A stretch of 42,972 nt of DNA from NCBI GenBank assembly GCA_034411955.1, contig DAOUMF010000067.1, forward strand, positions 1 to 42,972, read 5' to 3'. The translations under genes and the position numbers were made by a program. The notes under the pieces were generated by a model. It was not told the DNA's origin. It searched no databases and saw only the letters and a program-made list of their open reading frames with translations. Below, piece after piece: positions 1 to 42,972 of the stretch (the stretch's first letter is position 1; every line of letters begins with the position of its first letter). Source of the stretch: Dehalococcoidia bacterium. Its GTDB lineage: Bacteria; Chloroflexota; Dehalococcoidia; SM23-28-2; RBG-16-64-32.

Positions 1-2590
1 CATCGTACTTGCGCAGGAGCGACTTCGCCGTTTCCACGTCGCTCGTCGTGTAGATCTCCGCTACCTCGTCAGGACGGTCCGTGAACGGCGTCTCGGAGGG
101 CGAGCCCCCACCCTCTTCCGGACGCCCGCGCCACTGTATTTCATGACCCACCCAGCCGATGACAGTGGGCAGGCCGGTGCGGGATGAGACACGGGCATAG
201 TCACTGAAGTCATCGCCCACGCCCTCCAGGATCACCGGTGTGCCCTCCACGTTCCGGTTCAGCCACTGTATCGCTTCGTACTCCGCGGGCTCATCTCGCT
301 GCACGTACACCAGGCCGTTCACGCTCTGAGCGTGGCGAAAGCCGTCGCTCCGCTCGAATGTGACGGTGACGGGGTAGACTAGGGCCGCCGCCAGGACCAC
401 CGTCGTGACACCCAGCCAGCCCAGGCGCCGCCAGATGACGGTGCCGGAGGCATCCCGTACCGCGGCGGCGACGGCGTAGCCGGCGATGGACACGCCGACG
501 ATGAAGATCCCCAGCGTGGCCGTCCACCACCTGGCATACAGCACCTCCCAGGGCTCGATGGCCACGACAATGGTGTAGGCCGCCCCAAAGGCCAGGCCCA
601 CGCCGGCGAGCAGCCGCCAAGGAACCTCCTCCGGCCACAGCTTCGGTAACCGCCAGCCCAGGGTCAGCCGGTAGAGGCCGAAGCCGCCGACGATGGCGAG
701 TATGATCCAGCTCTGGTGCCAGAACCGGAAAACCGTGTTCGCCCGCCATCCTAAGATATCATTCACGAAATAGAACTCCGCCCCCAGGAGCATCATGAGC
801 GCGAATCCGGCCAGCAGAAAGGCGAATACCTGACCTCGATCGTGCTCATGAGAGGGCGTCCGTAGTTGATGGAGAAAGGCGAGCGCCACAGCCGTGATGG
901 AGGCTATGAGCATGAGCACCGTCAGGAGGCTTGGGCCCCGCTCCCAGAGCTCTTCCCCCAGGCGCTCAGGGCTGAGGTCTAAGGCCACCCGCCAGTCGAG
1001 CGGATTCCAGCCCAGGTCTACCAGCAATCCGGTCGTCACCAGAAACGCCCACAGACCCACGGGTACGGCCCAAAGCGAGGCGGCAAGGGCCAGCAGCGGA
1101 GGCTTCAGAATCTCGCGGCGGTGCCGGCACGCGTACGCGCCCACGAATGAGAGGCTGACCCACAGCAGCGGCGACCAGAACAGCAGGAAGTGCAGTGGCC
1201 GCGTTGACTCCGACGCGGCTGGCAGCCGGCCGACGGTCGCCGCCACCTCGGTGATGTCCACTCCGCTCGTCTGCGCCTTGAAGTCAAGGTAGAAGGGAAG
1301 GTACAAGAGGAGTACCGTCCCGATAATGGGGAGCACGAAGCCTGCGCTGTCCAGTAGCACTCGCCACAGGCTGCCGGCGGTCCGCAGCCAATTGGCGATG
1401 ACGGCCGCGGCCAGGATCATCAGACCGGTCACGGGTATCGTCCAGGCGTCTGTGAAGGCCACGCCCCCCAGCAGCAGGGCCAGCAACAGGTGGCGCCCCG
1501 GGTGACGTATCCACCAGAGGGCGTCCAGGCTTTCCTCCTTCGCTCCCTCCTTGGCAGAGCCTGCGCCGCGCGCTCCCAGCACGATGAGCAGAGCTGTCGC
1601 GAACACGGTGACAAGCAACGGCATAGCAAGCACGTGGGGATGCAGGTCCCCGAACTGGAAGCTGAAGAAGGGGAACTCCTGGATATCGAACCGCGAGCCT
1701 ATGCGGGTGGCCCACCACCACCACCAGTACCGCGTGGGGTACCACGCGCTGCAGTCGCCCGCAGCGCCTGCGCAGTCGTAGGGACCGTTCAGGCCGGAGA
1801 TACCCACGAGCCCGTAGAACCCCCGTGAGCCGACACCGTGCCGGGCCATCAACTCAAACACGCCCGCCAGGTTGCTCACTATCAGCATCAGTGCCGCCCC
1901 GCTCAGGCCGAACACGACTCCTCTCGGGATGAGAGCCGGGCCCTCCCGCAGCGTCCCGTCGGCCCGGCGCTGACTGACGGCGATCATGTTGTAGACCAGG
2001 CCGAAGCCCGTAACAGCGGCGAGAGCGGCCATCAGTGATAGCCCGAAATAGAAGGTCACGTTCGTACCCAGGGCCACGAGCTTGGTCAGGGCAGCGATCA
2101 TCACGTAGCCGAAGTAGTAGTAGCTGATGGAGTGGCCAGCAAGCCACGGGTCCCGAGGGGGAAACGACTCGCTGCGGCTGATCGAGTTCAGAAAGGCCAG
2201 CTCGAACGGCTTCTCGCCCCAGACGATCTCAGGCGCGAACGAACGGATGAATACGGCGCTGGCCAGCACCGCGAAGAACAGCACCTCCACGAGCGCGATG
2301 TACCCCCACCACGAGCGGAGGAAGCGCGTCATGTCCCGTCGATACGGTACCGCGAACGCGGCGGACAGGCCCGCCAGCAGCAGAAGAAGAAGGATCACGG
2401 AGCTGCGGCTGTTGGGGAAGAGGCCCACCACGGATCCCATCCAGAGGCCGTACGCTAACAAGAGCAGCCCCACGACCTTCGTGAAGGCAAAGCCACGGTC
2501 AGGAAGCCATCGGAAGAAGGCGAACGTCAGGGGGAAGGCAGCCAGGCCAACGGCCTCGATGCCCACCCACCACGCGAAGAATTCCTTCAT
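1..2590 (-). CDS. chlor_Arch_YYY (TIGR03662 / DUF2298) polytopic membrane protein, paralog A; 3' end runs off the left window edge
   Basis: Absent from the ORF track because no stop lies inside the window. Hand translation of the minus strand from ATG at 2590 gives MKEFFAWWVGIEAVGLAAFPLTFAFFRWLPDRGFAFTKVVGLLLLAYGLWMG. Further along it reads GEKPFELAFLNSI, PRDPWLAGHSISYYYFGYVM (YYY codons about 2114-2122) and RVSSRTGLPTVIGWVGHEIQWRG. At the window edge it reads EIYTTSDVETAKSLLRKYD. The sampled segments at both ends and in the middle share one frame and are colinear with the 859- and 816-aa paralogs. None of the listed minus-strand ORFs in 1-2772 uses this frame. Confidence 0.85.
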   Translation of the reverse strand, partial: MKEFFAWWVGIEAVGLAAFPLTFAFFRWLPDRGFAFTKVVGLLLLAYGLWMGSVVGLFPNSRSSVILLLLLLAGLSAAFAVPYRRDMTRFLRSWWGYIALVEVLFFAVLASAVFIRSFAPEIVWGEKPFELAFLNSISRSESFPPRDPWLAGHSISYYYFGYVMIAALTKLVALGTNVTFYFGLSLMAALAAVTGFGLVYNMIAVSQRRADGTLREGPALIPRGVVFGLSGAALMLIVSNLAGVFELMARHGVGSRGFYGLVGISGLNGPYDCAGAAGDCSAWYPTRYWWWWWATRIGSRFDIQEFPFFSFQFGDLHPHVLAMPLLVTVFATALLIVLGARGAGSAKEGAKEESLDALWWIRHPGRHLLLALLLGGVAFTDAWTIPVTGLMILAAAVIANWLRTAGSLWRVLLDSAGFVLPIIGTVLLLYLPFYLDFKAQTSGVDITEVAATVGRLPAASESTRPLHFLLFWSPLLWVSLSFVGAYACRHRREILKPPLLALAASLWAVPVGLWAFLVTTGLLVDLGWNPLDWRVALDLSPERLGEELWERGPSLLTVLMLIASITAVALAFLHQLRTPSHEHDRGQVFAFLLAGFALMMLLGAEFYFVNDILGWRANTVFRFWHQSWIILAIVGGFGLYRLTLGWRLPKLWPEEVPWRLLAGVGLAFGAAYTIVVAIEPWEVLYARWWTATLGIFIVGVSIAGYAVAAAVRDASGTVIWRRLGWLGVTTVVLAAALVYPVTVTFERSDGFRHAQSVNGLVYVQRDEPAEYEAIQWLNRNVEGTPVILEGVGDDFSDYARVSSRTGLPTVIGWVGHEIQWRGRPEEGGGSPSETPFTDRPDEVAEIYTTSDVETAKSLLRKYD

Positions 2591-3023
2591 TCCACTGGAA
2601 AGCTTACTTGTCTGCGAGCCCAAGTGACTAGCGTCTTCCTCCTTGCCCCTGGCCGAGACGCTGCCGGGGCACCTGCCACGGCTGCGAGTGGGCTCCAGCG
2701 GGCCACCGGTGTCGCCCGGTTGGGGCACTGGCCTCCGCAGCCACCGTTTGCGCTCACGCAGCGGCGCGGCACGACAACCTATGATCAGGCGTGGACGTTC
2801 TAAGCATAGGTATGCCGCAACCCCGCCCCCAGGACGCGTCGCTCCCCGAATCTCAGCCCGAAGGCGCACCGCCTGGCCTCCAGCCCCAGGGTGACGCCTG
2901 GCGGCTGGCAGAAGGGTGGGCGCCCAGCGATTTTGATCCGCCTACCGCCTGGCGCTGGTTCGCCTACCGGCAGCCGTACGGTAGGCTGTCAGTAGTGGAC
3001 GTGCAGATCCTGGCACCGACGCA

Positions 3024-6000
3024 GTGAGCGAACTGTCGGAGCGGATACCGCTCAAGAGCGGGGAAGAAGCGCGGCCGGCCCGCACTATCTCGACGCGTCT
3101 GCAGATCGACTGGCTGGTGGTGGCATTCGCTGCCCTGATCATCGTCGCGGCCGGCATGCGCTTCTGGGATCTCGGATCGCGCGCCTTTCACCACGACGAG
3201 AGCCTGCACGCGTGGACGGCCTGGAAGCTGTTCCAGGGGGAGCGGTACGAGCACGAGCCCTGGCTGCACGGCCCCTTTCAGTTCTTTGGCACGGCCCTCT
3301 CGTTCCTCCTGTTCGGGGTCAGCGACCAAACGGCGCGCATCCTGCCTGCCGTCTTCGGCTCAGCGCTGGTAGCGCTGCCCTTCTTCATCCGACGCCGCCT
3401 GGGGACGGCCGGAGCCCTGCTGGCCGCTGCGGCCATCGCCTTCTCGCCTACGCTGCTCTATTTCAGCCGCTTTGCCCGCAACGACATCTACATCGCCTTC
3501 TTCACCCTGGGCCTGGTGGTGGCCCTCTGGCGCTACATCGACGACCAGAAGCCGCGCTACCTGTACATGGCGGGACTACTCCTCGGACTCGCCTTTGCCA
3601 CCAAGGAAAGCATCTTCATCAACGCAGCGGTGCTGATAGCCTTCCTGAACGTCTGGCTGGCAGTCCACTTCTGGCGGCAAATCGACAACCACAACAGGCC
3701 GGGCGCCGGCTATAGTCTCAGCGCGCTCATCCTGTTGCTTGCCTCGGCCTGGGCCGTCGTTGCCCTCTGGCCCTTCACACGCAACTGGCGCGAACGAATC
3801 GGCCTTCGCCAGTGGCACCCGGCGGCCGACTTCCTCATCGTCCTCGGCACCCTGTCGCTGCCCCAGTTCGCCGCCGCCGTCCAGGTGCCGCTGGATGCTG
3901 TCCTCGGCGTTGATGATTCCGACCTGGCCCGCTCTGCTGGCGGCGGTCTCACCCGCGAGAACGTCCTCGGGTTCTTCTCCATCCTGACGCTCGTGGCCTC
4001 GACGGCCATCATCGGCCTGCGCTGGAACGCGAAGGTCTGGGCGGTGGTGGCGCTGGCGTTCTACGTTCCGTACGCGCTGCTGTACACCTCCTTCTTCACC
4101 AACCTGGACGGCTTCTACTCCGGCCACTGGGGATCCCTGGACTACTGGCTGGAGCAGCAGGACGTCCGCCGTGGTGATCAGCCTTGGTTCTACTACCTCA
4201 TGCTCCTGCCCACGTACGAGTTCTTGCCCCTCTTGTTCGCTGCACCAGCTCTCTTCTACTACGCTCTCCGCGGCGACGTGTTCCGCCGCTTCCTGGTGTT
4301 CTGGGCGGCCGCCACCGTGTTCGGCTACAGCATGGCCGGAGAGAAGATGCCATGGGTCAGCGTGAACACGGCGCTGCCGGTGATCCTCCTCGGAGCTATG
4401 GCTCTGGGGCAGCTCCTCACCTCGGCCCCCGCCCAAAGAGCGGGCGACTTCCTTGGAGCCTGTGCCCGGCCGCTGTCGGCAGCGGCGCTGGGCCTCACCC
4501 TCGTCTCCCTCGGTGTGTTTGGGCCGGCGGGCGGCCCCTGGATGGCGTTGCGCATCCTGTTGATGGCAGCGGCCTCACTGGGCCTCCTATGGCTCCTTCT
4601 GCCCGCGAACCTGGAGCGTCTCCCTGCTCCCGCCCGAGAGCGCCAGCGACGGGCTGGGCGCGACCCTGCACAGCCGATGGCCCTGCGGCGGATCGCCGTC
4701 GTGGTATCGTCCGCCGTAGCGGGAGGCCTGCTGGCCCTAACCCTGTTCGTCGGCGTGCGGCTGACCTATCAGCTCGGGGATGTCCCCCGGGAGCTTCTCG
4801 TCTATACCCAGACCTCGCCTCGCGTGCCCGACGTCGTCGACACCATCGAAGCGGCGTCTCGCACCTCGGGTCTGGGGGAAGACCTACCCGTCGTCATCGA
4901 CGGCGGCATCGAGCCCTGGATATGGTACCTGCGCGACTACGAGCACGTCACCTTCACACATGTGGGGGAGGGGTTCGAGGCACCGCCCGATGCGGTCGTC
5001 GTGGTGCTGGCTTCCAACGACGCAGTGATCCAGCCCTACGCCGGACAGTTCTACGAGCCGGTTCGCTTCCCCCTCCGCTGGTGGTTCCCTGAGTTCGAGA
5101 CCTACAAGACCCTGCCTACAGACAACGTGTTCGAGTTCGCCGAGGAGTTCGTGGGCAGCCTCTTCCGAGCCAGCACCTGGGGCAACTGGTGGACGTACTT
5201 CCGGGACCGAGCGCCGCCCAACGCACCCGCTGTCCCGGAGGAGGCCTTGGGGCGACTGGAGATGGTGGCCTACTTCCCCAAGCAGTACGGAGTCCAGGTT
5301 CCCACGGCGGGGCCGGAGCAGCCGCCCACCCCCACGATAACGCCGACCCTGCCGGCGCTGCGGAAGCTGCCGGTTGGCCTCGTGCTGGGCCAGTTCGGGA
5401 GCGAACCGGGCGCTTTCAACCAACCCGCCGGCCTGACCATTGACTCCCAGGGCAACCTGTACGTGACGGAGATCGGCAACCACCGCCTTCAGAAGTTCGA
5501 TCCGGACGGCAACGTCCTGGCCCAGGTGGGTGGCAAGGGTGAGAGCAACGGGCGCTTCGATGAGCCCTGGGGCGTGGCAACCGACGCAGAGGGTAACGTC
5601 TACGTCGCGGACACCTTTAACCACCGCATTCAGAAGTTCGACGCTGATCTCAATTTCCTTCGCGCCTGGGGCAGGCCAGCGTCCAGCCTCGACGATCCCG
5701 AACCTGACGCCTTCTGGGGGCCTTGTGACCTGGCCATCGACGCCGACGCCAACGTTTGGATAACCGATGGCGGAACCGGCCGCGTCCTCAAGTACAGCGC
5801 CGACGGTCGCCTCATTGAGGCGTTCGGCGGCCACGGCGATACCCCCGGCAGCTTCATCGAGCCCACCTCCATCGAAATCGCCCCCGCAGGCGACATCTTC
5901 GTGGCTGACGGCGGCAACCGGCGAGTGCAGAGATTCGACGCCCTCTTCAACTTCCTTGCCGAGTACCCGGTCCCCGGCTGGCTTTACGTGGACTCCGTGG

Positions 6001-6233
6001 CCAAGCCCTACATCGCCCTGTTGCCCGACGGCGGCCTGATCCTCAGCGACCCCACCCAGGACAAGCTGATCCGACTCGACGCGGAGGGCACGGCAGTTGC
6101 CACCCTCGACGCCGAAGATGCCCCGCTGACGCTGCCCCGCGGCGTCGCCTTCGACAGCCGCGGCTACGTGTACGTGGGAGAGGCCGGCCTCCATCAGGTG
6201 CGCCGCCTGGACCTCAGCGCTCCGGCGCCGTAG
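3024..6233 (+). CDS. TIGR03663-family / GT39(PMT_2, ArnT)-like polytopic membrane protein fused to a C-terminal six-bladed NHL-repeat beta-propeller
   Basis: 1069-aa ORF with a GTG start. The hydrophobic N-terminal ~700 aa carries the family-diagnostic DE dipeptide (HHDESLHAW, nt 3189-3200) and HGP tripeptide (WLHGPFQFF, nt 3267-3275). The C-terminal part (nt ~5388-6215) has six NHL repeats: GLTIDSQGNLYVTEIGNHRLQKFD, PWGVATDAEGNVYVADTFNHRIQKFD, PCDLAIDADANVWITDGGTGRVLKY, PTSIEIAPAGDIFVADGGNRRVQRFD, LILSDPTQDKLIRLD and PRGVAFDSRGYVYVGEAGLHQVRRLD. Confidence 0.85.
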   Translation: MSELSERIPLKSGEEARPARTISTRLQIDWLVVAFAALIIVAAGMRFWDLGSRAFHHDESLHAWTAWKLFQGERYEHEPWLHGPFQFFGTALSFLLFGVSDQTARILPAVFGSALVALPFFIRRRLGTAGALLAAAAIAFSPTLLYFSRFARNDIYIAFFTLGLVVALWRYIDDQKPRYLYMAGLLLGLAFATKESIFINAAVLIAFLNVWLAVHFWRQIDNHNRPGAGYSLSALILLLASAWAVVALWPFTRNWRERIGLRQWHPAADFLIVLGTLSLPQFAAAVQVPLDAVLGVDDSDLARSAGGGLTRENVLGFFSILTLVASTAIIGLRWNAKVWAVVALAFYVPYALLYTSFFTNLDGFYSGHWGSLDYWLEQQDVRRGDQPWFYYLMLLPTYEFLPLLFAAPALFYYALRGDVFRRFLVFWAAATVFGYSMAGEKMPWVSVNTALPVILLGAMALGQLLTSAPAQRAGDFLGACARPLSAAALGLTLVSLGVFGPAGGPWMALRILLMAAASLGLLWLLLPANLERLPAPARERQRRAGRDPAQPMALRRIAVVVSSAVAGGLLALTLFVGVRLTYQLGDVPRELLVYTQTSPRVPDVVDTIEAASRTSGLGEDLPVVIDGGIEPWIWYLRDYEHVTFTHVGEGFEAPPDAVVVVLASNDAVIQPYAGQFYEPVRFPLRWWFPEFETYKTLPTDNVFEFAEEFVGSLFRASTWGNWWTYFRDRAPPNAPAVPEEALGRLEMVAYFPKQYGVQVPTAGPEQPPTPTITPTLPALRKLPVGLVLGQFGSEPGAFNQPAGLTIDSQGNLYVTEIGNHRLQKFDPDGNVLAQVGGKGESNGRFDEPWGVATDAEGNVYVADTFNHRIQKFDADLNFLRAWGRPASSLDDPEPDAFWGPCDLAIDADANVWITDGGTGRVLKYSADGRLIEAFGGHGDTPGSFIEPTSIEIAPAGDIFVADGGNRRVQRFDALFNFLAEYPVPGWLYVDSVAKPYIALLPDGGLILSDPTQDKLIRLDAEGTAVATLDAEDAPLTLPRGVAFDSRGYVYVGEAGLHQVRRLDLSAPAP

Positions 6234-6239
6234 CCGGGA

Positions 6240-8819
6240 CTACCGAGACGCAGCTTCCGGAACCGGCGCGCTGGCCCGGCCCGCCAGGTCGTTGGGGACG
6301 CGGTAGATGGTCACGCTTGAGCTTGTGTACACCGCCTCGAAGGAGCGCTCGAACTTGGAGAGACCGTCTTCGCCGTAGACCTGCCTCTCGGCCGGGCCCA
6401 CGTACACGTAGTCGACGCCGTACTGCTCAAGGAGAGGCATCGCCTCAGAGAGATCAGGCGCGGCGTAAATCTTTTCGATCGCCTCCCTGCGTTCCGCCAG
6501 TGGGCGCTCCGACAGTGGGTCAGCGCACGTGCCGTAGGCGCGCCAGCGGCACTCGTGCCAGGGCCAACCCAGGATCGTCTGCAGGCCGGTGGCCGCTGAG
6601 ACCTGCCCTCGACCGGGGTCGTAGTCCTCACCCACCGCCTCAAGCACCACCGCATCCTCAGGGACGTTCTCTCCCAACCAGAGGAAGGCTTCGTAGCCAT
6701 CGCTGTTGTAGTCTTTGACGAAACTCAGCCCATCCAGCGTCTGCGTCGCCTCATTGAACTCGCCGGTGCGCCAGAGGGTGGCCGGCAACGGATAGACCAA
6801 CGCCCCGAGGATGATGACGGCGGTGATACCGCCCCAGGCGACCTTGCTCGCCAGGACCGAAGGTCCGCCGACCGGCCACCTAGAGAAGACGTAGTACAGG
6901 CCATAGGCCAGCGCCGCGCTGAGGAGGATCCAGGCCTGGAAGCCGATACGGAAGACGGTGTTGAAGCGAGTACCGAACGGGTCTTGCACCCAGAATAGCT
7001 CTATCCCGAGGAGCATGAGGAGCGCTACACCCGTGATCGTGATCACGAGAAGCGCTCCCTGCTGCCCTTCGCTCTCCTGCGCTCGCTTGGCCTGGAGGCG
7101 GAAGGCCAGGACAGCCAAAGCCAGCAGCGCGCCCAGGATCAGCATAGTGACCCAGCTCGCCTCCCGTGTCGCCACCTCGTCGGCCAGGCCAGCGGGGCCC
7201 CGCTTGGCCAGGATCAAGAAGGCCCAGATACCAAGGGGGACCAGCGCCGGCCAGACCACCGCCGCTGCCGAAGTCGCGACGACTTGAGCCCTCCCTGTGC
7301 CGACCGTCGCTCGGCCGGTTGACCTCCTCGCTGCTACCACCACAGCTACCACCAGGAAGGAGAGAAGCAGCCACACGTGCGGCAGCCACTGGTAGATGAA
7401 GTGGTGCGGCTGCGTCACGGTGGCCTCCAGGGGAGCGAAGCCGCGATGCATGACCTCGATAGGCTGGATCCCCTCGCTGACGGAGCGCAGGCCAACGTAA
7501 AAGGGAGCGAAAGCCAGCACCGCGAGGACCGCGGGGGGCAGCCCGAAGGCCAGCCCCGCCTCCACCGTCCCTCGACTGAAGCCCCCGTCGCGCACGTACC
7601 TCTTGAGGGCAGGGACCGCCACCAGGAGCAAGAGGAAGGGCGGCAGCGCCCATAGCTCGACGAAGCCGGTGGCCCCCACCACCAGCGCCGTCACTGCGAG
7701 CCGCGGCAGGTGGGCAAACCAGAACTGGACCCCCTCCAGGGCGGCGCGCCTCACGCCGGCGGCCACCTCGCGAACCAAGCTGTCGGCACGCTGGCCGCCC
7801 ACCCGCTCTATCGGCAGGTAGTCCGAGCGCCACAAGTCCAGGACGGCGGCCAGGGCCAGGAAGTCGAACGGGATCACCATCATGTGCGCGTGGAGGTCCC
7901 CCTGCAGAAAGGTGAAGAACGGGAACTCCCGCCCGTCCCAGGGGCTCGCTATCTGCACAGAGCGCACGACCCACCACCATTCCGTGGGGTACCACTTGGG
8001 CGACTCCACGGCCTCGGTGATGCCGTTGATGTCCAGTATCCTGTAGAACCTCTCTGAGCCAACGCCGTTGGCCGATAGCAGCTCCACCACTCCTACGATG
8101 TTGCTCAGGAAGAGAAGAAAGACGACGCCTGCCAGTCCGAAGAGCATGGCCCGCCATCCAAGCCGGGTCGCCAGCAGGTTGTAGACGATGCCGAAGACGC
8201 CACTGGCCGCCAGGGCGACGATCACGGCGATGGCGAGATTGAAGGTGATCCGGGATGGGATACCGGTGAGCTCCGTGAGGGTGGCGACGTTCATGTGGCC
8301 GAAGTAGTACCAGGCGATGGAGCCGCCTGACCACCAGGGATCTTGCGGGGGGAAATAGTCGCTGTGGAGGATGCCGTTGATGAAGGCGAAATCCGCCGTC
8401 TTCTCCGGGATGCTGATCTCCGGCACGAAGGAGCGCAGGTAGACGGCCACCGCGAACGAGACGGTGAACAGCCCCTCCACGGCCAGCATGTAGGGCCACC
8501 GCTCGCGGGCGAACGCCTGGAACTCAGAGCGCCGCCGCAACACCACGACGACCGAGGCCACGGCCATGACCGCCAGCAGGGCGATGATCGTCGCCCTCTC
8601 GAAGGGAAGGACGTGGAGAAGGCCGCCAATCCAGAGGGAGTATGAGAGGAGCACCAGCGCGAACACCTTCGCAAAGGCGTAGCCGCGGTCCGGCAGCCAC
8701 CTGAAGAAGACGAAGGCCAGCGGGAAGGCGCACAGCCCCATGAGCACCACAGCGATCCACCAGACGACCGCGTCCGGCTGCGAGAGCCACCAGAAGAGAG
8801 CGTCAAACGCTTCCCGCAT
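6240..8819 (-). CDS. chlor_Arch_YYY (TIGR03662 / DUF2298) polytopic membrane protein, paralog B
   Basis: 859-aa strongly hydrophobic ORF. Motifs: FRWLPDRGYAFAKV near the N-terminus, loop motif PEKTADFAFINGILH, and PQDPWWSGGSIAWYYFGH (a WYY variant of YYY). The C-terminal soluble region reads QVSAATGLQTILGWPWHECRWRAYG and VDYVYVGPAERQVYGEDGLSKF...VTIYRV. Clearly homologous to paralogs A and C but divergent by eye. Confidence 0.85.
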   Translation of the reverse strand: MREAFDALFWWLSQPDAVVWWIAVVLMGLCAFPLAFVFFRWLPDRGYAFAKVFALVLLSYSLWIGGLLHVLPFERATIIALLAVMAVASVVVVLRRRSEFQAFARERWPYMLAVEGLFTVSFAVAVYLRSFVPEISIPEKTADFAFINGILHSDYFPPQDPWWSGGSIAWYYFGHMNVATLTELTGIPSRITFNLAIAVIVALAASGVFGIVYNLLATRLGWRAMLFGLAGVVFLLFLSNIVGVVELLSANGVGSERFYRILDINGITEAVESPKWYPTEWWWVVRSVQIASPWDGREFPFFTFLQGDLHAHMMVIPFDFLALAAVLDLWRSDYLPIERVGGQRADSLVREVAAGVRRAALEGVQFWFAHLPRLAVTALVVGATGFVELWALPPFLLLLVAVPALKRYVRDGGFSRGTVEAGLAFGLPPAVLAVLAFAPFYVGLRSVSEGIQPIEVMHRGFAPLEATVTQPHHFIYQWLPHVWLLLSFLVVAVVVAARRSTGRATVGTGRAQVVATSAAAVVWPALVPLGIWAFLILAKRGPAGLADEVATREASWVTMLILGALLALAVLAFRLQAKRAQESEGQQGALLVITITGVALLMLLGIELFWVQDPFGTRFNTVFRIGFQAWILLSAALAYGLYYVFSRWPVGGPSVLASKVAWGGITAVIILGALVYPLPATLWRTGEFNEATQTLDGLSFVKDYNSDGYEAFLWLGENVPEDAVVLEAVGEDYDPGRGQVSAATGLQTILGWPWHECRWRAYGTCADPLSERPLAERREAIEKIYAAPDLSEAMPLLEQYGVDYVYVGPAERQVYGEDGLSKFERSFEAVYTSSSVTIYRVPNDLAGRASAPVPEAASR

Positions 8820-8831
8820 CAGTGCTCCCGC

Positions 8832-11282
8832 CTAGTCCGCTACCCCGGCACCGCTCAGGGTCACTGTCTCAGGCATCCTGTAGATGGTCACCTCAGCATT
8901 CTCGAAGGCCAGCTCCATGAACCGCCCGAACTTTGCGAGCCCCGTGTGCCCATACTGTTGCCGTTCGAAGGGCCCCACGTACACGTACTCGATATCGTAC
9001 TTCTCCAGGACGGCCCGGGCCTCGTCCACCGATGTCGTCGTATACGCTCGCGCGACATCCTCCGTGCGTCCCTGGAGCGGCTCGTCGGACCCCCTGTAGC
9101 CTTTCTCGTGTATGTACCACCCCAGCACCGTCGGCAAGCCAGTGCGAGAGGAGACGCGTCCAGCCTCCGAGTAAGCGTCCCCCACCGCTTCCAGGATCAC
9201 CGGCGCTCCGTCCACGTTCTCGTTGAGCCAGCGGATCGCCTCGTACTCGGAAGGGTTCGAGCTGCGGGCGAAGGCGAGGCCGTCCAGCGTTTGGGGCCTA
9301 TCGAATCCGTCTGTCCGGGCGAGGGTGGCGGTCAGGGGATAGACGAGTCCCGCCAGTATCAGCAGGACGGCTACCCCCGCCCAGGTGGGGCCGCCCAACC
9401 GGGCAACCAGGCTGCGCATCTCCCGCTGCAGCCCGCCGACCTCCAGGCGCGACGACACGTAATAAAGGGCGAAGGCGCCGCCCACCGCCAGGAACAACCA
9501 ACAATGGTGAAATACCTTGAACACAGTGTTGGTGCGCGGGCCGTCAAAATGGTCCAACTGGAAGAAGAGCTCTACGCCCAGCAGGAGCAGCACGCTCACC
9601 CCGACCGCGGCCACGGCCAGCAGCAGGCCATCGCGGTCCTCCCCTTCCTCCCCCAACGCCCGTACGAACGCCAGGCCGGCGGCCGCTACCAGCGCCGCAA
9701 GGAGCGCCAGGGTCAGGAGGTTGGCCTCCCGCAGCTCAAGCTCGCCTGCCAAGTGATTGAGGCTCGGATGGCCGACAATGTGCCAGCCGAGGGGATTCCA
9801 GCCTATATCCGCTCTCAATTGGGCCGCCACCAAGAACGCCCACAAGGCCACCGGCACGACCGCCGGCAGGAGCGCCCACGCCCCCTTCCAGCCGAGCCGC
9901 GACAGCCAGCGCCAGCTCAGCGGCGCGATGAGGAGGCCCGTACCCAACCACAGCAGGTTGCCCATCGTGAGGAACAGGTGCTTGGGCTGCGTGATCATGC
10001 TGTCCAGGGGCAGGCCCGGCTTGGCTATCGCCTCCACCGGCGCCAGCGACCATAGCCCGCCGCTCGACGTCCAGTAGAACGGAAGATACAGAATGATCGA
10101 TCCGACGGCGAGCGGAATGACAAACGAGGCGGTGTCCAGGATCGCCCGCCGCAGGGCGCCCTCCCGTTCCCTCCAGTTGCGGGCGAACACGACCAACGCC
10201 AGCAGGGCCAGGGTGGGCGGGTAGCTCCAGGCGTTGAGGAAGCTCAGCGACCCTAGGATCAACATCACCAGGACGAACGGGAGAGGGTGGCGCAGCGACC
10301 ACCACGCATCGAGCCTCTCCTTGGTGCGCAGCAGGTTGAAGCCCGTGCCCATCGCCAGCAGCGAGAACGGCATCACCATGACGTGGGGATGGAGGTCGCC
10401 CAGGAGGAAGCTGAAAAATGGGAACTCTTTGATGTCAAACGTGGAGGGCACCCGCGTACTCCGCCACCACCAGAAATGCTCCGTGGGGTACCACGCAGTG
10501 CTGCTCTTGTCCGCAGTCAGGCCCTCTATGTCAGCCCACTCGTACAGGGCAGACGGGCCCAGCCCGTGCACGGACATCAACTCCAGCACGCCGACCATGT
10601 TGCCGAGGATCGCGACCAGGACGACCGCCACCAGGCCGAAGGCGATGGCCCGGCGCACGCTCCCGGCGGAAGCGACGAGGTTGTACACTACCCCGAAGGC
10701 CACCGTCACCGTGAGGGCGGCCGTCAGAGCCAGGGCCACGTTGAAGCCCACGGCCGCGGACACCCCCGTGATCTTGATGAGAGCGCCCGCCATCACGAAG
10801 CCGAAGTAGTAGTAGCTGAGGGAGAAGGGCGTTAGCCAGGGATCGTGGGCGGGAAACTGGTCCGTTCGAAGGACGGCGTTCAGGAATGCGAACTCATCGG
10901 GCTTCTCGGTCCCGGCGATCTCCGGAACGAATGACCGCAGCCACACCGCCGCGAAAAATGCCGCTGCGAAGAGGCCCTCCACCAACATCAGATAGGGCCA
11001 ATGCTCGGCCAGAAAAGTGGATATCTCTTGGCGGCGCCGTCCCCAGATGACGACGCCGACCACCGCCAGCGCGCCCAGGATCAGCAGGGCCGCTCCCCGG
11101 CTGTTGCCTATGATCCCGATCGTGGCGCCCATCCATAGGACGTAGGCCAGCAGCAGGAGGCCAAGGGCCTTGGTGAAGGCGTATCCGCGATCAGGCAGTC
11201 CGCGAAAAACGGAAAAGGCTACGGGGAACGAAGCTGCGCCACCGATGGTGACAACCAGCCACCAGGAGAGTACCTCTGCCAT
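8832..11282 (-). CDS. chlor_Arch_YYY (TIGR03662 / DUF2298) polytopic membrane protein, paralog C
   Basis: 816-aa hydrophobic ORF. Motifs: FRGLPDRGYAFTKALGLLLLAYVLWMG, TEKPDEFAFLNAVLR, AHDPWLTPFSLSYYYFGFVMAG (YYY codons about 10806-10814), RVSSRTGLPTVLGWYIHEKGYRG, and IEYVYVGPFERQQYGHTGLAKF...VTIYRM. Its stop lies 12 nt upstream of the paralog B start. Confidence 0.85.
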   Translation of the reverse strand: MAEVLSWWLVVTIGGAASFPVAFSVFRGLPDRGYAFTKALGLLLLAYVLWMGATIGIIGNSRGAALLILGALAVVGVVIWGRRRQEISTFLAEHWPYLMLVEGLFAAAFFAAVWLRSFVPEIAGTEKPDEFAFLNAVLRTDQFPAHDPWLTPFSLSYYYFGFVMAGALIKITGVSAAVGFNVALALTAALTVTVAFGVVYNLVASAGSVRRAIAFGLVAVVLVAILGNMVGVLELMSVHGLGPSALYEWADIEGLTADKSSTAWYPTEHFWWWRSTRVPSTFDIKEFPFFSFLLGDLHPHVMVMPFSLLAMGTGFNLLRTKERLDAWWSLRHPLPFVLVMLILGSLSFLNAWSYPPTLALLALVVFARNWREREGALRRAILDTASFVIPLAVGSIILYLPFYWTSSGGLWSLAPVEAIAKPGLPLDSMITQPKHLFLTMGNLLWLGTGLLIAPLSWRWLSRLGWKGAWALLPAVVPVALWAFLVAAQLRADIGWNPLGWHIVGHPSLNHLAGELELREANLLTLALLAALVAAAGLAFVRALGEEGEDRDGLLLAVAAVGVSVLLLLGVELFFQLDHFDGPRTNTVFKVFHHCWLFLAVGGAFALYYVSSRLEVGGLQREMRSLVARLGGPTWAGVAVLLILAGLVYPLTATLARTDGFDRPQTLDGLAFARSSNPSEYEAIRWLNENVDGAPVILEAVGDAYSEAGRVSSRTGLPTVLGWYIHEKGYRGSDEPLQGRTEDVARAYTTTSVDEARAVLEKYDIEYVYVGPFERQQYGHTGLAKFGRFMELAFENAEVTIYRMPETVTLSGAGVAD

Positions 11283-11315
11283 AACACAGGGCCGCCCCTG
11301 GGCGGAAGCTGCCCG

Positions 11316-12110
11316 CTAGGGGCCGCCGTGCTTAAGATTGTACCTGCCCCGTAGGTTGTTGAACCACATCAGCAGCACTTGCCCCAGCATCCGGTACGAG
11401 TCCATTATCGGCCTGACGTTGCGCGTGGGCATGTACCGCCACGTTACAGGGATCTGCTTGATTCGGTGGCCGCGTCTCCTAGCCAGCACCAACAGCTCTA
11501 CGTCGAAGGCCGTCACTCGTGGCCCCTTCACGTCTCGGTCAGAGGAGGTGAAAACGACGAGACTGCGGAAAAGATCTCGCGCCACCTCTTTGCGGAAGCC
11601 CTTGAAGCCGCATTGCGTGTCATCAAACCCCGGCAGGAGCAGCAACTGGATCAAGTAGTTGAACGCCTTTCCCATCCAGCGCCGCGTCCACGGCGCACCG
11701 ATTCGCACGGCGCCCTTCGCTTCCCGCGAGCCCACGACGATGTCTGCTCCCTCGTCCAGCGCCTTGATGGCATCGGCCAAATGGTCCAGAGACGTGGCCA
11801 GATCCATGTCCATGAACAGCACATAGCGTCCACGCGCTGCCTGGATGCCGCTGGCCACAGCATGTGCCTTCCCTTGATGCCCCTGTCGGATCAGCCGTGC
11901 GCACGGCTCTCCCTCCACGACGGCCTCCACGAGGTCCGCCGTCTCATCCCCGCTCCCGTCATCGACCACGATCACCTCGTACTGGTAGCCTTGCCCGCGG
12001 AGGTAGTCAACGGCCGTCGACAGCGTCCCCTGCCGGACATGGCGCTCCTCGTTATACGCCGGGATCACCACCGACAGGGTAGGCTCGTCTGACTCGCTAC
12101 CCCGGCTCAT
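11316..12110 (-). CDS. family 2 glycosyltransferase, Dpm1/Alg5/GtrB-like (probable polyprenyl-phosphate hexosyltransferase)
   Basis: 264-aa ORF with GT-A motifs LSVVIPAYNEERHV, VVDDGSGDETADLV and FMDMDLATS (DxD). It overlaps the upstream GtrA-like ORF by 14 nt and ends 33 nt before paralog C. Confidence 0.88.
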   Translation of the reverse strand: MSRGSESDEPTLSVVIPAYNEERHVRQGTLSTAVDYLRGQGYQYEVIVVDDGSGDETADLVEAVVEGEPCARLIRQGHQGKAHAVASGIQAARGRYVLFMDMDLATSLDHLADAIKALDEGADIVVGSREAKGAVRIGAPWTRRWMGKAFNYLIQLLLLPGFDDTQCGFKGFRKEVARDLFRSLVVFTSSDRDVKGPRVTAFDVELLVLARRRGHRIKQIPVTWRYMPTRNVRPIMDSYRMLGQVLLMWFNNLRGRYNLKHGGP

Positions 12111-12687
12111 GGCCCTCAGGTGCCCGGCGAAAGATCAACTGGGTGTCCCAGGTCCAGTTCCAGGCGAAGGCCACCAGCACGCCTACGGGCACCGCCAGGA
12201 CGTGGTGCAACCCCACCGCGATGACCAGCACGTTCACCACGGTCGTCATGATGCCGCCGGTCGAGACAAGCGCCTTGCCGTTGAATTGAGCGAAGCGCAG
12301 CCACAGGGGCTTCTTGACGACAGTCCGTTCGCGGAACGTCCAGTTGGTGTGGGCCGTGAAGCTGGCGATGATCGCCAGTTCCGCCGCCAGCAGCGTGGAA
12401 TAGAGCAGGCGAGCATCGGTGTGGGTGAAGAAGACCATCCGGAGAGACGTGTCTTTGGCGGGAAGGAACCCGAGCAAGGGAGAATCGTAGGCCACGAACA
12501 GGGTCGTCTGATACGTCAGATAGCCGCCCGCTCCGACCAGCAGGAACTTGGCGAGCGTCTTCAGGCCAGCCCGCCTGCGCAGCAGCGCTTCCCGCAGAGT
12601 CGCCATGAGCGTGGCTCGAACCCCCACGGCTCCCGTGCCCGAACCTCCCGCCAGCGGGTCGTCTACCAGTTCGTCGCCCCTATTCAA
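12097..12687 (-). CDS. GtrA-family small membrane protein (putative lipid-linked sugar translocation/accessory protein)
   Basis: Four predicted hydrophobic helices. GtrA-like pattern: KFLLVGAGGYLTYQTTLF ... FTAHTNWTFRER ... FAWNWTWDTQLIFR. The N-terminal ~27 codons may not be translated; an alternative start is MATLREALL. Confidence 0.75.
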   Translation of the reverse strand: MNRGDELVDDPLAGGSGTGAVGVRATLMATLREALLRRRAGLKTLAKFLLVGAGGYLTYQTTLFVAYDSPLLGFLPAKDTSLRMVFFTHTDARLLYSTLLAAELAIIASFTAHTNWTFRERTVVKKPLWLRFAQFNGKALVSTGGIMTTVVNVLVIAVGLHHVLAVPVGVLVAFAWNWTWDTQLIFRRAPEGHEPG

Positions 12688-12765
12688 CGTCCTTCACCTT
12701 GGCCAGACCAGGCGATTTCATCGTAACCGAACCGTGTCGGTGCGCGCTCCACTGGCCTCTCCCGG

Positions 12766-13566
12766 CTAGCCGCCCACATGCTCCGTGGAGAGCTCCCGGC
12801 TCGCCTCAGGCACAGACTGGGGCTTGACAGCCACACAGGCGATGGATGTCCCCAGCGGTAGGTCAAGACGGGACAGCCAGCGCGCCTCGCCCCGGACAAC
12901 CCAGCCCAGGACCCTGTTGACGGGGGGCGGGACCAGCGCATAGTCCATCTTGCGGCTCGGGTTTCGCCGCAGGAGATGGCCCACCTTCACGAGGAAGAAA
13001 AGGGGCACCAGCAGCGGCAGGTTGATGTATGTTGCCCGCGCTCTCTCCAGCCCGGCAGCTCTCGTCTTCTCCTTCACCTCACCCAGACTGTAGCGACGAA
13101 CGTGGTGACACTGCTCGTCTCGGCGGCTCCACAGGAACTGAAAGGCCGGTACTGTGAAGATGATGGCGGCGCCCGGTCTCGCCACGCGATGCATCTCCCG
13201 CATGGCGTCCACATCGTCCTCCACGTGCTCCAGGACGTCGATGCTGGTAACCAGATCGAACAGCCCATCTCCGTATGGCAGCCGGGAAGCATCGCCCAAG
13301 CATGCCGAGTCGATGCCCCGCTCGCAGCAATACGTCACCGCCGTCGGGGAAACGTCCACCCCGTAGCCGCGACCCGCCTTCCCCAACTCTTTGAGAGTCG
13401 CCCCGCCGCCACAGCCGATGTCCAGGATCATCGGCTCTTGGCCGCCCTTGCCGTACCTTTTCCACAGCCTGCTGACGAGGGCACGCCGGCCCACGGACCA
13501 CCACCACCGGTCCTCATTCAGCACGTCGTATACAAAGTCTTCCATGTTTGGCCTCGTCCCCTCCAC
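12766..13566 (-). CDS. class I SAM-dependent methyltransferase
   Basis: Motif I ILDIGCGGGATLKELG, post-I YGVDVS, and DLVTSIDVLEHVEDD. The ORF opens at GTG 13566. The ATG at 13545 (MEDFVYDVL) has a GAGG 6 nt upstream and is an equally good start. Confidence 0.85.
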   Translation of the reverse strand: MEGTRPNMEDFVYDVLNEDRWWWSVGRRALVSRLWKRYGKGGQEPMILDIGCGGGATLKELGKAGRGYGVDVSPTAVTYCCERGIDSACLGDASRLPYGDGLFDLVTSIDVLEHVEDDVDAMREMHRVARPGAAIIFTVPAFQFLWSRRDEQCHHVRRYSLGEVKEKTRAAGLERARATYINLPLLVPLFFLVKVGHLLRRNPSRKMDYALVPPPVNRVLGWVVRGEARWLSRLDLPLGTSIACVAVKPQSVPEASRELSTEHVGG

Positions 13567-13721
13567 TTGCCGCCGGCCAAGGGGATCGGGAAGCGAATCT
13601 TAAGTCGCCCTGTCCGCTGTGTCAACGCAACATGCGTCAGGCGCGTTTGCGCCTCGACCTTTGGACGCGTCGGAGGGCCGAATCGTTATCAGCACGGCGC
13701 GCCAGCCCGCACAGCCTGCAC

Positions 13722-13844
13722 AGCGTCTACGTGGGCTGGCTGGAAAGGGAGAGGTACGGCGATGGGGGCCTCGCCAAGTTCGCCGACTTCCTGGATGGCG
13801 TCTTCCAGAAGCGCGAGGTCACCATCTACCGCGTGTCGGAACCG
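13722..13844 (+). pseudogene. relic of the C-terminal end of a fourth YYY/DUF2298 paralog, on the opposite strand from the intact copies
   Basis: Inside the otherwise junk-like ORF 13548..13901, the segment SVYVGWLERERYGDGGLAKFADFLDGVFQKREVTIYRVSEP aligns by eye with YVYVGPFERQQYGHTGLAKFGRFMELAFENAEVTIYRMPE (paralog C) and YVYVGPAERQVYGEDGLSKFERSFEAVYTSSSVTIYRVPN (paralog B). No membrane domain lies upstream. Confidence 0.6.
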
Positions 13845-13998
13845 ACCGAAGGGTCTGCGTTAGCGGGATCGCTCCGCCGTAGCCCAACCCGCAAAAGTTG
13901 ACGCCAGCGCCGTAGCCGTAGAGGACGGCGGTCACGGACACGACCCACCAGCCGTAGAAGCGCTCGCGAGCTCTGCTGGCCAGGCTCAAGCCAGGCAC
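13819..13998 (-). pseudogene. possible relic of an MFS-transporter N-terminus (59 codons, then runs antisense into the YYY relic)
   Basis: Hand translation from GTG 13998 gives VPGLSLASRARERFYGWWVVSVTAVLYGYGAGVNFCGLGYGG. After that the sequence becomes non-membrane-like and reaches TGA at 13819-13821. The FYGWW(I/V)V...G..(Y/F)G motif is typical of MFS N-termini, but the match is short. Confidence 0.3.
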
Positions 13999-14002
13999 CG
14001 CC

Positions 14003-16474
14003 CTAGATGATCACCCCCTCAGGTGTGGCTCTCCCATCGAGCGCCGCGAGTTCGTCCGCGGTCAAGAGATTCTCTCGGTTGAGACCGGCGGTACGGGCGC
14101 ACCCCACCAGGACGTGGGCCCACGTGCACCGGTTGACGAACAGCATACCGCCGATGCTCAGTGTGCCGCCCTGGTTCACGAACCCCAGAGCCGCCGTTCG
14201 ATCGCCTGTGTTTAGGGGGTGCAGCGTCCCCAGTAGCGGCTCCGGCCGGGTGTGGGTCACGAAAACGCGGGCTGGCACGTCGGCAGGGTAGAGCTCCTCC
14301 CGCAGGTTCGCCGGCGCCGCATGGGCCCGCTCCCCCTCGCTGCGGGGCGCTCGGAACCGCCCGGGCTCCAGGATGTACACCACACGGTGCCCGATGTCCC
14401 GCTCCGCCAGCCGCAGCGAAGCCCTTATCACCTGCTCCAGTTGGTACGCGCCGATCGCCGTCAGCACTACCTTCGCCTGGTCTGGTCTGTGGCTGGCCCA
14501 GTCCAGCCGCAGAGCCCCCGCCTCCGCCAGGCGGGTCGCCTCCTCCGCCGTGAACAGATCCGCCACCACATCGGCCTTCGGCACGACGAGCGTCCAGATC
14601 TGCCCGCGTGTCTGGTAGACCTCGTTCATGACGGCGGCGGCCGTGTTGTAGTCGGCGACGAACATCACCCTGGACACGTCCGAAGGCTCACCCAGCATCG
14701 CTTCGGCCATCACGGGGTCTTGGTGGGACTGTTCGTTCTTGCCGTTCTCCCAGGCGTGGGAAGCCAGGACGAGCGGTATCGAGAGCCAGTCCTGCTGCCG
14801 GCGTGACTCCTTCAGATGGTTAGCGAAGATGATCTCCTGCCGCACGACCCCGTGCATCTTGGCCCCGAACGCCTCATAGGTGACGATGATGTTGATTCCC
14901 CCTTTGTTCGCCAGCGCGGCGGCAGCCACCGCCTCCTCGTTCAGAGCTGTGATCACGGCCCCGTTGATATCCTCCGGGATCCCGCGTTCCGGGGCGGTGA
15001 CCCGGAACTTGAGCGCGTCCAGGGTCTCCTGCATGCGGTTAGACCGCATCTCGTCAGGGTTGCCGATGCGGGGCCGTAAGTGCGGATTGGCCCGCACCGT
15101 GGCCAGAAACATCGCGTCCACGGCCCGCATCGGTGATGATCGGGTCCAGCGGGATGGATCGCGTCGGTCCTCGGCGAGCGGCCGCGAGAGCGGGACGGGC
15201 AGCTCTTGCAGCTTCACGTCGCGGTGCGTCAGGGCGTGGTCCCGCTCCTGCGGCCGGCGAGACACCTCGTGATGCCGGAGCTTGCCGATGGCGTCCTCTA
15301 GCTCGGCCGCCGGGACCCATAGCCGGCGGGCGCTCTCGTTGAACCGCTCGGCGGCCACGGTATCCGTGTGCGGGTTGGCGCCCAGAGGCAGATTGTGGGC
15401 CAGGTTCGTCCCGGCGCCGTAGAAGCCCGCGCCCTTCGGGGCCACCGCAATTCCATACGGCAGCGGCACCGGGTATGGGCTCTCGCCGGCGCTGACGGCC
15501 TTGGCGGCGGCCTCCAGCCGCTCCTCCATCTCGAAGATAGCCCAGGCGAAGGCCGCCGGGTCCCGACCGTCGAAGACGAACGGGTCGAAGCCGTGGAGCC
15601 TCAGGTGCTTCACGAACCAGTCGATGCCGCCCTGCTGCGACATCGTCGTCCTCTGATCGATTCGCCGTCCGTTGGCGATCATTATCGGGGTTGCCAGCCC
15701 GCAGTCCTCACTCCGCCACCAGCGGGGCGCCCAGTCGCTGCCCCGCTGCTCCTCGAACGCCCCGTCGCTCAGGAAGACGACGAGCCGCTCCCCCGGCAGG
15801 GGCATGTGGACGTATTGGAGCTCTGTGAACCCCAAGTAGCCGCCCTCCACCAGCCCGCCCGCGGTGTGGGCGTTGACGTGGCTTCCCAACGGCGAGTCCT
15901 GCTTCCCGTCCTCTCGCAGGCGATAGGAGTAGAAGTCACGGACGTAGCGGGTGAGTCCCTCGTCGCTCACGGAATAGCGGTTGGCGTGGGCAGGGGTCAT
16001 GTTGTCCAGCAGGACGTTGACCGAGTCAACGGCGGCCACGCAGTGGCCCTGCCCCATGATCCAGGCCCGCGTGTGTCCGGTGATGCCGTTGACGGCCATG
16101 TAGCCCGCGTAGGCGGGCACCATGTTGAGGGCGCCTCCGGTGTGCCCCTGCGGGTCCGCCTTGAAGTCCTCGGGCCCCAGATCACGCCCGTCCAGATAGA
16201 CGTTGCGGGCGTAGGTTTCGTGCACGACCAGCCACATGGCAGCGCTGGCCACTCGGTCAGCGGCGTAGAGCAGATCGAACAGCGGCACGCCGTCCCCACG
16301 CGCCTCTCGGGCGTCGAGCAGCTCCGCCATCGCGAACACCCGGGCTTGCGTCTCTACGGCGTGGTCGATCGCCTCGTAGCCTGCGGCCCACCGCTCGGCG
16401 GCCGGGTTATTCTTGCGATAGAGGGCGACCCATTCTTGCGTGCGGATAGCATCGGCGCTTTCGCTCTGGAGCAT
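14003..16474 (-). CDS. xfp: phosphoketolase-family ThDP enzyme (divergent xylulose-5-P/fructose-6-P phosphoketolase)
   Basis: 823-aa ORF of the right length and architecture. DPQGHTGGALNMVPAYAGYM...AWIMGQGHCVAAV corresponds to the canonical GHWGT...N...A......IMGPGHG. VEGGYLGF corresponds to EGGELGY, and LSDGAFEE to GDGEAETG. The RBS AGGGAGGA overlaps the stop of ackA, which lies 11 nt upstream. Confidence 0.8.
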   Translation of the reverse strand: MLQSESADAIRTQEWVALYRKNNPAAERWAAGYEAIDHAVETQARVFAMAELLDAREARGDGVPLFDLLYAADRVASAAMWLVVHETYARNVYLDGRDLGPEDFKADPQGHTGGALNMVPAYAGYMAVNGITGHTRAWIMGQGHCVAAVDSVNVLLDNMTPAHANRYSVSDEGLTRYVRDFYSYRLREDGKQDSPLGSHVNAHTAGGLVEGGYLGFTELQYVHMPLPGERLVVFLSDGAFEEQRGSDWAPRWWRSEDCGLATPIMIANGRRIDQRTTMSQQGGIDWFVKHLRLHGFDPFVFDGRDPAAFAWAIFEMEERLEAAAKAVSAGESPYPVPLPYGIAVAPKGAGFYGAGTNLAHNLPLGANPHTDTVAAERFNESARRLWVPAAELEDAIGKLRHHEVSRRPQERDHALTHRDVKLQELPVPLSRPLAEDRRDPSRWTRSSPMRAVDAMFLATVRANPHLRPRIGNPDEMRSNRMQETLDALKFRVTAPERGIPEDINGAVITALNEEAVAAAALANKGGINIIVTYEAFGAKMHGVVRQEIIFANHLKESRRQQDWLSIPLVLASHAWENGKNEQSHQDPVMAEAMLGEPSDVSRVMFVADYNTAAAVMNEVYQTRGQIWTLVVPKADVVADLFTAEEATRLAEAGALRLDWASHRPDQAKVVLTAIGAYQLEQVIRASLRLAERDIGHRVVYILEPGRFRAPRSEGERAHAAPANLREELYPADVPARVFVTHTRPEPLLGTLHPLNTGDRTAALGFVNQGGTLSIGGMLFVNRCTWAHVLVGCARTAGLNRENLLTADELAALDGRATPEGVII

Positions 16475-16485
16475 ATCGTCCTCCC

Positions 16486-17709
16486 TTACCTGTAACCGAG
16501 GCGACGAAGGCAGTCGACAGTGTCGCGGGCTATTATCACTGCCTCGTCAACTGGAATGACGTAGGCCTGCGGTCGAGAGCCGTCCGAGCTGATCCTCGCC
16601 TCGGACCCCACGGCGGCCGCGTTGCGGTCCGGATCCACGGTCAAGCCGCACCAGTTCATGCCGGCGCAGATACGGGCCCGCACTGGCGGCGCGTTCTCGC
16701 CGATCCCCCCGCCGAAGATGACGGCGTCAGCACCTTCGAGCACGGCCAGGTATGCGCCGATGTACTTGCGGACGCGGTAGCAGAACATCTCCACCGCCAG
16801 GGAGGCGCGGACATCGCCCTGGCGTTCCGCCTCCAGGAGCTCGCGCATGTCGCCGGAGTGTCCGGACACACCCAACAGCCCGGATCGCGTGTTGAGCCAG
16901 CCCTCGACCTCTTCCGTTGAAGCGCCTTCTCTGCGGGCAAGGAAGCCCGCCAGCGAAGGGTCCACGTCCCCGGACCTTGTCCCCATCATCAGCCCCTCCA
17001 GCGGCGTGAACCCCATCGAGGTGTCCACCGACCGACCGCCCTCAACCGCTGCGGCGGAGCAGCCGGCCCCCAACTGCAACGTGATCAGCTTCGTCTCCTT
17101 GACCGGCGTGGCAGTGATGGCCGAGAAGTGCTCCACCATATAGCGGTGGGCCAGGCCGTGAAAGCCGTACCGCCGGACGCTATGCCGCTCGGCCAGGTCC
17201 GTCGGGATGGCGTATCTGGAGGCCCGCTCAGGCAGGCTGCGGTGGAACGCAGTGTCGAACGTCGCCACCATGGGCACCGAGGCGCCCAGCGCCGCCCGGC
17301 AAGCCTTGATCGCGGTCAACGCCGCGGCGTTGTGCAGGGGCGCCAGGTCGCTGAGCGCCTCGATCGCCGCTATCACCTCGTCGTCGACCGCAGTCGGCTC
17401 GACGAAGCGTTCACCGCCGTGGACGCCCCGGTGACCGACAGCCTCGATCCCCTTGGGCCCGAGGAGCCCGATGCCATCCAGCCATTCGACAACGCGGCGG
17501 GTGGCCTCCCCGTGATCGGCCACCGCGACGTGCGCTCTCAGCGGTTCGCTGTCCTCCGCCCTGAACGTGACGGCCGCCCGGCCGCCGACGCCGTCAACAA
17601 TGCCGCCAGCCAGCCGTCGCTCGTGGCCGTCGGCTCTGGCCGTGTTCTCAACTTCGACTACCTGGAACTTCAGCGTCGAGCTGCCGCAGTTGATGACGAG
17701 GATCTTCAT
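16486..17709 (-). CDS. ackA: acetate kinase
   Basis: Classic N-terminus MKILVINCGSSTLKFQV, plus RYGFHGLAHRY and the TSMGFTPLEGLMMGTRSGDVDP motifs. The ORF is open up to 17754, but family N-termini begin at the MKILV methionine (17709). Confidence 0.9.
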   Translation of the reverse strand: MKILVINCGSSTLKFQVVEVENTARADGHERRLAGGIVDGVGGRAAVTFRAEDSEPLRAHVAVADHGEATRRVVEWLDGIGLLGPKGIEAVGHRGVHGGERFVEPTAVDDEVIAAIEALSDLAPLHNAAALTAIKACRAALGASVPMVATFDTAFHRSLPERASRYAIPTDLAERHSVRRYGFHGLAHRYMVEHFSAITATPVKETKLITLQLGAGCSAAAVEGGRSVDTSMGFTPLEGLMMGTRSGDVDPSLAGFLARREGASTEEVEGWLNTRSGLLGVSGHSGDMRELLEAERQGDVRASLAVEMFCYRVRKYIGAYLAVLEGADAVIFGGGIGENAPPVRARICAGMNWCGLTVDPDRNAAAVGSEARISSDGSRPQAYVIPVDEAVIIARDTVDCLRRLGYR

Positions 17710-17887
17710 CGAGGCCACGCGAGGTCGCTCTCGTAGGTCATGCATATGATACATTCTCCACGTCCGGCGCGCCGGAACCAGTGCGAGCGACGAACCCGCA
17801 CCGGCGCATTACCGTCTGTTATAGTCAGCGGCAGAGCTCTCGTCGCCGTGATGACTGATGAACATCGAAGGGAGAGCCGACTAAGGC

Positions 17888-19552
17888 GTGACCAGGAGCG
17901 AGGGCAAATACGTCGTCGGCGTTGATGCGGGCACCGGCAGTGTGAGGGCCGGCGTTTTCGACCTTCAGGGAACGCCGGTCGGCCTTGCCGATTCCCCCAT
18001 ACGGGTCTGCCGGCCGCGGCAGAACCATGTTGAGCAATCCTCGCGGGAGATCTGGGACGCCGTTGGGCTCTCGGTTCGGGAAGCGCTTGCCAGGGCCCGC
18101 ATCGCCGCCGCCAGCGTTCTTGGCATCGCCTTCGACGCCACCTGCTCCCTGGTCGTCCTGGGCGAGCGCGACGAGCCGGTCACCGTCTCCCTGGAAGAAG
18201 AGCCCGAGCGCAACGTCATCGTGTGGATGGATCACAGGGCAACGGACCAGGCTGATCGGATCAACGCGACCGGCCATCCGGTCCTGCGCTATGTTGGAGG
18301 GAAACTCTCGCCCGAGCAGCAGCCCCCCAAGCTGAAGTGGCTCAAGGAGCATCTGCCTTCCACGTGGCAGCGGGCGCGCAGGTTCATGGACCTCGCCGAC
18401 TACCTGTCCTACGAGTCCTGCAAGGTCGACGTCCGCAGCCTCTGCACTGTCGTCTGCAAATGGACATACCTTGGTCACGAGGGCGACGGCGGCTCATGGG
18501 ACATCTCCTTCTTCCGGCAGATAGACCTGGACGATCTCTTCGAGGGAGGCCGCGTCGGCGCCCGTGTGGCGCCGGTTGGCTCGCGGGCGGGCGTCCTGAC
18601 GGCCGAAGCGGCGGCCCATCTCGGCCTGCGACAGGGCACCAGCGTGGGCGTCGGCATCATCGATGCTCACGCCGGGGGCATCGGTTCGTTGGCCATGTAC
18701 GCCGACGAGGAAGAGCACGAGGCACCCATCGCCCAACGGTTGAACGAGACCCTGGCGCTCATCGGCGGCACATCCTCCTGCCACATGGCCGTCTCCGAGG
18801 AGCCCCGCTTCATCCCAGGCATCTGGGGACCCTATTTCGGAGCCATGATCCCCGGCATGTGGCTCAACGAGGGCGGCCAGAGCGCCACCGGCGCCCTCAT
18901 CGACCACGTCATCGCCGATCACGGCGCCTATCCTGAGCTCGCGGGGACGGCCGAGAGCTCCGGCCGGAGCGTTTACGAGATCCTCAACGATGAGGTTGGG
19001 AAACTTCGAAGCGACTTCGCGGGGCAGGAGCCGACCGCTGACCTGCACGTCCTCCCCTATTTCCACGGCAACCGCTCCCCCCGCGCCGACAGCAGGGCAC
19101 GCGGCATGGTGAGCGGCCTCCGCCTCGACAGCTCCCTGCCTGCTCTTGCCCTGCTCTACTACGCCACCATCCAGGCCATCGCCTATGGCACCCGCCACAT
19201 CATCGAGGAGATGGATCGCCACGGCTACGCGATCCGGAGAATCCACGCCTGCGGTGGTGGAACCAAGAATCCCCTCTGGCTGCAGGAGCATGCCGATGTC
19301 ACCGGCTGTGACCTCTACGTAGCGGGTGACACCGAAGCGGTGCTCCTCGGCTCCGCCATCCTGGCCGCGGTGGCGGCGGGCGCTTACCCCTCCGTCGTTG
19401 ACGCAATGGCGGCCATGAGTCCGCGAGCGGAGATCATCCGTCCGAACGCCGCCCGGCAGGCCTTCCACGAGGCCAAGTACCACGTGTTCAAGCGCATGTA
19501 CGAGCACCAGCAGGAGTATCGGCAGGTCATGGGAAGGAATCTACCGTCATGA
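17888..19552 (+). CDS. FGGY-family pentulose (D-ribulo-)kinase-type carbohydrate kinase
   Basis: 554 aa. Motifs: KYVVGVDAGTGSVRAGVFDLQG, VIVWMDHRA, PPKLKWLKEH and HACGGGTKNPLWLQEHADVTG. Size and motifs fit the ~545-aa FGGY pentulose kinase subfamily (TIGR01315 type). GTG start. Confidence 0.82.
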   Translation: MTRSEGKYVVGVDAGTGSVRAGVFDLQGTPVGLADSPIRVCRPRQNHVEQSSREIWDAVGLSVREALARARIAAASVLGIAFDATCSLVVLGERDEPVTVSLEEEPERNVIVWMDHRATDQADRINATGHPVLRYVGGKLSPEQQPPKLKWLKEHLPSTWQRARRFMDLADYLSYESCKVDVRSLCTVVCKWTYLGHEGDGGSWDISFFRQIDLDDLFEGGRVGARVAPVGSRAGVLTAEAAAHLGLRQGTSVGVGIIDAHAGGIGSLAMYADEEEHEAPIAQRLNETLALIGGTSSCHMAVSEEPRFIPGIWGPYFGAMIPGMWLNEGGQSATGALIDHVIADHGAYPELAGTAESSGRSVYEILNDEVGKLRSDFAGQEPTADLHVLPYFHGNRSPRADSRARGMVSGLRLDSSLPALALLYYATIQAIAYGTRHIIEEMDRHGYAIRRIHACGGGTKNPLWLQEHADVTGCDLYVAGDTEAVLLGSAILAAVAAGAYPSVVDAMAAMSPRAEIIRPNAARQAFHEAKYHVFKRMYEHQQEYRQVMGRNLPS

Positions 19553-21138
19553 GCGTGGACGATGCCATTCGGGTCGGCGTGTTCTCGCCGAACGACAACC
19601 GCGCCTGGGTTCGGTCTGAGAATCTGGATCTCATGCTGCGCCACGAAGGGCTACTCATCGACACCCTCCGGCGAGAGGGGATCGAGGTCATTCGCGGCGG
19701 CGACGGCTTCCCTCGAGAGGATCAGATCGCCTGGAATCGCGGCCTCGTGGTCCAGCAAGCGAAGAAGATCGCCGAGGCGAAGCCCCACGCCCTCATCCTT
19801 AACCAGGGTTCTTGGACCTTCCCCCGCGACTCGGTGGACGCCGTGGACGTGTACGAAGGCACCCTTCGCACCCTCCTCTCCGCCGCAGGCGAGACGGTCA
19901 CGCGTATCCTTCTCTTCGGCTACAAGGACCCCCAGGTTCCCGGCATGGTCGCGGTCATGGCCGTGGCCGGGGCGCTCAAGACGATGGGCCGCCCCTATCA
20001 GATCTCTTATGGCCTCATCGACAAGGACCCCACGACCCTTCAGGACGTGCTGAGCAAGCTCCGCTTCTTCAAGCGTCGCGCCGACGCCGTGCAGCCGGTC
20101 GCCCGCGTCATCGCCAGCCTGCCGGAACAGAAGTACCTTCAGTTCGGCGGCGAGTCTCTCCGCATGCCCACGGCCACCGCCGACCCCAACCTTTGGCAGA
20201 AGACCTTCAAGGTCAGCTACGACCATCTCGACCAGTCGGAGATCGTCAAACGTGCCCTCGTCTTCGTGCGCTGGAGCGGCGCCCCAGGCGATAGCGACTA
20301 CGAGATCGTCGACGCCAGGGTGGAGAAGGCCATCGCCTACAAGGAGAGGACGGGCAACTTCGACTTCAGCAGGCCAAAGCTCGTCGACCTATCTAAGTTC
20401 GTCATGCAGACGGCCATGTTCTACGCCGCCCGCGACATTCTGGAGGAAACGGGGGCAACCTTCTGTGGCGTCAAGTGTCAGGATGAGCTCAGCGCAACTA
20501 TCTGCACCGCCTGCATGGTCACTTCCTACCTGGGCAACGACGTGGCGCCCGACGGGGTCAGGCAGGAACGGATCTACCCCACATCCTGTGAGAACGACAT
20601 GGATACCGCCCTCACCCAGCTCTTGCTGCACCTGCTGACGGGTCGCCCTGCCGGCTTCGGGGACTTTCGGGACGTGGAAGACAGCGTCCTCGCCATCGTC
20701 AACTGTGGCCAGCACCCGACCCACTTCTTCGGCGCCCCTGACGAGGACCCCGTGCAGAAGGAGCTGCGAGCCGAATTCATGGGCCAGGAGGTGTTCTACG
20801 ACGCTGGCGGCAGCGCCGTCAGAGGTCGGACGCCCGGCGGCTTGACCGTGACTGTCGCCAGGCTGGGACGGGAGAACTTCAGCTACTTCCTCGCCGCCAC
20901 CGTCATGGAGACCGTCGATGTGCCTGTCGAGCAGCACGAGCGCTACAACGTCTCATGGCCCATCCTGCGAGGCAAGGTTCCCCTGGCCGACCGCGAGCTT
21001 ATCGCCATGTGGCCGTCGAACCACCTGGCCTTCGTCTTTGGAGACCAGACGCCTCACCTTGCCGAGCTGAGTGAGGGCCTCGGCATCGGTTACCGCATCG
21101 TCGACGCCAACGGGATCCGCTACCAGCGGCCGACATAG
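19549..21138 (+). CDS. L-fucose/L-arabinose isomerase-family sugar isomerase (COG2407-like)
   Basis: 529 aa. The ATGA overlap with the kinase stop indicates translational coupling. Motifs recalled from FucI-like isomerases: GVKCQDELS, SCENDMDTALTQLLLHLLTGRPAGFGDF (acid/base E..D) and NHLAFVFGD near the C-terminus. The assignment is from memory and is less secure than for the neighbouring genes. Confidence 0.62.
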   Translation: MSVDDAIRVGVFSPNDNRAWVRSENLDLMLRHEGLLIDTLRREGIEVIRGGDGFPREDQIAWNRGLVVQQAKKIAEAKPHALILNQGSWTFPRDSVDAVDVYEGTLRTLLSAAGETVTRILLFGYKDPQVPGMVAVMAVAGALKTMGRPYQISYGLIDKDPTTLQDVLSKLRFFKRRADAVQPVARVIASLPEQKYLQFGGESLRMPTATADPNLWQKTFKVSYDHLDQSEIVKRALVFVRWSGAPGDSDYEIVDARVEKAIAYKERTGNFDFSRPKLVDLSKFVMQTAMFYAARDILEETGATFCGVKCQDELSATICTACMVTSYLGNDVAPDGVRQERIYPTSCENDMDTALTQLLLHLLTGRPAGFGDFRDVEDSVLAIVNCGQHPTHFFGAPDEDPVQKELRAEFMGQEVFYDAGGSAVRGRTPGGLTVTVARLGRENFSYFLAATVMETVDVPVEQHERYNVSWPILRGKVPLADRELIAMWPSNHLAFVFGDQTPHLAELSEGLGIGYRIVDANGIRYQRPT

Positions 21139-21308
21139 CGGGAGCACATCGGCGATCGCGGGTGTGCAGCGCGTGTCGGGCGAAGCGCCACGCAGCGTAA
21201 AGGTTTGCCCGACTTTCAGAACCGCGATGGGTGGGTTAACATCAAGCCAACCTGAACGGCCGGTTATCGCCGAACGTCGGCGACGTTGACGTGGGGAGGG
21301 TAGCGAGT

Positions 21309-22766
21309 ATGCGGATCCCGGACAAGGGCCTGACCCGGGCCGAGGTCTTCCGGCGCCTGGAGTCCCATCGGCAGGGGGACATGCCCTGGCGCGAGGGTCG
21401 AACCTGGGCCTACATCTACGACCCAGGCCGCGAGGCCGAGGAGGTCATCAAAGAGGCCTTCACCAGCTACCTCACTGAGAACGCCCTCGACCCGACCGTT
21501 TTCCCCAGCGCGCTGCGCCTGGAAAACGAGGTCATCGCCATGGCAGCGTCCCATCTCGGCGGCGACGAGGAGGTGGTCGGCAACTTCACCAGCGGCGGTA
21601 CCGAGAGCATCATGCTCGCCGTGAAGGCCGCACGCGACTGGGCCCGCGAGCACCGCCCGGAGATCACCGAGCCCGAGATCCTGCTCCCCGAGACCGGTCA
21701 CGCGGCGTTTCAGAAGGGGGCCCACTACCTCGGCCTGCAGCCGGTCATCGTGCCCGTCGATCCCGTGACCTTTCGGGCCGATGTGGACGCTATGCGGGGC
21801 GCCGTCACCCCCAACACGGTCCTCATCGTCGGCTCGGCCATCTCCTACGCCCACGGCGTCGTGGACCCCATCCGCGAGATGGGCCAACTGGCGCTCGAGC
21901 GCGGCCTGCTGTTCCACGTCGACGGGTGCATGGGCGCCTTCCTGCTCAAGTACTTCCGGCGCCTCGGCGCGGCGGTGCCGGACTACGACTTCGGCGTGCC
22001 GGGGGTGACCTCCATATCCATGGACCTGCACAAGTACGCCTTCGCCGCCAAGGGAGCGTCCACCATCCTCTGCCGAAGCAAGGAGCTGCGGAAACACCAG
22101 ATGTACGCCTGCTCCAACTGGACGGGGTACACCGTGATCAACCCCACCGTCCAGAGCACCAAGTCCGCCGGGCCCATCGCCGCTGCCTGGGCCGCTCTCA
22201 ACTTCATCGGCGAGGACGGCTACTTGGAGATAGCTCGCAAGGTCTACGACGCAACTCGCAAGATCGTCGCTGCCATCGACGACATGCCCGACCTCCGGGT
22301 CCTCGGCCGTCCGGACATGAACCTCGTCGCCTTCACCTCCGACACGGTGAACGTCTTCCACATCATCGACGAGATGAAGGAGCGCGGCTGGTACGTCCAG
22401 CCACAGCTTGCCTACGGCAGCTCACCGGAGAACATCCACCTCTCCATTAACCCGGAGAGCGTGCGCTGGGCGGACGCCATGCTCGCCGACCTGCGCCAGT
22501 GCACCGAGAAGGCGAAAACCCTGCCCTCCGGCCAGCTCGCGGCCAGCGTCAAAGGGACCTTCGCTGACATGGATCCGCAGGCCCTGGATGATGGCGTGCT
22601 CCAGGGAATGCTCGGCATGGCCGGCATCGAGGGGACGAGCTTGCCGGAGCGCATGGCCGAGATCAACGAGGTGCTGAACGCCCTCCCCGTCCCCCTCCGC
22701 GAGCGGATCCTGGTCATGTACCTCAATGAGCTGTTTCGTCCACCGGAGGCCTCCGATGCCCCCTGA
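21309..22766 (+). CDS. PLP-dependent group II decarboxylase / sphingosine-1-phosphate-lyase-like enzyme
   Basis: PLP-lysine motif SISMDLHKYAFAAKGAS and GGTESIMLAVKAARDWA. The N-terminus DMPWREGRTWAYIYD resembles bacterial S1P-lyase-like proteins. The ORF opens at GTG 21291, but the ATG at 21309 follows a GGGGAGGG RBS. Confidence 0.75.
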   Translation: MRIPDKGLTRAEVFRRLESHRQGDMPWREGRTWAYIYDPGREAEEVIKEAFTSYLTENALDPTVFPSALRLENEVIAMAASHLGGDEEVVGNFTSGGTESIMLAVKAARDWAREHRPEITEPEILLPETGHAAFQKGAHYLGLQPVIVPVDPVTFRADVDAMRGAVTPNTVLIVGSAISYAHGVVDPIREMGQLALERGLLFHVDGCMGAFLLKYFRRLGAAVPDYDFGVPGVTSISMDLHKYAFAAKGASTILCRSKELRKHQMYACSNWTGYTVINPTVQSTKSAGPIAAAWAALNFIGEDGYLEIARKVYDATRKIVAAIDDMPDLRVLGRPDMNLVAFTSDTVNVFHIIDEMKERGWYVQPQLAYGSSPENIHLSINPESVRWADAMLADLRQCTEKAKTLPSGQLAASVKGTFADMDPQALDDGVLQGMLGMAGIEGTSLPERMAEINEVLNALPVPLRERILVMYLNELFRPPEASDAP

Positions 22767-24153
22767 CCCCGCCGCCTCTTCGCTCTACAACCTGGACCGG
22801 CGGTACGTCTTTCACCCCTTCACCTCCATCGCCGAGCAGCAGGCGGTGGGGCCTCGGATCATGACCGAGGGAAACGGTGTCTGGATCCGCGACGCCGAGG
22901 GCCGCGAGTACATGGATGCCATGGCGGGACTCTGGTGCGTCAACGTCGGCTACGGGCGTCGCGAGATCGCCGAGGCGATGGCCGAACAGGCCCGTCGCCT
23001 TCCCTACTACCACGCCTTCCTGGGATTCGCCAACGAGCCCGCCATCCGCCTGGCAGAGCGGCTCGCCGAGATCACGCCTCCCGGCCTCGACCGCTTCTTC
23101 TTCTGCAACTCCGGCTCCGAGGCGAACGACACCGCGGTCAAACTCGTGTGGTACTACTGGAACCTTCGAGGCTTCCCCCAGAAGAAGAAGATCGTTGCCC
23201 GGCGCGACGCCTACCACGGCGTGACCCTCGGAGCCGCCAGCCTGTCGGGGCTTCCCCTGCTGCACGCCTCATTCGACCTGCCCCTTCCCGGCTTCCTGCA
23301 CGTGCGAAAGCCGCACTTCTACCGCGAGGGCCACCCCGGCGAGAGCGAGGGGGCGTTCGCGCGGCGTCTGGCGGAAGAGCTTGATGCCCTGATCGAGGCA
23401 GAGGGGCCCGAAACGGTGGGAGCTTTCATCGGCGAACCCCTGATGGCTGCGGGCGGCGTGATCCCGCCGCCCGAGGGCTACTGGCAGGCCGTCCAGCCTG
23501 TCCTGCGGCATCACGACGTGCTGTTGATCGCCGACGAGGTTGTGTGCGGTTTCGGACGTCTCGGCACGCCCTTCGGCTCGCACCGCTACGACATCCAGCC
23601 GGACCTCATGACCGTGGCCAAGGGGATCACCAGCGGCTACTTCCCGGTGTCCGCGGCCGTGGTCTCCGAGCCCGTCTGGGAGGTGCTTGCGTCCGCCTCT
23701 GCGGAGCGAGGCCCCTTCGCCCACGGTCACACTACCAGCCTCCACCCCGTCGGTGCCGCCGCCGCCCTCGCCAACCTCGATATCATCCAGCGGGAGGGCC
23801 TCGTGGATCACGCGGCGCACCTGGGCCCGAGCTTTCAGCGGCGCCTCCGGGAGGCCGTCGCCGATCACCCCATCGTCGGCGAGATTCGTGGCGACGGCCT
23901 GATCGCCGCCGTCGAGTTGGTTGCAGACCGCGCCAGCGCTGCCCGCTTCCCGGCGGAGTTGAAAGTAGGCATGCGACTCCATGAGCTGCTCCTGGAGGAC
24001 GGCCTCATCTGCCGCGCCCTTGGTGACGCCTTGGCCTTCTCTCCCCCGCTCGTCATCGAACATGCTGAGATCGAGGAGGCGTTTCGGCGCTTCGTGCGCG
24101 GGTTGGAGCGCTTGGCCAGCGAAATGCGCGCCGAAGGGCGCTGGGAGGGTTAG
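22756..24153 (+). CDS. class III (omega) aminotransferase, amine:pyruvate / GABA-type
   Basis: Motifs: LWCVNVGYGRREIAEAM, FFCNSGSEANDTAVKL, LIADEVVCGFGRLG, and the PLP-lysine in MTVAKGITSGYFP. The ATG at 22756 is preceded by GGAGG at 6-nt spacing. The ORF is open from 22726. Confidence 0.9.
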   Translation: MPPDPAASSLYNLDRRYVFHPFTSIAEQQAVGPRIMTEGNGVWIRDAEGREYMDAMAGLWCVNVGYGRREIAEAMAEQARRLPYYHAFLGFANEPAIRLAERLAEITPPGLDRFFFCNSGSEANDTAVKLVWYYWNLRGFPQKKKIVARRDAYHGVTLGAASLSGLPLLHASFDLPLPGFLHVRKPHFYREGHPGESEGAFARRLAEELDALIEAEGPETVGAFIGEPLMAAGGVIPPPEGYWQAVQPVLRHHDVLLIADEVVCGFGRLGTPFGSHRYDIQPDLMTVAKGITSGYFPVSAAVVSEPVWEVLASASAERGPFAHGHTTSLHPVGAAAALANLDIIQREGLVDHAAHLGPSFQRRLREAVADHPIVGEIRGDGLIAAVELVADRASAARFPAELKVGMRLHELLLEDGLICRALGDALAFSPPLVIEHAEIEEAFRRFVRGLERLASEMRAEGRWEG

Positions 24154-24161
24154 CGATTATC

Positions 24162-25640
24162 ATGAGAGCGATCAAGCGAGTCCCAAGGAAGCTCGGCGCT
24201 GTCGGCGCGTTCTTCGGAGTGCTGGCAGCGGTGCTGCTACGCCGCACGGTGGCCTTGCCCTCAAGGCAGAAGGATGCGGCTCCCGGGCCCGCGTCCGACC
24301 TCGACGCGGAGGCAATGTCAGGCCGCTTGAGCGGCGCGATCCGGTTCCCCACCGTCTCGAAGGAGGACGCCCAGGATGCGGACGACCAGCCCTTCCGCGA
24401 CTTCCGGAGCTACCTGGAGCGGACCTACCCCCGGGTGCGCGCTGCCCTCACGCGCGAGCTCGTCGCTGACCGCGCCCTCCTGTACACGTGGCCGGGCAGT
24501 GATCCCGCCCTCGACCCCATCCTCCTGCTGGCGCACCAGGACGTCGTCCCCGTCGATCCGGGGACCGAGGAGACATGGGCACAGCCGCCTTTCTCGGGCA
24601 ACGTCGTCGACGGCTACGTGTGGGGCCGGGGCTCCCTTGACAACAAGGAGAACCTGATCGGCCTGCTGGAGGCGGCCGAGCATCTGCTTGAGGCGGGATT
24701 TAAGCCCCGGCGCACCATACTCCTTGCCTTCGGCCACGACGAGGAAATCGGCGGCTCGGAGGGTGCCGCCGTCGTGGCCCGGCTGCTGGCCGAGCGCGGC
24801 GCGCACCCAGCCTTCGTCTTCGATGAGGGAGGGGTGATGGTCGAAGGGATGGTCCCGGGTGTGTCGGGCCCGGTGGCGGTGGTCGGCGTGGGCGAGAAGG
24901 GCTACGTCAGCGTCGAGCTCGTCGTCGAGACTGACGGTGGCCACTCCTCGACTCCACCGAGGGAGAACTCCATCGGAATCCTTGCCGGGGCGGTTCGACG
25001 ACTGGAGAGCAGCCCCCTTCCGGCCCGGTTCGAGTCGCCGGTGCGGGCGCTCTTCGAGGCCCTCGCCCCCGAGGCCACGTTCGGCTACCGGCTCGTGTTC
25101 GCCAACCTCTGGCTGTTTGAGCCCCTCGTGACGAGGCTGCTCGGGCGCAACCCGGAGACCGCGGCGATGATCCGAACCACGACCGCGCCGACGATCTTCC
25201 ACGCTGGTGTAAAGGACAACGTCGTCCCGGGCCGCGCCCGCGCCGTCGTCAACTTCCGAATCCTCACCGGCGATACCATCCAGACCGTCCTCGACCACGT
25301 CCGCCGCACCCTGGCCGACGACCGCATCCGCGTCTCCGCCCTCCCCAACCAGCGCCAACCTTCAGCCGTCTCGCCGACTGACTCGGAGCACTTCGCGCTG
25401 CTCGCCCGCACCATACGGGAGGTGTTCCCGGGCACCGTCGTGGCCCCCTATCTCGTGCTCGGGGGAACCGACTCGCAGCACTTCCAGGATCTGACGGAGG
25501 ACATCTATCGATTCATGCCCTTCCGCCTTTCCCGGGACGATCTGAAGGGCATCCACGGCACCAACGAGCGCGTCTCGGTCGAGGCTTTGGTGAAGGCGGT
25601 GGACTTCTATGTACGGCTGATCCGAAACGCCGCGGGATGA
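24162..25640 (+). CDS. M20/M25/M40-family metallopeptidase (carboxypeptidase-S-like) with an N-terminal membrane anchor
   Basis: Hydrophobic N-terminus LGAVGAFFGVLAAVLL. Metal and catalytic motifs: LLLAHQDVVPV, GRGSLDNKENL and FGHDEEIGG. Confidence 0.85.
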   Translation: MRAIKRVPRKLGAVGAFFGVLAAVLLRRTVALPSRQKDAAPGPASDLDAEAMSGRLSGAIRFPTVSKEDAQDADDQPFRDFRSYLERTYPRVRAALTRELVADRALLYTWPGSDPALDPILLLAHQDVVPVDPGTEETWAQPPFSGNVVDGYVWGRGSLDNKENLIGLLEAAEHLLEAGFKPRRTILLAFGHDEEIGGSEGAAVVARLLAERGAHPAFVFDEGGVMVEGMVPGVSGPVAVVGVGEKGYVSVELVVETDGGHSSTPPRENSIGILAGAVRRLESSPLPARFESPVRALFEALAPEATFGYRLVFANLWLFEPLVTRLLGRNPETAAMIRTTTAPTIFHAGVKDNVVPGRARAVVNFRILTGDTIQTVLDHVRRTLADDRIRVSALPNQRQPSAVSPTDSEHFALLARTIREVFPGTVVAPYLVLGGTDSQHFQDLTEDIYRFMPFRLSRDDLKGIHGTNERVSVEALVKAVDFYVRLIRNAAG

Positions 25641-25719
25641 GGCGCGGCTCCCAGGATCAAGTGATCGAGGGCGAACGGCGACCGGAGAGGACGAGAGGGA
25701 ATCCCGGAGGAATGGTCCG

Positions 25720-27102
25720 ATGACCATCGAGTCCATCAACCCTGCCACTGAGGAGGTGCTCGCAACGTTCGAGCCCCTGGGCCGGGACGAGATCGAGCGC
25801 GCCCTCAGCGAGGCGGTTGCGGCCTTCGGCCGCTGGCGGCGTACACCTTTCGGGAGGCGGGGCGACCTCCTGCGCCGCACGGCGTCCTGCCTGCGCCAGC
25901 AGGTGGAGCGGCTCGCCGGCCTCATCACGGCCGAGATGGGCAAGCCCATCGTCGAGGCTGAGGCCGAGATCGAGAAATGCGCCTGGAACTGCGATTACTA
26001 CGCCGAGAACGGAGAAGCCTTCCTGGCCCCCAAGCCGGTCCAGACCAGCGCCAAAGAGAGCTACGTGGCCTTCGAGCCTCTGGGCGCGATCCTGGCGATC
26101 ATGCCCTGGAACTTCCCGTTCTGGCAGGTATTCCGCTTCGCCGCTCCCGCCCTCATGGCCGGCAACGCGGTGATCCTCAAGCACGCCTCCAACGTGCCCC
26201 AGTGCGCCCTGGCCATAGAGGACGTATTCCGAAATGCCGGGTCTCCCCCGGGCATCTTCCAGACCCTCCTGATACCGGGCTCGGCCATGCAGCCCCTCAT
26301 CGAGGACGTCCGCGTGCGGGGCGTGACCCTCACCGGCAGCGACGACACGGGGGCCAGGGTCGCCGAGGCCAGCGGCCGCGCCCTCAAGAAAACGGTCCTG
26401 GAGTTGGGCGGCTCCGATCCCTTCATCGTCCTGGACGACGCCGACCTGCGAGCGGCGGCCGAGACGGCAGTGCGGGCGAGGAATCAGAACACCGGCCAGA
26501 GCTGCATCGCCGCCAAGAGGTTCATCGTGGTGGAGAGGGTGGCCGACGAATTCGAACGGCTTCTCACCGACGGCACCGCCGCCCTCCGGGTGGGAGACCC
26601 ACAGGAGAGGGATACCCAGGTTGGGCCCCTGGCCCGTGCCGACCTGCGTGACGCCCTGCAGGATCAGGTGGAGCGTTCGCTGGCGGCAGGGGCCCGCCTT
26701 GCCACGGGGGGCCAGCGGCTCCAGCGAAGGGGCTATTTCTATGCCCCCACAGTGCTGACGAAGGTCACCCCGGAGATGCCTGTGGCCCGTGAGGAGACCT
26801 TTGGGCCGGTCGCGGCGGTGATGCGGGTCGGGGACAGTCACGAAGCGGTGGCCATCGCCAACGACTCGCACTTCGGCCTTGGGGCGAGCCTCTGGACGCG
26901 GGATACCTCGCATGGCAGGGAGTTGGCTCGCGAACTGGAGACGGGCTCGGTGTTCATCAACGGCATGGTCGTCTCAGATCCGCGGTTGCCGTTTGGGGGC
27001 GTCAAGCGCAGCGGCTACGGCCGTGAGCTGTCGGATTTCGGCATCCGCGAGTTCGTGAACATCCAGACTGTGTGGGTCGGCCACGACAAGGATCCGCCCT
27101 GA
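25720..27102 (+). CDS. NAD(P)-dependent aldehyde dehydrogenase, succinate-semialdehyde dehydrogenase type
   Basis: 460 aa. MTIESINPATEEVLATFEP is the typical N-terminus of this short SSADH clade. Also ELGGSDPFIV (catalytic Glu), NTGQSCIAAKRF (catalytic Cys) and EETFGPV. RBS GGAGGAA lies 7 nt upstream. Confidence 0.82.
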   Translation: MTIESINPATEEVLATFEPLGRDEIERALSEAVAAFGRWRRTPFGRRGDLLRRTASCLRQQVERLAGLITAEMGKPIVEAEAEIEKCAWNCDYYAENGEAFLAPKPVQTSAKESYVAFEPLGAILAIMPWNFPFWQVFRFAAPALMAGNAVILKHASNVPQCALAIEDVFRNAGSPPGIFQTLLIPGSAMQPLIEDVRVRGVTLTGSDDTGARVAEASGRALKKTVLELGGSDPFIVLDDADLRAAAETAVRARNQNTGQSCIAAKRFIVVERVADEFERLLTDGTAALRVGDPQERDTQVGPLARADLRDALQDQVERSLAAGARLATGGQRLQRRGYFYAPTVLTKVTPEMPVAREETFGPVAAVMRVGDSHEAVAIANDSHFGLGASLWTRDTSHGRELARELETGSVFINGMVVSDPRLPFGGVKRSGYGRELSDFGIREFVNIQTVWVGHDKDPP

Positions 27103-27114
27103 CGAGCCAATTCG

Positions 27115-28260
27115 ATGGAGAAGACATTGAGCGATGACCTGACGTTCGACGACCTTGGCCCCCAGCGCGTCTTTCAGTACTACGAGCCGCAGTCCGGCAT
27201 GCGGGCACTTGTCATAATCGATACGGTCCAGTTCCGCTACTCTGGCGGCGGCCTGCGCATGTTGCCGGACATATCTGTGAGCGAGGTCGCGCTCTTGGCG
27301 CGGGCGATGACCTACAAGTTCGCCTGGCTGGATCTCAACGTGGGAGGGGCAAAGGCGGGAATCTGGTTGGATGCCGACAGGCAGGACCGACGCGCGGTGC
27401 TGCAGGCCTTCGGGGAGGCTGCTGCGGACCTCCTTCAGAGCAGAGCCTACATGTGCGGAGTGGACATGGGCACATCCCACGAGGACCTTGAGGTCGTTCG
27501 TGCCGCGGCGGGCCTGCCTGAGGAGGCTGACGAGTTGGCGGCCAGACGTCTGCACGGCCTCACCATGGAGGAACTCGTTACCGGCTACGGCGTGATCAAG
27601 TCCGCCCGCCGAGCGGCCGAGCTTCTGGGACGTCGCCTGGAGGGAGCGTCGATAGTGTTGGAGGGCCTGGGCAAGGTCGGGGCGGGCTGTCTCAGACAGG
27701 CCCGCGACGAGGGAGCGAGAGTCGTCGCCGTATCGACCCTTGCCGGGACGCGGCACGACCCGGAGGGCCTCAACCTCGACCAACTCCTCGCTCTCCGGGA
27801 AGGTGCAGGAGACGAATCCGTCCTGCGATATGAGGGCGGCCGCCTTCTGCCCAGGGAAGCCCTGTATTCCCTGCCTGCCGACATCCTGATCCCCGGCGCG
27901 CGCCCCCACTGCATCACGGGCGAAGTGGCCGGATCCGTCCGCGCTTCCATGATCGTGCCGGCGGCCAACGCTCCGCTGACCTTCGAGGCCGACGCCATCC
28001 TCTACGAGCGAGGTGTAACCGTGGTGCCGGACTTCGTGGCCAATGCCGGGGGCGTCCTCCTGGCTGTGGTGGGCGCCTTCGGTGGGGGCGAGCGCGAGGC
28101 CTTCGCCACCGTCGGCGAGCGCGTCGCTGCCAACACCGAGCGGGCCCTCAGAGAGGCGGAGGCCCGGGGCGTCAGCCCGCAGCGGGCCGCTGTCGCTGTG
28201 GCCCAAGAGTGGCTGGCCAGCCGCGCCCAAGAGCGTCCGCCGGCGAACGCGGAGGCGTAG
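27115..28260 (+). CDS. Glu/Leu/Phe/Val-family amino-acid dehydrogenase
   Basis: 381 aa. YSGGGLRM and the catalytic-lysine loop NVGGAKAGIW, followed by a Rossmann region LEGLGKVGAGCLRQARDEGARVVAVS. Substrate cannot be assigned by eye. Confidence 0.72.
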   Translation: MEKTLSDDLTFDDLGPQRVFQYYEPQSGMRALVIIDTVQFRYSGGGLRMLPDISVSEVALLARAMTYKFAWLDLNVGGAKAGIWLDADRQDRRAVLQAFGEAAADLLQSRAYMCGVDMGTSHEDLEVVRAAAGLPEEADELAARRLHGLTMEELVTGYGVIKSARRAAELLGRRLEGASIVLEGLGKVGAGCLRQARDEGARVVAVSTLAGTRHDPEGLNLDQLLALREGAGDESVLRYEGGRLLPREALYSLPADILIPGARPHCITGEVAGSVRASMIVPAANAPLTFEADAILYERGVTVVPDFVANAGGVLLAVVGAFGGGEREAFATVGERVAANTERALREAEARGVSPQRAAVAVAQEWLASRAQERPPANAEA

Positions 28261-28416
28261 CCTCAGGATCGGCCTCGGCCGGATTTGCCCTCGCCCGCGG
28301 CGCCACGCCCGCGCTGGCGGGCGGCCTCTCCTGCGACGGGATGTGCGAGGCAACGGCGACCTGTATAGTTGCAGTCGGGCGACAGGCAGACCGAATTCTT
28401 TCTTGAGGTGAGAGCG

Positions 28417-30138
28417 ATGGGCGAGATTACCGGGGGAGAGCTTCTCTTGAGGAGCCTGCACGCGGAGAATGTGCGCCATGTCTGGGCGATCCCCGATGGC
28501 ACGTACATGATCTTCCTGGAAGCGCTGGAACGCCTGGGACCGGAACTGGGGGTGCGGCTGCTGGTGCCCGCGCACGAGGCGGCGGGAGCCCACGCCGCGG
28601 ACGCGATGACCCGCGTGACAGGCGAGCCGGCGGTGGTGATGGCGTGTGCCGGGCCGGGCGCCGCGAACCTGATTTCCGGTGTGCTCTGCGCGCAGGACGA
28701 GGGCAGCCCTGTGGTGGCGATTACGACGACGCGCCGCTCCGACATATCTTACCCGCACCTGGGCGGGATGCAGGTGCTGGACCAGCAGGCGTGCTTCAGG
28801 CCGGCCGTGAAGTGGAATATGCAGGTGAACCAGTGGAAGCGCATCCCGGACGCCGTCCGTCATGCCTTCCGAGCGGCAATGGCGGGACGCCCCGGGCCGG
28901 TGCACATCGAGTTCCCGGAGGACCTGCTCCTGCAGAAGGGCGACGCGGAGAGCGTGGACGTCTGGAAGCGGGACCAGTTCGCCTCGCCGCGGTCCGTCGC
29001 GGACCCGGAGCTGGTGCGGCGGGCTGCCGAGATGATGCTGGACGCCCGCCTGCCGCTGATCCATTGCGGTGGCGGCACACAGCGCGCCGGGGCGGGGGCC
29101 GAAGTTCGGGCCCTTGCCGAGTACCTCGGGTGCCCGGTGACGACTGGCGCCGGCTCGCGGGGGATCATGCCGGACGGACACCCGCTCGTCACCCGGCCGG
29201 TGTCGCCCGCCTCCGCGGTCGTCAAGAACATGGCGGATGTGGTACTGGCCGTCGGCACCAGGTTCGGAGAGCTCGACTTCTGGGGCCGGCCGCCCGTCTG
29301 GCCTCACCCCTCAGGTCAGAAGGTGATACAGGTGGACGTCGATCCGCGGAACATCGCACTGAACCGGCCGGTGGAAGCCGCGCTGGTAGGCGACGCGAGG
29401 GCCGTCCTGGGGCAGGTGCTCGACACCGTCCGGGAGTTGACTGGACCGCGACCGTACTACGAGCAGATCGCCACGATACGGGACGTCGACCAGAAGTGGC
29501 GCGACGAGATCAACCAGCGTGTCGCCGACATGCAGCGCCGGCCAATGATCCCCGGCCAGATCTTCACCGTCGCCAACGACTTCTTTCCCCCGGACGCCAT
29601 CGTCGCCCTCGATGGCGGCAACACCTGCCTCTGGGCGGCTCATTACCTCATGATCCGGGAGCAGCGGTCGATGCTGTGGACTTCCAACGCCGGGCACCTG
29701 GGCACCGGCCTGCCGTTCGCCATAGGCGGGAAGATCGCGGCGCCGGAGCGCACGGTGTTCGCCGTCTGTGGAGACAGCGCGTTCCGGTTCAACATGCAGG
29801 AACTGGAGACGGCGGCCCGCTATGAGCTGCCCATTACCGTCATCGTGGCCGTGGACGGGGCATGGGGGATGGAGAAGAGCGCCCAGCGGCGTGTCTGGGG
29901 GCGGGAAGCGCCCTGGTTCGGCTGCGATCACGCGCCGGTTAGGTATGACCGGGTGGCCGAGGCCATGGGCTGCCACGGCGAGTACGTGGACCGGGCGGTG
30001 GACCTGCCCCCGGCCCTTGAGCGCGCTGCGGCGAGCGGGCGTCCGGCTGTAGTCCACGTGGCAGTGGACCCGGTGGAGAACGAGAACCCGCCGGGGCTGG
30101 GGCTCTGGGTGACCGCGCGCGCCGGTCCGAAGATATAA
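28417..30138 (+). CDS. thiamine-diphosphate enzyme of the acetolactate-synthase / oxalyl-CoA-decarboxylase / 2-oxoacid-decarboxylase superfamily
   Basis: Catalytic-Glu region PAHEAAGAHAADA, GRPGPVHIEFPEDL, and the ThDP motif CGDSAFRFNMQELETAARYELPITVIVAVDG. The ORF opens at 28369, but the ATG at 28417 (MGEITGGELLLRSL) follows a GAGGTG RBS and matches family N-termini. Confidence 0.85.
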   Translation: MGEITGGELLLRSLHAENVRHVWAIPDGTYMIFLEALERLGPELGVRLLVPAHEAAGAHAADAMTRVTGEPAVVMACAGPGAANLISGVLCAQDEGSPVVAITTTRRSDISYPHLGGMQVLDQQACFRPAVKWNMQVNQWKRIPDAVRHAFRAAMAGRPGPVHIEFPEDLLLQKGDAESVDVWKRDQFASPRSVADPELVRRAAEMMLDARLPLIHCGGGTQRAGAGAEVRALAEYLGCPVTTGAGSRGIMPDGHPLVTRPVSPASAVVKNMADVVLAVGTRFGELDFWGRPPVWPHPSGQKVIQVDVDPRNIALNRPVEAALVGDARAVLGQVLDTVRELTGPRPYYEQIATIRDVDQKWRDEINQRVADMQRRPMIPGQIFTVANDFFPPDAIVALDGGNTCLWAAHYLMIREQRSMLWTSNAGHLGTGLPFAIGGKIAAPERTVFAVCGDSAFRFNMQELETAARYELPITVIVAVDGAWGMEKSAQRRVWGREAPWFGCDHAPVRYDRVAEAMGCHGEYVDRAVDLPPALERAAASGRPAVVHVAVDPVENENPPGLGLWVTARAGPKI

Positions 30139-30236
30139 GAGCCCGGCGTGAGACACCGGCAGGACAAGCCGGCGCTGGTCACCGGCGGGGACGCGATCGT
30201 TAGCAGCGCCTCCCGAGGAGCGCGAAGGAGTGAGTT

Positions 30237-31082
30237 GTGAAAGAGTTCAATGACAAGGTCGCCGTAGTAACAGGAGCCGCCAGCGGCATTGGGCGGGCAC
30301 TCGCGGAGCGCTTCGCTGCTGAGCACATGAAGGTTGTCCTCGCTGACGTTGAGGAGGAGACCCTCGCCAAGGTCGAAGCCGAGATGAAGGCCGACGGCGC
30401 GAACGTGCTGGCGGTACCTACCGACGTTTCCAGGGCGGGGGACGTAGAGGCGCTCGCCCAGAGGGCTTTCGGCGCTTTCGGTGCGGTCCATGTCCTGTGC
30501 AATAACGCTGGCGTAGCCGTTGGCGGGGTCTCGTGGCAGCAGACCGTCAAGGACTGGGAGTGGATCTTGGGCGTCAATCTCTGGGGGGTGATTCACGGCA
30601 TAAGAGCCTTCGTGCCTGCCATGCTCGATCAGGACACCGAGGGCCACATCGTCAACACCGCGTCCGGAGCGGGACTGCACACACGTCCCTGGCTCTCGAT
30701 GTATTGTGCGACGAAGCACGCCGTCGTCGCCCTGTCCGAATCGCTGCACCACGAGCTCGCCCTCACCGGCGCCAAGCTGAAGGTGTCGGTGCTCTGCCCG
30801 GCCGTCGTCAACACGCGGATCGGCGAGTCCGAACGCAACCGCCCAGCCGAGTTGCGGGATGTAGGCGCCTCCCAGGCCGGGAGCCCGCAGATGGAGGTGA
30901 TGGAGCAGGCGTTCCGCCAGCTTCTGGCCACGGGACTCTCCCCGGAGCAGGTCGCCGAGGCAGTCTTTCAGGCCGTAAGGGACGAGAGCTTCTACATAGT
31001 CACCCATCCCGAGACCAAAGATCGAGTGAGAGCACGCATGACAGACATTGAGGAGGGTAGGAACCCCACACTAGTGGTCTGA
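30237..31082 (+). CDS. classical short-chain dehydrogenase/reductase (SDR)
   Basis: GTG start with GAAGGAG RBS. Motifs: VAVVTGAASGIGRALA, NNAG, and catalytic YCATKHAV. Confidence 0.9.
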   Translation: MKEFNDKVAVVTGAASGIGRALAERFAAEHMKVVLADVEEETLAKVEAEMKADGANVLAVPTDVSRAGDVEALAQRAFGAFGAVHVLCNNAGVAVGGVSWQQTVKDWEWILGVNLWGVIHGIRAFVPAMLDQDTEGHIVNTASGAGLHTRPWLSMYCATKHAVVALSESLHHELALTGAKLKVSVLCPAVVNTRIGESERNRPAELRDVGASQAGSPQMEVMEQAFRQLLATGLSPEQVAEAVFQAVRDESFYIVTHPETKDRVRARMTDIEEGRNPTLVV

Positions 31083-31234
31083 CGCTGACCGCGTAGTTGT
31101 GTCGTCAGCACTTGGGAACAGATAGACGTGGGCGAAAGGAATGCGTTGCCCCTGCAAGCTGCTAGTATTGTCACAAGCACATCCAGTGGCGTGGCCGCCC
31201 CCACAGACGCCTGGCTTTCTAGGAGGGTTCGAGG

Positions 31235-31726
31235 ATGGAGGAGCGGCTTCCAGATGCGGAGCTTCTCAAGCGAGTCGAGGAATCGGCCTACAACTATGAG
31301 AAGGCCTATCATGGCTGCTCTCAGTGTGTGTTGCAGGCGATCCAAGACCACTTGAAGGTGGGCAACGAGGCCACATTCAGGTCGGCGAGCGCCCTCGCCG
31401 GCGGCGTTGCCCTCATGGGCGACTCCTGCGGAGCGCTGGTCGCGGGCATGATGGCGCTGGGCCTGGTCTTCGGCCGTCAGAAGATCGAGGACTTCCCGCA
31501 GCTTGCCAGTTCAATGGTGCCGGCGCGAACGCTCTACGCCAGGTTCCGAGAGGAATTCGGGAGCTGCCTCTGCCGGGACGTGATGACGGCGCAGGTGGGC
31601 AGATTCTATGATCTGGCTGCCGAGTACCACCAGTTCCAGGAGGCTGGCGGCTACGAGCGATGCTCAACGGTTGCGGCCAAGACTGCTCGCATGGCCGCTG
31701 ACCTGATCCTGGCGGCCCGGGGCTAG
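31235..31726 (+). CDS. C_GCAxxG_C_C-family putative redox-active protein
   Basis: 163 aa. Cysteine signature positions: YHGCSQCVLQAIQD, GDSCGALVAGMMALG, GSCLCRDV and YERCSTV. RBS AGGAGGG. Confidence 0.72.
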   Translation: MEERLPDAELLKRVEESAYNYEKAYHGCSQCVLQAIQDHLKVGNEATFRSASALAGGVALMGDSCGALVAGMMALGLVFGRQKIEDFPQLASSMVPARTLYARFREEFGSCLCRDVMTAQVGRFYDLAAEYHQFQEAGGYERCSTVAAKTARMAADLILAARG

Positions 31727-31891
31727 CGTAGGGAATCCGCGCTTCAGCGGCGTTGGCCTCTCAAGTGGCTGGGATCGGGTACAAGTCCGTCTTGTCGGTT
31801 ATGGACTGCTCGCACAAATGGCACTTTCGCTGACGGCGCACAATTGGCGTCGGCCATCACGGGTAGACAGACTTCATGAAAGGTCGCTGTC

Positions 31892-33097
31892 ATGACGCTG
31901 GCTCTGGAAGGAATCAAGGTGGTGGAGGTGTCCACCTGGGTGGCCGCACCAGTCTGCGGCGTCCTGCTGGCCGAGTTCGGAGCCGAGGTGATCAGGATCG
32001 AACACCTGCAGGGGGATCCCGTTCGCGGCCTGCTGCCGCGGGGATCGGCAGCCGGTAGCGTGTTCAACTGGTGGTGGGAGATGTGGAATCGCAGCAAGAG
32101 AGGGATGGCCCTGAACCTCGGCACGCCAGAAGGACGCGAGATTGTTCATAAGCTGGCGGCGCAGAGCGACATCTTCCTGACGAACCTCCGCCCCAGCGTA
32201 CTGGAGCGGGCGGAACTCGACTACCAGAGGATGCGTGAGATGAACCCGCGGATCATCTACGCCCACATCACGGGGTACGGAGCCAAGGGTCCGGAGACAG
32301 AACGGCCCTCCTTCGACGCTCTTGCGTTCTGGACTCGGAGCGGCTTTGCTACCATCTTGGGCGAGCCCGATGGCCCTCCCGTTGGCCTTGAGGGGGCCAT
32401 GGGAGACCATCCTACGGGCAACTTCGCGCTGGCCGGCATCGCCCTCGCCCTGTATGCGCGCGAACGCACCGGCGTGGGTCAGAAGGTGGATGTTTCTCTG
32501 CTCGGGAGCGGATGCTGGGTAAACGGTGTTGACCTCCAATGGGCCCTGGCTTTTGGGGCTAATCCCCCAAATCTCTCCCGAAAGAAGGTCCCCAACCCCT
32601 TGTCGAACTCCTACCAGGCTCGATGCGGGCGGTGGCTCCGGCTCTGCATGATGGAGAGCGATCGATACTGGCCCGCCTTCTGCAAGGCCTTGGGGAGGCC
32701 GGATCTGGAGGGCGATCCCAGGTTTGTGTCGTTTGTCGATAGAGCCAACAACCGCGAGGCTCTTATCGCACTTCTCGAAGAGATCATCGCTGGCAAGAAC
32801 CGAGATGAGTGGGCGCCGCTCTTCGACCGGTACGAGCTGCCCTGGGACCCGGTCCAGACGATGACCGAGGTGGCGCAGGATCCGAGCGTCCTGGCTAACG
32901 ACTGCATCGCCGAGTACGAGCATTTCTCCGGACGTCGGGTGAAGAGCGTGGCATCTCCGATTCACTTGAGTGAGACGCCGGCTGCCGTTCGGCACGGTGC
33001 TCCCGAGCACGGCCAGCACAATGAGGAGATCCTGCTTGAGCTAGGATTCGACTGGGCTGAGATCGAGCGTCTGAAAGAGAAAAGGGCGATACTGTGA
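31892..33097 (+). CDS. family III (CaiB/BaiF/Frc-type) CoA-transferase
   Basis: 401 aa. N-terminus LEGIKVVEVSTWVAAPVCGVLLAEFGAEVIRIE. The catalytic-Asp region reads RPSFDALAFW. Confidence 0.88.
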   Translation: MTLALEGIKVVEVSTWVAAPVCGVLLAEFGAEVIRIEHLQGDPVRGLLPRGSAAGSVFNWWWEMWNRSKRGMALNLGTPEGREIVHKLAAQSDIFLTNLRPSVLERAELDYQRMREMNPRIIYAHITGYGAKGPETERPSFDALAFWTRSGFATILGEPDGPPVGLEGAMGDHPTGNFALAGIALALYARERTGVGQKVDVSLLGSGCWVNGVDLQWALAFGANPPNLSRKKVPNPLSNSYQARCGRWLRLCMMESDRYWPAFCKALGRPDLEGDPRFVSFVDRANNREALIALLEEIIAGKNRDEWAPLFDRYELPWDPVQTMTEVAQDPSVLANDCIAEYEHFSGRRVKSVASPIHLSETPAAVRHGAPEHGQHNEEILLELGFDWAEIERLKEKRAIL

Positions 33098-33175
33098 CGG
33101 ACCCCTTCGGTCAGGCCGCACGATTTCGGTGAGTCCCATGTCTGAACTCAAACAGGCGAGAGAGGGGCATCGAAG

Positions 33176-34123
33176 ATGTCACAAGTCATAGATTTGGACC
33201 TCGACCTGCCTCCCACCAGCGAGGCCGAGTTAGTCGGGCAGATTCGCGCGCTCATGCAGTACCGTGGACAGAAGGGCGTGCCCAACTATCTGCACATCTT
33301 CGGCCCAAGAATGGCGCGCGCCTTGGGGCTGACGCTCGAAGAGGTGGAGAGAATGTGGGATGAGCTTTCCCCTCAGGAGTTCGAGAGCGCCCTCCGGGAA
33401 AGGGCAGGAGGGCTGGCGCCGTCCCTGCCGGATTTCGTTGCCCAAATGGATGACGCCGGAGTCCAGTGGGGCCTCATCGGCGCTGGCAGCAACGACAGGA
33501 CCGCCGAGATCGTGTCGCAGTTCCCCGACAGGTTCATCGGCGAGGCCATGGTCAATCCACACGACGGCATGAAGGCGGTGAGAGAGCTGGAAAGGGCTGT
33601 CAAGGAGTTGGGCCTAAAGAGCTTCTACGCCTCACCCTTCAGGTACGGCATTCGACCTAACGACAAGAAGTTCTATCCTCTGTACGCCAAAGCGGTAGAG
33701 CTGTGCGTCCCCGTGTTTGTCTATTGCACCATGAACTACCGCACCGACTTCCCCATGGACTTGGCACACCCTCTCTGCCTGGACGAGGTGGCCAGGGACT
33801 TCCCCGAGATGACGATTATCGCCAATTGCGGTGGCTGGCCTTGGGTGCCTGACATGATCGGGGTGGCCCGCAGGCATCAGAATCTGTACATCGACACGGC
33901 AGCCCACCGGCCGAAGTACTTGGCGACACCAGGCTCCGGATGGGAGATGCTGATGCAGTTCGGCAACACCCTGCTCCAGGACAGAATCGTCTTCGCCTCG
34001 GGTTGGAGCAACTACCAGATGCCAATAGGGGACGTCGTCGAGGAGATGAAGGCCCTTCCTCTCAAGGAGGATGTCAAGGAGAAGTGGCTCTACCGGAACG
34101 CGACGAGGATTTTCCAGACTTGA
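33176..34123 (+). CDS. amidohydrolase_2 (PF04909-type) metal-dependent hydrolase/lactonase/decarboxylase
   Basis: 315 aa of TIM-barrel hydrolase length. Pattern: FIGEAMVNPHDG ... PVFVYCT ... IIANCGGWPW ... NLYIDTAAH ... IVFASGW. Assignment by recalled pattern only. Confidence 0.68.
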   Translation: MSQVIDLDLDLPPTSEAELVGQIRALMQYRGQKGVPNYLHIFGPRMARALGLTLEEVERMWDELSPQEFESALRERAGGLAPSLPDFVAQMDDAGVQWGLIGAGSNDRTAEIVSQFPDRFIGEAMVNPHDGMKAVRELERAVKELGLKSFYASPFRYGIRPNDKKFYPLYAKAVELCVPVFVYCTMNYRTDFPMDLAHPLCLDEVARDFPEMTIIANCGGWPWVPDMIGVARRHQNLYIDTAAHRPKYLATPGSGWEMLMQFGNTLLQDRIVFASGWSNYQMPIGDVVEEMKALPLKEDVKEKWLYRNATRIFQT

Positions 34124-34197
34124 TGGTTCGGCCTTGACTGCCCAGCCGCAATCTGGCACGGTAACGGAGTCGCAATCGCAGAGGCAGGAGGAGCCCT

Positions 34198-35637
34198 ATG
34201 GATGACATCGCCCTTCTCGACGGCACCGCTCAGGCCGACCTCGTGCGCCGCAAACAGGTCAAGCCCATCGAACTCGTTGACGCCGCCATCGAGCGCATCG
34301 AGCGCCTCAACCCCACCCTCAACGCCGTCGTCACCCCCATGTACGACGAGGCCCGCAAGGTCGCCTCCGCGCCCCTGCCCGATGGCCCCTTCGCCGGTGT
34401 GCCCTTCCTCCTCAAGGACCTCGGACCCCAGTACGCCGGCGTGCGCCTCACCGAGGGCTCGGCCCTGCTCCGCGACTACGTGTCCGACCATGACACCGAG
34501 CTCGTCGTTCGTCAGAAGCGCGCTGGCTTGATCGTGGTGGGCAAGACCAACACCCCGGAGTTCGGCCTCATGCCCACCACCGAGCCCCGCCTCTTCGGCC
34601 CCACTCACAACCCCTGGGACACCGGCCGCACTCCCGGCGGCTCCAGCGGTGGCTCCGCTGCCGCCGTGGCCGCTGGCATCGTCGCCCTCGCCCATGGCAA
34701 CGACGGCGGTGGCTCCGTCCGCATCCCCGCCTCCTGCTGCGGTGTGTTCGGCCTCAAGCCCACCCGCGCCCGCACACCGCTGGGCCCCGACCTCGGCGAG
34801 GACTGGCACGGTCTCGTGAACGACCACGCCCTCACCCGCTCCGTGCGCGACAGCGCTGCCCTCCTGGACGCCACCTCCGGCCCCGATCTGGGCGACCCGT
34901 ACTGGGCGCCGCCGCCGGAGCGACCTTTCCTTGAGGAGGTCGGCGCCGATCCCGGCCGCCTTCGCATCGCCTTTACTGTCGACGCTGGCACCGGCGTCTC
35001 CGTCCACCCCGACTGCGTGGGCGCCCTCGAGGACGCCGCCGCCCTCTGCGCCGACCTGGGCCACGAGGTCGTGGAGGGCGCGCCCCCGCTCGACAGGGAA
35101 CGCCTCACTGAATCGATCATCAACCTCATATCCGCTTCCACCACCGCCCAGGTCGATGATTGGGCTGGCCGCGCCGGCCGCGCGCCCACCGAGGACCTCC
35201 TCGAACCATACACCTGGGCCCTGTACCAACTGGGGCGACAGCGGCTCGCCTCAGACTACATCCTGGGCGTTCAGGACCTCCACCGTCTGAGCCGTGACAT
35301 CGCCCGCTTCTTCGTGGACTACGATATCTTGCTCACGCCCACCCTGGCCGAGCCGCCCCTCCCTCTTGGCAGCTTCGACCCCACCCCGGAAGACCCGCTC
35401 CAGGGCCTGACCCGCGCCTCCGCCTTCATGCCCTTTACCCCGATCTCCAACGTCACCGGCCAGCCCGCCATGTCCGTGCCCCTGTACTGGAACGCCGAGG
35501 GCCTGCCGGTGGGTGCCCACTTCGTCGCTCGCTTCGGGGACGAGGCCACCTTGTTCCGCCTCGCCGCTCAGTTGGAGGAGGCCCGGCCCTGGGCGGACCG
35601 CCGTCCGCCCATCTCGGCCGAAGCCGTGTCCGCGTGA
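34198..35637 (+). CDS. amidase-signature (AS) family amidase
   Basis: Canonical AS stretch [43 protein letters not shown], and GVPFLLKDL upstream. Confidence 0.9.
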
Positions 35638-35996
35638 CGCGTGCTGGATGCGCGGGTTCATGGCGGATCTGTTGCACGCCGCGACGGGCGCTCTCATTGA
35701 CCTGCCTCGTGCGGTCTGATATAGCTGGTGACGTGGCGGTCTTGGCGATACGGGTGCATCCCAGAGACAACGTGGCGGTGGCGGCCGCCGATGTTCAGGC
35801 GGGCGAAGCGGTGCGGCTCGCCGATGGCACCGAGCTGCTGACGGTCGAGGCGATCCCCCGCGGCAGCAAGGTGGCTCTCAGCCCCATCGCGAGAGGAGAG
35901 GCGATCATACGCTACGGGGAGGAGATCGGCAGGGCCACGGAGGAGATCGCCGTCGGCGCGTACGTGCACACCCACAACCTGGGACGCAGGCAATGA
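35634..35996 (+). CDS. UxaA/GarD-family dehydratase, N-terminal SAF-domain subunit
   Basis: The SAF-domain sequence [20 protein letters not shown]...[43 protein letters not shown] is typical. GTG 35634 overlaps the amidase stop (GTGA), but the first 33 codons are Cys/Trp/Arg-rich and atypical. GTG 35733 (VAVLAIRV) is a plausible true start. Confidence 0.7.
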
Positions 35997-37159
35997 GCCG
36001 GCAGTTCGCCTTCCAGGGCTGGCGACGGGCGGACGGCCGCATGGGCATCCGCAACCACTGCCTGGTGCTAGCGACGGTGGCCTGCGCGTCGGGGGTGGTG
36101 CGGGAGGTCGGGCGGCGCCTGCCTGCGGTCGTGGCGGTGGAACATCCCCACGGTTGCGGCCGCGGCGGCCCCGATCTCGGCCTCCAGAACAAGACCCTGG
36201 CCGGGCTGGTGCAGAACCCGAACGTGGGGGCAACGGTGCTGGTGGGCCTCGGCTGCGAGATACTTTCGGTCGCTCTCCTGAAGGCCACGCTGGCCGCCAG
36301 CGGCAAGCCCCTGGAGTCCGTGATCATCCAGGATGTGGGAGGGTCGAGTAAGGCGGCGGATCGGGCCGAGGCCCTGGCACGGCGATTTCTGAGCGAACTG
36401 GACGAACTGCCGCGTCACGAGGGCACGGCAGAAGACGTGATGGTGGGACTGGAGTGCGGCGGGTCTGACACCTTCTCCGGGCTCACCGCCAATCCAGCGG
36501 TGGGAAAGGCCACCGACCGACTGGTGGAGTTGGGCGGCAGCGTCATTCTTGCCGAGGTCACCGAGATGATCGGCGCCCTGGCGCCTCTGCTCAAAGCGGC
36601 GGAATCCGAGGAGGTAGCCGCCAAGCTCAGGGCGACGGTGGAGCGGCGCGAGGCACGCGCGCGGGAGGTACTGGGGCCTCTGTTTGAGCCCGGCCTGGCG
36701 CCCGGGAACGTCGAATCGGGGCTGTCCTCCATCGCCGAGAAGAGCCTGGGCTGCATCGCCAAGGGCGGCAGTTCGCCCATCCGACAGGTGGTCGACTACG
36801 GGGATCGACCAAGCGGAAAGGGCCTGGTGGTCATGGACACCCCCGGTTACGACATCGAGAGCCTGGCCGGCATGGCGGCGGCCGGGGCGCAGGCCATCCT
36901 CTTCACCACCGGCCGGGGCACGTCGGTGGGATTCCCGGCTGTGCCCGTGATCAAGATCTCCTCCAACTCTCAGCTCTTTGAGGCCATGCCCGACGACATC
37001 GACGTCGACGCTGGAACCATTCTGGCCGGGGAGAGCGTTGACCATGTCGGCGAACAGATACTGGACACCCTCCGCCGGGTCGCCAATGGCGAGAGGACCA
37101 GGGCCGAGATCAATGGCCAGGCGGTGTTCGGCTTCGCCCAGGAGGGTCCGGCCTTCTGA
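35993..37159 (+). CDS. UxaA/GarD-family dehydratase, large catalytic subunit
   Basis: ATGA overlap with the SAF subunit. Motifs: FQGWRRADGRMGIRNHCLVLATVACA, EHPHGCG, ECGGSDTFSG and GYDIESLAGMAAAGAQAILFTTGRG. Confidence 0.85.
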   Translation: MSRQFAFQGWRRADGRMGIRNHCLVLATVACASGVVREVGRRLPAVVAVEHPHGCGRGGPDLGLQNKTLAGLVQNPNVGATVLVGLGCEILSVALLKATLAASGKPLESVIIQDVGGSSKAADRAEALARRFLSELDELPRHEGTAEDVMVGLECGGSDTFSGLTANPAVGKATDRLVELGGSVILAEVTEMIGALAPLLKAAESEEVAAKLRATVERREARAREVLGPLFEPGLAPGNVESGLSSIAEKSLGCIAKGGSSPIRQVVDYGDRPSGKGLVVMDTPGYDIESLAGMAAAGAQAILFTTGRGTSVGFPAVPVIKISSNSQLFEAMPDDIDVDAGTILAGESVDHVGEQILDTLRRVANGERTRAEINGQAVFGFAQEGPAF

Positions 37160-37263
37160 CGGGCCGGCCCCTCTCTCAGCGCAGCATCATCTGTCTTCTG
37201 CCAGTAGCTCTTGCCTGTCAGGCATGGCGTCGGGGCGGTAAGCCTCCATCTGTGTTTGAAGGG

Positions 37264-37292
37264 TTGACGTGTATACCCCCAGGGGGTATACT
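37264..37292 (+). promoter_or_regulatory. near-consensus sigma-70-type promoter (TTGACG-17 nt-TATACT) whose spacer and -10 embed a perfect 10+1+10 palindrome of CsoR-operator type
   Basis: Read directly: TTGACG 37264-37269, a 17-nt spacer, then TATACT 37287-37292. The palindrome GTATACCCCC-A-GGGGGTATAC occupies 37271-37291. ATACCCC-N-GGGGTAT is the shape of published CsoR (copper-sensitive operon repressor) operators. Confidence 0.5.
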
Positions 37293-37301
37293 GGCATAGC
37301 G

Positions 37302-37448
37302 ATGCCCCCCTACGAGTACGCTTGTTCGAGCTGCGGCCATCAGGCGCGCCATCAAACGATCGAAGACCACGAGCTTGCGGAGCCGCACGAGCGGGACGTC
37401 CGTCTCCCGTGTCGTTGTCAAGACCCTCTGCGCGAGAGCCGTACGTAA
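37302..37448 (+). CDS. speculative leaderless 48-codon Cys/His-rich mini-ORF (zinc-ribbon-like N-terminus)
   Basis: The ATG at 37302 lies 10 nt after the -10 hexamer. Translation: MPPYEYACSSCGHQARHQTIEDHELAEPHERDVRLPCRCQDPLRESRT, stop at 37446-37448. M-P-x-Y-E-Y-x-C-x-x-C-G-H is the start of FmdB-type zinc-ribbon proteins. However, the ORF is exactly codon-antisense to the AbiEii relic, so it may be fortuitous. Confidence 0.2.
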   Translation: MPPYEYACSSCGHQARHQTIEDHELAEPHERDVRLPCRCQDPLRESRT

Positions 37449-37562
37449 TGCGGCGGGAGTGGCGTACTTCATTGCTGAACCCGGTCGAATGGCGCCTCTA
37501 TCAGCGTTGCCACCCGCCGCCGGTGTCTGCGATCTTCTCATCGGTCATCGCGCTCCGGGCGA

Positions 37563-39647
37563 TCAGCCCTCCTTGTAGTAGTACTCGGACGGCGGGCAGT
37601 CGAGTGGGCACGGCTCGGGCGCCGAACCCCCGTCCTCCTCGTCCTCGCACTCCGGGTCGTCGTCGACGTCGGTCACATCGATTTCGAGCAGGGCTCCCTT
37701 CTTGATCGCCGTCACCACGAAGACGGCCTCGCCGTCAAATGACTCGGGCAGATCTGTAGACCAGGAACCGCCGGGCCATCCGGGCTTCCCCGTCCGCCAT
37801 GACGAACGAAGCTCCCCCTTCTCCTTGTATTCGACGCATGCGTACTTACCCGGATCAACGACGAGGTGCAGCCGCACCACGCCAAACCGCTGCGGCTCCG
37901 CCCACAACATGGTGCGCCCGCTGATTGGGGCCTCATAGGCCCGCGCTTCGAACCAGACCGTCTCGCCGGGGCTCTCAGGGTCAGGGATACTCTCATCCGT
38001 CAGCCCCTCTGCGAACGTGTGGAACAGGAGATCGATTCCCTCGTACCCGGCGAGAGCGTTCTCCTGCGCCGCCCGGCCGCCACCCGAGGGCAGATGCCGG
38101 ATCAAGGGGAGGGCGATGGGCTCTTGCGCGTGGGCGAAGAACAGCCAGTTCTCGTAGCTGCGGTCCAGCAGCGTGGTCTCCAGCTCCACGGCAACGAGCG
38201 CCTCTAGCAGTGACCGCCCCCTCTGCTCTGCCGACCACTCCCAGTTATCCGCTGGGTACACCACGGCGCTGAGCCAGAGCGCGAGGCCTTCCTGCCACCA
38301 CCTGGTGGCCTCGTATCCCGCGTTCACCTGCGCCGGGAACGTCTCCGAAATCATGCAGTACGCCATCTCGCGGGCGGTCCGCTGGAAGAACGCGTCCCCG
38401 AACCCTTGCATCGGCGTGTTGAGGGCGATGAGGCACACATCGAGTTCAGTGTCCGTGAGCGAGATCGGCGCGTTCCACGGTGTGAGCACGAAGAAGACCT
38501 TGGGCATCTTGCCCATCGCCTCATACTTCTTGGCAGAGTCCTTCACGGCTTGCATAGCCCAGAGGACGTGATCGTCCGTCCAGCCATGCGTCGGCTTCTC
38601 AGGGACGATCCCGCTGTACTTCTTCTTGCCGAACAGCTTGTCCAGCTCCGGGAAGACCGCTTCAGCAGCGCACACGTCCGTCCCGAACCAGAAGGTCTCG
38701 CAGTCGTCCGCCGCCTGCACCATGGCGAGGGAGATCGCCTGAAACCCCCGCGCCGCCATGGGCGGGCCTTCCCCTGCCGCCGCTTCCAGCCCTTCGCGGG
38801 AGGGAACCAGTAGTTCCAGCAGGCGCGCGATCTCCGCCCTCGCCTCGGCGTCGGGTCCGTCCTCCAGGTACTCCCGCGCCATCCGGATCACGCCTGTTCC
38901 CGATTGGTCCAACAGCTCCGGCTGCGGTAGCACCTGCGCCGCGTCAACCTCTCCCGCGAAGAGACCGAGTGTCGCGACCAGGCCCTCGCCGCGCGTCCAC
39001 TCCCCCGCCGACTCCTTCGTCAGCAGGTTGTCGACGAAGCTCGCGTTGGAGCGGTCCACCTGCTCCCGTTCGAAGGTCACCGGCTCCGGTTCCACCCCAG
39101 GGAATCGAGGCAGCGCGCCCAAAGCCAGTTTCTTGGCGATTTCGAGCTGCTCGGCGCTGCTGAGATCGGGACGTCCCAGTGTGATCCGGAAGTGCAGTGC
39201 CCCGAGCGACGTGCTCTGACGCACGCTGAGGATCCCAGAAGTGCCGCCGCCCTCCGCGCCGGTGCCGCCAAACCAGCGAGCGTCCTCGCCAACCCCGCTC
39301 ACCGGCTCGCCGGGAACGCTCAGCAGCTCGGCGCCCGGCTCGAGGTCCCCCGGCGCCCCCGGCTCGATCCGCACGAAGAAGCGCTCGTCGGTGACGAGTT
39401 CCTTGGTGCAGACCTCACCCTGCCCGTGGACCCACGTGCCTTCCTCACCCAGAGCCTCCTCGATCTCGGCGTCGGTGGGGAGCAGGGGGGGACAGTACAA
39501 CCGCTGCACGCCGGGGCGTTCGGGCTCAGGGGTCGTGGCCGCCGGCTCCTCCGTCTCGACTACCGGGGGCCACTCGCCGCCTCCGCATGCCGCCAACAGA
39601 ATGAGCCCCGCCACCGCCGCGGCGGCACGGGCTATAGCTGTCTTCAC
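37563..39647 (-). CDS. large secreted lipoprotein of unknown function (N-terminal domain shared with the upstream lipoprotein; C-terminal acidic Cys-containing tail)
   Basis: 694 aa. Lipoprotein signal MKTAIARAAAAVAGLILLAAC-GGG. The N-terminal ~150-aa domain is homologous to the 39644..40321 product. The central region carries REMAY...RWWQEGLALW. The tail reads DVTDVDDDPECEDEEDGGSAPEPCPLDCPP. A 4-nt overlap with the upstream gene suggests an operon. Confidence 0.7.
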   Translation of the reverse strand: MKTAIARAAAAVAGLILLAACGGGEWPPVVETEEPAATTPEPERPGVQRLYCPPLLPTDAEIEEALGEEGTWVHGQGEVCTKELVTDERFFVRIEPGAPGDLEPGAELLSVPGEPVSGVGEDARWFGGTGAEGGGTSGILSVRQSTSLGALHFRITLGRPDLSSAEQLEIAKKLALGALPRFPGVEPEPVTFEREQVDRSNASFVDNLLTKESAGEWTRGEGLVATLGLFAGEVDAAQVLPQPELLDQSGTGVIRMAREYLEDGPDAEARAEIARLLELLVPSREGLEAAAGEGPPMAARGFQAISLAMVQAADDCETFWFGTDVCAAEAVFPELDKLFGKKKYSGIVPEKPTHGWTDDHVLWAMQAVKDSAKKYEAMGKMPKVFFVLTPWNAPISLTDTELDVCLIALNTPMQGFGDAFFQRTAREMAYCMISETFPAQVNAGYEATRWWQEGLALWLSAVVYPADNWEWSAEQRGRSLLEALVAVELETTLLDRSYENWLFFAHAQEPIALPLIRHLPSGGGRAAQENALAGYEGIDLLFHTFAEGLTDESIPDPESPGETVWFEARAYEAPISGRTMLWAEPQRFGVVRLHLVVDPGKYACVEYKEKGELRSSWRTGKPGWPGGSWSTDLPESFDGEAVFVVTAIKKGALLEIDVTDVDDDPECEDEEDGGSAPEPCPLDCPPSEYYYKEG
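39527..39545. repeat. 19-nt exact repeat copy 1 (CAGGGGTCGTGGCCGCCGG), encodes PAATTP in the linker of the 694-aa lipoprotein
   Basis: The identical string occurs at 40117-40135 in the paralogous position of the neighbouring lipoprotein gene, although the surrounding DNA has diverged. Confidence 0.8.
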
Positions 39648-40321
39648 GGGATTCGCTCGACGGCTTTAGCGGCCAGCCCCTTCGCAATTTCCAGTTGGGT
39701 TGCGTTGTCTACTTCGTCGGGGAGAAGCAGCCTCACTTGGAAGTAGAAATCCCCCTGGCGCACGGCCAGGAAGAACGGGGCGACCAGGCCGAACCAAGCG
39801 GCCTCGTCACCGATACCCGACACGGGCTCCCGCCCGCTCGCGGCGTATTCGCCGTAGATCCCTTCTTCGAAAGTCTGCTGAGACCCTATCTCGATGCTAA
39901 CGGAACTTGTCGGGGAAGTTGAGTACCGGCAGGAGACGGTTTCAAGGTCCCTTGTGTCGGTGACAGGTTCGCCCAGCGCCTCCTCTACCTCCTCCGGCGT
40001 CACGAGGTCACACAAGTTTATCCCGGCCGTGGGGGACGCGGCGGCTTCCCGCGTAGGTTCCTCAGGGGTAGGCGTTGGTTGTTCGACTGTGGGCGCTTGA
40101 GTGGGGGTTTCGCCAGCAGGGGTCGTGGCCGCCGGTCCCTCCTCCCCGCCGTCTCCTCCGCCGCACGCCGTGAGCGCCACCAGCGCTGCCAGTGCCAGAA
40201 CGGCGACCAGCGTCGGAACGACCCGCCACCGCGTCGGCGTCGAGACGACGCGTACGAATCGCCCCCGCAGGGAGGAAGCGGACAGTCCGGCGATATGGGG
40301 CCCTGTGAAGAGCCTAGTCAT
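39644..40321 (-). CDS. small secreted lipoprotein (single copy of the domain found at the N-terminus of the 694-aa protein)
   Basis: The ATG at 40321 is preceded by GGAGGTG. Signal/lipobox TLVAVLALAALVALTAC-GGG, then a Pro/Thr/Glu linker, then a domain with LCDLVTPEEVEEALGE...EPVSGIGDEAAWFG...TQLEIAKGLAAKAVERIP. The ORF is open to 40435, but the upstream codons lack an RBS and look non-coding. Confidence 0.7.
   Translation of the reverse strand: MTRLFTGPHIAGLSASSLRGRFVRVVSTPTRWRVVPTLVAVLALAALVALTACGGGDGGEEGPAATTPAGETPTQAPTVEQPTPTPEEPTREAAASPTAGINLCDLVTPEEVEEALGEPVTDTRDLETVSCRYSTSPTSSVSIEIGSQQTFEEGIYGEYAASGREPVSGIGDEAAWFGLVAPFFLAVRQGDFYFQVRLLLPDEVDNATQLEIAKGLAAKAVERIP
40117..40135. repeat. 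19-nt exact repeat copy 2 (CAGGGGTCGTGGCCGCCGG)
   Basis: See copy 1. Read directly from both rows of sequence. Confidence 0.8.
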
Positions 40322-40774
40322 GAGCCACCTCCGATCCGGGCCTCTTGGGATCTCTGTTCCCTTCGAGGAACGCAACGTTCCCGAGGGTGCGCCTTCCCCT
40401 CCCCAAAGACTGCTCGCGGAGGGTCTACCCACCATACCACTAAATGGTCCGCCTCTATTGCAGACTCAGGCGCTGGGGGTCACCCTCGCGTTTTCCCTAA
40501 GGTACAGGCCATTCCCTGTCGCGTCAATCCGGGCGTGATCCACAGGTCCTAGCGTTGGAAGTTCGGGCCGCCGGAAACCGTGACCGCCGGAGTGAAAATC
40601 CGGGAGTCACATGGCCGCCAAGAAGCGTGCATTCGCTATCTAAGGCGAGTGCAGTCGAGTGCCCGAAATCGTCCAATCCCCTAGTCGCGAACGAATCCCC
40701 CAGTCAGCATTGACCGCACGGCACGGCCGAGATGGCCAGATGTGAGCGTTGAGAAGCTGGCAAACGATGGGTAA

Positions 40775-40849
40775 TGGAGGGCCCGGTGGGATTCGAACCC
40801 ACGACTCCCGGATTAAAAGTCCGGAGCTCTACCGCTGAGCTACGGGCCC
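40775..40849 (-). tRNA. tRNA-Lys: tRNA-Lys (anticodon UUU), 75 nt, CCA end genomically encoded
   Basis: The reverse complement folds as a cloverleaf: GGGCCCG-TA-GCTC-AGCGGTA-GAGC-T-CCGGA-CTTTTAA-TCCGG-GAGTC-GTGGG-TTCGAAT-CCCAC-CGGGCCC-T-CCA. It has a perfect 7-bp acceptor, 4-bp D, 5-bp anticodon and 5-bp T stems, a T-loop TTCGAAT, and anticodon TTT flanked by T33 and A37. The apparent discriminator base is U. Confidence 0.93.
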
Positions 40850-41042
40850 CCACCGTCAAAATCGTATCTATTTTCGTGCATTGTGGCAAACATTGGTGGT
40901 ATCCAGACCAACATTCTGCCGGCAAACTGCCTGACACAGGATGGTGCGCGCCGGGGCGACATGACTGCGGCCGCGGTGTCCCCGGTGCGGGTCGCGAGCG
41001 AGCGTCCTGCCCGGTTGACTGAAAGACGGGCTTGAATGGGGC

Positions 41043-41073
41043 TTGACATGTGACACATTTCACGAGAAGATAT
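41043..41073 (+). promoter_or_regulatory. candidate promoter (TTGACA -35) with an overlapping imperfect palindromic operator upstream of the ArsR-family gene
   Basis: TTGACA at 41043-41048. The 19-nt imperfect palindrome TGAcATGTG-a-CACATtTCA occupies 41044-41062 (9-nt arms, one mismatched pair). An A/T-rich -10-like AGATAT lies at 41068-41073. This layout is typical of autoregulated ArsR/SmtB repressors. Confidence 0.4.
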
Positions 41074-41104
41074 GAATGAACGAATATACGCGGAGGTCGA
41101 ACTC

Positions 41105-41491
41105 ATGGATCAGCTCTCCAACGCGATCTATCTCCTCCACGCTCAGATCCTCAAGGCTCTAGCCCACCCCACGCGGCTGATGATCTTGGACTGCCTGCAT
41201 TCAGGCGAAAGGTCGGTCGGTGAGCTCGCGGAGGCGCTGGACCTGCCTCAGGCCAACATCTCCCAGCACCTGGCGGCGCTCCGCGCCCAGGACATCGTCG
41301 CCACGCGCCGGGAGGGCAACGTGATCTTCTACTCCCTCGTCGACCCAAAGATCGTCGAAGCGTGTGACTGCTTCCATGAGTTCCTTGTGAAACGCATGAG
41401 GACGAGCCAGGCCCTCGCCAGCCAGTTCCCCCGTCTCCGCCCCCTGCGTGAGGATGAGGGGGCTCCTCCCCGAACCGTGGTGGGCTCATGA
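41105..41491 (+). CDS. ArsR/SmtB-family winged-helix transcriptional regulator
   Basis: LKALAHPTRLMILDCLHSGERSVGELAEALDLPQANISQHLAALRAQDIVATRREGNVIFYSL is a textbook ArsR HTH. The ATG at 41105 follows GGAGG at 8-nt spacing; the ORF is open from 41072. The C-terminal helix carries EACDCFHE. Confidence 0.85.
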   Translation: MDQLSNAIYLLHAQILKALAHPTRLMILDCLHSGERSVGELAEALDLPQANISQHLAALRAQDIVATRREGNVIFYSLVDPKIVEACDCFHEFLVKRMRTSQALASQFPRLRPLREDEGAPPRTVVGS

Positions 41492-41567
41492 GTGAGGGCC
41501 GGCAGGCGCGATGAACCCTCTGCCCTCTATCTGAGAGCGAGGCCGAGGTGATAGCGGAGGTAATGGA

Positions 41568-42972
41568 ATGACGCAGGAGCGGACAGCCGGAAAAGAGCGA
41601 GGCGTAGCAGTCCTTGAGCCGCCTCCATGCGTCCGGACGAGCATACCCGATCTCGGCCGCGTTCGGGGTCAGCTCGTCGAGCTTAACCCGACGCGGTTCA
41701 TGCCGTTGCCCTACCCCTACAATACCCCGGACGACCAGTTCTCCATCAAGCCCCTGCCCGAAAGCGCGCGGCAGAACCTGGAGTGCGACCTGGACGGCAC
41801 CACCGCTATCCAAATTCCCCGGCCGAAGACGCGGGCGCAGGGGGAGGAGCTGGTAGCGAAGTTCATCAACGGCCTCAGGAAACTGTTTTCCGCCAACGAC
41901 GACTGGACCTTCCTGCAACCTCTTCTGCTCCGCCTGGACTACTGCGCCAAGTGCCAGGCCTGCGCCGAGGCCTGTCCGGTGTACGTGGCCAGCGGCAGGG
42001 AGGAGATCTACCGTCCCACCTACCGCTCGGAGATATTTCGCAGGATCGTCAAGAAGTACGTCATGCCGGGCGGGTTCCTCAGCGGCTTCACGGCCGGGAA
42101 TATCGACCTGAACTGGCCGATGCTGGCCCGTCTCGCTGAGCTGTCCTATCGCTGCACCCTGTGTCGCCGCTGTGCCAAGTTCTGTCCCCTCGGCATCGGC
42201 AACGCGCTGATCACCCGACAGATCCGGGCGGTGTTCAGCCAGGAACTGGGCATAGCTCCTGCCGAGCTGCACCAGCTAGGCTCTGTGCAGCAGCTCAAGG
42301 TTGGCTCCAGCACCGGCATGACCCCGCTTGCCTTCGCCGACACCGTGGAGTTCATGGAGGAGGATGTCGAAGAGCGGGCGGGCATGAAGTTCAAGTGGCC
42401 CATCGACAAAGAGGGCGCCGATGTCCTCCTCATCCACAACGCGGGCGAGTTCCTCTCCTGGCCGGAGAACGCGGAGGCCTTCGCCATCATCCTGGAGGCC
42501 GCCGGCATGAGCTACACGCTCTCCAGCGATCTGCTCGGCTACGACTCTGTGAACTACGGCGTGTGGTACGACGACATCCAACTCGCGCGCATCGTCTTGA
42601 AGCACATGGAGATCGCCAAGAAGCTGGGGGTGAAGAAGGTCGTCATCGGCGAGTGCGGCCACTCGCACAAGGCGCTAATGGTCATCGCCGACCGGATCCT
42701 CACGGGCGAGATGAACATCCCCCGAGAGAGCTGCTTCCCGTTCCTGGAGGGCATCATCGACAGCGGCCGGCTGAAGCTGGATCCGGAGCGAAACCACTTC
42801 CCAGTCACCCTCCATGACCCCTGCAACGTGGTGCGGCTGATGGGAATCGTGGAGCCGCAACGGAGGATACTGCGCAAGATCGCACCGCAGTTTAGGGAGA
42901 TGTACCCGAACAGGACGGAGAACTACTGCTGCGGCGGCGGCAGCGGCTTCGCCATCTTCCAGGGGCTGAACT
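41568..42972 (+). CDS. (Fe-S)-binding CCG-domain oxidoreductase, HdrD/DsrK/GlcF-like; 3' end runs off the right window edge
   Basis: Absent from the ORF track because there is no stop in the window. Hand translation from ATG 41568 (GGAGG 7 nt upstream, in-frame TGA at 41532) gives MTQERTAGKERG... It has two ferredoxin-type motifs, CAKCQACAEACP and CTLCRRCAKFCP, then IGECGHSHKAL, LHDPCNVVR and the CCG-domain signature NYCCGGGSGF. The stretches I translated (41568-41940 and 41880-42972) contain no stop. Confidence 0.8.
   Translation, partial: MTQERTAGKERGVAVLEPPPCVRTSIPDLGRVRGQLVELNPTRFMPLPYPYNTPDDQFSIKPLPESARQNLECDLDGTTAIQIPRPKTRAQGEELVAKFINGLRKLFSANDDWTFLQPLLLRLDYCAKCQACAEACPVYVASGREEIYRPTYRSEIFRRIVKKYVMPGGFLSGFTAGNIDLNWPMLARLAELSYRCTLCRRCAKFCPLGIGNALITRQIRAVFSQELGIAPAELHQLGSVQQLKVGSSTGMTPLAFADTVEFMEEDVEERAGMKFKWPIDKEGADVLLIHNAGEFLSWPENAEAFAIILEAAGMSYTLSSDLLGYDSVNYGVWYDDIQLARIVLKHMEIAKKLGVKKVVIGECGHSHKALMVIADRILTGEMNIPRESCFPFLEGIIDSGRLKLDPERNHFPVTLHDPCNVVRLMGIVEPQRRILRKIAPQFREMYPNRTENYCCGGGSGFAIFQGLN

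Follow-up and report, generated by a model that had tools for sequence, protein, structure and literature searches.

In the GtrA/GtrB/GtrC, GacI/GacJ/GacK/GacL and ArnC/ArnT systems, three kinds of protein act together: a GT2 enzyme that produces a polyprenyl-phosphate sugar, a small membrane protein that helps this enzyme or flips its product, and a GT-C enzyme that carries out the transfer of the sugar outside the cell. GtrB itself has two C-terminal transmembrane (TM) helices. For the Gac system, this small protein is GacJ, which is in complex with the GT2 and has a stimulating effect on it (bioRxiv 10.1101/180810). GT-CA enzymes possess an N-terminal TM1-7 module with two juxtamembrane helices, JM1 and JM2, in the first outer loop, and their catalytic Asp lies at the tip of JM1 (PMC12041299). 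In Archaea, Haloarcula hispanica Agl23 (HhAgl23) rescued yeast rft1-delta and, when purified, flipped the lipid-linked oligosaccharide M5GN2-PP-Dol in proteoliposomes (PMC11182771); the experiments available for Agl23 indicate flipping only, not transfer.

The locus described here was found in an uncultured Chloroflexota bacterium, probably of the class Dehalococcoidia, within an analyzed stretch of 42,972 nt (the window), and probably serves envelope glycosylation from a lipid-linked sugar. Like GtrABC, it encodes a small membrane protein of the GtrA family, and, as in the H. hispanica Agl22/Agl23 system, it pairs an open reading frame (ORF) that passes the Agl23 threshold of TIGR03663 with a polyprenyl-phosphate hexose synthase-type GT2, the description also given of Agl22. 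It differs from the Gtr, Gac and Arn systems in that each locus has at least four GT-C genes, and from GtrABC in lying outside prophages and O-antigen clusters; its GT2 lacks the C-terminal TM helices of GtrB, and its YYY proteins show no sequence homology to GtrC, GacL or ArnT. No match to the GtrC family was found, the four large membrane proteins matching only DUF2298 or PMT_2 in Pfam. The embCAB/Aft arabinosyltransferases are likewise GT-C paralogs encoded in tandem and have an outer domain at the C-terminus, but the YYY proteins share no sequence homology with them and the locus has no arabinan pathway context. The uncharacterized YYY (DUF2298) family gains from this analysis the predicted fold of the enzymes by which, outside the cell, proteins and cell walls receive sugars.

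Layout of the locus

The features of the locus are as follows.

1..2590, minus strand: YYY-A, a DUF2298/TIGR03662 paralog of 863 codons, truncated at the window edge, with ~50 C-terminal residues missing beyond it
2812..3027, plus strand: GT-C gene relic of 71 codons (tblastn)
3024..6233, plus strand: TIGR03663-NHL (Agl23-like) gene, 1069 aa
6240..8819, minus strand: YYY-B, a DUF2298/TIGR03662 paralog, 859 aa
8832..11282, minus strand: YYY-C, a DUF2298/TIGR03662 paralog, 816 aa
11316..12110, minus strand: GT2, 264 aa, PF00535
12097..12687, minus strand: GtrA-like/DPMS-TM family membrane protein gene, 196 aa, TTG start, PF04138
12766..13566, minus strand: SAM-dependent methyltransferase gene, 266 aa, Methyltransf_11
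13597..13625, minus strand: sigma-70-like promoter match, TTGACA-17-TAAGAT, 10/12

All genes of the original prediction were found as ORFs at the coordinates it had given. Its spacings also hold: 12 nt separate YYY-B from YYY-C and 33 nt YYY-C from the GT2 gene, the GT2 and GtrA-like genes overlap by 14 nt, and the TIGR03663 gene lies 433 nt from YYY-A and 6 nt from YYY-B. The methyltransferase gene opens a co-directional run in which the genes are packed as one unit, a packing that is kept in relatives. The sigma-70-like match is located ~30 nt upstream of the methyltransferase start; two such sites were observed in the region versus 1.3 expected, and a promoter role for this one is suggestive only.

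The 433 nt between YYY-A and the TIGR03663 gene had been called a spacer, but they hold the 71-codon ORF. In tblastn searches, this ORF matched the C-terminus of a protein in the related contig L082 (73.6% identity over 53 aa, E = 2.7e-20) and a 598-aa PMT_2 protein in L084 (37.5% identity over 72 aa). These alignments identify it as the relic of a fifth GT-C gene, PMT_2/TIGR03663-like, of which the 3' end remains. In relatives, such a gene stands before the Agl23-NHL gene; the stop codon of the relic overlaps the Agl23 start codon (GTGA).

The YYY proteins and their predicted fold

The assignment of YYY-A, -B and -C to the DUF2298/YYY family is borne out by matches to PF10060 (E = 1e-80 to 1e-93) and TIGR03662 (385, 438 and 506 bits, respectively; cut-off, 300.25). 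They are true paralogs, as predicted, with identities of 38% between C and B (E = 9e-160), 40% between C and A and 33% between B and A, far beyond chance. The YYYxG motif reads YYYFG in YYY-A and YYY-C and WYYFG in YYY-B. YYY-A, for which the related loci offered no close ortholog, has an additional insert of ~75 aa at roughly aa 645-720. The orthologs of YYY-B and YYY-C in L082 are 70% and 80% identical, respectively, and across relatives the paralogs are kept as separate orthologous lines. About 45 residues are invariant across 44 YYY sequences; many are acidic or histidine and lie in predicted outer loops; the original prediction had called for a membrane-proximal acidic loop. In YYY-C, the first loop helix has at its N-terminal tip the invariant pair E126-K127 and a position, 130, that is acidic in every sequence; D147-P-W and GDLHPH motifs are also present. 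A Pseudobutyrivibrio plasmid also carries DUF2298, there within a polysaccharide cluster.

An AlphaFold model of YYY-C (pLDDT 91.6, pTM 0.93) was compared with the PDB using Foldseek. The best 15 matches are all GT-C enzymes, including STT3A, AglB, DPY19, AftA and ArnT, at probability 1.00 and E values from 1e-6 to 2e-3, whereas non-GT-C matches do not exceed a probability of 0.2. The TM-scores are modest (0.3 to 0.5), the one for AftA reaching 0.52 on the target, and the C-terminal domain of YYY-C matches the AglB C-terminal domains 3vu0 and 3vgp. The structure prediction thus agrees with the proposed GT-C character: the YYY proteins are predicted to share the GT-C fold, with a polytopic core and a C-terminal globular domain like that of oligosaccharyltransferases. 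Searches with the YYY proteins against Pfam, with E values up to 10, returned DUF2298 only and no GT-C family; the YYY HMM matched nothing in the PDB, and hhalign detected no link to the Agl23 profile (probability 0.9%). The relationship to GT-C enzymes escapes sequence methods and appears in the predicted structure only.

The best fold matches of YYY-C are the STT3/AglB/PglB enzymes of GT66 (E = 1e-6, probability 1.00). In these enzymes, as in YYY-C, the polytopic GT-C core leads into a globular C-terminal domain outside the cytoplasm, and the membrane domain has a flexible outer loop toward its end. The corresponding loop of YYY-C, residues 487-520, is of low pLDDT and contains a conserved acidic position. 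Conversely, the GT66 motif WWD[YWF]G is absent from all three paralogs, which have no Pfam STT3 match, no detectable sequence similarity to GT66 and family motifs of their own (EKP, DPW, YYYFG, GDLHPH and GW..HE). The YYY proteins would have ~16 helices rather than 13, the three extra ones being N-terminal. If helix 95-116 is TM1, loop helices 127-139 and 160-172 would fit JM1 and JM2 by their secondary-structure pattern, and the conserved charged residues at the tip of the first would be candidate catalytic residues.

The Agl23-like protein and the conserved core

The ORF at 3024 scores 253 bits on TIGR03663 (cut-off, 126.25) and also matches PMT_2 and NHL, in line with its predicted TIGR03663-NHL identity. 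By its description, the TIGR03663 family has, near the N-terminus, an invariant DE dipeptide, an HGP tripeptide and Arg residues. Among 43 Agl23-like sequences, D58-E59, H82-G83-P84, R46, R53 and R105 are invariant, and the invariant H57-D58-E59 is placed at the tip of helix 57-70. The PMT_2 likeness and the invariant DE motif argue for the proposed GT-C type. In contrast to archaeal Agl23, with which it shares ~32-39% identity over the N-terminal ~200 residues, this bacterial protein carries at its C-terminus an NHL beta-propeller of six blades (aa ~779-1063, nt ~5358-6212). NCBIfam names TIGR03663 "flippase activity-associated protein Agl23." Of the two families originally presented as orphans, only YYY remains one, with no characterized member and no papers found in a literature search; TIGR03663 is Agl23, with a published flippase activity (PMC11182771). 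The YYY proteins played no part in that study.

In 52 of 68 Chloroflexota loci, YYY is followed on the same strand by an Agl23-like gene; with five more loci that carry divergent TIGR03663-like genes, the pairing is found in at least 57. YYY and the Agl23-like gene are the conserved core throughout the phylum. Giant fusion proteins of the form PMT_2-YYY-YYY-TPR (PMT_2, two DUF2298 domains and TPR) exist as well, and their PMT_2 plus TPR build recalls the TMTC members of the PMT/TMTC protein O-mannosyltransferases.

The other genes of the locus are not part of this core. In 80 species-level Chloroflexota loci, GT2 genes were found near YYY in 8, GtrA in 2 and methyltransferases in 10; the GT2 and GtrA frequencies are close to those that chance would give for a common GT2. 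The arrangement methyltransferase-GtrA-(GT2)-YYY-YYY with a convergent Agl23-NHL gene recurs on six further contigs (L081, L082/L083, L084 and L089-L091) with identities of 52-80%; the 14-nt and 12-nt spacings are unchanged wherever they are readable (L081, L082/L083). The methyltransferase-GtrA pair directly precedes YYY in every clade contig examined (the window and these six), across gaps of 33-115 nt or with translational overlaps. The predicted linkage of GT2/GtrA with TIGR03662/03663 therefore fails across Chloroflexota and stands in the window's own clade, the only one in which the methyltransferase-GtrA-GT2 genes adjoin YYY. A similar linkage was found in two of three archaeal loci examined, as Agl23-GtrA (4-nt overlap) in one and Agl23-GT2-GtrA in another.

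A candidate lipid-linked-sugar pathway

The GT2, GtrA-like and methyltransferase identities were upheld by matches to PF00535, PF04138 and Methyltransf_11. The GT2 is soluble, with no transmembrane or hydrophobic segment, and its DXD motif is DMD at 101-103. Its best PDB match is Pyrococcus furiosus DPMS (5mlz residues 25-199, 5e-17), and ranks 1, 2 and 5-9 are DPMS, ArnC and the Synechocystis GT2 sll0501; the match to sll0501, which we take to be a GtrB-type GT2, is weaker (1.9e-10). Homologs that share 53-57% identity with it carry the JGI or NCBI name dolichyl-phosphate beta-glucosyltransferase. No equivalog cut-off was reached in NCBIfam, and the GT2 is not the equivalog of any named archaeal enzyme. 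It is most similar to polyprenyl-phosphate sugar synthases (DPM1/ALG5/ArnC/GtrB-like), and formation of such a sugar is its predicted activity.

Residues 47-186 of the GtrA-like protein match PF04138 with 40.6 bits (cut-off, 26.1). The start codon assigned to this protein is uncertain because the exact 196-aa product is absent from the public protein collection; products in relatives have 184-197 aa. Its sole PDB match, a weak one (E = 0.016), is to 5mlz residues 288-364, so that the catalytic and membrane domains of P. furiosus DPMS resemble the GT2 and the GtrA-like protein, respectively. The latter may thus be a membrane subunit of the GT2 instead of, or besides, the translocase originally proposed. 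In contrast to the single-chain DPMS, two genes are present here, with the membrane part before the catalytic part; the order is reversed in the archaeal locus L092. The 14-nt overlap is identical in L081 and L082. The split-synthase reading is weakened because the GT2 gene lies 6-8 kb from GtrA in three relatives and no GT2-GtrA fusions occur among the 120 closest GT2 homologs.

Combined, these features suggest the following pathway. At the cytoplasmic face, the GT2, probably together with the overlapping GtrA-family protein, would load polyprenyl phosphate with a hexose, probably glucose, taken from a nucleotide sugar; the donor is more likely such a monosaccharide on a monophosphate than, as for GT66, an oligosaccharide on a pyrophosphate. 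The sugar would perhaps be modified by the membrane-associated methyltransferase, which has one hydrophobic segment (aa 178-199). The lipid-linked sugar would then reach the outer face, with the GtrA-like and Agl23-like proteins as candidate helpers, and there feed the three YYY paralogs and the Agl23-like protein, which would glycosylate envelope acceptors, possibly surface proteins, with separate paralogs serving separate acceptors or linkages. No acceptor is identifiable within the window. The YYY fold, the GT2 type and the gene packing favor the original lipid-linked-sugar GT-C reading; the orphan status of TIGR03663, the phylum-wide GT2/GtrA linkage and the 433-nt spacer did not survive.

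A possible, although rather doubtful, alternative is that the Agl23-like protein is a flippase or scramblase for the lipid-linked sugar and only the YYY proteins are transferases, the YYY-Agl23 pair forming a "flip and transfer" unit. This would accord with the flipping and the yeast rescue by HhAgl23 (PMC11182771), the family name, and the tight pairing and fusion of Agl23-like proteins with YYY. However, the protein is PMT_2/PMT-like, its invariant H-D-E at the tip of the first loop helix, with HGP and Arg, lies exactly at the catalytic acid site of GT-CA enzymes, and an extracytoplasmic NHL propeller is hard to square with a pure flippase. Moreover, many loci already encode other flippase-type genes (PF03706 in 26 of 80, GtrA here).

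That the YYY proteins are not glycosyltransferases at all but GT-C-shaped polymerases or ligases, transporters or scramblases, or noncatalytic scaffolds for Agl23 is considered very unlikely. Such roles could explain the missing WWDYG motif, the lack of sequence similarity to known GT-C families and the absence of any characterized member or paper; yet the YYY-C model matches GT-C enzymes exclusively, many of the invariant residues are acidic or histidine at predicted outer-loop positions, and the retention of several divergent paralogs as orthologous lines is typical of enzymes with different specificities. Somewhat less improbable, but still unlikely, is the juxtaposition of two unrelated modules, in which YYY and Agl23-like proteins are the true system and the methyltransferase-GtrA-GT2 genes serve another pathway or are a lineage-specific accessory. 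The low phylum-wide frequencies of these three genes near YYY and the shifting position of the GT2, even between relatives, fit this explanation. Its opposite, a single pathway as outlined above, is favored by the invariable placement of methyltransferase-GtrA before YYY in the clade and by the independent Agl23 linkages to GtrA or GT2 in Archaea. Pointing the same way, at least 11 of 119 listed GT2 homologs are on contigs equal in size to ones with a listed YYY or Agl23 homolog, a proxy only for shared contigs.

Gene layout and the relic upstream of the Agl23-like gene

Re-examination of the coordinates and spacings in the original prediction found all of them correct, and Pfam and NCBIfam upheld the family assignments of every gene in the module. 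The module comprises three DUF2298/PF10060/TIGR03662 paralogs (YYY-A, YYY-B, and YYY-C), a TIGR03663 (Agl23-like) gene, and a methyltransferase-GtrA-GT2 segment, arranged as follows:

1..2590 (-): YYY-A, 863 codons present, with ~50 residues missing past the window edge
3024..6233 (+): Agl23-like/TIGR03663 gene, 1,069 aa
6240..8819 (-): YYY-B
8832..11282 (-): YYY-C
11316..12110 (-): GT2
12097..12687 (-): GtrA-like gene
12766..13566 (-): methyltransferase

YYY-B and YYY-C are 12 nt apart, YYY-C lies 33 nt from the GT2 gene, the GT2 and GtrA-like genes overlap by 14 nt, and the Agl23-like gene converges on YYY-B with a 6-nt gap. The paralogy of the YYY proteins is real, with identities of 38% between C and B (E = 9e-160), 40% between C and A, and 33% between B and A. 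A promoter-like site directly upstream of the methyltransferase gene and the absence of detected terminator-like sites from the intergenic gaps of the module, both from a scan that is not statistically informative, are compatible with one transcript. The 14- to 43-kb part of the window encodes phosphoketolase, acetate kinase, sugar kinases, aminotransferases, other metabolic enzymes, and one tRNA-Lys; thus, the module ends at ~13.6 kb, and a search of this remainder for a clue to the acceptor found none, only metabolic genes.

The divergent spacer between YYY-A and the Agl23-like gene measures 433 nt, as originally described, but is not empty: it contains a 71-codon open reading frame (ORF) at 2812..3027 (+). 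The product shows 73.6% identity over 53 aa (E = 2.7e-20) to the C terminus of a PMT_2-like membrane protein of relatives in which an intact gene for this protein sits just upstream of the Agl23-NHL gene. The ORF ends with a stop codon that overlaps the start of Agl23 (GTGA), the same as in the relatives. By this comparison, the ORF is what remains of the 3' end of a fifth GT-C gene, PMT_2/TIGR03663-like, that was truncated by the rearrangement that put YYY-A in this place, and it marks the breakpoint between ~2590 and 2806.

Several other features of the window are recorded here. Its nearest relatives are Dehalococcoidia metagenome-assembled genomes (MAGs), on which its taxonomic placement is based. 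Phosphoketolase and acetate kinase genes, 14003-17754 (-), adjoin the module on the same strand and belong to unrelated metabolism. Two long ORFs, 37563-39647 (-) (694 aa) and 41151-42272 (-) (373 aa), lack a Pfam match, and the ORF at 39644-40435 (-) has a weak, subthreshold match to DUF3558. The tRNA-Lys(UUU) gene occupies 40775-40849.

Fold and conserved residues of the YYY proteins

An AlphaFold2 model of YYY-C built from an alignment of 44 homologs (pLDDT 91.6, pTM 0.93) was compared with the PDB using Foldseek. The 15 best matches are all GT-C glycosyltransferases, with a probability of 1.00, including human STT3A (E = 1.2e-6), Archaeoglobus AglB, the C-mannosyltransferase DPY19, the arabinosyltransferase AftA (target TM-score ≤0.52), and ArnT; the next matches, pyrophosphatases and transporters, have a probability of ≤0.2 and a TM-score of ~0.1. 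On their own, the last ~160 residues resemble the globular domains at the C terminus of AglB (3vu0 and 3vgp; probabilities of 1.0 and 0.96). The fold originally proposed for the family is thus borne out for YYY-C, and, on the strength of the model, the YYY proteins very probably adopt a GT-C fold. This relationship is invisible to every sequence method tried: phmmer and profile HMM searches of the PDB with YYY yielded no match, hhalign of the YYY and Agl23 profiles gave a probability of 0.9%, and Pfam at E ≤10 returned DUF2298 only.

The helix list of the model and the positive-inside rule together suggest ~16 membrane helices and an outside location of the C-terminal domain, with a predicted 13-helix core that follows three N-terminal helices. 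This build resembles that of oligosaccharyltransferases, with a similar core and an outer C-terminal domain; however, their WWDYG motif is absent from YYY, which places the family outside the oligosaccharyltransferases. Across the 44 homologs, ~45 positions are invariant (YYY-C numbering), among them LPD31RG, R116, E126-K127, D147-P-W149, Y158, E286, G295-D-L-H-P-H300, R583, and N585, as well as W685, E698, W722, and H725 in the C-terminal domain. A TM1-7 module and two juxtamembrane helices are common to GT-CA enzymes, the first of these helices bearing the catalytic acid at its tip (PMC12041299). The predicted first large outer loop of YYY-C (117-175) contains two helices, 127-139 and 160-172, and the tip of the former carries the invariant E126 and an always-acidic position 130, a place that may match that of the GT-CA catalytic acid. 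The loop 487-520, modeled with low confidence and containing a conserved acidic position 514, would correspond to the flexible outer loop of oligosaccharyltransferases.

The Agl23-like protein and the proposed supply of a lipid-linked sugar

The original prediction treated TIGR03663 as an orphan family, which it is not, because NCBIfam names it "flippase activity-associated protein Agl23" and flippase activity has been published. The 1,069-aa protein scores 253 bits against the cutoff of 126. In liposomes, purified Haloarcula hispanica Agl23 flipped Man5GlcNAc2-PP-dolichol; it also rescued yeast rft1-delta, and Agl23 had earlier been proposed as a hexose-P-dolichol flippase alongside the GT2 Agl22 (PMC11182771); literature searches by the family name TIGR03663 found no functional study. 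The family is PMT_2-like, and several homologs also match PMT. Across 43 sequences, H57-D58-E59-S60, H82-G83-P84, and several arginines are invariant, and in the model, the tip of the first loop helix (57-70) carries D58-E59. Because this is where GT-C enzymes would carry the catalytic acid, the Agl23-like protein may act as a transferase, either in addition to being a flippase or in place of it. A six-bladed NHL propeller spans residues ~779-1063; all 50 Foldseek matches listed for the full-length model are NHL propellers, and a sequence profile of the membrane part alone had no match in the PDB.

The GT2 lacks hydrophobic segments and is soluble; its DMD motif is at 101-103. In the PDB, it is matched best by Pyrococcus furiosus dolichyl-phosphate-mannose synthase (DPMS; 5mlz, residues 25-199, 5e-17), followed by ArnC and the Synechocystis GT2 sll0501, and the sources of homologs at 53 to 57% identity annotate them as dolichyl-phosphate beta-glucosyltransferase. 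The GT2 is likely to be a lipid-sugar synthase. The only PDB match of the GtrA-like protein is the membrane domain of the same structure (5mlz residues 288-364, E = 0.016), and PF04138 is named "GtrA/DPMS transmembrane domain." Because both proteins match 5mlz and the 14-nt overlap is conserved, the pair may represent a DPMS-type synthase divided into two subunits; in the GacI/GacJ system, a small membrane partner binds and stimulates such a GT2 (bioRxiv 10.1101/180810). Two observations weaken this reading: none of the 120 closest GT2 homologs is a GT2-GtrA fusion, so that the split-synthase idea has no basis other than the distant 5mlz matches, and in some relatives, the GT2 gene is 6 to 8 kb away from GtrA. 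Mycobacterium tuberculosis Rv3632 was considered as a GtrA-family partner of PpgS; the same paper gives it as a DUF2304 (GacJ-like) protein, and the homology argument was dropped. The exact 196-aa GtrA product has no entry in the public protein collection, which means that the gene as deposited begins at a different start codon. The methyltransferase has one hydrophobic segment, and that it methylates the sugar is a guess.

Conservation of the module and the proposed mechanism

The gene neighborhoods of YYY were surveyed in 80 loci, nearly all from Chloroflexota, with one genome per species. Of the 68 loci that extend at least 1.5 kb downstream, 52 have an Agl23-like gene behind YYY, same-stranded and within 2.5 kb, and 5 more have a divergent TIGR03663-like gene (560 to 620 aa) there; Agl23-like genes often occur two per locus, with the NHL domain on the second. 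Near YYY, DPMS-like GT2 (8/80), GtrA (2/80), and methyltransferase (10/80) genes are rare, whereas Agl23-like genes are common; thus, the phylum-wide core is YYY plus Agl23-like. This core agrees with an old TIGRFAMs note on the co-occurrence of TIGR03662 and TIGR03663. In three giant proteins (P0247, P0252, and P0269; 2,434 to 2,719 aa), an N-terminal PMT_2 domain is joined to two DUF2298/YYY domains; such fusions argue strongly for joint action of the two membrane modules. Among the three scanned giants with PMT_2, one (P0269) has C-terminal TPR repeats, a hint that the substrates could be proteins. A partnership between YYY and Agl23 is highly probable.

In the window's clade (contigs with YYY-C orthologs at 52 to 80% identity), the methyltransferase-GtrA-(GT2)-YYY-YYY order recurs in six further contigs, the 14-nt and 12-nt spacings recur wherever readable, and the convergent PMT_2-like-Agl23-NHL pair is present in contigs long enough to show it. 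On the other side, all six contain between one and three additional YYY genes. Clear orthologs exist for YYY-B (70%) and YYY-C (80%) and none for YYY-A; thus, the paralogs are old and separately maintained. Among Archaea, Agl23 precedes GtrA in Halogeometricum pHBOR02, the two genes overlapping by 4 nt; the order is Agl23-GT2-GtrA on a metagenome contig whose Agl23 is 56% identical; and a third locus has neither GtrA nor GT2. The synteny of GT2 and GtrA with YYY/Agl23, a point raised in the original prediction, holds in the window's clade but not phylum-wide; in two of three archaeal loci, Agl23 is linked to GtrA, in one of them also to GT2. A Pseudobutyrivibrio plasmid carries a DUF2298 gene amid GT2, glucosyltransferase-domain, O-antigen-ligase, and sugar-epimerase genes.

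In the mechanism that we favor on balance, the GT2, probably with GtrA, would make a polyprenyl-phosphate hexose inside the cell; the sugar-lipid would be flipped by GtrA, the Agl23-like protein, or another protein; and outside, the YYY paralogs, possibly with the Agl23-like protein, would transfer the sugar to envelope acceptors, the paralogs differing in acceptor or linkage. The chances that the GT2 product feeds YYY are about even. The original interpretation was thus largely right in kind, though wrong or outdated in several details. The module follows the known logic of the Gtr, Arn, Gac, Emb/Aft, and PMT systems and relies on a GT-C-fold family that is very large and uncharacterized, has an oligosaccharyltransferase-like build, is present as multiple paralogs, and is tied to Agl23. 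A bolder and rather unlikely possibility is that YYY is an unrecognized oligosaccharyltransferase-like GT-C family whose members, in Chloroflexota and Archaea, would depend on a pair or complex with an Agl23-type GT-C protein and might, for instance, be the outer-face transferase that decorates surface-layer proteins, such that the archaeal Agl23 "flippase" phenotype would reflect half of a two-enzyme machine.

The YYY/DUF2298 family comprises ~10,000 clusters at 50% identity and has no characterized member; in the literature library searched by full text, no functional study of DUF2298, PF10060, or TIGR03662 was found. An oligosaccharyltransferase-like GT-C fold and a fixed partner, Agl23, give it a concrete, testable function. 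Because lipid-linked sugars and GT-C transferases form a well-known scheme, what is gained is not a novel type of system but an enzyme family that is new within a known logic. The findings bear on whether archaeal Agl23 is a flippase, a transferase, or a member of a complex and point to how Chloroflexota, with their poorly understood envelopes, might glycosylate their surface.

Other genes recur near these loci. The gene for the signal-recognition-particle receptor FtsY is within 3 kb of YYY in 37 of the 80 Chloroflexota loci (directly upstream on the same strand in L030, 8988-9944), which may be simply conserved gene order or a hint of a link to membrane protein targeting. Genes of PF03706 (MprF flippase-like, LPG_synthase_TM; 26/80) and the flavin amine-oxidase family (23/80), both looked for in the window and absent from it, adjoin Agl23/PMT_2-like genes in L030 (15187-17618) and the related contig L084 (19971-22391); L070, checked for PF03706 only, has such a gene at 17659-18669. 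PF07995 (glucose/sorbosone dehydrogenase-like beta-propeller) genes adjoin YYY or Agl23 in the Chloroflexota contigs L084, L089, L090, and L081 and in the archaeal contig L092 (6497-7897). L081 and L089 are two separate methyltransferase-GtrA-YYY loci of one MAG (GCA_040961615.1), and each has three or more YYY genes; some genomes may thus hold six or more YYY paralogs, provided that the bin is not mixed. Finally, no Agl23-like gene adjoins YYY in L025; there, a bona fide protein O-mannosyltransferase gene (PF02366 plus PMT_4TMC; 12409-13905, -) converges on YYY, and L034 has a similar-looking ORF of 509 aa at that position.
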